Of a stretch of DNA of 64,000 nt, positions 1 to 64,000 are shown piece after piece (the stretch's first letter is position 1; the number at the start of each line of letters is the position of its first letter). The notes under the pieces were generated by a model. It saw nothing but the letters and a program-made list of their open reading frames with translations. It made no database searches and was not told where the DNA came from. The position numbers and the translations under genes are program-made. Origin of the DNA: Gammaproteobacteria bacterium (GTDB lineage Bacteria > Pseudomonadota > Gammaproteobacteria > JBCCGL01). Location of the stretch: the NCBI GenBank assembly GCA_965277715.1, contig OZ255836.1, positions 1,632,001 through 1,696,000 on the forward strand, written 5' to 3'.

Positions 1-1011
1 CAGCCCCGCCTCGCGCCCATAGTAGTGTGACAGCGTGCCAAACGAATGCCCATAACCAAACGTACGGTACTGCAATAAACCGTACTCACGGAAAATATCA
101 TTCAGTGCCAGCGCAATATCACAACAACGCACCCCCGGTTTAATCAATGCTATCCCGGCCTCGTGCACGGCAACATTGGCCTCCCACAGTGTGCGGTACT
201 GATCAGCGCATTCACCTGCAAACAAGGTGCGCTCCAGGGCAGTGTAATACCCGGCAATCATGGGAAAACAATTGAGGCTGAGGATGTCGCCACGCACTAT
301 TTTCCGCGAGGTTACCGGGTTGTGCGCACCATCCGTATTAATCCCGGACTGAAACCAGGTCCAGGTATCCATTAACTCCGCGTGTGGGTAAGTATTGGCA
401 ATTTCACGCACCATAGCCCGCGTCGAGTGCAGTGCCACTTCATACTCAGGGACACCGACACCAATCGCCTCAACACACGCAGCGCCACCGACATCGGCGA
501 TGCGCGCTCCCTGGCGAATCAAATCGATTTCCTCATCGGATTTAAGCATCCGCATTGCCATTGCCGCACGGCCCACATCGACCCACTCACACGCGGGTAG
601 CGCCGTTTTTAGTTTTTCGACATTCTCAAGGTTGATATGGTCAAACTCGATACCCAAACGCTTCGCACCCTCTCCCACCTGCTGCTTTACCGCGAAAAAA
701 TAATTATCCCGCTGCCAATCGGTATACGTAATACTGTCACCCATACTGCGCCGCCACGGCTGTCCACCGTCGATGTTGGCGGCGATAGTCACGCAACTGT
801 CGTGCGAAATAAATACACCGTAGGGCCGACCAAAGGCACAATAGAGGAAATCGGTGTAATAATTAATATTGTGATATGACGTCATCAATACCGCATCGAT
901 ATCCTGGCTCGCCATATGGGCGCGCAGGCGACCGAGCCGGGACTGCATTTCAGCGGTCGAAAAAGTGCCCGATACTTTCTCACCATTGTGAATTTTCAAT
1001 AGTTGTTCCAT
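1..1011 (-). CDS. Creatinase (creatine amidinohydrolase, M24 family), 3' end runs off the window
   Basis: Manual translation, not in the ORF track: MEQLLKIHNGEK...DTWTWFQSGINTDGAHNPVT...GYGHSFGTLSHYYGREAGL, typical creatinase motifs. Confidence 0.9.
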   Translation of the reverse strand, partial: MEQLLKIHNGEKVSGTFSTAEMQSRLGRLRAHMASQDIDAVLMTSYHNINYYTDFLYCAFGRPYGVFISHDSCVTIAANIDGGQPWRRSMGDSITYTDWQRDNYFFAVKQQVGEGAKRLGIEFDHINLENVEKLKTALPACEWVDVGRAAMAMRMLKSDEEIDLIRQGARIADVGGAACVEAIGVGVPEYEVALHSTRAMVREIANTYPHAELMDTWTWFQSGINTDGAHNPVTSRKIVRGDILSLNCFPMIAGYYTALERTLFAGECADQYRTLWEANVAVHEAGIALIKPGVRCCDIALALNDIFREYGLLQYRTFGYGHSFGTLSHYYGREAGL

Positions 1012-1274
1012 GATTACACCTGTAGTTGTGAAAATGGTTGCAAGAAGTGCCTGTTGTGGCAAAGCGAATCAGTGTAAATCCTGGTAGCCGGGTGGGAATT
1101 ATCCCGCTACGACACCCGTATTGATGGGCGGATCTATGTCGCAAACAGACAACCCGCCTCTTTTTGCAACTGGCATTAACAGGTGTTCACCATTAGGTAA
1201 ACCGCGCCAAAAAGCCAAAAACTACGTAGCCAGAATAGTATTTCCAAAATAGTATTGAACAAACAGGATTAACA

Positions 1275-1805
1275 ATGAGCAGCTCCCTGCGTGACCAATT
1301 GGTAAAAGCCGGCCTGGCAAGCAAGCAAAACGCTAATGTGCTAAACGCCAAATCGAGAAAAAAACACAAAAATAAGGCGGTCGATGCACCGACTGATGTA
1401 GCCGCAAAACAAGCCGCCGAGGCAAAACGTGCAAAAGATAAAGCACTCAATGCAGCACTACAGGAAAAGCAACAGAAGGCGGCCATCAAAGGGCAAATCA
1501 AAGCCCTTATAGAAGCTCACGCGGTAAAAGAGTATAGCGGCGAAATAGCCTATAACTACATTGCCGGTACGAAAGTGCGGCAACTGTTTGTGTTACAGGA
1601 GATCCACCAAAAATTATCTTCAGGTAAGCTGGCCATTACCCGTCTAAATGGCAAAACGTACCTGATCCCCAGTACCACAGGTGAAAAAATACTGGCGCTA
1701 AACCCCAATTGGGCAGTAACCCGACCCGGTGCCGATGCAAATGAAACAACCGGTGACGACGATGATTACGCCGACTACCAGGTGCCCGACGACCTTAACT
1801 GGTAG
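1275..1805 (+). CDS. DUF2058 / YaiL family protein
   Basis: SLRDQLVKAGL N-terminus and YADYQVPDDLNW C-terminus. Confidence 0.85.
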   Translation: MSSSLRDQLVKAGLASKQNANVLNAKSRKKHKNKAVDAPTDVAAKQAAEAKRAKDKALNAALQEKQQKAAIKGQIKALIEAHAVKEYSGEIAYNYIAGTKVRQLFVLQEIHQKLSSGKLAITRLNGKTYLIPSTTGEKILALNPNWAVTRPGADANETTGDDDDYADYQVPDDLNW

Positions 1806-1823
1806 AAACAAGGAACGACCCGC

Positions 1824-3263
1824 ATGGCAACTCAACCCACATTCTACTGGCACGATTACGAAACATTCGGGATCAATCCGGCAAACGACCGCCCCGCCCA
1901 ATTTGCCGGTGTGCGTACCGATATGGATCTCAATATTCTCGGCGACCCCCTGCTTATTTATTGCAAGCCAGGTAACGACTATCTACCCTCTCCTCAGGCC
2001 TGCCTGATAACCGGTATCACGCCGACACACGCCGACCAACACGGCGTCAATGAAGCCGAATTTATCCAGCAAATACACCGGCAACTGTCCTGTCATAACA
2101 CCTGCACCATCGGCTACAACAATATTCGCTTTGATGATGAGTTTACCCGCTATACGCTGTACCGAAACTTCTTTGACCCTTACGCCCGCGAATGGAAAAA
2201 TGACAATTCGCGCTGGGATCTACTCGATGTAGTGCGTCTCACCCGTGCATTGCGCCCACAGGGGATCGTTTGGCCGGAGACGCATGAGGGCAAGGTCAGC
2301 AACAAACTGGAGCACCTCACCGCCGCCAACGGCATTGCCCATACGGCGGCACACGATGCCCTGTCTGATGTTTACGCCACGATCGCTGTGGCAAAATTAA
2401 TTCGCACCCACCAACCACGCCTCTACGACTATTTATTCAGCCACCGGGGGAAACAACAGCAGGCCGAACTGCTCAATCTACGTGAGCGCAATATGTTGGT
2501 GCACAGTAGCGGTATGTTTCCCAATACCACCCTGAACACCAGCCTGATAATGCCGTTGGCAAAACACCCGGACAATGCAAACGGGATCATCGTCTACGAC
2601 CTGCGATACGACCCTGAGCCTTTGCTGGATCTCGATGAAGAGGCAATTTATTCAAGGGTATTTACCGCCACCGCCGACCTGCCCAGCGGTCTGGAACGCA
2701 TACCACTCAAAACCGTGCACATCAATAAGTGTCCAGTGGTAACCCCCTATAAAGTGCTCGACCCCGCTTCGGCAGAGCGCATTGCTATCGACACGCAACG
2801 CTGCCAACAGCACCGGCAGCGCATTCTCGATGCAATTGATAACGTGCGTCACAAAGTGGTCAATGTGTTTTCAAGGCAACCGTTCAACACGGGACATGAC
2901 CCAGACCAGGCGCTGTATTCCGGTGGTTTTTTCAGTAGCGAAGACCGCCGTAGAATGGACGCCTTACGCGACAAATCCTCTGCGCAACTGGCGCGGTTAA
3001 AACCCCTGTTTGACGATCCCCGGATACCTGAAATGTTATTTCGCTATCGCGCCAGAAACTACCCGGAGTCCCTGAACAACGAGGAGCGCGCACAGTGGGA
3101 AAGTTTTCGACAGGAGCGTTTCTACCAATGCGGGCAAGGTACTATCAGCATGCACCGACAATTTCTCAATGACCTCGCACAGTGCCGAAGTGAACACCCG
3201 ACCCGGCAGAGCCTGTTTGATGAACTGGCCCAGTACGCTGAGCGCATTCGCCCAAAAGGATAA
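1824..3263 (+). CDS. sbcB: Exodeoxyribonuclease I
   Basis: WHDYETFG, GYNNIRFDDE, AHDALSDV DEDDh motifs and FRYRARNYP. Confidence 0.96.
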   Translation: MATQPTFYWHDYETFGINPANDRPAQFAGVRTDMDLNILGDPLLIYCKPGNDYLPSPQACLITGITPTHADQHGVNEAEFIQQIHRQLSCHNTCTIGYNNIRFDDEFTRYTLYRNFFDPYAREWKNDNSRWDLLDVVRLTRALRPQGIVWPETHEGKVSNKLEHLTAANGIAHTAAHDALSDVYATIAVAKLIRTHQPRLYDYLFSHRGKQQQAELLNLRERNMLVHSSGMFPNTTLNTSLIMPLAKHPDNANGIIVYDLRYDPEPLLDLDEEAIYSRVFTATADLPSGLERIPLKTVHINKCPVVTPYKVLDPASAERIAIDTQRCQQHRQRILDAIDNVRHKVVNVFSRQPFNTGHDPDQALYSGGFFSSEDRRRMDALRDKSSAQLARLKPLFDDPRIPEMLFRYRARNYPESLNNEERAQWESFRQERFYQCGQGTISMHRQFLNDLAQCRSEHPTRQSLFDELAQYAERIRPKG

Positions 3264-3268
3264 GCCCA

Positions 3269-4609
3269 TCAATGCACCCGGCGAGGTACTTCCTGCCGCC
3301 AGCCATGCTCAGATAACCCAGCGACGGGCAATGCCGTTTTAGCCTGAGTTATTCTGGCGAGATATATCTCATAGAGTCGAGATTTTTCAGTGGTATTCAA
3401 CCGTTTGAAAATGCGCTCTGCCTCATACCACTGGCCCTCGCGGAAATACCCAATAGCCTGATGGTGCAGCGCCAACCAGGTCAACTGCTCACCCGTCACC
3501 TGATCTTTTTGATACATTGGCTGGTATATCTTTACATAGCACGAACGCCCTTTAACTTTGATGGTATCCAACTCGCGAAACAGTGTATCCGTCATTAGTC
3601 GGCTGGCCACCTCACTGACAATAATCGGGGCATCGTAATAGCGCGTTTGGCGTTCCAGCCGCTCGGCAACATTAACCGCATCACCCACCACGGTATAAGC
3701 CATACGAAATACCGACCCCATATTACCCACATTACTCACGCCACTACTGATACCAATACCCACATGAAGATCGGGCATACCGTCACTTTGCAGTTCAATG
3801 CGCAACGAAGCCAGCTCGCGTTGAATCTCCAGTGCTGCGGATAACGCATCTGCCGCGTGGCGCTCATTGTCAAGCGGCGCCCCCCAAAATGCCATCACAC
3901 TATCACCCATATATTTATCGATAGTCCCTTTATGCCGAACAATAATTTGACTTGTTATATCAAAATAACGGTTCAGCCACAAAGCCAGCTTGCACGGCTC
4001 CAGGTGCTCAGAAATTGTGGTAAAGCCTTTAATATCACAAAACAAAACCGTGATCTCACGCGATTCGCCTTCGAGGTTAATTTTTTCTGGATTCCTGCTG
4101 TAATTGAAGGCAATTTCCGGGGGCACATATTGGCTAAAAATGCGAGTGAGTTGTTTTTTATCACAAAATTCAGCATAAAAAGACAGCCCAATATAGGCGC
4201 CGAATAACACCAGCACGGTGATTAATTTAAACTCAAGGGTTATTCCACCACCAAACACGCTGTTTATATGGATTAATACCAAAAACGCTGACGCCACCAA
4301 CGTCGAAATCGAAGCGCGTACGGGACGAAAATAAGGAAGACCTGCCGCCAGTAAAAAAAAGATTAATTGTGAAAGCCAGAATGTGCGGTTTTTCGCTAAC
4401 AGCCCTGTTGTGGCATCACTTAAATTCTCTGGCCGAAACGCAAACAATAACGAGGCATTGCTGCGCTGCAAAGACGTATCCCAGGACACGCTAAAGTGAA
4501 TGTAAAACACACCAAATACACACAACAATAGCAACAGGCACACCAACAGCAAAATACCGGCATTGGGCAGGCTACGCCTGTTCGGTTGAAAAATAGTAAT
4601 GGCTTGCAC
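3269..4609 (-). CDS. Membrane-anchored class III adenylate/guanylate cyclase
   Basis: N-terminal hydrophobic helices, LFCDIKGFT, DKYMGDSVMAFWGAP, YTVVGDAVNVAERLE. Confidence 0.88.
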   Translation of the reverse strand: MQAITIFQPNRRSLPNAGILLLVCLLLLLCVFGVFYIHFSVSWDTSLQRSNASLLFAFRPENLSDATTGLLAKNRTFWLSQLIFFLLAAGLPYFRPVRASISTLVASAFLVLIHINSVFGGGITLEFKLITVLVLFGAYIGLSFYAEFCDKKQLTRIFSQYVPPEIAFNYSRNPEKINLEGESREITVLFCDIKGFTTISEHLEPCKLALWLNRYFDITSQIIVRHKGTIDKYMGDSVMAFWGAPLDNERHAADALSAALEIQRELASLRIELQSDGMPDLHVGIGISSGVSNVGNMGSVFRMAYTVVGDAVNVAERLERQTRYYDAPIIVSEVASRLMTDTLFRELDTIKVKGRSCYVKIYQPMYQKDQVTGEQLTWLALHHQAIGYFREGQWYEAERIFKRLNTTEKSRLYEIYLARITQAKTALPVAGLSEHGWRQEVPRRVH

Positions 4610-4819
4610 CAGGTAAAACCACCTCGGCTGAGCATCGGTTACTGATAAGCTCCTTATCGGCCATTAATACGGTAACATGAATGAGTACACCGTCTGCCTT
4701 ATATTGCCGGGTATTACCAATCCTATCTACCCAGGCCGGTCTTTAAGAAATTAATTTACGCGCATTTCAGCCGTGCTATATTTCTGCACCGTGGTACGGC
4801 AACAAAGACAACACACACT

Positions 4820-5566
4820 ATGACAGTAAAACGCATTGCACTGGTCACCGGGGGTATAGGCGGCCTGGGAACCGCTATTTGCCAGGCGCTGGCGGGTATC
4901 GATTACCGCGTCATTGCTAACTATCACCCCGATTCTGCCGTGGCAGCAACACAATGGCAGCAGGCACAGCGCGCACGGGGGTTTGACTTCACCATCAGCG
5001 CCGCCGACGTCAGCAAGCATCAGGACTGTCTGCATATGCTCGAATCACTACAGACTGACATCGGTGCAATCGACTGCCTGATCAATAACGCCGGTATTAC
5101 CCGTGACACACGCCTACAAAAAATGCAGCCCGATCAATGGCTGGCCGTTATCAACACTAACCTCAACAGTCTGTTTAATATGACCCACCGCCTTGTCGAA
5201 GGCATGTCGGAACGGGGGTTTGGCCGCATTATCAATATCTCCTCCGTCAGCGGTCAGCGCGGCCAGTTTGGGCAAACCAACTACGCCGCCGCCAAAGCGG
5301 GGGTTCATGGGTTTACAATGGCGCTGGCACGGGAAGTCGCCAGCAAAGGGATTACCGTCAATTCGATTTCACCGGGGTATATCGCCACCCAAATGGTACA
5401 GACAATGCGCGAAGATATTCTGACGCAAGTGGTTGAACAAATTCCCGTTGGGCGGCTGGGTGAACCACAGGAAATTGGCCGTACTGTGGCGTTTCTTGCA
5501 CACGACGATGCAGGCTATATCACCGGCAGCGATTTTTGTATTAACGGTGGCCTGCACATGCAGTAA
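4820..5566 (+). CDS. phaB: Acetoacetyl-CoA reductase
   Basis: SDR TGGIGGLG, NNAGITRD, GQFGQTNYAAAKAG, INGGLHM. Confidence 0.88.
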   Translation: MTVKRIALVTGGIGGLGTAICQALAGIDYRVIANYHPDSAVAATQWQQAQRARGFDFTISAADVSKHQDCLHMLESLQTDIGAIDCLINNAGITRDTRLQKMQPDQWLAVINTNLNSLFNMTHRLVEGMSERGFGRIINISSVSGQRGQFGQTNYAAAKAGVHGFTMALAREVASKGITVNSISPGYIATQMVQTMREDILTQVVEQIPVGRLGEPQEIGRTVAFLAHDDAGYITGSDFCINGGLHMQ

Positions 5567-5614
5567 ACCAGGGTAGCCAACCAAAACATCCGCACCAAGA
5601 GGAAAACCACAACC

Positions 5615-6319
5615 ATGAGCACTTGCACAATCCACAGCTACGAACTCGGGCCGATGGAAAACTACATCTACCTGATCCACGACCACGCCAGCAATCGCGC
5701 CGCTGTCGTCGATCCCGCCTGGGATATACCCAGTGTGGTCACAGCGGCCAAATCACTGGGCGCAACAATCAGCGATGTGTTCATTACACACAGCCACAAT
5801 GACCATATCAATGGCCTGGACGCGTTGCGTCAACACTACCCGCTAAACGTGCATATATCCCATGAGGAAGCCGATTTTTGGCAATCGACACCCGCCGATG
5901 CTATTCGACATGAGGACGGTGAAAAAATACAGCTCGGTGACACACAAGTAACCTGGATGCTGACACCGGGGCACACACCGGGGTCCGCCTGCCTGTACGT
6001 AGACGAAAAGCTGATAGCCGGTGACACATTATTTATCTTTGGTTGCGGCCGGTGCGACCTGCAAGGGGGTGACCCAAAGCAGATGTACCAATCACTTCAA
6101 TCCCTGAAAACCCGCATTCCAGAAAACACCATCGTACTACCTGGCCACAATTATTCTGACCGCCCCAGCTCAACGATGGACGTACAACTGCAAGGCAACC
6201 CTTTTCTACACTGGGATACCGAAGAGGGGTTTATTCGCTACCGTATGGACGTGCACGACAAAATACGCGACACCCCCTATGGTCCCGTTACCCGTGAGGA
6301 ATTAGCGCAGGTAATGTAA
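5615..6319 (+). CDS. MBL-fold metallo-hydrolase (glyoxalase II / persulfide dioxygenase-like)
   Basis: THSHNDHING, TPGHTPG, GDTLF motifs. Confidence 0.85.
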   Translation: MSTCTIHSYELGPMENYIYLIHDHASNRAAVVDPAWDIPSVVTAAKSLGATISDVFITHSHNDHINGLDALRQHYPLNVHISHEEADFWQSTPADAIRHEDGEKIQLGDTQVTWMLTPGHTPGSACLYVDEKLIAGDTLFIFGCGRCDLQGGDPKQMYQSLQSLKTRIPENTIVLPGHNYSDRPSSTMDVQLQGNPFLHWDTEEGFIRYRMDVHDKIRDTPYGPVTREELAQVM

Positions 6320-7169
6320 GCAGTGCAATCGACACAGCGCAAATGACCAGCGCACGCACAACCAACCGCTTCGCCGCACGGATATCCCCGATGGAAACTG
6401 ACTGCCCTGGCGGCAACGCCAGGGCCGCCATACCCGCATCGGATAGGGCGGCATTATTGCACTCAAAAAGCGATGCGTGTTCAGCCCTCGGTCCTGGGCA
6501 AAGCATTTCCACCAGCGTGCCATCAAACTTACCCGCCAGTGCATAAGCCAGCATTAACATCCGTGCGGGTAGCCAGGTAAGCACCCCTATAAAAGTCAAT
6601 AAATACCCTATTGATTTTTCATTAATTTGAACGCTGTCTGCCGATTTATCAACCAACTGTAAAGCGACGCGGTACAGCACCGCCGCAAATGGCCCCAGCA
6701 CAGCAAACCAAAATACAACAGTAACAATCTGCGTATTAGCCTGTGCAAATATCGCCCGCACTACCGTGCTGTGGGTTGTCGCCTCGCCAGCAGACGCCAT
6801 ACGGCCAACCAACCGCTGAGCACAGTTATTCAACGCCACCTCTTCGCCGCTATCAACAGCCTGTAAATAGGCTTCAGCCTCAGCCTCCAGTGGCAGTGGG
6901 CCAAAACACACAAACAGCACAGCAACCGACCAGATAAACGTCAACACCCCAGAAGATAAATCCCCGACCCACCCATCAATCCACCAGGCCACAACCGCAG
7001 GTACTAACATCATTGATAGTACAACCAACAGCCCCAACCAGTAGCTGCCACGTACACGACTAAGACCGACACCAAGCCATTGATTAATAAACTCCAGCGA
7101 GCGCAGGGATTTGCCTACATCGACGCAGCGATCGAGAAAGACACTGGCGATGATTACAATTAATGTCAT
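6288..7169 (-). CDS. ampE: Regulatory signaling modulator AmpE (CbiB-like membrane protein)
   Basis: Hydrophobic protein with FWFAVLGP..A.LYR and WLPAR, directly downstream of ampD. Confidence 0.8.
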   Translation of the reverse strand: MTLIVIIASVFLDRCVDVGKSLRSLEFINQWLGVGLSRVRGSYWLGLLVVLSMMLVPAVVAWWIDGWVGDLSSGVLTFIWSVAVLFVCFGPLPLEAEAEAYLQAVDSGEEVALNNCAQRLVGRMASAGEATTHSTVVRAIFAQANTQIVTVVFWFAVLGPFAAVLYRVALQLVDKSADSVQINEKSIGYLLTFIGVLTWLPARMLMLAYALAGKFDGTLVEMLCPGPRAEHASLFECNNAALSDAGMAALALPPGQSVSIGDIRAAKRLVVRALVICAVSIALLTLPALIPHG

Positions 7170-7207
7170 GGCTTATATTCCAGGGTTTTATTGTTATTTA
7201 TTGACAC

Positions 7208-7795
7208 TTAAGACGGGGATCTATCCAGGTAGCTATCCAATAAACCGCGAAAATGGCTCCAATTAAACGCCATTCCCGGATCAGTCTTTCGCCCAGGGGC
7301 AATATCGGCATGGCCCACAATGCGCTCAGCGCTGATATCAGGATAAGTGTTTATCAAATTGACCACAACGTCAGCCAGCACTTCGTATTGAATCTCCTGA
7401 TACGGCTGTTCATCCGTGCCTTCAAGCTCAATACCAATCGAAAAATCATTGCACGCCTCGCGCCCACAATAACTTGATACACCCGCGTGCCAGGCGCGGC
7501 GGTGAAACGGCACGTATTGAACCACCTCACCATCGCGGCGAATCAGCAGATGGGCTGATACCCGCAGCGAGGTTAGACCGGCAAAGTAATCGTCCACCAA
7601 AGGATCGAGTGTATTGCTAAACAACGCATCGATATACGGCCCACCAAACTGCCCCGGTGGCAGGCTGATATTGTGGATAACCAATAAATCGGTCACCGCT
7701 TGTGACCGCTCATCACAGTTCGGCGAAGGGCATTGCCGCGCTTTCTGCAACAGCCCGGTTTCACTGTTTATATTCACCTGTTTACCTACACTCAC
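7208..7795 (-). CDS. ampD: 1,6-anhydro-N-acetylmuramyl-L-alanine amidase
   Basis: IHNISLPPG, VSAH, RAWHAGVS, NDFSIGIELEG, GHADIAPGRKTDPG. Confidence 0.96.
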   Translation of the reverse strand: MSVGKQVNINSETGLLQKARQCPSPNCDERSQAVTDLLVIHNISLPPGQFGGPYIDALFSNTLDPLVDDYFAGLTSLRVSAHLLIRRDGEVVQYVPFHRRAWHAGVSSYCGREACNDFSIGIELEGTDEQPYQEIQYEVLADVVVNLINTYPDISAERIVGHADIAPGRKTDPGMAFNWSHFRGLLDSYLDRSPS

Positions 7796-7893
7796 TATTT
7801 AGACCTAAATTAGATTACTCAGTGACCACAACAACCGTTAAAATCGCAGGCTTTTTGCACACTCTCCCCGCCTTCGGAAACGCACTCAGTTAT

Positions 7894-9924
7894 ATGATAG
7901 ACCTCAATCCCCAGCAACGGGCAGCCGTCAAACACAGTGGCACACCACTATTGGTACTGGCCGGTGCAGGCAGTGGAAAAACCGGCGTGATCACCCACAA
8001 AATAGCCTACCTTATCAAACAACTGGGGGTTGCTGAACAACATATTTACGCCGTCACCTTTACCAACAAAGCCGCCCAGGAAATGAAGCGCCGGGTCAAC
8101 GCCCTATTAAAAGCGACGCGGGAAAAGCCCTCACGCAAACGCGGCCTGAATATCTCGACATTCCACACACTGGGCCTGCGCATGTTACAACGCGACAGCC
8201 AGCACCTGGGGTTTCGTCGTGGCTTTACCCTGATGGATAACACTGACAGCCTCACCGCACTCAAAGAACTGAGCAACGACAACAGCCTCAGCGAAGACGA
8301 CAACGCTGTGCGCAACATTATCTCGCGTTGGAAAAACGACTTCATCACCCCCGAGCAGGCGTTAAAAACCAGCGAAGACGAGCGCAGCCACCACGCGGCC
8401 AAACTATATGCCCGCTATGTGAAACTACTGCACGCTTATAACGCGATGGATTTTGATGATTTGATTTCCCTGCCAGTACTGCTATTGCAGGAAAACCCTG
8501 AACTTTGTGAATATTGGCAAAATCAGGTGCGCCACCTATTGGTAGACGAATACCAGGATACCAACGCAGCCCAGTATACCTTAGTGAAGCTGCTGGTAGG
8601 TAAAGTCGGCGAGCTGACGGCGGTGGGCGACGACGACCAATCGATTTACACCTGGCGGGGCGCACGCCCGGAAAACCTGGTGCAATTGCAAACTGATTTT
8701 CCCCGTTTGAAACTCATCAAGCTGGAGCAAAACTACCGTTCCACCAGCCGCATTCTCGGCTGCGCCAACCACTTGATTGCCAGCAACCCCCATGTGTTTG
8801 AAAAAACCTTATGGAGTAACTTGGGTATCGGCGACAAACTGCGGGTTATGCCCGTCAACACGGGTGACGACGAAGCCGACTGGGTTGCCAGTGACATTCT
8901 GACCCGCGCTTTTCGCAATAATATCAGTTACGGCGAATTTGCCGTGCTCTATCGCAGTAATTTTCAGTCACGCGTTTTTGAACGCGCCCTGCGGGAAAAA
9001 CAAATCCCCTACCAGGTCAGCGGTGGCACCTCCTTTTTCGAGCGGGCGGAAATTAAAGACGTGCTCGCCTACCTAAGACTAATGATCAACCCAGATGATG
9101 ACACAGCCTTCCTCCGCATAGTGAATACACCACGGCGTGAAATTGGTGCCAATACATTGGAAAAAGTAGGCCATTATGCCCGCGAGCGCAGCATTGGTAT
9201 GCTCGCCGCCTGCCATGAGTTTGGCCTGAGTCAAACGCTTGGCAGCAGGCCCAGGGAGCGGCTGGAAAACTTCGCCAACTGGATAACCCTGATCACAGAC
9301 AACGCAGAGCGCGGTGGCGATGCCGTCGAAACAGTGCGCAACCTACTCGACGATATTCAATACGAGGCCTGGCTGCGCGATACCGCCAACAGTATAAAGT
9401 CGGCTGAAACGCGCTGGAAAAACGTGCAGGAGCTGGTCGATTGGATCGAACGGCTGGCGAGCGATGAAGAACACCGTGACCGCTCATTAAGTGACATCGT
9501 TTCGCACATTACCTTAATGGATATTCTCGCACGTAACGATGACGGGCAAACAACGGATATGGTTAACGTCATGACACTACACGCGGCCAAAGGGTTAGAG
9601 TTCACCCACGTTTATATGGTGGGGGTGGAAGAGGAGCTACTGCCCCACCGCAGCAGTATCGAAGACGATAACATCGAAGAGGAGCGGCGCCTCGCTTATG
9701 TCGGTATCACCCGCGCCCAAAAAACCCTGACCCTGTGTCACGCCAGGCAGCGACAAAAATACGGTGAGCTGATCGACTGCGAACCGAGTCGCTTCCTCGT
9801 TGAATTGCCGGAGGAGGACCTACACTGGCTGGATGGCAAAAAAGCCCAACTCGATGGCCCGGCGCAAGCGCAATCTTCGCGCAACCACCTGGCTGACCTG
9901 CGCGCACTACTCAGCCAGAATTAA
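7894..9924 (+). CDS. rep: ATP-dependent DNA helicase Rep (UvrD family)
   Basis: LNPQQ, AGAGSGKT, VDEYQDTN, TLHAAKGLEF, EEERRLAYVGITRA, short C-terminus; start moved to ATG 7894. Confidence 0.9.
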   Translation: MIDLNPQQRAAVKHSGTPLLVLAGAGSGKTGVITHKIAYLIKQLGVAEQHIYAVTFTNKAAQEMKRRVNALLKATREKPSRKRGLNISTFHTLGLRMLQRDSQHLGFRRGFTLMDNTDSLTALKELSNDNSLSEDDNAVRNIISRWKNDFITPEQALKTSEDERSHHAAKLYARYVKLLHAYNAMDFDDLISLPVLLLQENPELCEYWQNQVRHLLVDEYQDTNAAQYTLVKLLVGKVGELTAVGDDDQSIYTWRGARPENLVQLQTDFPRLKLIKLEQNYRSTSRILGCANHLIASNPHVFEKTLWSNLGIGDKLRVMPVNTGDDEADWVASDILTRAFRNNISYGEFAVLYRSNFQSRVFERALREKQIPYQVSGGTSFFERAEIKDVLAYLRLMINPDDDTAFLRIVNTPRREIGANTLEKVGHYARERSIGMLAACHEFGLSQTLGSRPRERLENFANWITLITDNAERGGDAVETVRNLLDDIQYEAWLRDTANSIKSAETRWKNVQELVDWIERLASDEEHRDRSLSDIVSHITLMDILARNDDGQTTDMVNVMTLHAAKGLEFTHVYMVGVEEELLPHRSSIEDDNIEEERRLAYVGITRAQKTLTLCHARQRQKYGELIDCEPSRFLVELPEEDLHWLDGKKAQLDGPAQAQSSRNHLADLRALLSQN

Positions 9925-10053
9925 CCCGTCAAGTCCGTAGCGAATGGTTCAATGCATCAATTCCCCACTGATACCAAAGTCGGCAATTACCGTTTCTAAC
10001 AACGATGCCTGTGACGGATCGACATCTAAGGGTATTATTTGCGATCATAGTAA

Positions 10054-10200
10054 TCAGTTGTGCAATGTTGCTTGTGCAGATAGAGGAATAACGACCCTGG
10101 AATTCAAATCACTTAATAGATCGTTTTGAACATCGGCAAATTAAGGGTAGACTTTTCTTGAGTTTTTATTGTTACTTTTGTAAAGGGTAAACTGCTTCAT
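10054..10200 (-). pseudogene. ccdB: CcdB-family toxin pseudogene
   Basis: MKQFTLYKSNNKNSRKVYP*FADVQNDLLSDLNSRVVIPL; in-frame TAA at 10141-10143 and a further stop at 10054. Confidence 0.75.
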
Positions 10201-10440
10201 AATTCCCTATACGGATCAGAAAATAGACCATTATTTTCAACAAGTTCATTTAGGGAAGCTATCGCCGTTATATTCTCTTCTAACCATTCTTCACGGGCTG
10301 AGAGGCAAACCTGAACGTCAAGTGCAGACGCCAATGCGGCGGATAAATTAATCTTTAAATCTCGAGCTTTTTTAGCAAATCATTGTTTATGCTAAGATTT
10401 GTTGGTTTTTTAGGGGCGTTATGGTCAGAGGTATAATATA
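10197..10440 (-). pseudogene. ccdA: CcdA-family antitoxin, frameshifted
   Basis: KKPTNLSINNDLL / ARDLKINLSAAL...EEWLEENITAIASLNELVENNGLFSDPYREL*; frame break in the homopolymer at 10368-10373; stop overlaps the ccdB ATG; start uncertain. Confidence 0.75.
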
Positions 10441-10565
10441 TGTCAACAACCTCAAAGTAAGATACGCATAGTGAGTGCGCATTAAAGCGTAACATATAGC
10501 GCCAGTACACCGTCTACCTTACCAGCGCCGTACTCCCCCCTGTTACGAGAATCGCTCGAATGTAA

Positions 10566-10592
10566 AACAGGCCAGCAACATTGCTGGCCTGT
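10566..10592 (-). terminator. Hairpin terminator downstream of the CHRD gene
   Basis: Inverted repeat ACAGGCCAGCAA-cA-TTGCTGGCCTGT with a T run on the minus strand. Confidence 0.65.
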
Positions 10593-10614
10593 CTCGTTAA
10601 GGGATTGTCAGCGC

Positions 10615-13209
10615 TTAATTGGCGCTGGGTAGAATTTGCCCGCGCACTTCACCGGCGGGGTTTGCGGCAGAGTGTACGTTAAAATAGTAATTACCATTGA
10701 GCAAACCCGTTACGCTCATGGCCTGGGCGTTAGCTGGCGCGCTAAAGCTAGCATCAGCGCCGTCCGTCGCGGTGGCGTCGAGGTTGAGCGTAATAATTGG
10801 GTTGCCCGTGGCGCCAAAACGCCCCTGATGGATATGTGCCACAGTTGGCACGAAGCCATTTATATTGGCATTGGCCCTGATGCTTCCCGAGGTTTGTGCC
10901 ACAGTGATATAACCACGACCGGTACTGTTAGGGTTGGCGCCACTCGCCGACGGCACTTCCTGCGAGCGCTCCAAAATCGATCGAATAATCACGGTGTCCG
11001 ACCCAGCGATTTGCCCTCTTACTTCGCCCGGATTGTTATCGTGTACATTGACATAGTAGCGCCCATTAAGCACATCCTGAGTCACAAGTGTCGGCGTATT
11101 CGAGCTCGCCGAAGTAACCGAAAAAGCCGTCCCCAGGGTAGCCCCACGGGTGAGGCTGACATCACTCAGCGCCAACACAACCGCACCGTTACTACCGGCA
11201 AACCCATCGTGAATATGGGCAGCACTGGCGGCGAAACCGTCAACATTGGCGTTGATTACGCTGAAATTGGTTTGCGTGTTGATACTCATGTAGGCGACGC
11301 CACTGGCCGTGGTGGAGTTAACCGGGTTTTCCTGATCACCCTGCAATTCAGAGCGGATAATTTCCACATTACTGCCAGCCAGTTGGCCACGCAGCTCACC
11401 GCCAGAGTTGGCGCTGGAATGCACATTAAAGTAGTAGTTGCCATTGAGTAAACCGGATACACTTTGCGCCATCGCACCGGCCGACGTGACAAAGCTGCCC
11501 GCATTACTACCCGCTTGCAGCGTAATAATAACCGGCCCGTTTTGACCAGCAAAACCGGAGTGAATATGCGCCGCCGTGGGGGTAAAACCACTGGTCGAGA
11601 CGCGTGCGGTAACCGCGCCAGTATTGGAACTGGTATTCACCGTCAGATAGCCAATACCCGTGGCCGCTGAAACTACCGGAGGGTTTTCCTGGCTGCTTTG
11701 CAATTCGCTGCGAATAATCTGAATACCGCTACCCGCCAGTTGACCTCGGACTTCACCGCCGGGATTGCCGCTGGAATGCACATTGAAGTAGTAGTTGCCA
11801 CTGAGCAGTCCAGTCACACTTTGCGCCACCGCGCCAGTCGGGCTAACGAAGCTGCCAGCGCCGGTTCCCGCTTCCAGCGTGATTACGATAGGGCCGTTTT
11901 CACCGGCAAAACCGGAGTGAATGTGCGCCGCCGTGGGAGTAAAACCGCTGGTCGAGACGCGCGCAGTAACCGCGCCAGTATTGGAGCTGGTATTCACCGT
12001 CAGGTAGCCGACACCGCTGGCGGCTGAAACCACCGCCGGATTCTGCTGGCTACTCTGCAATTCGCTGCGAATAACCTGGATATCGCCACCCGCCAGTTGG
12101 CCACGGACTTCACCACTGGGGTTGCCACTGGAATGCACGTTAAAATAGTAGTTGCCACTTAACAACCCCGCGACACTTTGCGCTACTGCGCCCGCTGGGC
12201 TGACGAAGCTGCCAGCGGTAGTGCCAGCATTCAGCGTGATAATGACCGGACCGTTTTCCCCCGCGAACCCCGAGTGAATATGCGCCACAGTAGGAGTAAA
12301 ACCGCTGGTGGAAACGTTGGCGGTAATCGCACCTGTATTGGAACTGGTATTAACCGTTAAATAGCCTCTACCCGTCGCGGAGCTGGTTACGGGGGGATTC
12401 TGTTGAGCGCCTTCAAGGTTGGAAAACAATACTTGTATATTAGCGGGCACAACCTGGCCGCGTAACTGACCTGCGGTGTTGCCGGTGGTGTGCAGGTTAA
12501 TATACGTGCCGCCAGCCAATAGCGATGCCAGCTCAGTGGTGGACAAAGCGGCCCCCGTGCTAAAAACATAGCGTAGCGGGTTGGTGCTATCGACGACTAA
12601 AGGCTCAATAATACCACCGCTGGCACCAGCAAAGGCTGCATGCAGATGTACTCCGGTGATTGACTGTCCACTGTCTAAGCCCGACGCAACCACCTCGCCA
12701 CTGATGGCACCCGAGGTAGTGTCGATCATAATGGTAGCCGTAGCCTGAGCGCCGGTGTTGATAGTCGCATCAAACCCCGTCTCGACCTCTTGATCGGCCG
12801 ATAAGCTAAACGCGATGGTCTGTACACTGCCCGCAGTACTTACCATTGATGACAGTGCCCCCCTGTTCAGGTTGCGAACGGGTAGCGACGACACAGGCAA
12901 GCGAGAAATGGGTAGCGATACGGATAGTGCATTGATCGAGTTGATCAAAGCTTGTATTTCGGCAGCGGTATCGACGTTGAAAGCCTGCCTGGCGGCGATA
13001 GCCGACTGATATTGTAGTTCCCTGTTGGCGACCGCGCCGCTAACACCGGCGATACTGTTCAATAGCGCAACCGAGATAGTGGAGGCATCATTATTCGTTG
13101 CAGCATTTTGCACGGACTGAAGGGAACTCGGGTTGCTGCTGCCGCCACAACCGACAAGGGCCAGGATAACAACAAGAAAAAAGGGGATAAGCTTACTTTG
13201 AGAATACAT
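10615..13209 (-). CDS. Lipoprotein with six CHRD domains
   Basis: Lipobox LVGC; six repeats of L...QE/QNP...AHIH.G..G.NG...YFNVH...GE.RGQ. Confidence 0.85.
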   Translation of the reverse strand: MYSQSKLIPFFLVVILALVGCGGSSNPSSLQSVQNAATNNDASTISVALLNSIAGVSGAVANRELQYQSAIAARQAFNVDTAAEIQALINSINALSVSLPISRLPVSSLPVRNLNRGALSSMVSTAGSVQTIAFSLSADQEVETGFDATINTGAQATATIMIDTTSGAISGEVVASGLDSGQSITGVHLHAAFAGASGGIIEPLVVDSTNPLRYVFSTGAALSTTELASLLAGGTYINLHTTGNTAGQLRGQVVPANIQVLFSNLEGAQQNPPVTSSATGRGYLTVNTSSNTGAITANVSTSGFTPTVAHIHSGFAGENGPVIITLNAGTTAGSFVSPAGAVAQSVAGLLSGNYYFNVHSSGNPSGEVRGQLAGGDIQVIRSELQSSQQNPAVVSAASGVGYLTVNTSSNTGAVTARVSTSGFTPTAAHIHSGFAGENGPIVITLEAGTGAGSFVSPTGAVAQSVTGLLSGNYYFNVHSSGNPGGEVRGQLAGSGIQIIRSELQSSQENPPVVSAATGIGYLTVNTSSNTGAVTARVSTSGFTPTAAHIHSGFAGQNGPVIITLQAGSNAGSFVTSAGAMAQSVSGLLNGNYYFNVHSSANSGGELRGQLAGSNVEIIRSELQGDQENPVNSTTASGVAYMSINTQTNFSVINANVDGFAASAAHIHDGFAGSNGAVVLALSDVSLTRGATLGTAFSVTSASSNTPTLVTQDVLNGRYYVNVHDNNPGEVRGQIAGSDTVIIRSILERSQEVPSASGANPNSTGRGYITVAQTSGSIRANANINGFVPTVAHIHQGRFGATGNPIITLNLDATATDGADASFSAPANAQAMSVTGLLNGNYYFNVHSAANPAGEVRGQILPSAN
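11380..12450. repeat. Three ~357-bp tandem intragenic repeats (CHRD domains 2-4)
   Basis: GTATTGGA.CTGGTATT recurs at 11621, 11978 and 12335. Confidence 0.85.
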
Positions 13210-13577
13210 AGTGTTAATGCTCCAAACCTTATAGTGATAAGTATTCAGCCTCGCTACTCTGGCTGCCGGTTTCTTAACCTGGTATTGATATCACCCTACC
13301 CTTTGGTGGTGCGGGAAGCGGGTATTGCCGTCACATCAGTGCGCTAAGCAGGTCTATCAAGACTGAGGTAGATTCTACCTAGAGACACGCACCACACTCT
13401 GGGGTTCAAAATCACAATCACTTTTGCACGGTAAATTGGCCCACTGTTTTCCTCAATATCGGGTTAGGCTCGGTCGGGTTTGAGCCGGTAGGCGGATTGG
13501 CGGAATTTTCGCACGGCATCAATCCCGCAGACATTCTATCCTGATAAAGAGTATTACAGTATCAGCCAAATCATTCA

Positions 13578-14282
13578 TCAGAGGGTTTGATTCTGACCGA
13601 ATCACAGGTCGCCGCCATGGAGCGAAAGAAAGACGATGATGAGGTTTGTGGTGAAATAGAAACTGCCTATCCAGGGTATCTAGGCTCTCAAGATACGTAT
13701 TACGTTGGCACCTTTAAGGGCATTGGTCGTGTTTATCAACAAACGTTTGTGGATACTTATAGCAAGGTAGCCCATGCCAAACTCTATACGACCAAAACTC
13801 CTATTACCGCAGCGGATATACTCAATGATCAGGTGCTGGCGTTCTACGAAGAACACAGCCTTCCTATGCTGCGAATTATGACCGATAGAGGCACCGAGTA
13901 TTGTGGGCGTGCGGATCAACATGATTATCAGCTTTATATGGCTCTGAATGATATTGAACACACTAAAACCAAGGTCAAGTCACCTCAGACCAACGGTATT
14001 TGCGAACGATTCCACAAGACTATTTTGAACGAGTTTGATCAGATCACTTTGCGTAAAAAAATCTATCAAAGTATGGAGGAACTTCAAGTTGATCTTGACG
14101 AATGGTTAATCAAGTACAATACTCAGCGAACCCACCAAGATAAAGTGTGCTGCGGTAGAACCCCGATGGAAACTCTTATCGACGGTAAATCAATCTGGAA
14201 ACTTAAGTTGTTGAACTAAACTTAAGCTGACAGTCAGTCACTGAAAATTGGGTAACTGTCAGATCAAGTTTGAACTTCTACA
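13578..14282 (+). mobile_element. IS481-family element, 5'-truncated (rve integrase core plus right end)
   Basis: QDTYYVG, TDRGTEYCG, SPQTNGICERFHKT; right end ...TGTCAGATCAAGTTTGAACTTCTACA. Confidence 0.85.
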
Positions 14283-14892
14283 CATGAGACGGCCTATTCG
14301 GCGGCGACTGATACGAACCCTTTCATTGGCAAACAAATGCTTTAAACGCCGGGTACCATAAGTCCCTCGTCCTTGCTCAAAAAAGACGTGCAGACGTTCT
14401 GTCAGCTGTTGATCTTCCTGATGGCGTGCTGTGGTGCATTGTTTTGACCACGCATAATAGCCGCTACTGGAAACCGCCATAAAGCGACAAAGAGGTCGAA
14501 CACCATAGCCGGATTGATGTTGCTGTATCCAGGCGTACTTCACGCTTGTTCCTTGGCAAAGTACGCGGCCGCCTTTTTTAACAGGTCGCGTTCCTCTTTC
14601 AAACGCGCGTTTTCTTTTTTCAACCGTTTGAGTTCATCATATAAGTGCTCATCGCTGTGGCCACTGCCATCCGCTTTCGGTTGGCTATACTTGCTGATCC
14701 AGGTATGCAAAGTATTCTCGTTCACGCCCAGTTCGCGTGCGGTCGCGGCTATAGGCTGGTCGTTTTTCAGGACTAATTTAACCGCTGACTCTCTAAAATC
14801 AGCCGTATAGGATTGCTTCTCTTTCATTTTCGGTTCCTCGCGTAAACTCAGTTTACTTCAAGTGAGGGGTCCGAATTAGTGTAGCCACATCA
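14283..14892 (-). mobile_element. IS3-family element, truncated: orfA 14540-14827 and start of orfB
   Basis: OrfA YTADFRESAVKL...ERDLLKKAAAYF with an A6G frameshift motif; OrfB YGTRRL; left end TGATGTGGCTACAC...CGGAC; orfB is cut at the IS481 end. Confidence 0.85.
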
Positions 14893-15233
14893 ATCAACAC
14901 TTTGAGCTACGCTACTCTGCAAACATCATTATTACTGACTGCAGTGGTGATGCAGCGGAAATTATGTACATGGTCTTGCAATGGCTTAAACAAAATCAGC
15001 CATATCATAAAGAAGATGCGATTCAATTTGAGGTAGATATACTGAGCCAGTCTGCCGTCGATTTATCACTAAAAATAGACCTTTCAGAAATTATAAAAGT
15101 GGACATTAAAGATGAAGGTGTTTATCTAAAAACCTGCGCCGAACCTGATCTTGCTGGAATTCTGATACCCAATAAACTATTAGAAGTGTGCATCCATAGC
15201 CCCGATAGGCCAGCGTCCAATGAGCAAATGTAA
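14893..15233 (+). pseudogene. P2-like phage tail completion protein (gpR) fragment
   Basis: LQWLKQNQP...IQFEVDIL....VDLSLKIDLSE pattern; N-terminus removed at the IS3 end; upstream of gpS and gpV. Confidence 0.7.
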
Positions 15234-15236
15234 TAA

Positions 15237-15584
15237 TCAATGGGACTGGATATATTCATGCAAGGCCGCATTTAAGCGCGTCTGCCAGCCCTTGCCATTT
15301 TCAACACCGGCTTTAAAGAAGCCGATAATTTCCTCATCCAGATACAGAGTTGCCCGTTGCTTGGTTTTATCCTGCTTAGGCCGACCTCGTGGACGCACCT
15401 CCAAGGTGCCTTCACGCTTGGCTTTTTCCCAGGCTGCAACAAATTCGGGGGCTACCTCCTTGGCAGGCCGCATATTTGCCAGTTGTTCATCGGTCATGAA
15501 AGTGCCGTCCTCACTCACCTGTTTATCAATTTCAGCCACTTCTTCAGAAGTAGGCCAAATGGTATTGGGTTTAAGTTTTGGCAT
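15237..15584 (-). CDS. brnA: BrnA antitoxin
   Basis: RGRP...KQRATLYLD.EII.FFK...GWQTRLNAAL. Confidence 0.88.
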   Translation of the reverse strand: MPKLKPNTIWPTSEEVAEIDKQVSEDGTFMTDEQLANMRPAKEVAPEFVAAWEKAKREGTLEVRPRGRPKQDKTKQRATLYLDEEIIGFFKAGVENGKGWQTRLNAALHEYIQSH

Positions 15585-15837
15585 AATGTTTAATCTCCCG
15601 AGGATTGGCTTTGCGCAAACTAATCACACGCAACACATCCCCTCTCAAGGTATAAGTTAAATGATGAAGCCGTTGCCCAATATAGCCTATCGAATTAATA
15701 CGCATCTCGCCGTAATCGGCTCGGTCATCCACTTCAAAAGTCGCGGTTGCAAACTCGAATTGGTACACCTGTTCAAACGACAGACCGCGAGTCTCAACGT
15801 TACGTTGGCTTTTCACTGGGTCATAATCAATCTCCAT
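15571..15837 (-). CDS. brnT: BrnT toxin
   Basis: YDPVKSQRN...RGLSF...DYGEMR...RVISLRKANPRE. Confidence 0.9.
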   Translation of the reverse strand: MEIDYDPVKSQRNVETRGLSFEQVYQFEFATATFEVDDRADYGEMRINSIGYIGQRLHHLTYTLRGDVLRVISLRKANPREIKHYAKT

Positions 15838-16060
15838 ATATTTATTGTATGTATATTAAATCGAATTGGCAAGATTTTTGAGGAAGGCATCAGCAATACA
15901 ATGGGTCTGGTTTGCAAAGCACAGCAGGGCGTTTATGAGAACTTGAAAGACCAAGCGGAGATGCTGCAACGCGGGACGGAAATAACAGAAAAACTTGGCC
16001 CTGGCATACCAGTTTCACCAGAAGTGGCACAAATGGGCAAACCGCTGTCGGAGATGCCTT

Positions 16061-16684
16061 TTGTCGGCTGATAACCTCCATACCTTGGAAGACTGGGCAC
16101 AATCATTAGTGTCCAGTCTGGATGTCAAAGCGCGGCGCAAACTATTGCGCCGCCTGGCAACCGAGCTACGCAAAGCCAACGCCAAACGCATTCGCAATCA
16201 ACAAAATGTGGATGGTGGTCGTTATGAAGCACGAAAGCAGCCCAAAAAAGTCGAAGAGATTCGTTTCAATTATAAAGATAAATCAGGCAACGTCAGTGAG
16301 CGTAAAGTACGCTCAGCGCGTGGCCACAAAACGCATATTATTGGTCATGATTATACCCGTGGTGCGTTCCGTTCTTTCCGGCGTGATCGTATTCTGGAAA
16401 TTTATGCATCACGCACAGTAAGAGCCAAAAAAGCACAACGCATGTTAATGGGTATGGCGCAGCGTAAAATCTTAGGCATCAAAGCCGATGCCAATAACGC
16501 GGATATAGGTTATCAAAAACTCGCTGCCGACATTGGTGATGTTCATCACCACGGTAAAACTGCAAAAGTCAGCAAAAATGGCCCACGGGTCCGTTACCCC
16601 GAACGCCAGCTATTAGGTGTTAGCCAATCCGACCAAAAGGCCCTGCGCGATCTTTTACTCAAACATCTATCAGAAAAAAGTTAA
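16061..16684 (+). CDS. P2-like virion morphogenesis protein (gpS) with an inserted WYL-like segment
   Basis: LEDWA..L...RI..QQN.DG..YE.RK N-part and VHH.G...VRYPERQLLG C-part; TTG start with GGAG RBS. Confidence 0.78.
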   Translation: MSADNLHTLEDWAQSLVSSLDVKARRKLLRRLATELRKANAKRIRNQQNVDGGRYEARKQPKKVEEIRFNYKDKSGNVSERKVRSARGHKTHIIGHDYTRGAFRSFRRDRILEIYASRTVRAKKAQRMLMGMAQRKILGIKADANNADIGYQKLAADIGDVHHHGKTAKVSKNGPRVRYPERQLLGVSQSDQKALRDLLLKHLSEKS

Positions 16685-16745
16685 TTTAGGCAAAAACAAC
16701 TTCTTATAATTAGACGGCATAAGGCGAGTCTATCAACATGCTTGT

Positions 16746-17099
16746 ATGAACTTTGATACCGCCGAACTGTTTCGCCGTTTTGAAAACTTGATACGCATTG
16801 GCACGATTGCCGATGTTGATTATCAGGGTAAACGGCTGCGTGTGAAAAGCGGCGAGCTATTGACCGATTGGCTACCTTGGCCTGCTGAAATCGGCAGAAA
16901 CTTTAAACACTGGCGACCACTGCGAGATAACACACAAGTTGTGTTGGCCTGTCCATCTGGTGACCCAGCACAAGCGCTCATTATCTCCATGCTGTATTCA
17001 AGGAGAACAAAAGAAAAGCAAAAAGGGGTCAAGGCAGTTATTTCCTATATTTCTTGCTGGAAACCACTGTTTTTATCCGTATTAGTCGTTGTATGGTGA
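16746..17099 (+). pseudogene. Phage baseplate assembly protein gpV, N-terminal OB domain only (homology ends near 17000)
   Basis: ENLIRIGTIADVD...RVKSGELLTDWLPW...QVVLACPSGD; unrelated sequence follows. Confidence 0.8.
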
Positions 17100-17132
17100 A
17101 TAATAAGCCTGACCCCAATACCTGACCCCAAT
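17025..17132. repeat. GGGGTCA...TGACCCC inverted-repeat element with a duplicated right end
   Basis: GGGGTCAAGGCAGTTATT at 17025 and AATAATAAGCCTGACCCC near 17099-17116; CCTGACCCCAATA occurs twice in tandem. Confidence 0.6.
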
Positions 17133-17202
17133 ACCGAATGCTGTGCTGCTGCTAAGTACCTCGATCACTTCGGCATTAAAGCTGCTTTCCACTAAATCAT
17201 CC

Positions 17203-20200
17203 TCATTTGACGCCGAAATACAGCATCAGATAACCGACGATCTCCGTTTTGTGCGGTGACAGCTCCGGCAGGTATGCATCCACCGCGTTATGTACCGCTG
17301 TGGTAAACAGCGCCGGTTGATTGGCCTTATCGCGCACAAAGGGTTCCAGGCGTTTAATCAGCTCCCAGTTGCTGCTGATATTGCTGGCCTGCATGGTTTT
17401 TTCCAGCGAAGACGGCGCACTGTCGTTAAACGGCGGTAATACCCGGCTGACAAAGGTAACCCGGTGCAGCACCCGCCAGCAGGCAGGCTTTTTGTCGTCA
17501 TTGCGCGCCTGGCGCAGGGCCATAGCATTGGCGCTGCTGCTTTGCTCCAGCCAGATCGGATCCACTACCTTGTTGTACAGTTCATCAAAGTTATCGCTGC
17601 TGTTATCGAGATAAAAGGTCATAAAGCGATAGGCATCCACCCGACCGTGGACGTTTTGCGGCGTACCATCGACGTTATACTGGCCAGCGCCGCTAGCCGG
17701 ATCGTGGTACTGCATATCACCCGAGGGGTTTACGCTGACATCCAGGCTAAAGGTGCGGGTGGCCTCCTTGCTACGGCTGCGAGTATTGGTAACATTGGCT
17801 TCAATGCCAGCCTTCATCTCAAATTCCATTGCCAGAGGTGACTCAAGTTCTATCTTCATACCACGGCTAAAGCCGCTGGTAAAGCCAATCCCGCCGCTGG
17901 CTGATTCCTGCACTACATCGATGGTTTCGGTGGTCTCTGCGTAAAAGCCGCCGTCAGCCGTCCACACATAGGTATTGGCCAGATTGCGCTGGGCGAATTT
18001 TTTCGCCAACTCAACATTGTTATTCAGCGCGTCTCCCAATCCGTTAAACGTGGTGCCTATACTCATAGCCGCAGCGGCGAGATTAGCCAGAGGACCCAAT
18101 GGCGTAAAATTTAAGGCCGCCAGTCCTGCGGCTCCGCCCATAACACCCCCCATCAGACTGCCGCTGTTCTTGATGGTCTCGGCAAACGGGCCGCTGATCG
18201 GCGAGGCGTCAAAGTTTTCATAATAGCTTTGCAAGCGCTGGCGTTCCTGCTCGATGCGCCGCTTTAAGACATAGGCCTCACTCGGTTTATAGTAGCTGTA
18301 TTCGCCGTAGCTGGCGGCCTGTGGATAATTGCTGTCCAGGCAGACACTGCCGTCGGCTTTATAACCGATTTTGCCATCCAGCGTGCCCTGTTTGATATAG
18401 CGCGGGTTTAACGGAAAACCGAGCAGGTTCCAGTCTCTCGGAATATCCGGGTTGGGCTGGATGCTGTAGGATACCAGCGCGTTATTGTGTTTTAACCGTA
18501 ACGCATAAATATCGGCGGTTTCCGACTGCACCAGCGCGGTACCCATATTGGCGGGATCCCAACGCCGCCCCTGATAATTGTTATGCTGCTTGCTGGTATC
18601 GGGGTCTTCCCAATTGCCGCCCAGAGAGACTTCCAGATCGCGGCTCAGGTTGCGGCCGCTGGAAAACCCCTGTTCCGTGGCCCAGTTGCCAGCCGATTCA
18701 AATTTCATATTGCCTTTCAGTGCAAACTTGCCTTTGAGTTTCAGCGCAATACCAAAACCCAGCGGCGCGATCATAGTGCTAATGTCAAACGCACCGCCCA
18801 TTGCACTGTCCAGCTCCAGCGAACTTTTATACCCGTTTTCACGACCGCTGCTGTAACTGTAGGTGACATCGTCCGCCTGGCTAAAGGTGACCCCGGCACC
18901 ACGGCCTTCGTAGTTCTTGCCGCCAGTGCCAGCGGTGCCGAACGTCATATTTTCACTAGGCACCGGCGGCGGGCCTTCGATAAAGCCGATAATCTGCGGG
19001 TCAAATTGTGCCTGGCCCACCCATTCGCGCACCAGATTGCCCACCTTGTAGCCGGTCACCAACTGCCAGCCCTGATCATCGATATAGCCATAACAGCGTT
19101 TCATCACCCCCAGAAACTGGCCTGCGGCGTCGTACTGCATATCGCCATACTCGGCCACCGTTGGCGCGCTGCCGATCGGGCGGTGAAAAGCGGTTCTCAC
19201 ACCGGCCAGGGCCGAGCGCACCCGCGCGGTGTCACTGCTGATGGGTGCCGAGGACAGGGTTTTGGCTGGCGCATTAGCAGCGCCCAATAACAGATTATTG
19301 GCCTGCAGCCCACTGTCCAGTATCTCGGTGTCAGTCGTGCTGTCAAAGCTGTAACAGGCCAGTAAGTCCTGTTTGTCTTCTTTTAACCGGGTAAAGACAT
19401 TGTCCAGAATCTGTTCCTGAGTGCGTGCCTGCCGCCAGATGCGCACTTCCTCAAGCTCGCCTTTAAAGGCGTCGGCAGCGTTGACGGTGCTGCCACTGCT
19501 GCTGCGTTTGGCGCCCAGGGTAAATTGCGGGTCGCCCCAATCGCCGGTGACCAGGACATCGGTGGCCGCCAGCGCGGTGGTTTGCTGCTCGCTGCCATTG
19601 ACGTATAGGCTAAGGCTGGAGCCTTCCGGGCGCGGATCTTTAATCCATTGCGCACCCTTGATGATCGCGTGGTGACCGCCTTTGCTGTCGGCCGCCAGAT
19701 TGCCCTGGTTTTCCTCCAGTTGCCACCAGGCGACCAGGCCGTAGTCGTCCGCTTTCACTTCCCGGTGCAACTGTTCCTGGCCACGGGCCTGGCTCCATAA
19801 ACGCAGTTCCGTGATCGCACCCTGGAAACAGTCCTGGAAAAGGTCCTTCTTTCCGCTACCGCCAATCTGCACTACAGCCTGGTTTTGTTGCGCAATATTA
19901 GCCGGATCGAATGTTGTAGAGGCTACTTGCACGCCATCAAGATAGATCTCCACTTCCAGCCGCGAGGTCATCATACCCTGGGTAAAGCTGCTCAGGTCGG
20001 TGGGCAGAGCGCTGCCGCCGCGCTGGTTTTCCAATTGCAGTTTGCGGCCTTTTTTGCCCTGCACATAGTCGTCGCGGATGGCATCGTCGATGTTCTCAAT
20101 CTCGCTGCTCGAATAATCGCCACCGGTGGCAATGCCAGTAACGTCATTACTGCCGCTCATACCAGCATTGCCCATGCCGGGCAGGTCGTTACGTTTGCGG

Positions 20201-23200
20201 CGAATCACCGCGATCTTGTAGATCTGCCCGGCCTGAAGCCGACTGTCCACAGACACGGCTTGCTCGCCGCCGTCCTCGCTTTGCTGCACAAAGCGAATAC
20301 CTCCGGCGGCGGTTAACAGTAGCCGATAGGGCACATCGGTTTGCTGATCCGGCTCCCCCTTGCCCAGCAGCAACTGCTCGCGATCAACACGGTCCGGCTT
20401 GACAATGATTTCAATAGTCAAGTCTTCGCTAAGACTCAGGGTGCTGGCGTGATCCACCTGTAAATAGTCATTAACCCCATCAAATTGCAACGCATAGGCC
20501 TGGTTATAAACTGCTGCCAGATGCCGCCAGTGGCGGTCGAACAAGGTGTCCGTGGTCTGAATAAAGCAACCGCCCAAGGCGGCAAAGGGTTGGTAAGCCA
20601 CCACCGGTGATGTGGTAAGCGCTGTCAGCGTCGTAGGAAAATTTTGTAAGGTACCGTTATACGAACTGCCGCCACTGCCGTAGTTATCGGCGGTGCCATC
20701 CAGCAAGGGCCAGTAGCCGAGCAGGGCCTGATCACCACGGTCGAGAGTGCCGTCCATGGCGGCGCTGACCTCGCTGGCGGTCAGGGGTTTTGTCCATAAC
20801 GCAGCACCGGCAATCTTGCCTTGCCAACGCTTGGTAGCACTAGTCTTGTGGGGGTTGCCGATATACCAATTTTGCGCGTTGGTTGCCAGTGCCTTATTAA
20901 GATCGCTGGCGGATTCCGCCACTTGGCTACCGTCGCGATAGACACGAATACGTTGACCATCGTAGGTCGCCGCGACATGCACCCACTGCCCGGTGGGAAA
21001 TGCAGTGGTGTCATTCACCAGATTCCAACTGCCAACGGAGAAACCAGCGCCCAATTTATCCCTGTCAACATACAGTATAAACGTACTAATATTGGAAGCA
21101 TCAAATTGCCGCGTAATAATGCCACGGTATCTGCCATTGGTGGCAGCACTACTATCCATCCAGACCCAGGCTTCCACGGTAATACCGTCAGCATAGGCTT
21201 CACTGCTGCCAGCAGCGTTGATTGTTACATACTCATAAGTGCCGCTAAAACTAAACCCCGCGTATCGATTGCGAATGCCCAGCGCATACCCGGTCGCCGC
21301 AGTATCAGTATAGTGGTGCACTACCCGCGCAATGGTGTTGGTCGTATTGCCATCGGGTTTAACCCAGGCTTCCAGAGTGGTATCACCGCCGCTGTCGAGC
21401 TGGTTGTTTTTAGCGTCCGGCAGCGCCAGATATTGACTGCCATCAAACGTGTAGGTGTTGCCCGGTGCCTGGGCGGTCCAGACGCCGCTCTGGCCATTTT
21501 TAGTGTTAACCGCAGTGCCGTTGGCAATTGCGCTGGTCACTGTGGTGGCCTTGGCGCGCAGCAGCAGCGAGCCTTTATGCAAGGCGTAGCGCGCCGGAGA
21601 CGCGCTGGCCTGGCTATAGTCGTAGGCAATCCAGTAAACTGCGTCATCGGCCGCCGCCGTCAGGGTGGTGCTTAACACCGCCAGACTGCTGGCGCCCTTG
21701 CCGGTCTCAGTGGCGACACTGGTTAATTCGCTGGTGCCCACTTGCAGTTTAGCGCCGGCGGGCAGCACCTGATTGAGTCCGTTGCCAGCCAGGCTCAGGC
21801 TGGTTACCGGTCCACTGACGGCGCTGCCCAAGGTGCCGATATACACCGGTTTGCTGGCCTCGCCGTTTAAAGCCTGTTCAAATCGTTTGGCATGGCGCGG
21901 CAGGTTTTGCCAGGTTTCGCTGATCCCCCGATCATTGTTAACAATGGTCAAGGTGCAGCTATCGGCATGGCTGCCGTCGGCCACGGTAATGAGGGTGGCC
22001 GACATTTCTGAACCACCGCTACGGGCCTGCAAAAACAGCTTGTCGCTGCCCGCCGCCAGGCTAAACAGGGCCTGGGCCGCGCAGGGGTTGTAATACACGG
22101 TAAAAAATTGTTTATTGGCACCGCGAAAATACAGCCCCAGCTGGCCATCGGCGCGGGCGAATAACTGCGGAGTGCCGCTAGTGCCGTCAGGGGAATTGTG
22201 GACATAGGCGAATTTAAGCAGGCTGCCGGATACCGTCAAGCCGGCCATATCGGTGGCCAATACCGGCATACTGCTGATCACGCCGCTGCCCAGGCTGTTT
22301 CGCAGCGCGGCGATATCCGCTTCCAGAGTTTGGATTTGTGCCAGGAGCGCGTTGTTATCAGGCGAGTAAAAATAGGCCGCGCCAGCATTAGATTTATTAT
22401 CAGGATCATCAATATCGGTATCATGCAAATAAGCCCCAGCCACGACGTAGTCACCAGATACGGCCACACTACGGCCAAAATTGTCAGAGACCGCAGCATC
22501 GCTGGCTGTAAGCTTGTTTTGCTCGCTCCATTTACCTGTGGTGGTATCCCGTTTAAACACATAGGCCGCGCCAGCTTTATCTTTCATATCCGTATTATGG
22601 AAATAAGATCCAATCACGGCGTAGTCACCGGATACGGCAACACTACCGCCAAAACGGTCATAGGCTGCGGCATCGCCCGCTATAAGCTTGTCTTGCTCGG
22701 GCCATTTACCCGTGGTGGTATCCCGTTTATACACATAGGCCACGCCAGTATTAGTATTGGTACCATCGTCATTAGCGCCAATCACCGCATAGTCACCGGA
22801 TATGGCAACACTCCTGCCAAAACTGTCAGAGGCAGCTAGGGCGGAGTTTCTGACTGTAAGCTTGTCTTGCTCGTTCCATTTACCCGTGGTGGTATCCCGT
22901 TTAAACACATAGGCCGCGCCAGCAGTACTATTATGTAAACTGGCTCCAATCACAGCGTAGTCACCGGATACGGCAACACTACCGCCAAAACGGTCATAGG
23001 CTGCGGCATCGCCCGCTATAAGCTTGTCTTGCTCGTTCCATTTACCCGTGGTGGTATCCCGTTTAAACACATAGGCTGCGCCAGCATAAGCATGAGTATC
23101 GCTATCGCTATAAGCCCCAATCACCGCGTAGTCACCGGATACGGCAACACTATGGCCAAAATAGTCACCGGCTACAGCGCCTCTGGCTATAAGCTTGTCT

Positions 23201-25590
23201 TGCTCGCGCCATTTACCTGTGGTGGTATCCCGTTTAAACACATAGGCCGCGCCAGCATCAGATTTATTATCGGTATCATGGTTTTCAGCCCCAATCACGG
23301 CATAGTCACCGGATACGGCAACGCTATAGCCAAAACTGTCAGAGTCTTTAGCATCTCCGGCCGTAAACTTGTCTTGCTCGCTCCATTTACCCGTGGTGGT
23401 ATCCCGTTTAAACACATAGGCCGCGCCAGTAGCATCATGGCGATAAGCCCCAATCACGGCGTAGTCACCGGATACAGCAACACTGCTGCCAAAATAGTCA
23501 TCAACTGCGGCGTCATTGGTTTTGCTGGCATCCGCAGTCGTCGTCCAGGGTGCATTGGCAAGCTGCACCCGCAAAGTGGCAAGCTGTGGCTCTTTGGCGG
23601 CAATCTGCTCCAACGTGCTATTGGTGTCGTTGTCCATTTCCGGCAGCGTTAGGCTATCCGGCAACTGCGCCAAACGCCCCTCGCGGGAAATACCTAGATC
23701 AACGCCGGCGATATAGGCGTTGTTATCCGTGCCAGCGCTGGCCGTGGTCGGCACCGCCAGCATCACCCGCGCCTGGTTTTTTAACGGTTTATCAACACCA
23801 CCATAATCACTGCTCAGGTTTTCCTGCTGGTGGTAAAGCAGGCTGCTTATCCCGGCGGCTATATTTCTGCCCTGGATGGCAAAACTGCCGCGGCGCATAC
23901 CGCTGCTATCGCCAATCGGTGCGGTGGAGGCGACCCAGGCCGGGGCGTTTTTCAGGCTGCCGTGGTGCGCATTGTCAGTTTGGTCATAGGCTATGGTGCC
24001 GTCGGCTTCGTCCAGCCGCCAGTAACCGTGCAAACCGCCTTCATTCCCTAGCAGGCGCTGATTTTTATACTGTTTGATGCTATCCGCTGAACGCGGTTGA
24101 TTCCAGAGCCTGACCTCATCAATTTTACCCTTCCAGTAAGGGGTACCCACGTCATCGAAGCGTTTCCCGATATACCACTTATCAAGGCTTGAGGATACCG
24201 GCGCTGTATTCAGGTCGCTGGCAGATGCGGCCACTTCTGTGCCATTACGGTACAGTCGAATACGTTCGCTGTCGTAGGTGGCGGCAATATGGAGCCATTG
24301 CCCGGTAGGGCAATCTATACTATCCACCACTTTATACCAGGTAGTATTACTAGCGCTGTAAAAACCGGCTTCTATTTTTCTCCCATGAAGATGTACAGAA
24401 AAGGTAATGGAGGTGTGTTGCGTAGAGGTACTGATATGTTGGTGGCTAATAATTCCACGCATATTGCTGTCAGGGGTGCCCGAATCCAGCCAGACCCAGG
24501 CTTCCACAGTAATGCCACTAGTAAAGGTTCCACTGTCGATAGAGGGCAGTTCCACATAGCCATTAATACCATCAAACTGCAAACAGCTTTCCGCATGACC
24601 GGACTCGTTGGCAATGGGCACTAGCGGTTGTTGGGTAAAGGGACAGGTGCCAGGGTTTTTCTGAAACACCGACTTCTGGTACTGGGGATCGGGGCTGGTG
24701 TAAAACTGTGTACCCCGGGTGTCGAACAAGCCCTCCGCGCTGCGCTCCAGATTCACCGTATCGATGCGCTGCGTAAGGCTGTTATAGGCAAATATCTGCC
24801 AGCGTTTGATTTCCGCCACCTGAGTGGGCAATAACATCACGCTAAAACGGCCCTCGCTTAACTGCTGGATAAAATCCAGTTCCTGAGTGGGTTCGTAAAA
24901 GGGGTTTTTCTCCATATCCATCGCGCCGAGGCTGTCTTTGGCGCCTTCAGATACGCTTTTATGGCGGCTGCGGCGGTAGCGGATTTCGCGTACAACCAGC
25001 AGACGGTTGCTGGACAACACAAAACGGTCCGCCAGCAGGGTTTGGTCGACCAACGGTACGTTACTGCCACCACTGGTCACAAAATCGCTGCGGGAGGTAT
25101 CGCCGGAGCACTGACCATTAGTGAGTTTATACACCATATCGGCGTCGTTATTGGCCAGCGATTGCCGAAACAGATAAATATGCTGGCCGTCGGACAGCAC
25201 CTGAAACGGCGCATCAGCGGTCAGGCGCGCGGTGCTGGACAGAAACATATTGTGCTCTTCCAGCGATAACGGTAATTCCGCCAGCGCGGCTTCATTACGG
25301 GTGTCTTTTTTCACTGCTGGCATCAAGGTATTGGGGATCAGGCTATAGCCGACCTGGGTGATCTCCGCCGGGAACAGCAGTGGCACCGGGTCGGCAGACC
25401 AGTAATTAAAATCCAGTTCGCTGGTTTTGCCCTTGCTGTTATCGGTGTCCAGCACGACGTAATAGATTTGCCGATTTTCATCCATGGCAAAAGCAAACAC
25501 CTTGCCCTGATGGCGAACCATGGTGGGGTATTTATAGGTTTTATCGGTGTAGGTTTTCGAAAAGTATTGGTCTAAGTTGAGGTTTTTCAT
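17203..25590 (-). CDS. Giant (~2795 aa) multi-LamG and FG-GAP beta-propeller protein of unknown function
   Basis: LamG motifs (FDG..YV, TVEAWV, W.H.AATYD, GKIDEVRLW) and seven FG.SVAVSGDYAVIGA repeats; ATG 25590 preceded by CAGGAG. Confidence 0.85.
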   Translation of the reverse strand: MKNLNLDQYFSKTYTDKTYKYPTMVRHQGKVFAFAMDENRQIYYVVLDTDNSKGKTSELDFNYWSADPVPLLFPAEITQVGYSLIPNTLMPAVKKDTRNEAALAELPLSLEEHNMFLSSTARLTADAPFQVLSDGQHIYLFRQSLANNDADMVYKLTNGQCSGDTSRSDFVTSGGSNVPLVDQTLLADRFVLSSNRLLVVREIRYRRSRHKSVSEGAKDSLGAMDMEKNPFYEPTQELDFIQQLSEGRFSVMLLPTQVAEIKRWQIFAYNSLTQRIDTVNLERSAEGLFDTRGTQFYTSPDPQYQKSVFQKNPGTCPFTQQPLVPIANESGHAESCLQFDGINGYVELPSIDSGTFTSGITVEAWVWLDSGTPDSNMRGIISHQHISTSTQHTSITFSVHLHGRKIEAGFYSASNTTWYKVVDSIDCPTGQWLHIAATYDSERIRLYRNGTEVAASASDLNTAPVSSSLDKWYIGKRFDDVGTPYWKGKIDEVRLWNQPRSADSIKQYKNQRLLGNEGGLHGYWRLDEADGTIAYDQTDNAHHGSLKNAPAWVASTAPIGDSSGMRRGSFAIQGRNIAAGISSLLYHQQENLSSDYGGVDKPLKNQARVMLAVPTTASAGTDNNAYIAGVDLGISREGRLAQLPDSLTLPEMDNDTNSTLEQIAAKEPQLATLRVQLANAPWTTTADASKTNDAAVDDYFGSSVAVSGDYAVIGAYRHDATGAAYVFKRDTTTGKWSEQDKFTAGDAKDSDSFGYSVAVSGDYAVIGAENHDTDNKSDAGAAYVFKRDTTTGKWREQDKLIARGAVAGDYFGHSVAVSGDYAVIGAYSDSDTHAYAGAAYVFKRDTTTGKWNEQDKLIAGDAAAYDRFGGSVAVSGDYAVIGASLHNSTAGAAYVFKRDTTTGKWNEQDKLTVRNSALAASDSFGRSVAISGDYAVIGANDDGTNTNTGVAYVYKRDTTTGKWPEQDKLIAGDAAAYDRFGGSVAVSGDYAVIGSYFHNTDMKDKAGAAYVFKRDTTTGKWSEQNKLTASDAAVSDNFGRSVAVSGDYVVAGAYLHDTDIDDPDNKSNAGAAYFYSPDNNALLAQIQTLEADIAALRNSLGSGVISSMPVLATDMAGLTVSGSLLKFAYVHNSPDGTSGTPQLFARADGQLGLYFRGANKQFFTVYYNPCAAQALFSLAAGSDKLFLQARSGGSEMSATLITVADGSHADSCTLTIVNNDRGISETWQNLPRHAKRFEQALNGEASKPVYIGTLGSAVSGPVTSLSLAGNGLNQVLPAGAKLQVGTSELTSVATETGKGASSLAVLSTTLTAAADDAVYWIAYDYSQASASPARYALHKGSLLLRAKATTVTSAIANGTAVNTKNGQSGVWTAQAPGNTYTFDGSQYLALPDAKNNQLDSGGDTTLEAWVKPDGNTTNTIARVVHHYTDTAATGYALGIRNRYAGFSFSGTYEYVTINAAGSSEAYADGITVEAWVWMDSSAATNGRYRGIITRQFDASNISTFILYVDRDKLGAGFSVGSWNLVNDTTAFPTGQWVHVAATYDGQRIRVYRDGSQVAESASDLNKALATNAQNWYIGNPHKTSATKRWQGKIAGAALWTKPLTASEVSAAMDGTLDRGDQALLGYWPLLDGTADNYGSGGSSYNGTLQNFPTTLTALTTSPVVAYQPFAALGGCFIQTTDTLFDRHWRHLAAVYNQAYALQFDGVNDYLQVDHASTLSLSEDLTIEIIVKPDRVDREQLLLGKGEPDQQTDVPYRLLLTAAGGIRFVQQSEDGGEQAVSVDSRLQAGQIYKIAVIRRKRNDLPGMGNAGMSGSNDVTGIATGGDYSSSEIENIDDAIRDDYVQGKKGRKLQLENQRGGSALPTDLSSFTQGMMTSRLEVEIYLDGVQVASTTFDPANIAQQNQAVVQIGGSGKKDLFQDCFQGAITELRLWSQARGQEQLHREVKADDYGLVAWWQLEENQGNLAADSKGGHHAIIKGAQWIKDPRPEGSSLSLYVNGSEQQTTALAATDVLVTGDWGDPQFTLGAKRSSSGSTVNAADAFKGELEEVRIWRQARTQEQILDNVFTRLKEDKQDLLACYSFDSTTDTEILDSGLQANNLLLGAANAPAKTLSSAPISSDTARVRSALAGVRTAFHRPIGSAPTVAEYGDMQYDAAGQFLGVMKRCYGYIDDQGWQLVTGYKVGNLVREWVGQAQFDPQIIGFIEGPPPVPSENMTFGTAGTGGKNYEGRGAGVTFSQADDVTYSYSSGRENGYKSSLELDSAMGGAFDISTMIAPLGFGIALKLKGKFALKGNMKFESAGNWATEQGFSSGRNLSRDLEVSLGGNWEDPDTSKQHNNYQGRRWDPANMGTALVQSETADIYALRLKHNNALVSYSIQPNPDIPRDWNLLGFPLNPRYIKQGTLDGKIGYKADGSVCLDSNYPQAASYGEYSYYKPSEAYVLKRRIEQERQRLQSYYENFDASPISGPFAETIKNSGSLMGGVMGGAAGLAALNFTPLGPLANLAAAAMSIGTTFNGLGDALNNNVELAKKFAQRNLANTYVWTADGGFYAETTETIDVVQESASGGIGFTSGFSRGMKIELESPLAMEFEMKAGIEANVTNTRSRSKEATRTFSLDVSVNPSGDMQYHDPASGAGQYNVDGTPQNVHGRVDAYRFMTFYLDNSSDNFDELYNKVVDPIWLEQSSSANAMALRQARNDDKKPACWRVLHRVTFVSRVLPPFNDSAPSSLEKTMQASNISSNWELIKRLEPFVRDKANQPALFTTAVHNAVDAYLPELSPHKTEIVGYLMLYFGVK
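22367..23520. repeat. Seven near-identical FG-GAP repeats of about 160-175 bp
   Basis: CCATTTACC.GTGGTGGTATCCCGTTTA recurs six times; seven FG.SVA.SGDY blades. Confidence 0.9.
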
Positions 25591-26014
25591 AACATCTATC
25601 TCCTGATTTAGCGTCCCGACACGTCGGGTTGCTGCGCGATACTCAATTGTTGGGTTGATTTTAAGTGTATGCAGCCCGGATTTTAGTACTTCATGTTTTG
25701 TCACTGATTTCTCACATTTTGTCATTGATTTATTCATCCATAAATAACATCCACGCAGGGTATGATCAGCGCAGAACATCGGCGTACCCAGGCGCTGAAG
25801 GCGCAGATGCAAAGGCTGGAAAGGCTGGAAAGGGAGAAAACGATATTAAAAAAGGCATCAACGCTGTTGATGTCGGGGGCGTACAACAGTTCGCTATGAT
25901 GGATACATTAAGCGTGAGATAGACACAGGATGGACTATTACGGGTGTTTAGCGTTGCCCGCAGTAGCTACACCTGCCGCAACCGCTAACGCGCTAAGGTA
26001 AAGCCGCAGAGAGA

Positions 26015-26075
26015 TGGTGCCCGGAGCCGGACTCGAACCGGCACGGTGTTTCCACCGAGGGATTTTAAGTCCCTT
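26015..26075 (-). pseudogene. leuZ: 3' half of the split host tRNA-Leu(TAA), at the distal att junction
   Basis: AAGGGACTTAAAATCCCTCGGTGGAAACACCGTGCCGGTTCGAGTCCGGCTCCGGGCACCA; lacks the D-arm and 5' acceptor strand. Confidence 0.9.
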
Positions 26076-26110
26076 ACCTTATTAGAGTTTACGCGGCTTG
26101 TAGTGCAGTA

Positions 26111-26143
26111 TGTGTAAGTGTCTGTGCAATAATGGCGTGCAAG
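26111..26143. promoter_or_regulatory. Putative integrase arm-type sites (left)
   Basis: TGTGTAAG, TGTGCAAT, CGTGCAAG; the same motif occurs at 40221-40249. Confidence 0.6.
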
Positions 26144-26211
26144 GCAAGAATTTCCCATATCCGTACATGGTTAATATTTGAACAAATTTAATTCGAATTA
26201 GTCCCCCGATT

Positions 26212-27123
26212 CTACACTTGCGCTAAACCAAGTACCCGGCGTACAGCATTATCCAGTTCTTCACCACTTGGAAGGTTCGCCCCGGTCACAAAACGTTGAG
26301 AGAATTCTTCAAGCTGAAACCGTAGCTCACGCTCAATTATAATGTGCCGTTGTTGACCATGTTCAACGGGTTCAGATAGTTCATAAGTGTGGACTGTCAA
26401 AACGTCCGGGGCTTTTGAATCAACAAGCGGTATATCCGCCCCAATCACATCTTCAAACTTTTTATAAACGATTTCAGGAAGAACAAAATACAGACCGCTT
26501 GAAACCATATTTGACCGTGAATAGATCAACCCCTTACGGATTAACTGCGGTATTAGTCGCTTGTGGACGTTCGCCCAGTTCATACCATGACTAGACTTTG
26601 GAATTACAGTATTGGGATCGTTTAAGTTCTTATATGCGTACCAGTTATCCCGGTAATTACCTGTAATGTCGATACTTTGAACTTCAATTCCCACGTATTC
26701 GACAAGTTCGCCATTAGAAACCTTGGCTAGTACCCAATCCATTGAAAGGTGGGTCCCTAATTTGACTTCCTTGCCAGACGTTTGACCAAGGGCAACGATA
26801 CATTCTCTAACATCGTTACGCCGTGGAATATATTCTTCGTAGGTTAAGAATTCTGTGTTGTTACCGAAAGCATCGTGGGCAACTTTCTTTAATGATGCAT
26901 ATTTATTTTCATAGAGTCGGTTCGGGCAGATAACACAATCACCATACGGGGACGTTACGCTACAAGTACCGTATGTAATGGTTTTATCGTGATTCGATTT
27001 TGTACACGCTTTTTCAACAAAGGGACAAGCGCCCAAGTTCCATAAACTTCGGCTTGTCTTGCTTAGGTCATCTGGTGCATACCCAAATATTTCAACTATA
27101 TCTTTGTTAGGTCTTTGGACCAT
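26212..27123 (-). CDS. NotI-family type II restriction endonuclease
   Basis: EIFG, Cys4 CPF..C.K..GTCSV..ICPNR, MDWVL..GIEVQSIDITGNY, NWANVHKRLIPQL. Confidence 0.88.
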   Translation of the reverse strand: MVQRPNKDIVEIFGYAPDDLSKTSRSLWNLGACPFVEKACTKSNHDKTITYGTCSVTSPYGDCVICPNRLYENKYASLKKVAHDAFGNNTEFLTYEEYIPRRNDVRECIVALGQTSGKEVKLGTHLSMDWVLAKVSNGELVEYVGIEVQSIDITGNYRDNWYAYKNLNDPNTVIPKSSHGMNWANVHKRLIPQLIRKGLIYSRSNMVSSGLYFVLPEIVYKKFEDVIGADIPLVDSKAPDVLTVHTYELSEPVEHGQQRHIIIERELRFQLEEFSQRFVTGANLPSGEELDNAVRRVLGLAQV

Positions 27124-27126
27124 TGA

Positions 27127-28293
27127 TTACATTCCTATCATTGTTCTTATTTGGTCACCGATTGCTTTAGCCATTAATGGCGGTACAGCATTTCCAACCT
27201 GCTCGTATTGTTGTGTAACGCTACCCGTGAACTTGTAGTGGTCGGGGAACGATTGTATACGTGCAGCTTCACGAATTGAAATTACTCGGTCTTGTGTAGG
27301 GTGGAAAAAACTTCCCCAGTGCGGGTCACACTTTGTTAGTACAGTTGAACACAAGGCTTCAGGGTGAAGCCGACCATAGCGTTTGGTGTGGTCACTACGG
27401 CGCGCACGTTTTAAACCGGCTGGTAATAGGTCAAAAGGTATATCACGCCAACTTCCACCTTGGGGAATATGCTTCAGGCGCTCAAGATTAACATTACCTA
27501 AATTCGCACAACTATGATTTTCAACAGTTGCAGCACCGTTACGAACAATTTTTTGAAAATCTGATTTTGCTTTAGTTGCATACTTTAAAGGACCGTTCTT
27601 ACTTCCACTTTTAATTTCGGGTAAATCTGAGATTGCATCCCATACACCTGTTTGATCTTTCAATACTGATGCAAACAACGGCGGAACACTGATACAAAGT
27701 TCTTTTGCACCAGAAAAGTTAGCAACGGCTTTAGCGTTATATTCAGGTTCGGGGAATTCAATTTTCAAACCATTTTTCCTTTTAACCCCTATAAAGATAG
27801 TTCTAAACCGCATTTGTGGAACCCCATAATGACCGGCAAATAAAATACGGTGACTTACTGAGTATCCAAGTGATTCAAGTTCTTTGTAAATCTGCTCAAC
27901 AACTGTTCCTTGACCAAGTTGAACAATACCGGGAACATTTTCAATTAAAACGGCTTTAGGCTTAAGCGTAGCTGCAACCCGTAAGAAGTCCTTAAACAAA
28001 TGATTTCTTGAATCATCCAGTGTTCGGATTGGTGCATTTACGGAAAACCCTTGGCATGGGGGTCCACCGGCAAGTAGATCAAGTTCACCAACCTTTAAAC
28101 CAAGTGATTTTTTCAGGTTACGTTCACAAACTTGGCGAACATCGCCAACGACTACTTCGGTATTGGGGTTATTTTCCATATATGTGTTTGCGTATTGCTC
28201 AACAAGTTCGTTGGCTAACACTGTTTGAAACCCTGCCATTTCTAAACCACACGACAAACCACCAGCACCCGCAAATAAGTCAACTGACTTCAT
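27127..28293 (-). CDS. DNA (cytosine-5)-methyltransferase
   Basis: DLFAGAGG, GGPPCQGFS, ENVPG, PQ.R.R, REAARIQSFPD, QVGNAVPP. Confidence 0.95.
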   Translation of the reverse strand: MKSVDLFAGAGGLSCGLEMAGFQTVLANELVEQYANTYMENNPNTEVVVGDVRQVCERNLKKSLGLKVGELDLLAGGPPCQGFSVNAPIRTLDDSRNHLFKDFLRVAATLKPKAVLIENVPGIVQLGQGTVVEQIYKELESLGYSVSHRILFAGHYGVPQMRFRTIFIGVKRKNGLKIEFPEPEYNAKAVANFSGAKELCISVPPLFASVLKDQTGVWDAISDLPEIKSGSKNGPLKYATKAKSDFQKIVRNGAATVENHSCANLGNVNLERLKHIPQGGSWRDIPFDLLPAGLKRARRSDHTKRYGRLHPEALCSTVLTKCDPHWGSFFHPTQDRVISIREAARIQSFPDHYKFTGSVTQQYEQVGNAVPPLMAKAIGDQIRTMIGM

Positions 28294-28304
28294 TAGTGTC
28301 TGCC

Positions 28305-28550
28305 CTATACAAAATCATGCCCACAACTGGACGCTTTAAAATCTAATAACACTTTGGGATTAACTTTCAGGGCTTCAGCAATACGGCATATATTCCGCAA
28401 GCTGATATTTCGTTCACCACGTTCAACGCTACTAACATAAGTCCTATCAAGCCCTGCTTGGGTTGCAAGTTGTTCTTGGTTCAAGCCGGTCTTCTTTCGT
28501 AATAGTCGTAAGTTTTCGCCAAATGGAGCAAGCGGGTCAGTATCAACCAC
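28305..28550 (-). CDS. XRE-family HTH protein, probable R-M controller (C) protein
   Basis: FGENLR.LR...LNQEQLA..AGLDRTYVSSVERGERNISL; directly upstream of M and R. Confidence 0.8.
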   Translation of the reverse strand: MVDTDPLAPFGENLRLLRKKTGLNQEQLATQAGLDRTYVSSVERGERNISLRNICRIAEALKVNPKVLLDFKASSCGHDFV

Positions 28551-28773
28551 GTGGAATCCCCGAAAAGAATGTTATGGTTCCAAAAAGTTGACTTTACGTC
28601 ACATTTGTTGATATGTACACCAAAATAAGTGCTAATGATTTTAAAACCCAAGCAAACATAGGGAGAATGCCATTTAGGGCTTGAAAAATAATCAAAAAGC
28701 CCAATATATGGGTTAAATCTGGATTTGCAGTACCAGATAGCAGTTTTCACTAACTAACAAAGGTACAGGCACC

Positions 28774-29004
28774 ATGGGTAAGAAAGTCATAGACGCCAAA
28801 GAAGACAATAAGGGCAACATCACCGCAGTAAAATTATCAGGGAACAGTTCATTCACCCCTGTTGAAACTGCCATAAAAATGGCTGATAAGGGGCAAATAG
28901 ACAATGCTCATGCGGTCCATCCCAAAAGCGGCGCTAAAGATCACCTAAGAACCAATCCAGATAACCGGAAGGGTAACAACTTGGACGAAATGGCAAAGGA
29001 CTAA
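28774..29004 (+). CDS. DUF3892-family small protein
   Basis: GNITAVKL...HLRTNPDNRKGNNLDEM. Confidence 0.75.
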   Translation: MGKKVIDAKEDNKGNITAVKLSGNSSFTPVETAIKMADKGQIDNAHAVHPKSGAKDHLRTNPDNRKGNNLDEMAKD

Positions 29005-29048
29005 TGCCCCATCAACAAAACTAACAACTTTATGCGAGAAGGATTTTT

Positions 29049-30965
29049 ATGTTCATTCTAAAAAAAGCGGTAGTCAACAAGTACAAAAGCTATACCACTG
29101 AACAGGAAGTCCAGCTTGAAAGTGATGTGACCACGCTGGTTGGTAAAAATGAAAGTGGTAAGACCGCCTTCTTAGAATCTTTGGCAAAGTTTAACTACTT
29201 CACCGACGATGAAGACTTTAAGTTTGATGAAGTTCAAGACTACCCCAGAAGTGAACTGAAAAAACACCAACGTTCTGGTGACGATCAAAAAGTCATAATC
29301 TGTACATTTCAACTAGATAAAGACACCATCGACGAAATAAATGATGATCTAGGTGAAGGGGTTTTAACTGTTGATTCTTTCACAGTTGCAACAAAGTATG
29401 AAACCGGTCGAGCATGGTATCACTTCAATTCAAATGAAAAAAAGTACCTTGAAAATCTTCAAGGGCAACTAGGATTCTGCGACGAAACCAAAGAAAAACT
29501 ACTGTCATTCAAAAACATCAAGGCTGCGGCAAGTCAAGATGCTGGAGAAGATGAAGAATTAGCTTCGGTTATCAATCATCTTAACACTGAAATTACAAGT
29601 CATGCCGGGAAGTGGGAACCAGTGATTGACGGGTATATTGTCAATGAATACTTGAATCCAAGACTTCCACGCTTTTGGTATTTTGATGAATACCATGAAT
29701 TGCCGTCACGGGTTAGCATTGATTCTATCCGAAGTAATACAACTACTGGCGAGCTAACCAAGCAGCAGTTAGATACAGCCAAAGCACTGTTTGAGCTGGC
29801 GGTTATTGATATTGACGAACTGGCGAATGCTTCAAGTTTTGAATCATTTATTGCTGAACTTGAAGCAACATCAAACGAAATCACTGATCAAATTTTCAAA
29901 TATTGGTCAACTAACGGCAATCTTGAAATCGATTTTAAGATTGACCCTATACACCGCCAAAATCAACAGCCTGAAAAAATTCTTGATATACGTGTAAAGA
30001 ATACCCGGCATAGAATCACTCTGCCATTGAAGAATCGAAGCAAGGGCTTCAATTGGTTCTTTTCGTTTATTGTATGGTTCAGCAAAATTCAGGATGAAAA
30101 AGACAAGAATTTTATTCTTTTGCTGGATGAACCCGGCTTGAATCTACATGCTTCAGCACAAGCCGATTTGCTGCGCTTCATAAACGATCTTTCCGAAGAC
30201 TATCAAATAGTTTACACAACACATTCACCCTTCATGGTTGAGTCGGATGCGCTTCACCGTGTGCGTACTGTTTATGATTCTGAAGACGGAAGCATAATTT
30301 CAGAAGCCATACAGGAAAAAGACCCGGATACATTATTCCCACTTCAAGCGGCGCTTGGTTATGACATTGCTCAAAACCTGTTTGTTTCGAAGAACAATCT
30401 ACTTGTTGAAGGACCGGCAGACCTTAACTATCTAACCTATATGTCTAACTTGCTTGAAAATGAAGGGCGTGAAGAGTTGCGGGATGATATTACAATTGTA
30501 CCTGTTGGCGGTTTGGATAAAGTGGCTTCATTTATTTCGTTACTTCGTGGGTCAAAGCTAAAAATTTCCTGCTTACTGGATAGCTTCAATAATGCCAAGG
30601 GCGCGCAACGACTGGGCGGGCTTATTCAGTCAAAAATAATCAAGGATAAGCATGTTAGATTCTTTGATGAATTTGCCGGTGACGATTACGACAAGGCAGA
30701 CATTGAAGACATGTTTGAAAAAACTGAATACCTTGAAATATTCGGTGAAGCATTCCCTGAACATAAAGGAATAACTGTTTCAGATTTGGACGATAAGAAG
30801 CCAACAATCTTACTTCAGTTGAAAGCCATTCGTAACGGCAAAGACTTCAACCATTTCAAGCCTTCCCAATTGTTATTAAGCAAGGGGCTTGGTGCTGATT
30901 ATTTTTCAAAGAAAACGCTGGATAAGTTTGAAGCCATGTTTAAGGAAGTGAATAGCTTGTACTGA
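29049..30965 (+). CDS. OLD-like ABC/AAA ATPase with C-terminal TOPRIM-like domain
   Basis: GKNESGKT, RSKG, LLLDEP, TTHSP, LLVEGPAD. Confidence 0.82.
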   Translation: MFILKKAVVNKYKSYTTEQEVQLESDVTTLVGKNESGKTAFLESLAKFNYFTDDEDFKFDEVQDYPRSELKKHQRSGDDQKVIICTFQLDKDTIDEINDDLGEGVLTVDSFTVATKYETGRAWYHFNSNEKKYLENLQGQLGFCDETKEKLLSFKNIKAAASQDAGEDEELASVINHLNTEITSHAGKWEPVIDGYIVNEYLNPRLPRFWYFDEYHELPSRVSIDSIRSNTTTGELTKQQLDTAKALFELAVIDIDELANASSFESFIAELEATSNEITDQIFKYWSTNGNLEIDFKIDPIHRQNQQPEKILDIRVKNTRHRITLPLKNRSKGFNWFFSFIVWFSKIQDEKDKNFILLLDEPGLNLHASAQADLLRFINDLSEDYQIVYTTHSPFMVESDALHRVRTVYDSEDGSIISEAIQEKDPDTLFPLQAALGYDIAQNLFVSKNNLLVEGPADLNYLTYMSNLLENEGREELRDDITIVPVGGLDKVASFISLLRGSKLKISCLLDSFNNAKGAQRLGGLIQSKIIKDKHVRFFDEFAGDDYDKADIEDMFEKTEYLEIFGEAFPEHKGITVSDLDDKKPTILLQLKAIRNGKDFNHFKPSQLLLSKGLGADYFSKKTLDKFEAMFKEVNSLY

Positions 30966-30978
30966 TAAAGTGGCGTTT

Positions 30979-31251
30979 TCACGCCACATAGCCACCAGCA
31001 CTAATTTTAGGCGGTGGAAACACTTCATTCAATTGACCCTGAATAAATGCTAGTTGATCTATATTGCCGTAAGGGTCAGTGCCAAGGCTATTAAGAACAT
31101 GCTCAACCCACGGACGAAGGATAATCCCAAATCCTTGGGCACGGTCAACATTTTCAATTTCACAGCAAGCGTCAAACAAGTCCCGCAACTGTTCACTACA
31201 TTTTGTAATCACTATGGATTTTTGACCTACAGCATTAGCCATTTTGTTCAC
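30979..31251 (-). CDS. Hypothetical protein (island)
   Basis: Last of three overlapping co-oriented small ORFs. Confidence 0.5.
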   Translation of the reverse strand: MNKMANAVGQKSIVITKCSEQLRDLFDACCEIENVDRAQGFGIILRPWVEHVLNSLGTDPYGNIDQLAFIQGQLNEVFPPPKISAGGYVA

Positions 31252-31513
31252 CCTTGCGCCATTCTGAAAATGATTTTATGGTCACATCCGCCTTACTGGG
31301 ATCGTATGCCATAGCACTTTCATGAAAGACCCGTTCATTGTCTGTTAGCGTGTCAGGCTTCATAACAGCCTGTTCAGCCAACTTAATAATTTCGTGACCG
31401 CTTGCTGATAGAATTTTTTTAATCTTATTCTTCAGTCGAGTCCGGGCGACAAACAGCTTTTCTTCAGTGCACAGTTGGTCCATTACTGATGGCTCGTTAT
31501 TCATGACTGTCAC
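31235..31513 (-). CDS. Hypothetical protein (island)
   Basis: Overlaps both neighbours, with an AAGGTG RBS-like sequence. Confidence 0.55.
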   Translation of the reverse strand: MTVMNNEPSVMDQLCTEEKLFVARTRLKNKIKKILSASGHEIIKLAEQAVMKPDTLTDNERVFHESAMAYDPSKADVTIKSFSEWRKGEQNG

Positions 31514-31709
31514 CTTCTTTCTGATCGTTAATGCCGATAATCAGCAACCGGTCAAACTGCCCAAAATCTTTGATCATAGAAGTGGTCAGGTCTGAAATAC
31601 CGTTTTCAAGGTGAACAGGTGAAAGCTGTTCAGCACCTTCAAATGTTTCGCCCAAGTAAAGGCAATATTTTTCGTGCTTTGATAGTTGTTGGTAAATTTC
31701 TTGTTTCAT
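31497..31709 (-). CDS. Hypothetical protein (island)
   Basis: GGGGA RBS before MKQEIY. Confidence 0.5.
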   Translation of the reverse strand: MKQEIYQQLSKHEKYCLYLGETFEGAEQLSPVHLENGISDLTTSMIKDFGQFDRLLIIGINDQKEGDSHE

Positions 31710-31837
31710 GTTTTCCCCCAAATGGTTTGTTGTTCTTGTTATTTATGAAGGGTCTGAAACCCGGACTGTCACGAACTCAAACTAAGAAACAGCGGGCTAT
31801 TTTTCAATTGCACCACCCCTGTTATAGCGACAACTGA

Positions 31838-32349
31838 CTAAGCTGCATTAATGTACTGGTAAGCACCTTCAACAATGCCGGGCACACGTTTAACCATCTT
31901 CGCTTCGTTACCAACCACTTGATAAAGCGTTGCTTCAAGTTCATACGGTTCAAGGTGGTGAGTTAGTCGTAAAGCCAACTTATTCAACGCCGCACGGCGC
32001 AAGCCAGAACCTACAGGGGTGCTTTGATAGTCGGCAATATAACGCTGTACCTTTTCTTCACACGCGGTCACCGTGCGATTCTGGAAGCTATGCGTGACCG
32101 CCTTGGGCTTCACCTGTTCAGGAATGTACTTGTACTCTTGGCTTTCTGGATCAATGGCACGGCTGTTGAACTGTAGCGTCTTGTTACCGAACTTTTTGAA
32201 GAAGGTATATTTCTTATGGTCCTGATACTTCGCGTTAGTACATGGGCAATAGAAGTCCTGTACAGGCGAGTATGAAGCCGGGTCAACATTCACGCCTTCT
32301 GGCAACCGTGCCACCAGCTTGGTCACAATCTGCTTATAGTGTTCGGGTG
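31838..32349 (-). pseudogene. C-terminal fragment of a gene cut by IS21, possibly a primase/replication protein (PriCT-like)
   Basis: Open frame runs up to the IS21 end; VDPAS..P and G.RRAALNKLALRL resemble AEP primase C-terminal regions. Confidence 0.5.
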
Positions 32350-32435
32350 TATTAAGTGACAATTATCTTGTCCGGTAGGTGACAATTATCCTGTCCGGTT
32401 TCATGCTGGTACTTTTATAGCTCCTTGGAGATTAA

Positions 32436-33941
32436 GTGCCCGGTTTACGAATCCATCCCCGACAAGAGAAATTGTATATGAACTATCGAAACCAAAGCCT
32501 TACACAAGAATCCGCAGCGGCTAAAGCGGGTATATCGAGTCGTAGTGGTCGTCGAATAGAGAAACAGGAACGACCTCACCAACCTCATCACTGGCGAACC
32601 CGAGCTGACCCACTGGAAGCGGTCTGGAACTCGGAGTTAGTGCCGCTGCTGGAGAAGGAGTCGGGTTTAACCCCGATCACCTTGTTTGAGTATTTGGACG
32701 ACCATTACCCCGGTGAGTATGGCCAGCGTATTATGCGTACCCTGCAAAGGCGGGTGAGTGATTGGAAAGCGCAATACGGCCCCGATAAGGCGGTTATCTT
32801 TCGCCAGATAGCACAAGCAGGCCGTCAGGGGCTGTCAGACTTTAGCCATCCTAACGCTGCCATTACCCTTGGCGGCAAACCCTTTGCACATATGTTCTAC
32901 CAATTTTGTCTGGCTTACAGTGGTTGGCGTAGCGTGACGGTTATTCAAGGCGGGGAGAGTTATGCGGCATTGAGTAGCGGTTTGCAAAATGCCCTTCATC
33001 AATTAGGCGGTAGTCCATTAGAGCACCGCACTGACAGCCTCAGTGCAGCGCGTAATAATCACACTAACCGATGGACCGATGCTTACCAGGCTTTATGTGC
33101 CCATTATGGGCTGGAACCCACGGTCAACAACCAAGGCAAAGGGCATGAAAACGGTGCGATTGAAGCCCGCCATGGTGTGTTAAAACGGCGTTTATCACAA
33201 GCCTTAAAATTACGCGGTTCCAACGATTTTGCTACCTTGGAAGCCTATACCCGGTTTGTCCAAAAAGTGGTCGATAAGCTCAACCGTCGTTTTGCCACAG
33301 GCTTGAGCGAAGAAAAAGCCGTATTGCAAGCTTTGCCCCATCACCGGTTTAGCGATTACCACTCCCTCACCGTCAAAGTCACACGCACCTCGACCATCGC
33401 CGTTAAACACGTGCTGTATAGCGTTCCTTCCCGCCTTATTGGAAAAGCCTTGCACATACACCTTTACCATGACCGTTTGGAAGGCTTTATCGGTCAGGCC
33501 AAGGTGGTGGAACAACCGCGACACTATACCAAGCCAGGCGAAACCCGTGCACGACAAATTGACTGTCGCCATGTTATTCGTGCCTTATCCGCCAAGCCTC
33601 AAGCCTTTCGTTGTCTGAATTACCGCGATCAGCTATTCCCCACGTCTACCTACCAGACGCTGTGGTCTATTGCGGATACGTATTTTGACTCTCGGGAAGC
33701 CTGCAAGTGGATGGTTCGGGTACTGTACATTCACTGTTTCTATGATAATCAACTCGATACCAAACTCTGGCAACAATGGCAGCAAACGCAAAAACTGCCC
33801 CCACGTCAGCAACTCGACAAAAAGGCGCTCCATACCACCGATCACCCACAACAACCTGGGGTACAGCAACATGATCTGAGCCAATACAATCAACTCCTCG
33901 CCGCCACCAAAACGGAGGCACACCATGTCCACAACACTTGA
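32436..33941 (+). CDS. istA: IS21 transposase
   Basis: RTRADPL, RTLQRRV, HRTDSLSAA, HENGAIE. Confidence 0.92.
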   Translation: MPGLRIHPRQEKLYMNYRNQSLTQESAAAKAGISSRSGRRIEKQERPHQPHHWRTRADPLEAVWNSELVPLLEKESGLTPITLFEYLDDHYPGEYGQRIMRTLQRRVSDWKAQYGPDKAVIFRQIAQAGRQGLSDFSHPNAAITLGGKPFAHMFYQFCLAYSGWRSVTVIQGGESYAALSSGLQNALHQLGGSPLEHRTDSLSAARNNHTNRWTDAYQALCAHYGLEPTVNNQGKGHENGAIEARHGVLKRRLSQALKLRGSNDFATLEAYTRFVQKVVDKLNRRFATGLSEEKAVLQALPHHRFSDYHSLTVKVTRTSTIAVKHVLYSVPSRLIGKALHIHLYHDRLEGFIGQAKVVEQPRHYTKPGETRARQIDCRHVIRALSAKPQAFRCLNYRDQLFPTSTYQTLWSIADTYFDSREACKWMVRVLYIHCFYDNQLDTKLWQQWQQTQKLPPRQQLDKKALHTTDHPQQPGVQQHDLSQYNQLLAATKTEAHHVHNT

Positions 33942-34695
33942 ACTACTGTTACGTGAACTCAAACTACCCCGCTTTGTTCAGTACTACCCTGATACGCTAC
34001 AACAAGCTCAGGAACACCAATGGAGCTATCTACAGTTCCTCGAAACCTTGTGTGAGAAAGAACGGGCCGATCGTTATACCCGCCGTGTGCAGAACTGGAA
34101 TCGGGAAGCAAAATTGCCTCTCGGTAAAACCCTCTCCTCATGGTGTAGTGATCCGTTGTCTGTGACCGTACAGGATAGGCTACAAGCTCTTTGGCAGGAT
34201 ACCTCCTGGGTGGAACAGGCTCATAACCTGCTGCTGTTTGGTCCCAGTGGTATAGGCAAAACCCATATCGCCTGTGCTATCGGCTACGCTATGATTGAAC
34301 AAGGGGTTCGAGCCCGCTACTTCAAAGCCATGGAACTGGTACAACAGCTTCAACAGGCTAAAAAACAGCTCGAACTGATGAACGCCATGACCCGTCTGGA
34401 CAAGTACCGCATGATCATTGTTGATGATATCGGTTACGTCAAAAAGTCCGAAGCGGAAACTTCCGTTCTCTTTGAATTTATTGCGCACCGATACGAAAGC
34501 GCCAGCCTCATCATTACTGCTAACCAGCCTCTTAGCGAATGGGATAGTATTTTTCCCGACAGTATGATGACCGTGGCTGCCGTTGACAGGCTTATTCACC
34601 ATGCCGCCATTGTCGAAATGAACGGCGACAGCTATCGGAAAAAACAACAAATTAATAGCTTGAAAACACAGGGGAAAACAACCTCCCTTTTGTGA
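33925..34695 (+). CDS. istB: IS21 helper ATPase
   Basis: GPSGIGKTH, IVDDIGY, RYE..SLIITANQ, DRLIHH. Confidence 0.94.
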   Translation: MSTTLELLLRELKLPRFVQYYPDTLQQAQEHQWSYLQFLETLCEKERADRYTRRVQNWNREAKLPLGKTLSSWCSDPLSVTVQDRLQALWQDTSWVEQAHNLLLFGPSGIGKTHIACAIGYAMIEQGVRARYFKAMELVQQLQQAKKQLELMNAMTRLDKYRMIIVDDIGYVKKSEAETSVLFEFIAHRYESASLIITANQPLSEWDSIFPDSMMTVAAVDRLIHHAAIVEMNGDSYRKKQQINSLKTQGKTTSLL

Positions 34696-34751
34696 CAACT
34701 AACCGGACAACTTAATTGACGCCTATCGGACAAAATAATTGACACTTAACA

Positions 34752-35369
34752 GTTTGCAAACAGTTGAAGCGTAAATTCATTGGTATTGAAATCGACAATG
34801 AATATTTTGCACTTGCTAAGGAACGTATCAATCAAAACACTGAAATCAGCAACCAAAGAAAAAACCACGTGGGTCACGAGCTTGGCTATCAACGCGGCTC
34901 AAAGCTGGCTGGTGACTTTGACACTATATTCACTGACAAGCCGGGGCGTGATGATGAACTACGACACTTGAAGGACGTGGTGGGAAATGGGTCACACGTA
35001 ACAGTGAATTCCTACATTGAATTTGGTGACAGCATGGAATCACTGTTTAAGAACGTGCGGCACGTTATCGCCAAGGGCGGCAGCATAGAATTTTTAGCTG
35101 AAGGTCATCGGTTCGACAATGAAGAACAGCTTGCCCTATTCGAATCATTGACACAGTTCAGCAAGCAGGCTGCACGGACCAAACTTGAACGCGGTCTTGA
35201 ACGTAGTAAGAAAAACAATGGTCGCCCCAGTCAGTTCACAAAGTCACAAATGAAGACCATGGTCAGACAGGCGCGCAAGATCAAAACCAAGGAAGACCGT
35301 GAAGCATTCTGTGAAAAGCATGGTATTAGCCGCCCATACAGCTACAAGCTGGCGAAAATGACCGGTTAA
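34752..35369 (+). CDS. DNA methyltransferase C-terminal remnant in frame with a degenerate serine-resolvase-like/HTH domain
   Basis: KRKFIGIEIDNEYF..AKERI (amino-MTase C-terminus), then GYQRGS, FTDK, GRP and GISRPYSYK. Confidence 0.6.
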   Translation, partial: VCKQLKRKFIGIEIDNEYFALAKERINQNTEISNQRKNHVGHELGYQRGSKLAGDFDTIFTDKPGRDDELRHLKDVVGNGSHVTVNSYIEFGDSMESLFKNVRHVIAKGGSIEFLAEGHRFDNEEQLALFESLTQFSKQAARTKLERGLERSKKNNGRPSQFTKSQMKTMVRQARKIKTKEDREAFCEKHGISRPYSYKLAKMTG

Positions 35370-35427
35370 ACACACCTTCAACAACACGTATAAGCCATAT
35401 ATGCCAAAAACCGTGAAAATCCGTATG

Positions 35428-35706
35428 TGAAGAATTTTGATTCTGAAAAACGGTTGAAAAACCCTGTTTTTAAATCGGGTGAAGAATAACGACCACCAGC
35501 CCCATGAAATAGCCTGTTTCACCACGGTCACACCATGTAATTAACCGTTAGACCCTGATTACCTGAAGAATGACACCGCGAAATATAGCTACATCGTCAG
35601 GACCAGCGTTTTCACCATCCCCCAGCATCAAAAAACCCGGTTTATCTGAAGAATTATAAAAATCACCGGGTCACCTTGCGTCACCATTTCCCAAAATTTG
35701 AAGAAT
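35428..35706 (+). repeat. Five TGAAGAAT octamers in an intergenic region
   Basis: Copies at 35428, 35480, 35564, 35647 and 35699. Confidence 0.7.
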
Positions 35707-35818
35707 CTTGGTATCACAACCATTTTGCTAGTTACGTGATGCTATTTGTGCCTGTTTGTAACCGACGAAAACGCCTTTGTATAAATATAAAGACAACAAA
35801 CAAAGGAGTTTCCCGAAA

Positions 35819-36043
35819 ATGAACAATTATCTTGATGCCGCCGGTATTACACATTATGAACGCGCAATCTTAACAGCCCTTGCAACTGCCACAACGGGCG
35901 CTGAATTAGTAACCGCATTACAGACTTTTGACGTGACCCTTCAGGCGGATCGACTGCGCCAGTCATTAACGAATGTGCAAAAAAGCTGCGCGCTCAATAC
36001 TGCACGTGCAACTATCGTTAATGACGCATTGGCGGCACTGTAA
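35819..36043 (+). CDS. Hypothetical protein (island)
   Basis: AAGGAG RBS before MNNYLD; first gene of a tightly coupled operon. Confidence 0.6.
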   Translation: MNNYLDAAGITHYERAILTALATATTGAELVTALQTFDVTLQADRLRQSLTNVQKSCALNTARATIVNDALAAL

Positions 36044-36252
36044 TGGATGACCTACAAGTCTACCGGGATGCGTTAGCCAAGAATGGCGGCAATGCTAAGG
36101 AATCGGCGGCAAAGTACATCGCAGAAAGTGAATGGGATGATGTGGACATTCCAAAGTTCTGCATGGCGCTGAAAAACCGTCTTTTGTATGAACGTCTTTC
36201 CGAACATGAAAAACGATTGACCCGTGAAGTAATCCGTCAACTAGGGGGCTAA
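36043..36252 (+). CDS. Hypothetical protein (island)
   Basis: TAATG coupling to the upstream ORF. Confidence 0.6.
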   Translation: MDDLQVYRDALAKNGGNAKESAAKYIAESEWDDVDIPKFCMALKNRLLYERLSEHEKRLTREVIRQLGG

Positions 36253-36256
36253 TTCT

Positions 36257-36661
36257 ATGATTAGTGAGTTAACAGCACTTGATAAAGGGGACCCAGCAGT
36301 AAAGGAAAAGGTGATTGCTGAAATCAACCGCCTATATCGACGCCGGGATTTCCTACTTGTTCGCTATACATGGCAGGAAATGAAAGACGTGGCTTCCTAT
36401 CTACGGGACAACCACGGGTTCCTTCAGGGGGCAACGCCTGAATACGTTGACGCTATTTTGAAGCCATACAACGAAATTGAGTACGCGCACATTTTCGCCA
36501 TCGTTAAGGCATTGGGTACAGGTGAAGACCTAAAGCCCTTGCGTGATGCTGTACGGGCAGACTCGCAACGTATGCGCCGCATGGTGAAGAAACTGACCCG
36601 TGAAGACAAAAATACCGGCGGATTCATGAAGAAAATTAAGAATAAAATAGGAGTGAAATAA
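36257..36661 (+). CDS. Hypothetical protein (island)
   Basis: 134-aa ORF in the same operon. Confidence 0.65.
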   Translation: MISELTALDKGDPAVKEKVIAEINRLYRRRDFLLVRYTWQEMKDVASYLRDNHGFLQGATPEYVDAILKPYNEIEYAHIFAIVKALGTGEDLKPLRDAVRADSQRMRRMVKKLTREDKNTGGFMKKIKNKIGVK

Positions 36662-36662
36662 A

Positions 36663-38646
36663 ATGTTGAAATGTTGGTCTGAACTTAAAGCAGGCAGTGA
36701 AAAGCTATTCAATGCATCAGTGTTTCAAAATTCCTGGCTGTCGAGGTTTTAAATGCCTCACTAAGCTATGCATAATAGTTCTAAGGGACTTTCTTGTCAT
36801 TATTGCATTTTGCAGAGAGCGGATGGTGAATGAGCATATACGGGTAATTCTAGCGTAAAAAAAACAATGGATTAACAAAGCCGCCTTTTTTCTGGGCAAT
36901 TTGTTGTCTCTTATCAAGCATTTTAGTGTATTTTTTATCAGATGGATGAATACATTCCAGGTTCTTTGTTTTTGATATTTCTTCAAAAATACGCATGATA
37001 TTATAGGCCATGGCAGTAAAACGCATTTGACTGTTCAGCGCATTCAGGTTTGAAGACCAGGCTTTTCTTTCGGTGAAATCACTTTTGCTATTGTTGAATG
37101 ATTTTTCTATCGTCCAACGCTTGTAATAGAGCATAGCAATAGTGCCTGGGTTAATTGACTCTGGTAGCGTTGAAATAAATTGATGTAATTGACCTGTTTC
37201 TGGGTCGCGGTATTTAACAATATGAAATTGGACCTTTTTATTTTTATATACACTATAGCCTTCAACCCCTGTATTAATTTCACTACCCTGGTCATAGGGT
37301 ATAGAGTTGACAAAAGTTGCAACTGCATTTTCTTTGAGTACTGAAATCATAAAATTCTGATGCTGTTTTTGCTTTTCCCACCATGCATAATCAGTCACTG
37401 CCTTATCGTATATATAGAGATGCTTTTGCCAAGTCTCTTTTTCGCCACAACGTTGTTCAATATAAGAACGTAACGCGGGTATTTCCTGGTGCCGTTCAGT
37501 ACCGTTAGTCACGACACAAAGTGGTCTTAGAAGTCCATTTCTGAGGTTCAAGGCATGAATAAAGCCTGCTGCGAAGACGTTGCCCTGACGATTTTTCTCT
37601 GTGTGACAAGCATGCTGTATAAAATGACCATCAGCTGCTTCTACTCGATATTCTTCAAGTTCAGGAAATTGTTTTAAATAATCAATGTCCAAAGAAGATA
37701 ATTTCTCACTTTGCAGTTGATAGCTTTGCTTTTCCATGGCTTGCATCATCTTCATCCGTCTTGTCGACTTCAATGCGTTAAAATAGCTTGAATGACAAAT
37801 TGTCTCGTCGTATATTTCATCCGTAACCTGTAGATAGTGACGACCACTATGTACAAGACTTATACAGCGAAGTAACCCATGGCGAGAAAAAGCTACGTCA
37901 TCAATGGCATCGCATGATCTTTTCCATAAAGGGAAGCGTTCAGCAGCAATTGCTTTTTCCATACTTATTTTACAGTGTTCGGTGATATATTCTTCAACGG
38001 TCATCATTTCGTTCATATTAAATTTGCCCATTTAATCAGATATTAAATGGGTATTTTAAAAAAAATTCTGCTGGTGAATGCAAGTGTTTTTTTGGATAAT
38101 TTTATTTATTTTATGAATTATAAAGCGTGTTATCGGTTTATAAAAAAACAGTACAAATATTATAAAAAATACTATTTGTAGCTTATGGTGGCTCTTGTCA
38201 GGTGTTATTCATTGCGTTATTAGCTTCCTGGTAGGATTCTAGTGGTACACCCATGATTCAATGAATGTTTAGCCGCCGCAAATAAAGAACCGGGGTCTGA
38301 AGGCTAGCTTGTTCTACGGACTTGGAACGAACTGGCTAACACGTCTAAGTCCATTCGAAACAATATGTTTCAGATTGATAGCCAGAAAATCGCGGCACAG
38401 CTAACAAGTATGGAATGGTCATATGTTGAAGGCATGGTAAACACTACACGCACTAGCCATATTGAAGCACGTAAGGCACAGCATAAGACTATGGCGCAAC
38501 GTAGTGAACGATTTTTGAAATGGTTCTTGGACAATAATGCCGCGCTGGTTGAACTGGCAGAAATGGAAACAAAGATCAAAGGTCGTCGTATGCCTAGTGA
38601 ATCATCAACTGAATGGGCGAACCTTAGCCAACAACTGTTCAACTAA
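36663..38646 (+). pseudogene. Hypothetical gene interrupted by IS4 and a TAG stop
   Basis: Removing the IS gives MLKCWSELKAGSEKLFNECLAAANKEPGSEG*LVLRTWNEL...MFQIDSQK, in frame with 38365-38646. Confidence 0.75.
36715..38255 (-). mobile_element. IS4-family insertion sequence with 8-bp target duplication; transposase 36850-38031 frameshifted near the C-terminus
   Basis: ATTCAATG at 36707-36714 and 38256-38263; CAT...ATG ends; ADGH, YDKA and YYKRWTIEKSF (YREK) motifs; frame break at the A8 run 36857-36864. Confidence 0.85.
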
Positions 38647-38725
38647 GAATTCACGTACACTGAATTCAAGTTAATAAATTTTTGGTTGTTATATCCAGTG
38701 TGCGCGAATGGCGGGGTGGCGATTG

Positions 38726-40201
38726 TCACCCCGTTTTTTTATCTTCCTTTTCTTCTTGAACAGCGTAGAAGTAATTCAGTGCGTCCTTATCGCGGTCACT
38801 GAAATTTTCAGTAAGAGTGCTGGCTTCGTCATCCATTTCTAATTCTTCAAGTTCGTGCAATAACTTAGCAAGTTGCTTGCCGCGTTGAAGTTGTTCGCCA
38901 GAATCATATTCATATGGAACAGGCTTCAACTTTGGCTTTGGTGGTTCGTCGGGATCGCCCCCTGATTCTGCTTGTTCCTTTTTTCGTAAACGGTCATTAA
39001 ACTTTTGATATTCTTCAAAGTCCAAAGGCGTTATGTGATTGGTATAATGATCTTCAATCATCTTTGGACTGTTACCACAGTTTTTAGCAATTTCGTTTAC
39101 GTTAACACCTTCAAGGAAGCGGTTTGAAATGAAGGAATGACGAAGTGATTCAAAGGTTCGATATTCACCTTTCTTTTCACCACGAATATCCTGTTCTTCC
39201 AGTATTTGAACGAAGCGCGAACGGTTATTTTGATCAAATAGTTTTTCATTAGAATTGCGGTCAAGCCCCCGGCGGGTCAAGATGCGCTTGTAAACAGTGC
39301 CAGAACCTTTAACCCCGACTGTCACCCGTGATTTAGTTTTTGCGCCATCTTCATCGGGAACATTGATTACAGTGACTTGATATACTTTTCCATTCTCACG
39401 AACACCTTTTAGCCGTACATCCTTACAGCGAATAATTCCGAGTTCTTCAGGGCGCAACCCGGTGTATAACATCAAATGTACTCGGTCACGCAATGATTCA
39501 GCACTGTACAGGTCTGTTTTTCGCGTCTTCCCCTGAATATTATCGTCAAGGGCTGTTAATAGCTTATGCTGTTCACGAATGCTAAACCATATACGCTTGG
39601 CATTGTTGTTATTGAATTTCAGACCATCTTTCAAAGTTGGTAGGCGATAATCTTCAACCAGTTCGTCTGCCACATTCAGACAGGTTCGAAGTGAACCCTT
39701 GATTAGTCGAACATAATTTTTGCTTATATCAGGCTTACGCTTATACAGGTCAGCAAGATAGTCCTTCCACATTTTGCTATTAACATCGGTGACCGGTGTG
39801 GTCCCAAAAAATGGCTGAATTTCTAACAGGTAGTTCTTTTCGATAGTGTTCCAATGGCTTTTGGTGTTGTGACCCATGCCAATACGAACACGATAGCTTT
39901 CCGTAGCGCGGTGGAAGCAATCATCAACCGTGACTTGACCGGAAAGGCTAACCCTTTCACCTTTACCAATAGTTTGTAGAAATTCTTCATAAGCTATTGC
40001 TGCAATTTTACAGGCTTCCTTGAAATCCTTCTTTCCAGTGGATTTACGATTGTCTGTGCCTTTGCCAGCACTACTAAGTTCAGTCTTGATAAACCAACGA
40101 TATTGCCAAACGTTGCCACGTTTGTGCATCGTGATTTCGTCGTAAAGGGGATGGTCTGCCATGGGGCTGGAATCCTTACACACATGTTGAAAATCGGTCA
40201 T
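38726..40201 (-). CDS. int: Tyrosine recombinase / integrase
   Basis: YTGLRPEEL, KTK, SLRHSF, GNSPKMIEDHY; N-terminal arm-binding-like region (WQYR..RKSTG); start may be 40162. Confidence 0.9.
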   Translation of the reverse strand: MTDFQHVCKDSSPMADHPLYDEITMHKRGNVWQYRWFIKTELSSAGKGTDNRKSTGKKDFKEACKIAAIAYEEFLQTIGKGERVSLSGQVTVDDCFHRATESYRVRIGMGHNTKSHWNTIEKNYLLEIQPFFGTTPVTDVNSKMWKDYLADLYKRKPDISKNYVRLIKGSLRTCLNVADELVEDYRLPTLKDGLKFNNNNAKRIWFSIREQHKLLTALDDNIQGKTRKTDLYSAESLRDRVHLMLYTGLRPEELGIIRCKDVRLKGVRENGKVYQVTVINVPDEDGAKTKSRVTVGVKGSGTVYKRILTRRGLDRNSNEKLFDQNNRSRFVQILEEQDIRGEKKGEYRTFESLRHSFISNRFLEGVNVNEIAKNCGNSPKMIEDHYTNHITPLDFEEYQKFNDRLRKKEQAESGGDPDEPPKPKLKPVPYEYDSGEQLQRGKQLAKLLHELEELEMDDEASTLTENFSDRDKDALNYFYAVQEEKEDKKTG

Positions 40202-40220
40202 CGTTAAAGATAACACAAAG

Positions 40221-40249
40221 TGTGCAAGAATGTGTAAGTGGTGTGTAAG
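40221..40249. promoter_or_regulatory. Putative integrase arm-type sites (right)
   Basis: TGTGCAAG, TGTGTAAG, TGTGTAAG at 10-11 bp spacing. Confidence 0.6.
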
Positions 40250-40377
40250 GCTTTCTGCTCGCTTCCGGGGATCAAATTTGACCGATTTTCAGCCCCGAAA
40301 AGGTGTCTTTTTTGACCCTGTTTTAGGTCGTTTTCAATAAATCAAAAAGTCATGTAACTTAATGATTTTACTAAAGT

Positions 40378-40464
40378 TGGTGCTCGGGGCGGGAATCGAA
40401 CCCGCACGATATTTCTATCGCAAGATTTTAAGTCTTGTGTGTCTACCAATTTCACCACCCGAGC
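40378..40464 (-). tRNA. tRNA-Leu(TAA), intact and island-encoded
   Basis: GCTCGGG/CCCGAGC acceptor, CAAGA-CTTAAAA-TCTTG anticodon arm, long variable arm, GGTTCGATTCC, encoded CCA. Confidence 0.95.
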
Positions 40465-40475
40465 ATAATAAGGAC

Positions 40476-40517
40476 GGATTTTAAGTCCCTTGCGTCTACC
40501 AATTTCGCCATCCGGGC
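40476..40517 (-). pseudogene. leuZ: 5' half of the split host tRNA-Leu(TAA)
   Basis: GCCCGGATGGCGAAATTGGTAGACGCAAGGGACTTAAAATCC, then non-tRNA sequence; its acceptor strand pairs with TCCGGGC of the 26015-26075 half. Confidence 0.9.
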
Positions 40518-40532
40518 AGCGATGATTATCAA

Positions 40533-40606
40533 TGGAGGCTGAGACCGGAATCGAACCGGTGTACACGGCTTTGCAGGCCGCTGCATAACCACTCTGCCAC
40601 CCAGCC
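40533..40606 (-). tRNA. cysT: tRNA-Cys(GCA)
   Basis: 74-nt cloverleaf, CTGCAAA loop, CCA end. Confidence 0.95.
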
Positions 40607-40700
40607 ATTAACAAATCAGAGTAACACTAATTAACCGCGACAATCCAAACCTTATCGAGGCGGTAAAACAACAAGGCATATAGGGTGTATATGTCGCCAT

Positions 40701-40732
40701 AAAAAAACCCCGGTTAAGTGCCGGGGTTTTTT
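40701..40732 (-). terminator. Intrinsic terminator-like hairpin between tRNA-Gly and tRNA-Cys
   Basis: AAAAAAACCCCGG-ttaagtg-CCGGGGTTTTTT. Confidence 0.7.
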
Positions 40733-40736
40733 AATC

Positions 40737-40812
40737 TGGAGCGGGAAACGAGATTCGAACTCGCGACCCCAACCTTGGCAAGGTTGTGCTCTACCAGCTG
40801 AGCTATTCCCGC
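40737..40812 (-). tRNA. glyW: tRNA-Gly(GCC)
   Basis: GCGGGAATAGCTCAG...TTGCCAA...TTCCCGCTCCA, 76 nt. Confidence 0.96.
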
Positions 40813-40891
40813 AGAGGGCGGCATTCTAGCCAATGCTGCCATTATGTCAATACTGTTGGCCGGTATTTCTCTAAATCTCTCTCAATCCCCC

Positions 40892-41458
40892 TTACTCATC
40901 GGCAACGCCCGCTTTGCGCGCTGCATTCAAGTACAGACACATCGAGTACAACGTCAACCCCGCAGCGACAACCAGCGCACAACTGCCCCAAAAATACATG
41001 GATTGGCCTGCAACGGGCAGTTGATACAACATCAGGAATATCGCCAACATCTGCAATGTCGTTTTCACTTTGCCAATCCAACTGACAGAAACCAACTGTT
41101 TTTTACCCAGCTCTGCCATCCACTCACGCAGGGCGGAGATAACAATTTCCCGGCTGATAATAATACACGCCGACAGGGTCAACCAGGTTTGTGAGTGAGT
41201 GGAAACCAGCAATAGCAAAGCGGTAACAACCATTAGTTTGTCCGCCACCGGATCGAGAAATGCACCAAATGCCGATTGTTGTTGTAGCTTTCTGGCCAGG
41301 TAACCATCCAGCCAATCGGTTATACCCGCCAGTGCAAACACAACGGCGCACGCAGGTCGCGCCCAGTCGGTGGGAATATAGAAAGCCAACACGATGATAG
41401 GCAGCAGAGCGATGCGCAGCAGTGTCAGTACAGTGGGCAGTGTGATGTGTATTTGCAT
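40892..41458 (-). CDS. pgsA: CDP-diacylglycerol--glycerol-3-phosphate 3-phosphatidyltransferase
   Basis: TDWLDGYLAR..FGAFLDPVADK; uvrC-pgsA-tRNA synteny. Confidence 0.95.
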   Translation of the reverse strand: MQIHITLPTVLTLLRIALLPIIVLAFYIPTDWARPACAVVFALAGITDWLDGYLARKLQQQSAFGAFLDPVADKLMVVTALLLLVSTHSQTWLTLSACIIISREIVISALREWMAELGKKQLVSVSWIGKVKTTLQMLAIFLMLYQLPVAGQSMYFWGSCALVVAAGLTLYSMCLYLNAARKAGVADE

Positions 41459-41485
41459 GTTAATCGTCAGTTTGTACCGGGTTAT

Positions 41486-43318
41486 TCACGCGGGCGAATC
41501 GCCGTGAAATTTTTCATAAATTAATTTGGCCAGTGGTTGGCTAATGCCAGGCACTGCGGCCACGTCTTCAATACCGGCACGTTGTATACCCTGCATACCG
41601 CCAAAATGTGCCAACAGGTTGCGCCGCCGTTTTGGCCCCAGACCGGGTATGCCCTCAAGCACACTGCGTTTGCGTTGTTTGTCCCGTTTATTGCGGTGAC
41701 TGGTAATCGCAAAACGGTGCGCTTCGTCGCGTATTTGCTGAACCAGATGCAAAGCGGGTGATTCTTTACCCAGTACCAATTGTTCAGCGGTCTCCGCTAC
41801 AACCAGCACTTCTTCACCGGCAATGCGCTCGGGGCCTTTGGCGACGCCGACCAAGTATATCTCGTCCAGTTGCAATTCGTTGAGGACTTCTTTGGCAACA
41901 CTCACCTGCCCTTTGCCACCATCGACAAACAGGATATCCGGCAGGTTGGCGTTTTCTTTGATAGCGCGTGTATAACGACGCGTCAGTGCCTGACGCATCG
42001 CGGCATAGTCGTCCCCTGGGGTAATATCGGTGATAGAAAAACGGCGGTAGGCTTGCTTCATGGGGCCTTCCGCGTTGAATACAACGCAGGAGGCGATGGT
42101 GCCCTCCCCGCGTGTATGGCTTATATCAAAACATTCCATACGGCCTGGCAGTTCATCGAAACTGAGCACACTGCGCAGGTTTTCCAGCCGCTGGGCGTTA
42201 CCGGCACGGCTGGATAGGTGGACTGCCAGCGCCGATTCGGCATTGTGCCTGGCCATATCAATCCAGCGGGCGCGCTCACCGCGCATTTTGTCGCTGATAA
42301 GCACTTTGCGCTGGCAGCGCTCTGACAACACTCCTTCCAGCACCTCGCTCCCCATCACCGTATGGCTTAACAGGATTTCTTTAGGGACTTCATTGTGTAA
42401 ATAAAATTGGGTTAAGAAGGCGTACAGCACTTCTTCAGGGGTGGCATCAGTCGGCATTCTTGGATAGAAGGGCTTATTGCCTAAGTTCATACCGTTGCGA
42501 ATAAAAAACACCTGGATACAGCTTCGCCCGCCTTTGAGCGCACAGGCAACCACATCGATATTACCCTTATCACTGCTGACGTATTGCTTTTCCGCCACGG
42601 CTTTGATGTCGGCAATCTGATCCCGCAGCCGGGCGGCTTTTTCAAAATCCAGTTGTGCGGCGGCACTTTCCATGTCGGCCACCAATTGCAGGATCACTTC
42701 ATTGTCTTTGCCGGATAACAGCAACTGGGTGTGCTCGACATCCTGCTGGTAGCGCTGTTCGCTGATCAAGCCGACACAAGGTCCCGAGCAACGTTTGATT
42801 TGGTACTGCAAACAAGGGCGCGAGCGGTTGCTAAAGTAAGAGTCGACGCACTGCCTGACCTGAAACAGTTTCTGTACGTGCCGCAGTGATTTCTTTACCG
42901 CCCCCGCGTTAGGATAAGGGCCAATGTATTTACCCGGTTTTTTTTTGCCACCGCGATGGTAGGCCAGGCGCGGGTACTGGTCTTTTGACGAGATGTAGAT
43001 ATACGGGTAACTCTTATCGTCGCGCAGCAATATGTTATAGCGCGGTTTAAATTTTTTTATCAGGTGGTTTTCGAGAATCAGCGCCTCGGATTCGGTATTG
43101 GTCAGGGTCACCTCCACCCGTTCGATCTGTGCGACCAGCGCCCGGGTCTTCGGCGAACCGGGGTCCTTGCGAAAATAGCTGCTCAAGCGCTTGCGCAGGT
43201 TCCCGGCCTTGCCGACGTAGATAACCTCATCACCCGCATTCAGCATACGGTAGACACCGGGTGTCGTGCTCACAGTGGATAAGAAGTGGCTTGCATCAAA
43301 CACCGGCTTATCGTCCAT
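41486..43318 (-). CDS. uvrC: Excinuclease ABC subunit C
   Basis: GIY-YIG (PGVY..YVGKA), ECFDISH, DGGKGQ, RDEAHRFAI, HhH. Confidence 0.97.
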   Translation of the reverse strand: MDDKPVFDASHFLSTVSTTPGVYRMLNAGDEVIYVGKAGNLRKRLSSYFRKDPGSPKTRALVAQIERVEVTLTNTESEALILENHLIKKFKPRYNILLRDDKSYPYIYISSKDQYPRLAYHRGGKKKPGKYIGPYPNAGAVKKSLRHVQKLFQVRQCVDSYFSNRSRPCLQYQIKRCSGPCVGLISEQRYQQDVEHTQLLLSGKDNEVILQLVADMESAAAQLDFEKAARLRDQIADIKAVAEKQYVSSDKGNIDVVACALKGGRSCIQVFFIRNGMNLGNKPFYPRMPTDATPEEVLYAFLTQFYLHNEVPKEILLSHTVMGSEVLEGVLSERCQRKVLISDKMRGERARWIDMARHNAESALAVHLSSRAGNAQRLENLRSVLSFDELPGRMECFDISHTRGEGTIASCVVFNAEGPMKQAYRRFSITDITPGDDYAAMRQALTRRYTRAIKENANLPDILFVDGGKGQVSVAKEVLNELQLDEIYLVGVAKGPERIAGEEVLVVAETAEQLVLGKESPALHLVQQIRDEAHRFAITSHRNKRDKQRKRSVLEGIPGLGPKRRRNLLAHFGGMQGIQRAGIEDVAAVPGISQPLAKLIYEKFHGDSPA

Positions 43319-45117
43319 CAGTGCGTATCGGCAATGTGTTCAACCAGCAGTTGCAGGCTTCGCTGACCACGAAATACATTGACATCCAGTTTGTAGACCA
43401 TATCGACATCGCCCTCACCCAAATATTCACCCGTCTGGTTAAAGGCGATGGCATCGACCACCAGGTTGGGGTTATCAACAGGGTGAACACACATTTTCAG
43501 GTGGCTCTGACCGACAATGCGCTGCTGGGTGCGCTTGAATACGCCCTGGAACAGCGGCTCGGGAAAGTGTTGGCCCCACGGTGCAGCTAATCGCAGTGCC
43601 TGCGCAAATTCGAGCGAGAAACAATCTGTATCCAGCACGCCATCGGTATAAAGAACCGGCTCCAGTGCCTCGCCTTTGAGCTGCAGGTTAACACCCTCGG
43701 TAAACGCCCCGGCAAAGGTATCCAGATCAGTCGTTTCAAGCGTCAGGCCCGCCGCCATCGCGTGGCCACCAAATTTAATAATCAACCCCGGATACTGGCT
43801 GTCTACGTAGGCGATGGCGTCGCGGATATGCACCCCCGCCATCGAGCGTGCCGAGCCTTTTAAGTGGCCCTGTGCATCCTCCGTAAAGATAATCGTGGGC
43901 CGGTGTACCGACTCGCGCACACGCCCGGCCAGGATACCGATAACCCCTTCGTGCCACTCGGGGTTATACAGGCAAATACCCGCAGGAAACTGCCGCTGTT
44001 GGTTCTCCGCCAGCCACGCTTCCAGTAACACATTGGCCTGTTCGCGCATATCGGTTTCAATGGCGCGTCGCTCGCGGTTGAGTGCATCCAGCTTGACCGC
44101 TATCTCCCGGGCCTCCAGGTCATTCTCTGCCAGCAGGCAGGCAATCCCGAGCGACATATCCTCTAACCGACCGGCCGCATTCAAACGCGGGCCGACCGCG
44201 AAAGCCAGATCGCTGGCCACAGCGTCGCTGGCACTGCGCCCACTAACGGCTAAAAGACCGGCAATACCACAGCACATTTTCCCGGAGCGGATGCGGCGCA
44301 AACCTTGTTCAACCAGAATGCGGTTATTGCTGTCCAGAGGTACCACATCGGCCACTGTACCCAGCGCGACAAGATCCAGGTAGGCCGCTGTGTTTGGCAC
44401 AGCAATACCGTGTTGATCAAACCAGCCAAGTGCTTTCAGATGCGTGCGCAGGGCGGACAGCAGGTAAAAAATCACCCCGACACCCGCCAGGTTTTTACTC
44501 GGAAACGGATCGCCATTGAGATTGGGGTTGACAATCACATTGGCATTGGGCAGTTGTGCGGGTGGCAGGTGGTGATCGGTAATCAGTACATCAATTGCCA
44601 ATGCGCGTGCCGCTGCAACCCCCTCGACACTGGCGATACCGTTATCGACCGTGATCAATAAATCCGGTTTTAGCCCGGCAACACTATCGACCACTTCAGG
44701 ATTTAGGCCATAGCCAAAGCGAAACCTGTCTGGCACAAAATAATTTACCCGTTGCGCACCCAGTGCGCGCAATAGTTTCACCGCAAGCGCGGTGCTGGTG
44801 GCACCATCGGCATCGTAATCGCCGACGATAACAATGCGTTGCTGCTGTTGAATAGCTTCAGCCAGCAGCGATACCGCCGCATCAATACCCCCTAGGGCAC
44901 TGGCCGGGTGTAGATTTGCCAGTGAGGGATCCACTTGCCGAGGCTCTTCAACACCGCGTGCCGCTAATAACCGGGCAATGGTCGGGTGTGGGTGCAATGA
45001 CAGCCAATCGTTCTGATTATTATTCTGGCCGCTATTCTGGTCATTATTCTGGCCATTATCGTGGCCACCACCTTTAAAGTCTGGGCGTTGTACTATTTTA
45101 AGTGGGGGCTGGCTCAT
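43318..45117 (-). CDS. recJ: Single-stranded DNA exonuclease
   Basis: GDYDADG, TVDNG, TDHH, GTVADVV, PRLNAAGR, GGHAMAAG. Confidence 0.96.
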   Translation of the reverse strand: MSQPPLKIVQRPDFKGGGHDNGQNNDQNSGQNNNQNDWLSLHPHPTIARLLAARGVEEPRQVDPSLANLHPASALGGIDAAVSLLAEAIQQQQRIVIVGDYDADGATSTALAVKLLRALGAQRVNYFVPDRFRFGYGLNPEVVDSVAGLKPDLLITVDNGIASVEGVAAARALAIDVLITDHHLPPAQLPNANVIVNPNLNGDPFPSKNLAGVGVIFYLLSALRTHLKALGWFDQHGIAVPNTAAYLDLVALGTVADVVPLDSNNRILVEQGLRRIRSGKMCCGIAGLLAVSGRSASDAVASDLAFAVGPRLNAAGRLEDMSLGIACLLAENDLEAREIAVKLDALNRERRAIETDMREQANVLLEAWLAENQQRQFPAGICLYNPEWHEGVIGILAGRVRESVHRPTIIFTEDAQGHLKGSARSMAGVHIRDAIAYVDSQYPGLIIKFGGHAMAAGLTLETTDLDTFAGAFTEGVNLQLKGEALEPVLYTDGVLDTDCFSLEFAQALRLAAPWGQHFPEPLFQGVFKRTQQRIVGQSHLKMCVHPVDNPNLVVDAIAFNQTGEYLGEGDVDMVYKLDVNVFRGQRSLQLLVEHIADTH

Positions 45118-46211
45118 GGTGTTTCTTCTCCCAATACTTTTTCCTGCGGGGAAAAGTAGTCTTGCAAAGGTGTTCGTTTACGCCAGAATTTCTTCATCTC
45201 AACGCGTGATATATCGATGCGCTGCCCATTGCAGGGGTAAACACTGACACCCGGTATATGGCTGCGTTTTAACGCGTTAACCAATGGCACAAAGTAGCGT
45301 GCCTCCATACCCGCCAAGGCGTGTACCCATTCAGTCGTACGGCTGTATGTCGACAATGACAGTAACGTGGCATCCACCAGCGTGAAGGGTTGGTCAACAG
45401 ATAGGTTATTAGTCGGCAACGGCCTAACAGGCTGTTGCCGCCGTTCTGCCATGGCTTTGGGCAAGGCTTCATCGGTGTAGACACTATGCGTGCTTATATC
45501 ATTGCCCTTATCGCTATTGATACCAGGCAACACGCCCCCGCCCCACAACCACACACTATTGACCTCGCGCTGCCCGTGCGCTTGCCGGTGCTGATTAACC
45601 GGGTGGGTGTGTAACAGCATTTGTACCTCCGTGAGCAACGCTTTCCAGTACCCGCCCGAATCGCCACTGGGGAAGAAGTGATGGACGTTGCGACCCGCCG
45701 CGTACCCCGGTGGTGACATATTGACATCCAACGCCCGCCCGGCAGTCAAAAACCATTGCTTTGCACCCGCTCGATGAAACTGCATCGCGTCTTCAGCAAA
45801 GTGGGCATTTAACGCATCGACCAGCTCAGCGGCTTCGCCATCACTCAAATCCAGCGCCTCACCTTCAATCAGACGCGCCTGATCCCTGTCTACCTGCAAG
45901 TGCACCGGGTCGGCGCGCAGACAACCGTTAGTGGGCAGTGCATGCCGCCTCGTCTGGCTCGATTCCACCTGAAAATACAGCGGCCATTCGAGTGCTGCCA
46001 CCGGCACATCACCACGCACCGGATCAGTGCAATCAAATACCTTACCGAGCACCGCTTCAAACGAATGCCCAGTCATGTCATGCCGTGTAGCACGGCAGAA
46101 CAACGCCGACAATGCATCTAATGGTGTTTCTACCTGAAGCGCCGTTTGCGCCCCAGAGGGAGGGTCGAGTAGGCCGGGTAATACCAGCACAGCAAATTCA
46201 GTCGATACCAT
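45114..46211 (-). CDS. Conserved phosphoglycerate-mutase-like protein upstream of recJ
   Basis: ADPVHL, LLTEVQMLLH.HPVN..R, VNSVWLWGGG, KFWR. Confidence 0.7.
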   Translation of the reverse strand: MVSTEFAVLVLPGLLDPPSGAQTALQVETPLDALSALFCRATRHDMTGHSFEAVLGKVFDCTDPVRGDVPVAALEWPLYFQVESSQTRRHALPTNGCLRADPVHLQVDRDQARLIEGEALDLSDGEAAELVDALNAHFAEDAMQFHRAGAKQWFLTAGRALDVNMSPPGYAAGRNVHHFFPSGDSGGYWKALLTEVQMLLHTHPVNQHRQAHGQREVNSVWLWGGGVLPGINSDKGNDISTHSVYTDEALPKAMAERRQQPVRPLPTNNLSVDQPFTLVDATLLSLSTYSRTTEWVHALAGMEARYFVPLVNALKRSHIPGVSVYPCNGQRIDISRVEMKKFWRKRTPLQDYFSPQEKVLGEETP

Positions 46212-46368
46212 AGCGCGATTTAGCGGTTAAACAACGGGGGGTCTTCAGTTATAGTTGGCGCACATAGGGGCGTATTGGTAAAAATGCTACCCTTCGTCGT
46301 TGATCATCGCATATCAGTGTCATCGTTGGCTCAAAATTACCGCCGTAAATGGCGCCATAAAAAATATT

Positions 46369-48504
46369 ATGAATAAAAACAAACTGTTTCTCGTTATTGG
46401 TATCACAGTGGTTATCGGTGCCTTGTTCTATTTTGATCTCTGGCACTATCTAACCCTGGAAACAATCAAATCCAAACAGGCGGATCTGGCGGCATACTAT
46501 GCTGAAAACCCGGTGATTACCATCGCGGTTTACTTTTTGATTTACGTGCTGGTAACCGCCCTGTCACTGCCAGCGGCCACCCTGATCACCCTCTTGGGCG
46601 GGGCAATTTTCGGTTTGGTCGAGGGCACTATCATTGTCTCTTTTGCCTCGACCAGCGGGGCCACGCTGGCCTTTCTCGGTTGCCGTTACCTGTTTCGCGA
46701 TACCATGCAACAAAAATTTTCCGGGCAATTGGAAAATATAAACCGGGGCATGCAAAAAGATGGCATGTTTTATTTATTTACCCTGCGCATGATCCCTATT
46801 GTGCCGTTTTTCATGGTCAACCTGCTAATGGGTTTGACCTCTATTCGCACACGCACTTTCTTTATTATCAGCCAGCTCGGCATGTTGGCGGGCACCGCCG
46901 TCTATGTTAACGCGGGCACACAATTGGCTGAAATTGAATCGGTTAAGGATATTTTGTCCCCCCCGATATTTGCTTCATTTGCTGTACTCGGCTTATTTCC
47001 ATTGATTGCCAAAAAAATCATCGCGCTAATACAAAATAACCGCGCACTCAAACCCTTCCCCAAACCAAAACAGTTTGACCGCAACCTGATTGTCATTGGT
47101 GCCGGGTCAGCCGGCCTGGTAACCGCGTATATCGCTGCGGCAGTCAAAGCCAAAGTAACCCTGATTGAGCGAAATAAAATGGGTGGCGACTGCCTCAACA
47201 CCGGCTGTGTCCCCTCCAAGGCACTGATCCGCTCGGCAAAGCTGTTAAACCAGATCAGCCGTTCGATGCACTACGGCATCGGCAAAGCCAACGCAGAATT
47301 TGACTTCGCCGAAATTATGCAGCGGATAAAAGCAGTGATAGGGAAGATTGAACCACACGACTCCGTAGCGCGTTACACCTCGCTGGGTGTCGAGTGCTTA
47401 AGCGGTGAGGCAACCATCACCTCCCCCTGGAGCGTCACGGTCAACGGGCAGACGCTGACCACACGCAGCATTGTGATTGCCAGTGGTGCCAGGCCGTTTG
47501 TCCCCCCTATTCCGGGGATCGAAGAAACCGGGTACGTCACTTCAGACACAATATGGTCGCTGGACAAATTACCGGCGCGTTTTGTCGTATTGGGTGGTGG
47601 CCCTATCGGCAGTGAGCTTGCCCAGTGTTTTGCCCGCCTGGGTAGCGAAGTCACGCAAATAGAAATGCTGCCACGCATTTTATTTCGTGAAGACCCTGAG
47701 ATATCCGCACTGGTCACCGAACGCTTCAACGAAGAAGGCATAAAAGTACTCACCGAAACCCGTGCCGTGCAGTGCCTCAATAAAGACGGTGAAAAAGTAT
47801 TACGCTGCGAACACCAGGGGCAGACACTGGAAGTACCATTTGATGCCTTACTTGTAGCGGTGGGGCGAAAAGCGCGCACCGAGGGGTTTGGCCTGGAATC
47901 ACTGGGCATTGATCTTACCCAACAAAAAACCATCGACACCGACGCCTACCTGCAAACCATCATGCCAACAATATTTGCTGCGGGTGATGTCGTTGGCCCT
48001 TATCAATTTACCCACGTGGCGGCGCATCAAGCCTGGTATGCAGCTGTGAACGCCCTATTCGGCAAACTCTGGAAATTTCGCGTGGACTATACCGTTATCC
48101 CTTTTGCCACCTTCACTGACCCGGAAGTGGCGCGGGTCGGCTTAAACGAAACCGAAGCCAAAGAAAAAGGCATTGCCTACGAGCTCACTACCTACGGCAT
48201 CGACGATCTCGACCGAGCCATTGCCGACGGCGAGGCACACGGTTTTGTCAAAGTATTAACCGTACCGGGAAAAGACAAAATACTCGGCGCCACCATCGTC
48301 GGCGACCACGCCGGAGACCTGCTCAGCGAATTTATCCTCGCCATGCGCCACGGCCTTGGCCTGAACAAAATACTCGGCACCATCCACATCTACCCGACAA
48401 TGGCCGAAGCAAACCGCTATGTCGCGGGCAACTGGAAGCGTGCGCACGCACCGGAGAAATTATTAAAATGGGTAGCGCGCTATCACCAATGGCGACTTGG
48501 CTAG
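46369..48504 (+). CDS. TVP38/DedA (SNARE-associated) domain fused to a pyridine nucleotide-disulfide oxidoreductase
   Basis: ALSLP..GG..FG and LRMIP.VPF; GAGSAG, GGDCLNTGCVPSK, GGGPIG, HIYPT. Confidence 0.88.
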   Translation: MNKNKLFLVIGITVVIGALFYFDLWHYLTLETIKSKQADLAAYYAENPVITIAVYFLIYVLVTALSLPAATLITLLGGAIFGLVEGTIIVSFASTSGATLAFLGCRYLFRDTMQQKFSGQLENINRGMQKDGMFYLFTLRMIPIVPFFMVNLLMGLTSIRTRTFFIISQLGMLAGTAVYVNAGTQLAEIESVKDILSPPIFASFAVLGLFPLIAKKIIALIQNNRALKPFPKPKQFDRNLIVIGAGSAGLVTAYIAAAVKAKVTLIERNKMGGDCLNTGCVPSKALIRSAKLLNQISRSMHYGIGKANAEFDFAEIMQRIKAVIGKIEPHDSVARYTSLGVECLSGEATITSPWSVTVNGQTLTTRSIVIASGARPFVPPIPGIEETGYVTSDTIWSLDKLPARFVVLGGGPIGSELAQCFARLGSEVTQIEMLPRILFREDPEISALVTERFNEEGIKVLTETRAVQCLNKDGEKVLRCEHQGQTLEVPFDALLVAVGRKARTEGFGLESLGIDLTQQKTIDTDAYLQTIMPTIFAAGDVVGPYQFTHVAAHQAWYAAVNALFGKLWKFRVDYTVIPFATFTDPEVARVGLNETEAKEKGIAYELTTYGIDDLDRAIADGEAHGFVKVLTVPGKDKILGATIVGDHAGDLLSEFILAMRHGLGLNKILGTIHIYPTMAEANRYVAGNWKRAHAPEKLLKWVARYHQWRLG

Positions 48505-48565
48505 CAACAGCCTGTTCAACAACACTTTGATCAATTCAACGTTGAGGGTGTAGGCGTAACTAACG

Positions 48566-49564
48566 TTACGCAACGGCAAGTGCTTCCACCGCCGCCCAAA
48601 GCGCTGCATCAATCGATACATCAACGCCATTGGAAAAGGGCTTACCGGAACCGGGTAGCCGTGCATTAGGCTGTGCCGATACTGCCTGTACCAGGCAATC
48701 CAAACGCTGCCAAAAGTCCTCACCGGCAAACAGGGTCGGGTCGAGGAGAAAATAGAACTGCCCGAGATCGTGTGGTGGGCCTTCCGGGGTTTTTAGCGGT
48801 GGCGCACTGACACTGTTTAGCGAGCCGGTCAGTGCCGCCGCCAGTACCTCGGCCATCAGACCAAACCCATAACCTTTATAGCCTCCCGCCGAAACCAACG
48901 AGCCTGCCAGCGCCGCCTTGGGGTCATCAGTCGGCTGGCCATTTTTATCCACGGCCCAACCCAGTGGGATTTTCTCACCCGCTGCCGCCGCAACGCGAAT
49001 TTTACCAATGGCAATCGCGCTGGTGGACTGATCAAACTGGAACGCGACGCCTCCCGCTTGCGCCGGCACGGACATGGACATTGGGTTAGTACCCAGCACC
49101 GCTTGGGTGCCACCCGGTGGCGACACACAAGCCGGTGCGTTGGTCATGCCGATACCAATCAAACCCGCCTGAGCAATCTGTTCAGTGAAATACCCCATAG
49201 AAGTACAGGTGTGGGAGTGGCAAATCGCCAAGGCGCAGTTGCCGTGTTTTTTTGCCACGTCAACCGCCATGCCGATACCCCGATCAAACGCGGGCTGGGC
49301 AAAACCATACTGCGCATCAACCTGGACAGCGGCTGTTTTTGGCTGGCTAACCAGTGGTTCTATGCGACCATTGACCCGCCCACTGCGCAGTTGTACGCAG
49401 TAGCTCTCCAGATAATAAAGGCCACAGATCAGGTTCCCCGTCGCTTCGGCTTTGCGCACCGCCCGTGCCACGGATTCGGCTATCCAGCGGTCGGCCCCAT
49501 GTGCGACCAGTGCCTGGGTGGTTTTAGCCTCGATATCATCCAGGCGTACGGTGGTTTTAGTCAT
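48566..49564 (-). CDS. Ldh_2 family oxidoreductase (sulfolactate/malate dehydrogenase-like)
   Basis: GTNP, GWAVD..G.PT.DP, GGYKGYG, RLPG. Confidence 0.85.
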   Translation of the reverse strand: MTKTTVRLDDIEAKTTQALVAHGADRWIAESVARAVRKAEATGNLICGLYYLESYCVQLRSGRVNGRIEPLVSQPKTAAVQVDAQYGFAQPAFDRGIGMAVDVAKKHGNCALAICHSHTCTSMGYFTEQIAQAGLIGIGMTNAPACVSPPGGTQAVLGTNPMSMSVPAQAGGVAFQFDQSTSAIAIGKIRVAAAAGEKIPLGWAVDKNGQPTDDPKAALAGSLVSAGGYKGYGFGLMAEVLAAALTGSLNSVSAPPLKTPEGPPHDLGQFYFLLDPTLFAGEDFWQRLDCLVQAVSAQPNARLPGSGKPFSNGVDVSIDAALWAAVEALAVA

Positions 49565-49741
49565 TTTGTTCGTTTTCCCATTTTTAGTTTCCCCGGCACA
49601 GTGGTTTTAGTCATGCGGTTATTTTGGTTTTGTGGCAATTTGGCAGCACAATGCGTCACGCCACTACGGTGAGTGGAGTATGCCGGTGCGACTGATATGT
49701 TTCAATTGACCTGTAGCAACGTGACTGACATGCTTGGTCTT

Positions 49742-51067
49742 ATGCCGCAATCTACACAACAAACCACTCAACAGAAAGTACTCCCCAATTCGCTATGGGC
49801 CGCAACAGCCGAACCAGCGCCAGAGACGTTATCGCTCAATCGGGATATCAATGTCGATGTCGCCATTGTCGGGGCCGGATTTAGCGGCCTGCGAGCCGCG
49901 CTGGTACTGGCAGAATCAGGTCTTCAGGTGGCGGTATTCGACGCAGGGGATATTGGCTGGGGCGCATCCGGGCGCAATGGCGGGCAGGTTAACCCTATTG
50001 GGCATGAGCCACCCAGTGTCATCGCGCAGCGATGGGACAAGCAATATGGTGGCGATTACGCCCAACGCTTTACAGCACTCATCACCCAATCCGCTGATGA
50101 AGTGTTTGATGTTATCAAACACTATGCGATCCGCTGCGATGCCGAGCAAAATGGCTGGATTCGCGCCCTGCATAGCAATATCGCCAGGCCAGCATTTGAA
50201 ACCCTGTACCGGGATTGGCGCGATGCCGGTGCCGACCTACACTGGATTGAGCCTCAAACACTTGAGCAGCTAAGTGGTGCAAAAGGCTATAAAGCGGGCT
50301 GGATTGCCAGGCGTGGTGGCTCAGTGCAACCTTTATCTTATGTACGTGGCCTGGCACGCGCCGCGCAGTCAGCGGGGGCAAATATCTATACCCACATACC
50401 GATTGAACACCACAGGCGCGTATCAGGAAAGTGGCAGTTAACATCGCGACAGCGAAAAATCACTGCCGATCAGGTGTTACTGTGCACGAATGGCTACACC
50501 GATGATTTATACTCACAACTTCGCGAGAGTATTGTGCCCGTTGTCAGTATCCAGGCGGCGACGCAGGTACTCAGCGAGGCACAGTGCCAGGCCATACTGG
50601 TTAACCGACATACCTTTGCAGACACGCGCCGGGTTATTTTTTACTTTAGAAAAACCGGGGAAAATCGGCTGGTATTTGGCAGTGCGGGGATTGCCGATGA
50701 GATACCCGGTACTGCCGAAAGGCAGCGAATTTTAAATGGCTTAAATACCGTTTATCCACAGTTCCCCACGCTCAAAATAGACTATATATGGGGTGGTAAA
50801 ATCGCCGTTACACAAGATCATTTACCCCACATTCACCAACCGGCCCCCGGCATTTACGCTGGCCTGGGTTGTAATGGGCGCGGTGTTGCCCTGTCGACTG
50901 TAATGGGCAGGCTGCTCGCTGAGCTAGTACTGGGTAAAGATAAAAAAGCACTGGCGATTCCTATCACTACAATTAAAAAATACCCCTTCCATCGCTTTCA
51001 CCGCACAGGCATTAAAATCGCGGTACACTGGAAGGAATTTCAAGACAACAGAGAGGCAAATGCCTAA
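49742..51067 (+). CDS. FAD-dependent oxidoreductase (DAO/PuuB-like)
   Basis: SLW..TA, VGAGFSGL, GASGRNGG, GCNGRGV; start uncertain. Confidence 0.85.
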   Translation: MPQSTQQTTQQKVLPNSLWAATAEPAPETLSLNRDINVDVAIVGAGFSGLRAALVLAESGLQVAVFDAGDIGWGASGRNGGQVNPIGHEPPSVIAQRWDKQYGGDYAQRFTALITQSADEVFDVIKHYAIRCDAEQNGWIRALHSNIARPAFETLYRDWRDAGADLHWIEPQTLEQLSGAKGYKAGWIARRGGSVQPLSYVRGLARAAQSAGANIYTHIPIEHHRRVSGKWQLTSRQRKITADQVLLCTNGYTDDLYSQLRESIVPVVSIQAATQVLSEAQCQAILVNRHTFADTRRVIFYFRKTGENRLVFGSAGIADEIPGTAERQRILNGLNTVYPQFPTLKIDYIWGGKIAVTQDHLPHIHQPAPGIYAGLGCNGRGVALSTVMGRLLAELVLGKDKKALAIPITTIKKYPFHRFHRTGIKIAVHWKEFQDNREANA

Positions 51068-51530
51068 GAATACCGATATGATGAAAATATTTAGACTACA
51101 CAGCGAGATGTTAAAAGAGGAATGGCTGGATGGCTACGGCCACCTGAATGAGGCTTACTACCTGGTGCCCTTTAGCAATACCACCTGGCTATTGCAGGAT
51201 CAATTTGGCATCGGGATGGATTATTTTCATAAAACAGCGTGCGCCGTTTACACAGTAGAGACCCATATTCGCTACTTATACGATGTGCGCCAACCGGCCA
51301 TCATGGACATCCAGAGCATTATCCTCGGTTCAGATACCAAGCGGATATGGTTTGCTCACCAGATGTTGGTCGGTGATAAAGTGTGTGCTACAGGGGAGTT
51401 TATGGCGTTACACCACAACACCAGTTCAGGTAGAACGGAGAACATGCCAGAGGAGGTACAGGCACGGTTAAAAGCAGCCGAAGTGGAAGAAAAACCGCCC
51501 TGGGTTTCCCGGCAGATTGGCTTAACATAG
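51060..51530 (+). CDS. Hotdog-fold thioesterase (similar to carnitine-pathway thioesterases)
   Basis: EWLDGYGHLNEAYY, YTVETHIRY. Confidence 0.75.
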   Translation: MPKNTDMMKIFRLHSEMLKEEWLDGYGHLNEAYYLVPFSNTTWLLQDQFGIGMDYFHKTACAVYTVETHIRYLYDVRQPAIMDIQSIILGSDTKRIWFAHQMLVGDKVCATGEFMALHHNTSSGRTENMPEEVQARLKAAEVEEKPPWVSRQIGLT

Positions 51531-51588
51531 AAACTCAATGGTACGTTATCGGTAGTACCTGGCCAGTAGCACTTGGCCGGGAATACTA

Positions 51589-51618
51589 TGATAGGGGCGT
51601 ACTGATCGCGCCCCTATC
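51589..51618. terminator. Hairpin between the convergent thioesterase and dnaK genes
   Basis: TGATAGGGGCG...CGCCCCTATCA. Confidence 0.6.
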
Positions 51619-51633
51619 AGCCGCATTGCCAGC

Positions 51634-53583
51634 CTACGATTTTTTATCGTCGTCTTTTACTTCTTCAAACTCAGCGTCGACAACATCGTCAGCTTTGGCA
51701 CTGACATTGCTGTCACCGGTGCCATCGCCAGCATCCGCAGCGGGTTCCACCCCTTCAGCCTGCTGCGCATTGGCGTAAACACGCTCTGCCAATTTTGCCG
51801 ATACTTCGGTCAGGGCATCGCGTTTTTGTTGAATGGTCGCCAGGTCATCAGATGCAATGGCTTTGCGCAGATCGTCAACTTTCGCTTCGATATCCTTCTT
51901 CTCGGCTTCTTCCATCTGATCCGCGAGATCCTTCAAGGACTTTTCAGTTGCGTGAATCAGGCCATCAGCCTGGTTACGTGCCTCAATCAGCTCTTTCATC
52001 TTGCGGTCTTCGTCAGCGTGTGCCTCGGCATCTTTGACCATGCGTTCGACTTCTTCGTCTGACAGACCGCTGGATGCCTTAATCACAATCGACTGCTCTT
52101 TACCCGTGGCCTTATCTTTGGCCGATACGTTCAGAATGCCGTTGGCATCAATGTCAAAAATCACATCAATTTGCGGCATACCACGCGGTGCAGGCGGAAT
52201 ATCGGTCAGGTCGAAACGGCCCAGCGATTTATTCGTCGTGGCCATTTCGCGCTCACCCTGTAAGACGTGCACAGTAACGGCGGTCTGGTTATCGTCGGCG
52301 GTGGAGAACACTTGATTCGCCTTGGTCGGAATGGTGGTGTTCTTATCGATCAACTTGGTCATTACACCACCCAGTGTTTCGATACCGAGTGACAGCGGCG
52401 TCACATCAAGCAGTAATACGTCGGTAACAGAACCCCCAAGCACACCACCCTGAATCGCCGCGCCAATGGCGACGGCTTCATCTGGGTTAACATCGCGGCG
52501 AGGCTCTTTCCCAAAGAAGTTTTTCACCTCTTCCTGCACTTTCGGCATACGAATCTGGCCACCGACCAAAATCACATCATCGATATCACTGGCTTTCAGG
52601 CCCGCATCTTTGAGTGCGACTTTGCAGGGTTCGATAGTGCGCATAATCAAGTCTTCAACCAGTGACTCAAGCTTGGCGCGGCTCACTTTAATGTTCAGGT
52701 GTTTGGGGCCTGATGCATCGGCGGTGATATACGGCAGGTTGACTTCGGTCTGCTGGCTGGAAGACAGTTCGATTTTGGCTTTTTCGGCCGCTTCTTTAAG
52801 GCGTTGCAGCGCCAGCGGATCGCTGTGCAGGTCAATACCTGAATCTTTTTTAAATTCGCCGGTCAGGTAGTCGATTAAGCGCAGATCAAAGTCTTCACCA
52901 CCGAGAAAAGTATCACCGTTAGTCGACAGCACTTCAAACTGGTGCTCACCATCGATTTCAGCAATTTCGATAATTGATACGTCAAAGGTGCCACCACCCA
53001 GATCGTAAACGGCTACCTTGACATCCCCCCGCTGTTTATCCATACCGTATGCAAGCGCAGCGGCAGTCGGTTCATTGATGATACGCTTGACATCAAGACC
53101 GGCAATCTTGCCCGCATCTTTAGTGGCCTGGCGTTGCGAATCATTGAAGTAGGCAGGCACGGTAATCACTGCCTCAGTTACTGATTCGCCAAGGTACTCC
53201 TCCGCAGTAGATTTCATTTTCATCAGGGTGCGTGCGGAGATCTCCGGTGAAGCCATGCCCTTGCCATTGACTTCAACCCATGCATCACCGTTGCCCGCTT
53301 TGGTGATTTTATACGGCACCAGCTCAATGTCTTTTTGCACTGCAGCTTCTTCGTAGCGACGACCGATCAGGCGTTTTACCGCATAGATCGTATTCAGCGG
53401 GTTGGTAACTGCCTGACGTTTGGCAGGTTGTCCCACCAACACTTCGCCATCGTCGGCAAACGCGACGACCGAGGGGGTGGTGCGATCCCCTTCACTGTTT
53501 TCGATAACACGGGCGCCATCAGCCTCCATTACAGCAACACAGGAGTTGGTTGTGCCCAAGTCGATTCCGATAATTTTTCCCAT
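51634..53583 (-). CDS. dnaK: Chaperone DnaK
   Basis: [34 protein letters not shown]. Confidence 0.98.
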
Positions 53584-53640
53584 TGGTTTCTCCACGCCGA
53601 AGCGCTTGTTGAGGTTGTACTAATTCAGTAGGCCGGTATG

Positions 53641-53666
53641 TATGGGCCTAAATAGGGATATTCAAG
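53641..53666 (-). promoter_or_regulatory. Sigma32 promoter upstream of dnaK
   Basis: CTTGAA-N14-CCCATA on the minus strand. Confidence 0.7.
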
Positions 53667-53700
53667 CTAATACGCCACCAAGCCTGTTATTTATGCACGA

Positions 53701-54354
53701 TTATTTAGCCACCATGACTAGCGCAGGCCGCAGCAGACGCTGATTCAGGGTATAGCCCTTTTGCATGACAGCAACCACTGTATTGGGCTCGCTATCGGGC
53801 ACTTCCTGCATACTCATTGCCTGGTGCATATCCGGGTTAAATTTCTCACCCATAGGGTCGACTTCGACAATGCTAAATTTTTCCATAGCCTGGGTCAGTT
53901 GTTTAAGGATCAGTTCACTGCCCTCCTGCAGTTTGGACACGTCGGCATCGTCAGCCATGCCCGCACCAATAGCGCTTTCCAGGCTATCGCGCACCACCAA
54001 TAACTCGCTGGCGATTTTATCCAGCGCAAATTTATGCGCGTTTTCAATTTCACGCGCCTGGCGCTTACGCAGGTTATCCATCTCGGCCTGCATACGCGTC
54101 AGCCGATCCCAGTTTTCATCGGCGCGGGTATTGGCGATGATCAACTGCGCACGCAATTCGCCTTCGTCGTCACTATCTTCAGACTGACTGTGATCCTCTT
54201 GCTCCTCATCGGCACCCATGTCTATGCCGGGAGTATCATCCATCTGGATAATACCCTCCAACGGCTCTGCATCATTTGTTTCAACAGGCTTTGGTGCGAC
54301 ATCGTCAACGAGTGGCTCGCCACCCGATTGTTCAGCGTTTTTTTCATTGGCCAT
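53701..54354 (-). CDS. grpE: Nucleotide exchange factor GrpE
   Basis: AEMDNLRKR, FNPDMHQAM, QKGY.LN.RLLRPA.V.V. Confidence 0.96.
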   Translation of the reverse strand: MANEKNAEQSGGEPLVDDVAPKPVETNDAEPLEGIIQMDDTPGIDMGADEEQEDHSQSEDSDDEGELRAQLIIANTRADENWDRLTRMQAEMDNLRKRQAREIENAHKFALDKIASELLVVRDSLESAIGAGMADDADVSKLQEGSELILKQLTQAMEKFSIVEVDPMGEKFNPDMHQAMSMQEVPDSEPNTVVAVMQKGYTLNQRLLRPALVMVAK

Positions 54355-54434
54355 ATAAAAGCTCCAGCAGTGCCAGGAATTGACTATCGATAATGAATGA
54401 AGGTGGTTCCAGACAGAACCATAACGCATGAGTG

Positions 54435-54461
54435 AATGGTGATTATTTCTGGAAATTCAAG
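54435..54461 (-). promoter_or_regulatory. Sigma32-like promoter upstream of grpE, overlapping the hrcA end
   Basis: CTTGAA-N14-CACCATT. Confidence 0.55.
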
Positions 54462-55504
54462 GCGGCACTTAACAATTTTGAGGTCACATCGACAATCGGG
54501 ATAACCCGTTCGTAAGCCATACGCGTCGGCCCGACGACACCGAGCACACCCACTACATTGTCCTCGACGGTGTAAGGCGCCGTCACCAGGCTGCAATCGT
54601 CGAACACGCCATAGCCGGACTCGCGACCGATAAAAATCTGAATGCCTTCAGCGTGTACGCTGCGCTCAAGCAGGCTGTACATATCGCGCTTGCGGTTAAA
54701 TGCATCAAACAGGCCCTTGAGCTTGTCAACATCTGAAAGTTCGCTGAAGTTCATTAGGTTGGTTTGTCCCTCAACCACCAGAGCATCATCGCTGATGCGC
54801 TCATCCACATCGGCAACGGCTGCCCCAACAGCCTCGGTCATCGCCTGCATACATTGATTCATATCGTTGCGCGAGCTTTCCAGTTCCTGGCGAATGGTTT
54901 TTCGCACCGCTTCAAGAGAGCGACCAACATAGTGCTCATTGATAAAATTTGCCGCCTCGACAAGCTCCGACTGGCTGTACTCGCGCTCGACCGGGATAAT
55001 TTTATTTTGCACTTCCTTTTCATTGATCACCAGGATAGCCAATACGCGCTGGCTGGAAAGTGGCAAAAACTCGATATGCCGGAAGGTAGTCCCGGCGCGC
55101 CTGGGCACTGTCACAACACTCGCCATTTGTGTCAGATTAGATAAATTGGCGATGGCGGTTTTTACCAGTGCGTCGGGGTTGCCTTCCACTTCCAGGCTTT
55201 CGCGCAATGCCCCCAATTGCAATGTATCCAGAGATTGCACTTCCAGCATGGTGTCGACAAAAATACGGTAGCCACTGGCAGAGGGTATACGTCCCGACGA
55301 TGTGTGTGGCGACACCAATAAACCCATTTCCTCAAGGTCACCCATGACATTGCGAATCGTCGCCGCACTGAGACCAATACCGGGCAGTTTCGACAAGGTA
55401 CGTGAACCCACCGGCTGCCCATCGCGAATATAGTGCTCCACCAACAGGCGCAAAATACCGTGCGCACGATCATTGAGTGGGTATTCACTGGTTTGTAGAG
55501 ACAT
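54443..55504 (-). CDS. hrcA: Heat-inducible transcription repressor
   Basis: PVGSRTL, SAATIRN.M.DLE, PHTSSGRIP, GVVGPTRM.Y. Confidence 0.96.
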   Translation of the reverse strand: MSLQTSEYPLNDRAHGILRLLVEHYIRDGQPVGSRTLSKLPGIGLSAATIRNVMGDLEEMGLLVSPHTSSGRIPSASGYRIFVDTMLEVQSLDTLQLGALRESLEVEGNPDALVKTAIANLSNLTQMASVVTVPRRAGTTFRHIEFLPLSSQRVLAILVINEKEVQNKIIPVEREYSQSELVEAANFINEHYVGRSLEAVRKTIRQELESSRNDMNQCMQAMTEAVGAAVADVDERISDDALVVEGQTNLMNFSELSDVDKLKGLFDAFNRKRDMYSLLERSVHAEGIQIFIGRESGYGVFDDCSLVTAPYTVEDNVVGVLGVVGPTRMAYERVIPIVDVTSKLLSAALNFQK

Positions 55505-55672
55505 AGCGGGTCATTCTAACCGAGAAGCTATTATTTGACACTGGGATAAAAAATAACCCGCAGTGTTTTTTATAAACAACTGAACCTGATAGGCACTAAC
55601 TGACGTTAACAGCGCCATATACCAATACAGCACAAAATAAAATAGCGATAACCAACAAGGTTATAGTAGCCA

Positions 55673-55903
55673 TTATATTCTCCCAGGTTGTTGTATATGC
55701 CGTTCAATTTTTAGCATCACTTTAAAACAGGCAAAAAGAATAACAATAGTAACACCGCAGCCAAGCCAGAAAATATCATCTACCTGATTTTGGGTATGCA
55801 GGCTGATAAGCCCACTACAAATTAAAACGATTCTTCCCAACAATAGCGTTAAAAAACCCTTGAGATGGTTTATCCTATCTTTCAATTCTTCAGATTTTGA
55901 CAT
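55673..55903 (-). CDS. Small two-helix membrane protein, hypothetical
   Basis: AT-rich ORF with two hydrophobic segments. Confidence 0.5.
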   Translation of the reverse strand: MSKSEELKDRINHLKGFLTLLLGRIVLICSGLISLHTQNQVDDIFWLGCGVTIVILFACFKVMLKIERHIQQPGRI

Positions 55904-56041
55904 TGCTACCCGCCGTTTGCTTTAGAAGGGCCGACCACGTGTCCTAATTCAGGGTTTAGTCAATCGCAGGAAGTCAAAAAATGATACAGCTCTGCGTGTC
56001 AATTCTATACTATCAACCACTATATTGACCTGAAAAACACC

Positions 56042-57265
56042 ATGGATTCAACCCGCAATAACCCCCTAAAAAAGCCTGCCGTAAAAGTCGGTGATGTACT
56101 GATCGGCGGTGGTAACCCAATAGTCGTGCAGTCGATGACCAACACAGACACCGGAGACGTAATCCGCACCGCTGTGCAGATTGCAGAACTGGCCAAAGCC
56201 GGTTCTGAGCTGGTGCGTATTACCGTCAACGATGATGCCGCCGCCGCCGCTGTACCCCACATTAAAGACCAGCTTGAAAAAATGGCCTGCCAGGTGCCGT
56301 TGGTCGGTGATTTCCATTTCAACGGCCACCGCCTGCTGGCAAAGCACCCCGGCTGTGCCCAGGCGCTGGATAAATACCGTATAAATCCCGGCAATGTCGG
56401 CCGTGGCAAAAAACGCGATGAGCAGTTTACGACCATGATCGAGACCGCCTGTCAATACGGTAAAACTGTGCGTATCGGGGCCAACTGGGGCAGCCTGGAC
56501 CAGGCGTTGCTGGCCAAAATGCTGGATGAAAATGCCCGCCGTGAACACCCCCGCACACTCGGTGAAATCAACCGTGAGGCCGTAGTTAATTCGGCACTGG
56601 AAAGTGCCGCCCGCGCTGAAGCAATTGGCTTGGCCCGCGAGCGCATTGTAGTTTCCTGCAAAATGAGCGGGGTGCAGGATTTAATCGCGGTATACCGCGA
56701 TTTAGCGCGCCGTTGCGATTACGCGCTACACCTCGGCTTAACAGAAGCCGGCATGGGGTCTAAAGGCATTGTCGCATCGACCGCCGCACTGGCCGTGCTG
56801 CTCCAGGAAGGCATCGGTGACACCATTCGCATTTCGCTCACCCCTGAGCCGGGCGGTGACCGCAGCCGCGAGGTGATTGTGGCACAGGAAATCCTGCAAA
56901 CGATGGGATTGCGCTCATTTACGCCTATGGTCATCGCCTGCCCCGGCTGTGGCCGCACCAGTAGCACGTATTTCCAAACACTGGCGGGCGATATTCAGGC
57001 CTACCTGCGCGATAAAATGCCGGTGTGGAAAGCCCACCACCCCGGTGTGGAATCGATGACAGTTGCCGTGATGGGTTGTGTCGTCAACGGCCCAGGCGAA
57101 AGTAAGCACGCCAATATTGGCATTAGCCTGCCGGGTACGGGTGAGCGACCGGTGGCACCAGTTTACGTCGATGGGCAGAAGGGCGTTACATTAAAAGGGG
57201 ATAGTATCGCCGCTGAATTTCAACAAATTGTCGAAGAATATGTCCGCCACCACTATCCTGTTTAA
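56042..57265 (+). CDS. ispG: (E)-4-hydroxy-3-methylbut-2-enyl-diphosphate synthase
   Basis: [39 protein letters not shown]. Confidence 0.97.
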
Positions 57266-57290
57266 CCGATTACTGTAGAGTTAAGGCGAC

Positions 57291-58577
57291 ATGGCGATAC
57301 CGCCCTGGTTGGCTTACCCTGAGAGCCAGCCCAACCACCAAAAACGTGCGGTGATTATTGGGGCCGGGCTGGCAGGGTGCTCAGTCGCAACAGCACTGGC
57401 CAGGCGGGATTGGGATGTTACCTTAGTAGAGCGCCACCCGGCATTGTCAATGGAGGCTTCTGGCAACCCCGGTGGTGTGGTAATGCCAACGCTGTCACGC
57501 GATAACACCCCCGGCAGCCAGTTTTCCCAAGAGGCTTTTGCCTATGCATTGCAACATTTCCAACAACTCAAAGCGATTACCGGTTCGCATTTTTTTCACT
57601 CGACCGGCGTTATGCAACTCACTCAACACGCTGCCCAGCTCAAGGCGGCTATTGATCTATCTGACACAGCGCTGCCTGCGTATTTACTCACTGCGGCACA
57701 AGCCGCAACGGTCAGTGGTATCGATACCTCCCTCTCTGGCACTAACAACTCATTTGAGGATACAGTTGCACTGCACTACCCAACTGCGGGCTGGGTTAAC
57801 CCAAACACATTGTGCTCAGCCCAGATTAACGCGCAACACCCACGCATCAAGGTACTGCTCAATCGTAAAGTAGTTCAACTACGACGGAACCCATCCACAT
57901 GGTCGATCATCGATCAGCACGGTGAACTGACCGACGCACCCGTGGTGGTACTCGCTAATGGCACCACCGCCAATCAATTCCAACAAACCACCCCCATCGA
58001 ATTGGTGCCTGTTCGCGGTCAAATCAGTTATATAGCGGCGCACGCCTTCCCGACACCGATAAAAATGGTGGTGTGCAGTAGGCAAGGGTATTTGATTCCA
58101 GATAAACCGGGCACCGTGATCGTTGGTGCCAGCTATGAACGCACAACACTGCATACACAAGTCACCCAACAGGGGCACCACGACAACCTGCACCGACTGC
58201 ACACCCTTTGCCCACTCGCCCAATGCCCACTCACCAGGCATGACGAGGCGATAGTAACCGGTGGCAGGGCTGCCATCCGTGTCGGCACACCAGATCGTTT
58301 ACCACTGCTTGGAGGCATACCGGATTTCCCTGCTTACAGAGAAACCTATAATGACTTGCACCACGGGCGCGCAGCAAAAAATTACCCACTGCCCTGTTAT
58401 CACCCCGGTTTATTCATTGCGGCGGGGTTTGGTTCACACGGCATTACCCATTGCCCCTATACGGGGGAGTTGTTATCGATGTTGATTAATGGCGAGACAA
58501 ATAGCATAGACCGGGAGCGACTGGCGTTGCTCCATCCAGGTCGTTTTTTGGCCAGGAAACTGAGAAAGACTCAATAG
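57291..58577 (+). CDS. mnmC: Stand-alone FAD-dependent cmnm5s2U34 oxidoreductase (MnmC C-terminal domain)
   Basis: IIGAGLAG, EASGN..G, VRGQIS, DRLPLLG, LHPGRF..RKL. Confidence 0.8.
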   Translation: MAIPPWLAYPESQPNHQKRAVIIGAGLAGCSVATALARRDWDVTLVERHPALSMEASGNPGGVVMPTLSRDNTPGSQFSQEAFAYALQHFQQLKAITGSHFFHSTGVMQLTQHAAQLKAAIDLSDTALPAYLLTAAQAATVSGIDTSLSGTNNSFEDTVALHYPTAGWVNPNTLCSAQINAQHPRIKVLLNRKVVQLRRNPSTWSIIDQHGELTDAPVVVLANGTTANQFQQTTPIELVPVRGQISYIAAHAFPTPIKMVVCSRQGYLIPDKPGTVIVGASYERTTLHTQVTQQGHHDNLHRLHTLCPLAQCPLTRHDEAIVTGGRAAIRVGTPDRLPLLGGIPDFPAYRETYNDLHHGRAAKNYPLPCYHPGLFIAAGFGSHGITHCPYTGELLSMLINGETNSIDRERLALLHPGRFLARKLRKTQ

Positions 58578-58611
58578 GGAGGTCGCAATAGAGACGTAAT
58601 TTATCGCCTCT

Positions 58612-59460
58612 CTATTGCTTTAACAGAGAGCTGTGTACCCAACCGCGCAGCGGCTCAGCGCCCATCACATTGACCTCAACCCATTTACCCTGTGAAGAGG
58701 AAACCAACACAAGCTGACCATTGTCCAAACGACTTATCACATCGACCGATGTGCTCGGCCCGGCCCGCAGGTTGACCCCGGATCCTTTGATATACCGGCG
58801 TATATCGGCAATATCTGACTCTAGTGAGGTCAACTCTGTTTTTGCCGGTTGATACCCCTGCAATGCAGCCCGGTTAAGCCAATTAAACGCCGCTATGGGG
58901 TCCTGCTCCAGCACGTCTCCCTCAGCATATAATTCGCCGAGCCGGTGTTGTGCATGGGCTAGACCTTGCTTAGCGGCTTTCTGATACCAGTCAGCCGCTT
59001 GCTGCATATCCCTCTCAATGCCGTAACCGTTTTCATACATTGCACCCAAATTGTATTGCGCGCTGGCATCCCCTTTATCTGCCGCCATTTGATACCAGTG
59101 CACAGCATCCTGGTAGCTCTGCGCTACCCCTTCACCTTCACGGTACATATTGCCCAAATTAAACGCCGCACTGATAATCCCCTGTTCGGCAGCAACGGCA
59201 TACCACTTCACCGCTGTTTCGTCATTTTCCTCGACACCATTACCTGCGTCATACATCGCCGCAAGGTTATATTGTGCGTGAGGCTCGCCCCGCTCCGCCA
59301 GGCGCTGCAGAATTTCCAACGCATTGGTGTAATTGCCTTCATTGTAGGCATTCAGTGCCGTTTCTATCGTTTCTGCATGGGTGTAGGGTGCAAGCGACAG
59401 CCCCGCCATCAATACAACGGGAAGTGTCAATTTAATATAACAACGCAATTTCATATTCAA
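58612..59460 (-). CDS. Exported Sel1-repeat protein with C-terminal SH3b domain
   Basis: Signal peptide; AQYNLG.MY..G.G repeats; VNLRAGPST...GWV. Confidence 0.88.
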   Translation of the reverse strand: MNMKLRCYIKLTLPVVLMAGLSLAPYTHAETIETALNAYNEGNYTNALEILQRLAERGEPHAQYNLAAMYDAGNGVEENDETAVKWYAVAAEQGIISAAFNLGNMYREGEGVAQSYQDAVHWYQMAADKGDASAQYNLGAMYENGYGIERDMQQAADWYQKAAKQGLAHAQHRLGELYAEGDVLEQDPIAAFNWLNRAALQGYQPAKTELTSLESDIADIRRYIKGSGVNLRAGPSTSVDVISRLDNGQLVLVSSSQGKWVEVNVMGAEPLRGWVHSSLLKQ

Positions 59461-59691
59461 ATCCCTCGTCAGTGAATGCTACGATTAAAGTAGCAAGCTA
59501 TTTCGATGCCAACCAATGCTTTATATCTGAGGAAAAGGTTGCCAATAGCCTTTCACAGGCCAATTGATCCCCCTAAAACACCCAGGAAAAACGCCAGTTT
59601 TAACAGAGTATAGAATAATTACACGTTTTGCAAAAATCTTTTCATTAAAAACAGGGGCATACAGTATTAAGATAATGTCAAATCTAGATTT

Positions 59692-62142
59692 TCAACATTT
59701 GATACGGTGGTTCTTGGGGTCGTGCATCGGTGCAAGGCTGGCCATTGCCGAAAAACGTTCACAAGCCACTTCGATTTCATAGCGGCCAGAATGGATAAAA
59801 TCGGGTGTACAGATGCCTTCGCTATTGGTCACATAGGCCAGGCCCATCGCCGCACCGAGAAAGTGGCCGTAGTTACCGGAGGTCAAATACCCCACACACA
59901 CGCCATCACGCAGCACGGGCTCATTGTGTAGCAGCAATGGCTCCGGGTCTTCCAATTTAAACTGCACAAGCCTGCGGTCAACACCTGTTTCCCTTTGTTT
60001 TTCAATCACATCCCGGCCGATAAAGGGGATATCAGTATTCAGCTTGCAGGCAAATGCCAGGCCGGCGTGAATGGGGGTATCGCCATCGTTAATATCGTGG
60101 CCAAAGTGTCGATAGGCCTTCTCCAGCCTAAGTGAATCCATCGCATGCATACCTATCGGTTGCATACCAAACTCAACCCCAGCCTGCCAGACAATATCGA
60201 ACACATGCCGCGCCTGCTCAGCGGGAATAACCAACTCCCAGCCCAGCTCCCCCACATAGGTGATCCGGCAGGCAAGGACAACGGCACAACCAATTTCAAT
60301 TTCGCGGGCGGTGGCAAAGGGAAATCCCTGTAAAGACAGATCCGCCTGTGCCACTTTACTCAGCACACTGCGCGCATTAGGTCCCATCACACCGAGAATC
60401 GCATAGGCGCTGGTCACCTCCTTAACAAAACAGTGCGCCTGCTCGGGAATGTGTTTGCTCAGCCAATCGTACTCCCTGTTACTGGTGGCCGCCGAGGTGG
60501 TCACCCGGTAGCTGTTTTCCGCCAGGCGCGTCACCGTGAGGTCGGCCTCGATACCACCGCGTTCATTGAGCCATTGGGTGTAAACCATTTTTCCCGCGTC
60601 GACATCGACATTATTGGCACACACGTTCTGTAACACAGCGCAGGCATCGCGGCCATCGACATCGAATTTAGCGAACGATGACAATTCGATCAGTCCGACG
60701 TTATTACGCACGGCATTGTGTTCAGCCGCCGAATACTCAAACCAGTTTTGTCGCTTAAAGCTATAAACGTATTTCGGTTCCACGCCGTCCGGTGCGAACC
60801 AGTTGGGTCGCTCCCAACCCGCTACTTCACCAAAACAGGCATTCAACCCCTGCCATTTTTCGTACAGTGGCAAATGCCGCACATTGCGGCTGGTTTCATA
60901 CTGGCGGTAGGGGTAGTGGTGGGCGTACAGCAAACCGAGCGATTCTGATACGCGTTCGCGCAGATAGCAGTCAGTCCCCTGAAACGGGTAGTTTCGACGC
61001 AGGTCATTAACCCACATCTCGTGTGGTGGGTAGCCTTGCATAATCCACTGCGCCAGGGCTTTCATCACACCGCCCGACTGAATACCGATCGAGTTAAACC
61101 CGCAGGCGACAAAGAAATTTTTCAGGTTTGGCGCCTCTCCCATATGAAACTGATCATCGTGGGTGAAACTTTCCGGGCCATTAAAGAAACTGCGGATACC
61201 ACTCTCACCGATTATCGGCACACGGTGCATGGCACCTTCGAGCACAGGCATTAGATGATCCCAATCCTCGGGCAGGGTCTCAAAACTGTGGTCATCGGCA
61301 ATACCGCTCATTCCCCAGGGTTTTGCATGGGGCTCAAATGCGCCAATCAACAACGAACCGGCATCCTCACGATAATAGGCGCTGGCGCCCTGTTCACGCA
61401 ATGTGGGTAGGGTTGTGGGTAGATCATCCATTTTTTCAGTGTGCACATAGAAGTGTTCGCACGCGTGTAAAGGAATATTCACCCCTGCCATACGGCCAAT
61501 TTCACGCCCCCACATGCCACCACAGTTGACGACAAAATCAGCCTGAATACTGCCCTGGTCAGTCTCGACTCCGGTTACCTTGCCATTTGCCTGGTGAATG
61601 GCAGTGACTTTGATCCCTTCAAAAATCTGCGCGCCGAGATTGCGGGCGCCACGCGCCAGTGCATTGGTGACATCCACTGGGCTGGCCTGGCCTTCAGTCG
61701 GTGTATAAAAGCCACCATAGAGATCGTCGCTGTTAATATAGGGCCATAGATCTTTTATTTCCTGTGGGGTGACCAAATGGATATCCAGGCCCCAGGCTTT
61801 ACCCGTGGAAACGGTGCGCTTTATTTCCTCAAACTTTTCCGCATCGGCGGCCACGCCAATACCACCATTTTGCCGATACCCGGTATCCTGCCCAGTCTCT
61901 TCACGCAACAGGGTTTTGTATAGTTCAGTGGTGTACAGCGCCAGCTGGGTCATCTCATAAGTGGTGCGAATTTGCCCTATCAGGCCCGCCGCATGCCAAG
62001 TGGTACCACAGGTGAGTTGCTTGCGCTCCAGCAAAACCACATCGGTTGCGCCCGCTTTGGCCAAATGGTAAGCGAGGCTGGTGCCGATAACGCCCCCGCC
62101 AATAATAACAATGTGCGCCTTTTGCGGGATTGAGTTTGCCAT
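59692..62142 (-). CDS. GcvT-family FAD dehydrogenase (dimethylglycine/sarcosine dehydrogenase-like)
   Basis: IGGGVIG, GTTWHAAG, NGPESFT, GWERPNWF, YVGELGWEL, SLRLEK. Confidence 0.9.
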   Translation of the reverse strand: MANSIPQKAHIVIIGGGVIGTSLAYHLAKAGATDVVLLERKQLTCGTTWHAAGLIGQIRTTYEMTQLALYTTELYKTLLREETGQDTGYRQNGGIGVAADAEKFEEIKRTVSTGKAWGLDIHLVTPQEIKDLWPYINSDDLYGGFYTPTEGQASPVDVTNALARGARNLGAQIFEGIKVTAIHQANGKVTGVETDQGSIQADFVVNCGGMWGREIGRMAGVNIPLHACEHFYVHTEKMDDLPTTLPTLREQGASAYYREDAGSLLIGAFEPHAKPWGMSGIADDHSFETLPEDWDHLMPVLEGAMHRVPIIGESGIRSFFNGPESFTHDDQFHMGEAPNLKNFFVACGFNSIGIQSGGVMKALAQWIMQGYPPHEMWVNDLRRNYPFQGTDCYLRERVSESLGLLYAHHYPYRQYETSRNVRHLPLYEKWQGLNACFGEVAGWERPNWFAPDGVEPKYVYSFKRQNWFEYSAAEHNAVRNNVGLIELSSFAKFDVDGRDACAVLQNVCANNVDVDAGKMVYTQWLNERGGIEADLTVTRLAENSYRVTTSAATSNREYDWLSKHIPEQAHCFVKEVTSAYAILGVMGPNARSVLSKVAQADLSLQGFPFATAREIEIGCAVVLACRITYVGELGWELVIPAEQARHVFDIVWQAGVEFGMQPIGMHAMDSLRLEKAYRHFGHDINDGDTPIHAGLAFACKLNTDIPFIGRDVIEKQRETGVDRRLVQFKLEDPEPLLLHNEPVLRDGVCVGYLTSGNYGHFLGAAMGLAYVTNSEGICTPDFIHSGRYEIEVACERFSAMASLAPMHDPKNHRIKC

Positions 62143-62199
62143 TGGAGTACCTCTTAATTGTTTGCCGGATTGTGTACTGATTGATTAGAGGCGGAATAG

Positions 62200-62233
62200 T
62201 AAAGGGTAAAGGGTGAGGGGTGAAGGGTGAAAG
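62200..62233. repeat. Short heptamer tandem repeat (AAGGGTG-like, 4-5 copies)
   Basis: TAAAGGG TAAAGGG TGAGGGG TGAAGGG TGAAAG in a divergent promoter region. Confidence 0.6.
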
Positions 62234-62274
62234 TGGCTATATGGTCGGCTAAATTCAGGTTAGCATAGTGGCTA

Positions 62275-63093
62275 ATGCCTACATTAGAACAAGCTACCCG
62301 CCCCTCACTGTGTGTCACTGTTGCTGCGGCAACATATCGACAAACAGCCGCCGCACAACACCTTGCCACCTGTTTACAACTTGACCTGGTTGCGCAGGGT
62401 GAAGCGCCGCCCGGTTATCTACTGTTACTGTGCGAAGCGCGGCTGGCATTACACAGCACGCTATCCCCCCCGCTCCACGGCCCGGTGTTTGTCGATTTTG
62501 TAACAGGAAAATCGGCACACAGGCGCGCATTTGGTGGTGGCCGGGGGCAACACATGGCCAGGGCGGTGGGCATCAAACCGGGTTACAACCCCACGATAAT
62601 CGACGCAACGGCAGGGCTGGGGCGTGATGCGTTTGTGTTAGCGACACTGGGTTGTAAAGTCATAATGATCGAACAATCCCCTGTAGTCGCCCGCTTGCTC
62701 GAAGATGGCCTGTCGCGTGCACACACTACAGAGGAGACACACGCTATTGCATTACGTATGCAATTAAATTGTGGTAATGCCCTTGAGGTTATTCCGGTAC
62801 TGGTAGACAGATCGACACGGACAGATAGGCCAAAACCCGATGTAATCTACCTCGACCCGATGTACCCACCCCGTGATAAATCCGCTGCGGTTAAAAAGGA
62901 GATGCAGATGTTGCAGATGTTGGCTGAAAAAAACACCGATAACGCTGAACTACTGGCTTGCGCACTGCAACACGCGGGCAAGCGCGTTGTGGTCAAACGC
63001 CCGCGTACCGCCGCCGCTCTTGCGGGCAAAACACCACACGCCTGTATTAAAAACACTAATACCCGTTATGATATTTATATCCCAATGGGGTAG
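62275..63093 (+). CDS. rsmJ: 16S rRNA m2G1516 methyltransferase
   Basis: DATAGLGRDAFVLA, YLDPMYP, VKKEM, RVVVKRP, RYDIY. Confidence 0.92.
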   Translation: MPTLEQATRPSLCVTVAAATYRQTAAAQHLATCLQLDLVAQGEAPPGYLLLLCEARLALHSTLSPPLHGPVFVDFVTGKSAHRRAFGGGRGQHMARAVGIKPGYNPTIIDATAGLGRDAFVLATLGCKVIMIEQSPVVARLLEDGLSRAHTTEETHAIALRMQLNCGNALEVIPVLVDRSTRTDRPKPDVIYLDPMYPPRDKSAAVKKEMQMLQMLAEKNTDNAELLACALQHAGKRVVVKRPRTAAALAGKTPHACIKNTNTRYDIYIPMG

Positions 63094-63124
63094 TACGCTG
63101 GAGTAGCGCACTGGGGGCTAAAAA

Positions 63125-63607
63125 TTAATCGCGGAAATTTTGGTATTGTAACGGCTGACCCATATCCTCTGCCTTTAAACGGGCCATCACTTGCTGGAGG
63201 TCATCGCGTTTTTTACCGGTCACCCGCACCTGTTGATCCTGAATCGCCGCCTGTACCTTGAGTTTACTGTCTTTAATCAGGCGGATAATTTTTCTGGCGA
63301 TGTCCTTGTCGATGCCCTCACACACAGTCATTAACTGACGGGCACGCTGGCCAACCTCTTCAATCCTGCCCTCGTCCAGGCACGCCACATCGATACCGCG
63401 CTTGCTCATTTTTTGATACAGAATGGGCTGCATCTGCTCCACCTGAAACGTACTTTGCGCGTGCAGCGTTAACAACTGACCGGCAACCTCAACCCTGGAG
63501 TCACTGCCTTTAAAATCATAGCGGGTAGCAATCTCCCGGTTGGCCTGATCGACGGCATTGCGCAGCTCGTGGCTATCAACTTCAGAAACGATATCAAAGG
63601 ATGGCAT
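63125..63607 (-). CDS. yajQ: YajQ family cyclic di-GMP-binding protein
   Basis: MPSFDIVSE...VRVTGKKRDDLQ...NFRD. Confidence 0.96.
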   Translation of the reverse strand: MPSFDIVSEVDSHELRNAVDQANREIATRYDFKGSDSRVEVAGQLLTLHAQSTFQVEQMQPILYQKMSKRGIDVACLDEGRIEEVGQRARQLMTVCEGIDKDIARKIIRLIKDSKLKVQAAIQDQQVRVTGKKRDDLQQVMARLKAEDMGQPLQYQNFRD

Positions 63608-64000
63608 AGAATATATCCTGGAGCGATAAAACCCATTCAGAAGGTGTTGGAAAACTACTGTGTATAAGTGACAAGCGTGAATCTTTACGCTGCCAGTGTT
63701 TCTATCATATCGCCATTTGCGCTGCGACAGTGTAACGCCCTGTTCCAATACCGCTTTTTTCGGTCATCGCGGATCTCCATTGGCAAAACGCACCGCCAGT
63801 ATAGAGGATCACCGATGGTATTAATAGAAACGCTATTTTAAGGGCGTCTATTGTTTCCATTTTTCCTGTCAGATAAATTCTAGCTCTATCACTGGCATAA
63901 AATTATCCTGTAAATAGATCGGTCGTTTATAATCCCTACACGGCATTTCCCCATACCTGCCGGACGAAAAAATGGTTCCCAAGAATGGCAATGTTGTAGT

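What the first reader, a model, noticed from the sequence alone, without database searches (positions are those of the whole stretch)
26015..40517. Island destroys the host tRNA-Leu(TAA) and replaces it with its own complete, recoded tRNA-Leu(TAA)
Seen: the host leuZ-position gene is in two pieces, a 5' half at 40476-40517 and a 3' half at 26015-26075. They share only a 16-bp anticodon-arm core (GGATTTTAAGTCCCTT). Joined, they give a normal tRNA (acceptor GCCCGGA/TCCGGGC). Neither junction rebuilds the gene. An intact 87-nt tRNA-Leu(TAA) with different acceptor, anticodon-stem, variable-arm and T-arm sequences (40378-40464) sits 11 bp inside the island, co-oriented with tRNA-Cys. Established: tRNA-targeting integrases normally restore the gene by carrying its 3' part in attP, and tRNA-Leu(UAA) is the usual sole reader of UUA codons. 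From memory, complementation by a phage tRNA has been described for some actinobacteriophages; I do not know of this architecture in a gammaproteobacterial island. Inference: a 'break and replace' integration in which the host depends on the element's tRNA until precise excision.
Basis: partly seen in the sequence, partly recalled or inferred. Interest (0 to 1): 0.9.

Follow-up and report, generated by a model that had tools for sequence, protein, structure and literature searches.

The report
Defence island swaps host leucine tRNA
A 14.4-kb mobile defence island in a sponge-associated bacterium cuts the host's UUA-reading leucine tRNA gene in two and brings a complete, differently spelled copy of that tRNA right at the cut, a trick so far described mainly for phages of actinobacteria.

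Summary
A low-GC 14,400-bp island (26076-40475) lies in the anticodon arm of the host tRNA-Leu(UAA), downstream of uvrC-pgsA-tRNA-Gly-tRNA-Cys. Its ends share only a 16-bp core, so neither junction rebuilds the gene. A complete 87-nt tRNA-Leu(UAA) sits 11 nt inside the island. Contigs from two sponge metagenomes of other studies join 26059 directly to 40476 with the core present once. This is an island-free allele whose native gene equals the joined halves, not the island tRNA. The island tRNA differs from the host tRNA at 19 of 87 positions: nine compensated stem pairs and one T-loop base. All other loop bases and A73 are identical, so it looks functional. The cargo is a type II restriction-modification system, an OLD-like nuclease and two IS elements, with no phage genes. 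The integrase family is rare. The mechanism matches 'tRNA-dependent lysogeny' (Guerrero-Bustamante and Hatfull 2024), so the principle is known. New here are the host class, the non-phage element, and the tRNA embedded in attP in line with the host operon. Host dependence is untested, because no genome is held and a second host-like Leu tRNA contig occurs in the same samples.

The parts
26015..26075 (-). Displaced 3' half of the host tRNA-Leu(UAA): variable arm, T arm, 3' acceptor strand and CCA. It includes one copy of the 16-bp core (26060-26075).
   Evidence: the X4 and X5 contigs run from 26059 straight into 40476.
26076..26150 (.). Left end of the island (one attP arm). It holds CCTTATTA at 26077-26084, half of an 8-bp inverted repeat around the core, and TGTGTAAG at 26111-26118, a putative arm-type integrase site.
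26212..28550 (-). Type II restriction-modification cassette: NotI-like endonuclease (26212-27123), C5 cytosine methyltransferase (27127-28293) and controller HTH protein (28305-28550).
   Evidence: PF12183, PF00145. (REase_II 2.7e-136, MTase_II 1e-135, Control_protein 7.5e-26).
29049..30965 (+). OLD-family ATPase-TOPRIM nuclease, resembling Old, GajA and AriA.
   Evidence: AAA_15, OLD-like_TOPRIM. (Old 1.1e-25).
32436..34695 (+). IS21-type element (istA-like 32436-33941, istB 33925-34695) inserted in the cargo.
   Evidence: Mu-transpos_C_2, rve; IstB_IS21 3.7e-68.
36715..38257 (-). IS4-like insertion sequence with a DDE transposase at 36850-38031. It is present in many copies in the same organism.
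   Evidence: DDE_Tnp_1. (depth 3000-4600 against about 239 for the island in X1; loose ends at 36715 and 38257-38258).
38726..40162 (-). Tyrosine integrase of 478 aa, from a rare family.
   Evidence: PF00589, 29.9 bits. (11 proteins, including the window's own 478-aa form). (R237, K275, R341, H342 and Y373 invariant in 11 of 11).
40175..40250 (.). Integrase-proximal attP arm. It has three direct CTT(A/G)CACA repeats and one inverted copy. The same arrangement is conserved in the relative L119.
40378..40464 (-). Island-borne complete tRNA-Leu(UAA), 87 nt, with A73 and an encoded CCA. All stems are respelled with compensated changes.
40465..40475 (.). 11-nt spacer between the core and the island tRNA. 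It holds TAATAAGG (40466-40473), the other half of the inverted repeat.
40476..40517 (-). Displaced 5' half of the host tRNA-Leu(UAA): acceptor, D arm and anticodon arm. It includes the second copy of the 16-bp core (40476-40491).
   Evidence: this exact 42-mer occurs in at least 118 genome stretches of other species.
40533..40850 (-). Host tRNA-Cys (40533-40606) and tRNA-Gly (40737-40812), with a promoter-like site at 40823-40850. This is the transcription context into which the island tRNA is placed.

Best explanation
This is an integrative, non-phage defence island of 14,400 bp (a 14,416-bp circle when excised). Its tyrosine integrase recombines a short attP core, a 16-bp copy of the host tRNA-Leu(UAA) anticodon arm, with the host gene. 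Because attP carries only the core and not the 3' half of the gene, integration splits the host tRNA and neither junction regenerates it. In place of the 3' half, attP carries a complete tRNA-Leu(UAA) of the element's own. This tRNA lies 11 nt from the core, between the core and the integrase-proximal arm sites, and is co-oriented with the host tRNA-Gly/Cys/Leu cluster. After integration the island tRNA therefore takes the place of the broken gene behind tRNA-Cys and decodes UUA. Every stem of the island tRNA is respelled with compensated pairs, while the D and anticodon loops and the discriminator are kept. LeuRS and the ribosome should accept it. It no longer carries the 16-bp core, and it shares at most 13 contiguous bases with the host halves. 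Shown here: the insertion, the 16-bp core, the unrestored junctions, the intact island tRNA, the empty-site allele, and the conserved arm repeats. Inferred: catalysis by this integrase, expression and charging of the island tRNA, read-through from the host promoter, and any dependence of the host on the island tRNA.
For: The core is exactly 16 bp with 0 extension. No tRNA is called at either junction. X4 record 17 (2959 nt) and X5 record 24 (2686 nt), from sponge metagenomes of two other studies, join 26059 to 40476. They skip 14,416 nt, with 16 letters fitting either side, and they have no cover of the non-IS island parts. X1 contigs bridge both junctions: 26033-34643 and 38229-40505. The island tRNA scores 61.9 bits in Rfam. 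It is 68/87 identical to the host tRNA, and the 19 differences are 9 compensated stem pairs plus 1 T-loop base. Its cloverleaf survives in a fold of the 140-nt half-plus-full precursor. The integrase matches PF00589 and its catalytic R/K/R/H/Y columns are invariant in 11 of 11 family members. TGTG[TC]AAG occurs 9 times in 64 kb, 5 of them within the 503 bp at the island ends. The same repeat arrangement lies between a tRNA-Leu(UAA) 3' part and the integrase gene in L119, whose integrase is 40% identical. An 8-bp inverted repeat flanks the core in the reconstructed attP. Host genes need UUA decoding: 134 TTA in 12,006 codons, and 18 of 19 host ORFs of at least 250 aa contain one. Five of 5 other gammaproteobacterial genomes had exactly one match to a Leu(TAA) D-arm/anticodon-arm pattern. 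The same logic is proven experimentally in actinobacteriophages (PMC10865867; abstract and sections 5, 6, 10, 11 read).
Against: No whole genome is held, so other Leu(UAA) genes cannot be counted. In X1 and X3 a contig carries a host-like Leu tRNA with a different variable loop. Its depth is 361 and 178, against 192 and 100 for the host flank. A further contig leaves the host 5' half into a different upstream flank. If these lie in the same genome, the island tRNA is not the sole UUA reader. No RNA data exist. The recombination itself was not observed, and no excised-circle joint was seen. No recombination directionality factor was recognised. Two IS elements sit in the island, so it may be decaying. 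A GC hairpin with a T run between tRNA-Gly and tRNA-Cys leaves the promoter that serves Cys and the Leu position unidentified. I could not show the same half-plus-full architecture in any relative. L119 is cut off in the anticodon stem, there were 0 hits in viral contigs, and 0 of 400 sampled gammaproteobacterial genomes matched.
Confidence: 0.72

Rival explanations
1. Redundant target with a passenger tRNA. The host has another functional tRNA-Leu(UAA), so splitting this copy costs nothing. The island tRNA is then ordinary cargo that boosts UUA decoding for the AT-rich island genes. The short core simply reflects relaxed selection on attP.
For: A host-like Leu tRNA contig with a different variable loop, and a contig with a different upstream flank, occur in X1 and X3. 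Their depth tracks the host flank at 1.9x and 1.8x. TTA is used more in island genes (19.2 per 1000 codons) than in host genes (11.2 per 1000).
Against: X1 and X3 hold millions of contigs and many other Leu tRNA variants, so they are community samples and the extra contigs may belong to other organisms. Read against the window, the extra gene would carry an uncompensated change on the 3' side of its anticodon stem (my reading). Five of 5 other gammaproteobacterial genomes had a single match to the Leu(TAA) pattern. The tRNA sits 11 nt from the core, in the orientation and position of the broken gene, which is not expected of random cargo.
Confidence: 0.22
2. Decayed canonical island. The element originally restored the tRNA from a 3' half in attP, and the present state arose after integration by deletion or rearrangement. 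On this view the junctions are scars, not functional att sites.
For: Two IS elements and a truncated methyltransferase/resolvase-like ORF show that the island has been rearranged internally.
Against: The two core copies are identical over exactly 16 bp. Removing the 14,416 nt reproduces, base for base, the allele seen in X4 and X5. The island tRNA is intact and scores like the host tRNAs. The core is flanked by an 8-bp inverted repeat split between the two island ends, which makes sense only in a circular attP.
Confidence: 0.04
3. Assembly artefact. The island, or one junction, was misjoined at a conserved tRNA sequence.
For: The 5' half is an exact 42-mer shared by at least 118 other species. 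This kind of repeat breaks or misjoins metagenome assemblies, and Logan contigs do break within the tRNA halves.
Against: X1 contigs of 8611 nt and 2277 nt cross the left and right junctions, and an X3 contig crosses the left one. The 16-bp duplication and the matching empty site are what integration predicts. These runs may be the window's own source, so they are an independent assembler, not independent data.
Confidence: 0.02

Closest known systems
tRNA-dependent lysogeny of actinobacteriophages: Fionnbharth (K4), LeBron (L), BrutonGaster/OneUp, Mollymur, and Gaia at tRNA-Leu-CAA. Guerrero-Bustamante and Hatfull, mBio 2024, PMC10865867.
   Same: A tyrosine integrase acts on an attB inside a tRNA gene. 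The common core is only 8-17 bp, so no junction rebuilds the tRNA. [quoted passage not shown] Arm-type sites flank the attP core.
   Different: The host is a gammaproteobacterium, not an actinobacterium. The element is a 14.4-kb restriction/OLD defence island without phage genes, so 'lysogeny' does not apply. The tRNA lies inside attP, 11 nt from the core and in line with the interrupted tRNA cluster. In Fionnbharth it lies elsewhere, overlapping gene 37 on the opposite strand with its own promoter, and in Gaia it lies downstream of int (sections 6 and 10). The requirement for the tRNA is proven there and untested here.
Prophages resembling Mesorhizobium phage vB_MloP_Lo5R7ANS in Sinorhizobium meliloti tRNA-Leu(UAG) (PMC11476347, passages read), and prophage Lj965 of Lactobacillus johnsonii (known to me only as cited in PMC10865867, section 11).
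   Same: Integration in the central part of a tRNA gene inactivates it, and the element brings a similar isoacceptor tRNA that is only about 80% identical to the host gene.
   Different: Those elements are prophages of Alphaproteobacteria or Firmicutes. The passages I read give no detail on where the tRNA lies relative to attP.
Canonical tRNA/tmRNA-targeting genomic islands (Islander-type; abstract of PMC4383910 seen in the listing).
   Same: The integrase gene lies next to a tRNA at one island end. A displaced tRNA fragment marks the other end. The crossover falls in the anticodon arm; that this is one of the classical sublocations is my recollection of Williams 2002, not checked here.
   Different: In canonical islands, sequences inside the island regenerate the target and the direct repeat spans the 3' part of the gene. 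Here the repeat is 16 bp, the target is not regenerated, and both a 5' and a 3' fragment are left.

Membership tests
tRNA-dependent lysogeny (PMC10865867) | A tyrosine integrase recombines attP with an attB that overlaps a host tRNA gene. | tested here: met
   PF00589 hit and invariant catalytic columns. The insertion point lies in the tRNA-Leu anticodon arm, with the empty site seen in X4 and X5. Catalysis by this integrase is inferred.
tRNA-dependent lysogeny (PMC10865867) | [quoted passage not shown] | tested here: met
   16-bp core with 0 extension. No tRNA is called at either junction by ARAGORN or Rfam.
tRNA-dependent lysogeny (PMC10865867) | [quoted passage not shown] | tested here: met
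   tRNA-Leu(taa) at 40378-40464, 61.9 bits, with compensated stems and identical D and anticodon loops and A73.
tRNA-dependent lysogeny (PMC10865867) | The disrupted host tRNA is essential (sole copy) and the element's tRNA is required for survival of integrants. | not testable with these tools
   No genome is held. In favour: TTA occurs in 18 of 19 host ORFs, and 5 of 5 other genomes had one match to the pattern. Against: a possible second host-like gene in X1 and X3.
tRNA-dependent lysogeny (PMC10865867) | The element is a temperate phage. | tested here: not met
   The 14.4 kb hold a restriction-modification system, an OLD-like nuclease, IS21, an IS4-like element and the integrase. No phage structural or lysis family was hit. 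There is no integrase relative in 50,697 phage records.
Canonical tDNA-integrating genomic island | Island sequences regenerate the split target gene, and the flanking direct repeat is the 3' (or 5') part of the tRNA. | tested here: not met
Cargo tRNA for codon supplementation | The tRNA reads a codon enriched in the element relative to the host, and the tRNA is independent of the att site. | tested here: inconclusive
   TTA is at 19.2 per 1000 codons in the island and 11.2 per 1000 in the host. However, the tRNA is 11 nt from the core and replaces the same anticodon.

The most novel reading that the evidence does not exclude
A non-phage defence island uses an essential, almost universally conserved tRNA locus as both landing pad and addiction device. 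Its attP mimics only the 16-bp anticodon arm; the adjoining 5' half, core included, is identical in at least 118 species. It delivers a portable, stem-recoded tRNA-Leu(UAA) into the exact transcriptional slot of the gene it destroys. On this reading only precise integrase-mediated excision is survivable, and any deletion of the island end is lethal. The respelled stems keep the replacement from being re-targeted, from recombining with the host halves, and from mispairing with the upstream half in the precursor.
Probability: 0.4. Interest if true: 0.7.

Novelty: new variant of a known kind. Interest (0 to 1): 0.55.

Why it matters
If the island tRNA is the cell's only UUA reader, this extends tRNA-dependent integration in two ways. 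It moves it from actinobacteriophages to Gammaproteobacteria, and from phages to small defence islands. It would also show a compact version in which the replacement tRNA is part of attP itself. That would give a toxin-free way to stabilise an island. It would explain how an element can use a very short, very conserved core without being tied to one host's tRNA sequence. It would also warn that island-finding software which expects a regenerated tRNA and a long direct repeat will miss or mis-delimit such elements. Practically, an int-attP-tRNA cassette of about 2 kb could serve as an integration tool for the many bacteria that share this core.

Tried and rejected
Whole-genome tRNA count: impossible, because no genome is held.

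Relatives of the integrase:
- The single-protein scan of genome contigs found none.
- The profile scan of metagenome contigs gave 24 loci. Only L119 is a true relative; the other 23 match 24-45% over short stretches.
- The profile scan of viral contigs found none.
- In 380 genomes of the order of G002 there was one weak, interrupted match, about 30% identical, with no tRNA within 8 kb either side.
- Phage records gave none. Plasmid records gave only 24-26% identity.
- L067 was checked because its contig length resembled that of P0003. It has no match.

Origin of the island tRNA:
- Two typed stretches gave 0 hits in viral contigs.
- The best of 399 scored gammaproteobacterial genomes is 87% identical. 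The 12 top loci are ordinary native genes with no integrase.
- DNA searches of phage and plasmid records with int plus tRNA matched tRNA genes only. E. coli genomes matched only tRNA-Gly.

Host identification: no UvrC match at E<=1e-220 in 301 genomes of the order of G003. The best database relatives are 84, 82, 78 and 70% identical, all from uncultured sources. The host remains an unnamed gammaproteobacterial lineage.

Expression: no RNA holder is listed for the stretch, so nothing can be said either way.

Excised circle: no joint of the circle form was listed. Contigs cannot show rare forms, so this is not evidence.

Island cover in X4 and X5 outside the IS pieces was zero. I use only the bridging contigs as evidence.

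The promoter and terminator scans gave nothing decisive for the Cys/Leu unit or for the island's left end.

L119 begins in the anticodon stem, so it cannot show whether its tRNA is a hybrid or an island-borne full copy.

Literature: searches found tRNA-dependent lysogeny and the S. meliloti reports. They found no description in Gammaproteobacteria or in non-phage islands. This holds for the held library and these terms only. Supplements were not opened.

Full report
WHAT IS THERE

On the minus strand the window carries uvrC (41486-43318), pgsA (40892-41458; PF01066), tRNA-Gly(gcc), tRNA-Cys(gca) and then a Leu position. The Leu position is occupied by 42 nt of a tRNA-Leu(UAA) at 40517-40476. 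This piece runs from the acceptor 5' strand through the D arm to most of the anticodon arm. Then come 11 nt (40475-40465), then a complete 87-nt tRNA-Leu(taa) at 40464-40378. About 215 nt further on lies a tyrosine integrase gene on the same strand.

The missing 3' part of the first tRNA lies 14.4 kb away at 26075-26015. The two pieces overlap by the 16-mer GGATTTTAAGTCCCTT, at 26060-26075 and 40476-40491. There is no further identity on either side. Joined by coordinates in a script, they give a standard 87-nt tRNA-Leu(taa).

IT IS A DISCRETE, RECENT INSERTION

GC falls from 0.50-0.57 in the flanks to 0.38-0.50 between 26 and 40 kb. Eight public runs from four studies hold all or part of 38700-41500. 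I laid four of them on 25700-40800.

In two sponge metagenomes of two other studies (X4, X5), single contigs of 2959 and 2686 nt run from 25700 to 26059 and continue at 40476. They skip 14,416 nt, with 16 letters fitting either side. This is the empty site with the core present once. It shows that the native gene of island-free relatives is the joined halves, not the island tRNA. These runs cover nothing else of the island except IS pieces.

In runs X1 and X3, contigs cross the left junction (26033-34643 in X1; 26018-27695 in X3). In X1 a contig also crosses the right junction (38229-40505, 30 nt beyond it). These runs may be the window's own source, so they test the assembler rather than the data. 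In X3 the island contigs have depth 25-48 against 100 for the flank. In X1 the figures are 235-250 against 192-225. This suggests the island is polymorphic, but contig depths are a weak measure.

THE ISLAND tRNA LOOKS FUNCTIONAL AND IS SYSTEMATICALLY RESPELLED

Rfam scores it at 61.9 bits, like the host Cys (62.2) and Gly (69.6). Position by position it is 68/87 identical to the host tRNA. The 19 differences break down as follows:
- 2 compensated pairs in the acceptor stem
- 1 in the D stem
- 3 in the anticodon stem
- 2 in the variable-arm stem
- 1 in the T stem
- 1 single base in the T loop

The D loop, the anticodon loop, positions 8-9 and 26, A73 and CCA are identical. As a result the island tRNA lacks the 16-bp core and shares at most 13 contiguous bases with the host halves. 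In a fold of the 140-nt 'half plus full' precursor the island cloverleaf is kept. The junction itself forms a small hairpin. The best match among 399 scored gammaproteobacterial genomes is 87% identical, and host-type genes are 78% identical. The top hits are ordinary chromosomal genes. The donor is unknown.

ATT-SITE ANATOMY

TGTG[TC]AAG occurs 9 times in the window, 5 of them within the 503 bp at the island ends. On the integrase side there are three direct copies and one inverted copy between the tRNA and int.

The only reachable relative is the metagenome contig L119, whose integrase is 40% identical. It has the same repeat arrangement and other conserved blocks, again directly downstream of a tRNA-Leu(UAA) 3' part. 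That contig starts in the anticodon stem, so its architecture upstream is unknown.

In the circular form the core would be flanked by an 8-bp perfect inverted repeat: TAATAAGG at 40466-40473 and CCTTATTA at 26077-26084. This fits core-type binding sites and makes sense only if the two island ends are joined.

The 42-nt host 5' half, including the core, occurs exactly in at least 118 stretches from many Gammaproteobacteria, Betaproteobacteria and Campylobacterota. In 117 of the 118 it lies in an intact tRNA-Leu, and the remaining one is cut by a contig end.

THE ELEMENT IS NOT A PHAGE

The cargo is as follows:
- a type II restriction-modification system with a controller protein
- an OLD-family ATPase-TOPRIM nuclease
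- an IS21 element
- a truncated methyltransferase/resolvase-like ORF
- an IS4-like element
- a few small ORFs with no family hit

The integrase family is small: 11 proteins in the 5.8-billion-protein search. R237, K275, R341, H342 and Y373 are invariant across them. There are no relatives in phage records.

MECHANISM AND PRECEDENT

The anatomy matches 'tRNA-dependent lysogeny' (PMC10865867; abstract and sections 5, 6, 10 and 11 read). That system has a tyrosine integrase, an attB in a tRNA gene, an 8-17-bp core, no reconstruction of the tRNA, and a phage tRNA of the same isotype that complements the loss. There it was shown by integration plasmids with and without the tRNA.

The paper notes Lj965 of Lactobacillus johnsonii as a possible case outside the actinobacteriophages. 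Passages of PMC11476347 and PMC12429752 describe two S. meliloti prophages that split tRNA-Leu(UAG) and carry a substitute. My searches found no gammaproteobacterial or non-phage case in the held library.

Three features are different here:
- the host is a gammaproteobacterium of an unnamed lineage (UvrC at most 84% identical to anything else)
- the element is a defence island rather than a phage
- the tRNA sits inside attP, 11 nt from the core and in line with the host tRNA cluster, whereas the Fionnbharth tRNA lies elsewhere with its own promoter

WHAT REMAINS OPEN

Dependence is the weak point. Host genes use TTA at 11.2 per 1000 codons, and 18 of 19 host ORFs of at least 250 aa contain one. 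UUA needs a tRNA-Leu(UAA); this rests on established decoding rules and was not tested here. Five of 5 other gammaproteobacterial genomes had a single match to a Leu(TAA) pattern.

Against this, no genome is held for this window. In X1 and X3 a short contig carries a host-like Leu tRNA with six other letters in the variable-arm region, at depth 361 and 178. That is about 1.8-1.9 times the host flank in both runs. Another contig leaves the host 5' half into a different upstream flank that looks like the 3' end of another tRNA. These runs hold millions of contigs and several other Leu tRNA variants. The extra gene may therefore belong to another member of the community, or it may be a second copy in the same genome. 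I could not decide between these. Expression, charging, the serving promoter and excision are all inferred.

VERDICT

The break-and-replace architecture is real and is supported by an independent empty-site allele. The principle is already published for phages, so this is a new variant of a known kind, of moderate interest. It would rise if the island tRNA proves to be the sole UUA reader.

Noticed in passing
window 36715-38257: The IS4-like element has contig depth 3000-4600 in X1 against about 239 for the neighbouring island DNA, roughly 13-19 fold. It is also highly covered in the island-free sponge metagenomes X4 and X5. This points to an IS expansion in this organism or community.
   Followed up: partly
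window 32436-35369: An IS21 element (istA/istB) sits next to a 201-aa ORF. The first residues of that ORF match the C-terminal end of N6/N4 methyltransferases, and the rest weakly matches resolvase. It is probably a cargo gene disrupted by the IS.
   Followed up: no
window 17203-25812 (-): A 2869-aa ORF directly beside the tRNA 3' half has 7 FG-GAP and 6 LamG-type stretches. It is a giant adhesin-like protein. X4 and X5 differ from the window by a 9-nt deletion at 25811, at its start.
   Followed up: no
window 40703-40735: A GC-rich hairpin with T runs on both sides lies between tRNA-Gly and tRNA-Cys. It is visible but was not listed by the terminator scan. tRNA-Gly may therefore be a separate transcription unit from Cys and the Leu position.
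   Followed up: partly
runs X1 and X3, laid at window 26051/40473 and 40519: Contigs show a second, host-like Leu tRNA with a different variable loop, and a contig with a different upstream flank resembling the 3' end of another tRNA. Their depth is about 1.8-1.9 times the host flank in both runs. Whether they belong to the same genome or to another community member is unknown.
   Followed up: partly
window 41486-43318 and the whole flank: The host is an unnamed gammaproteobacterial lineage. The best other UvrC proteins are 84, 82, 78 and 70% identical, all from uncultured sources. Named genera such as Halofilum and Thiogranum are about 60% identical. The flanks occur at high depth in sponge metagenomes.
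   Followed up: partly
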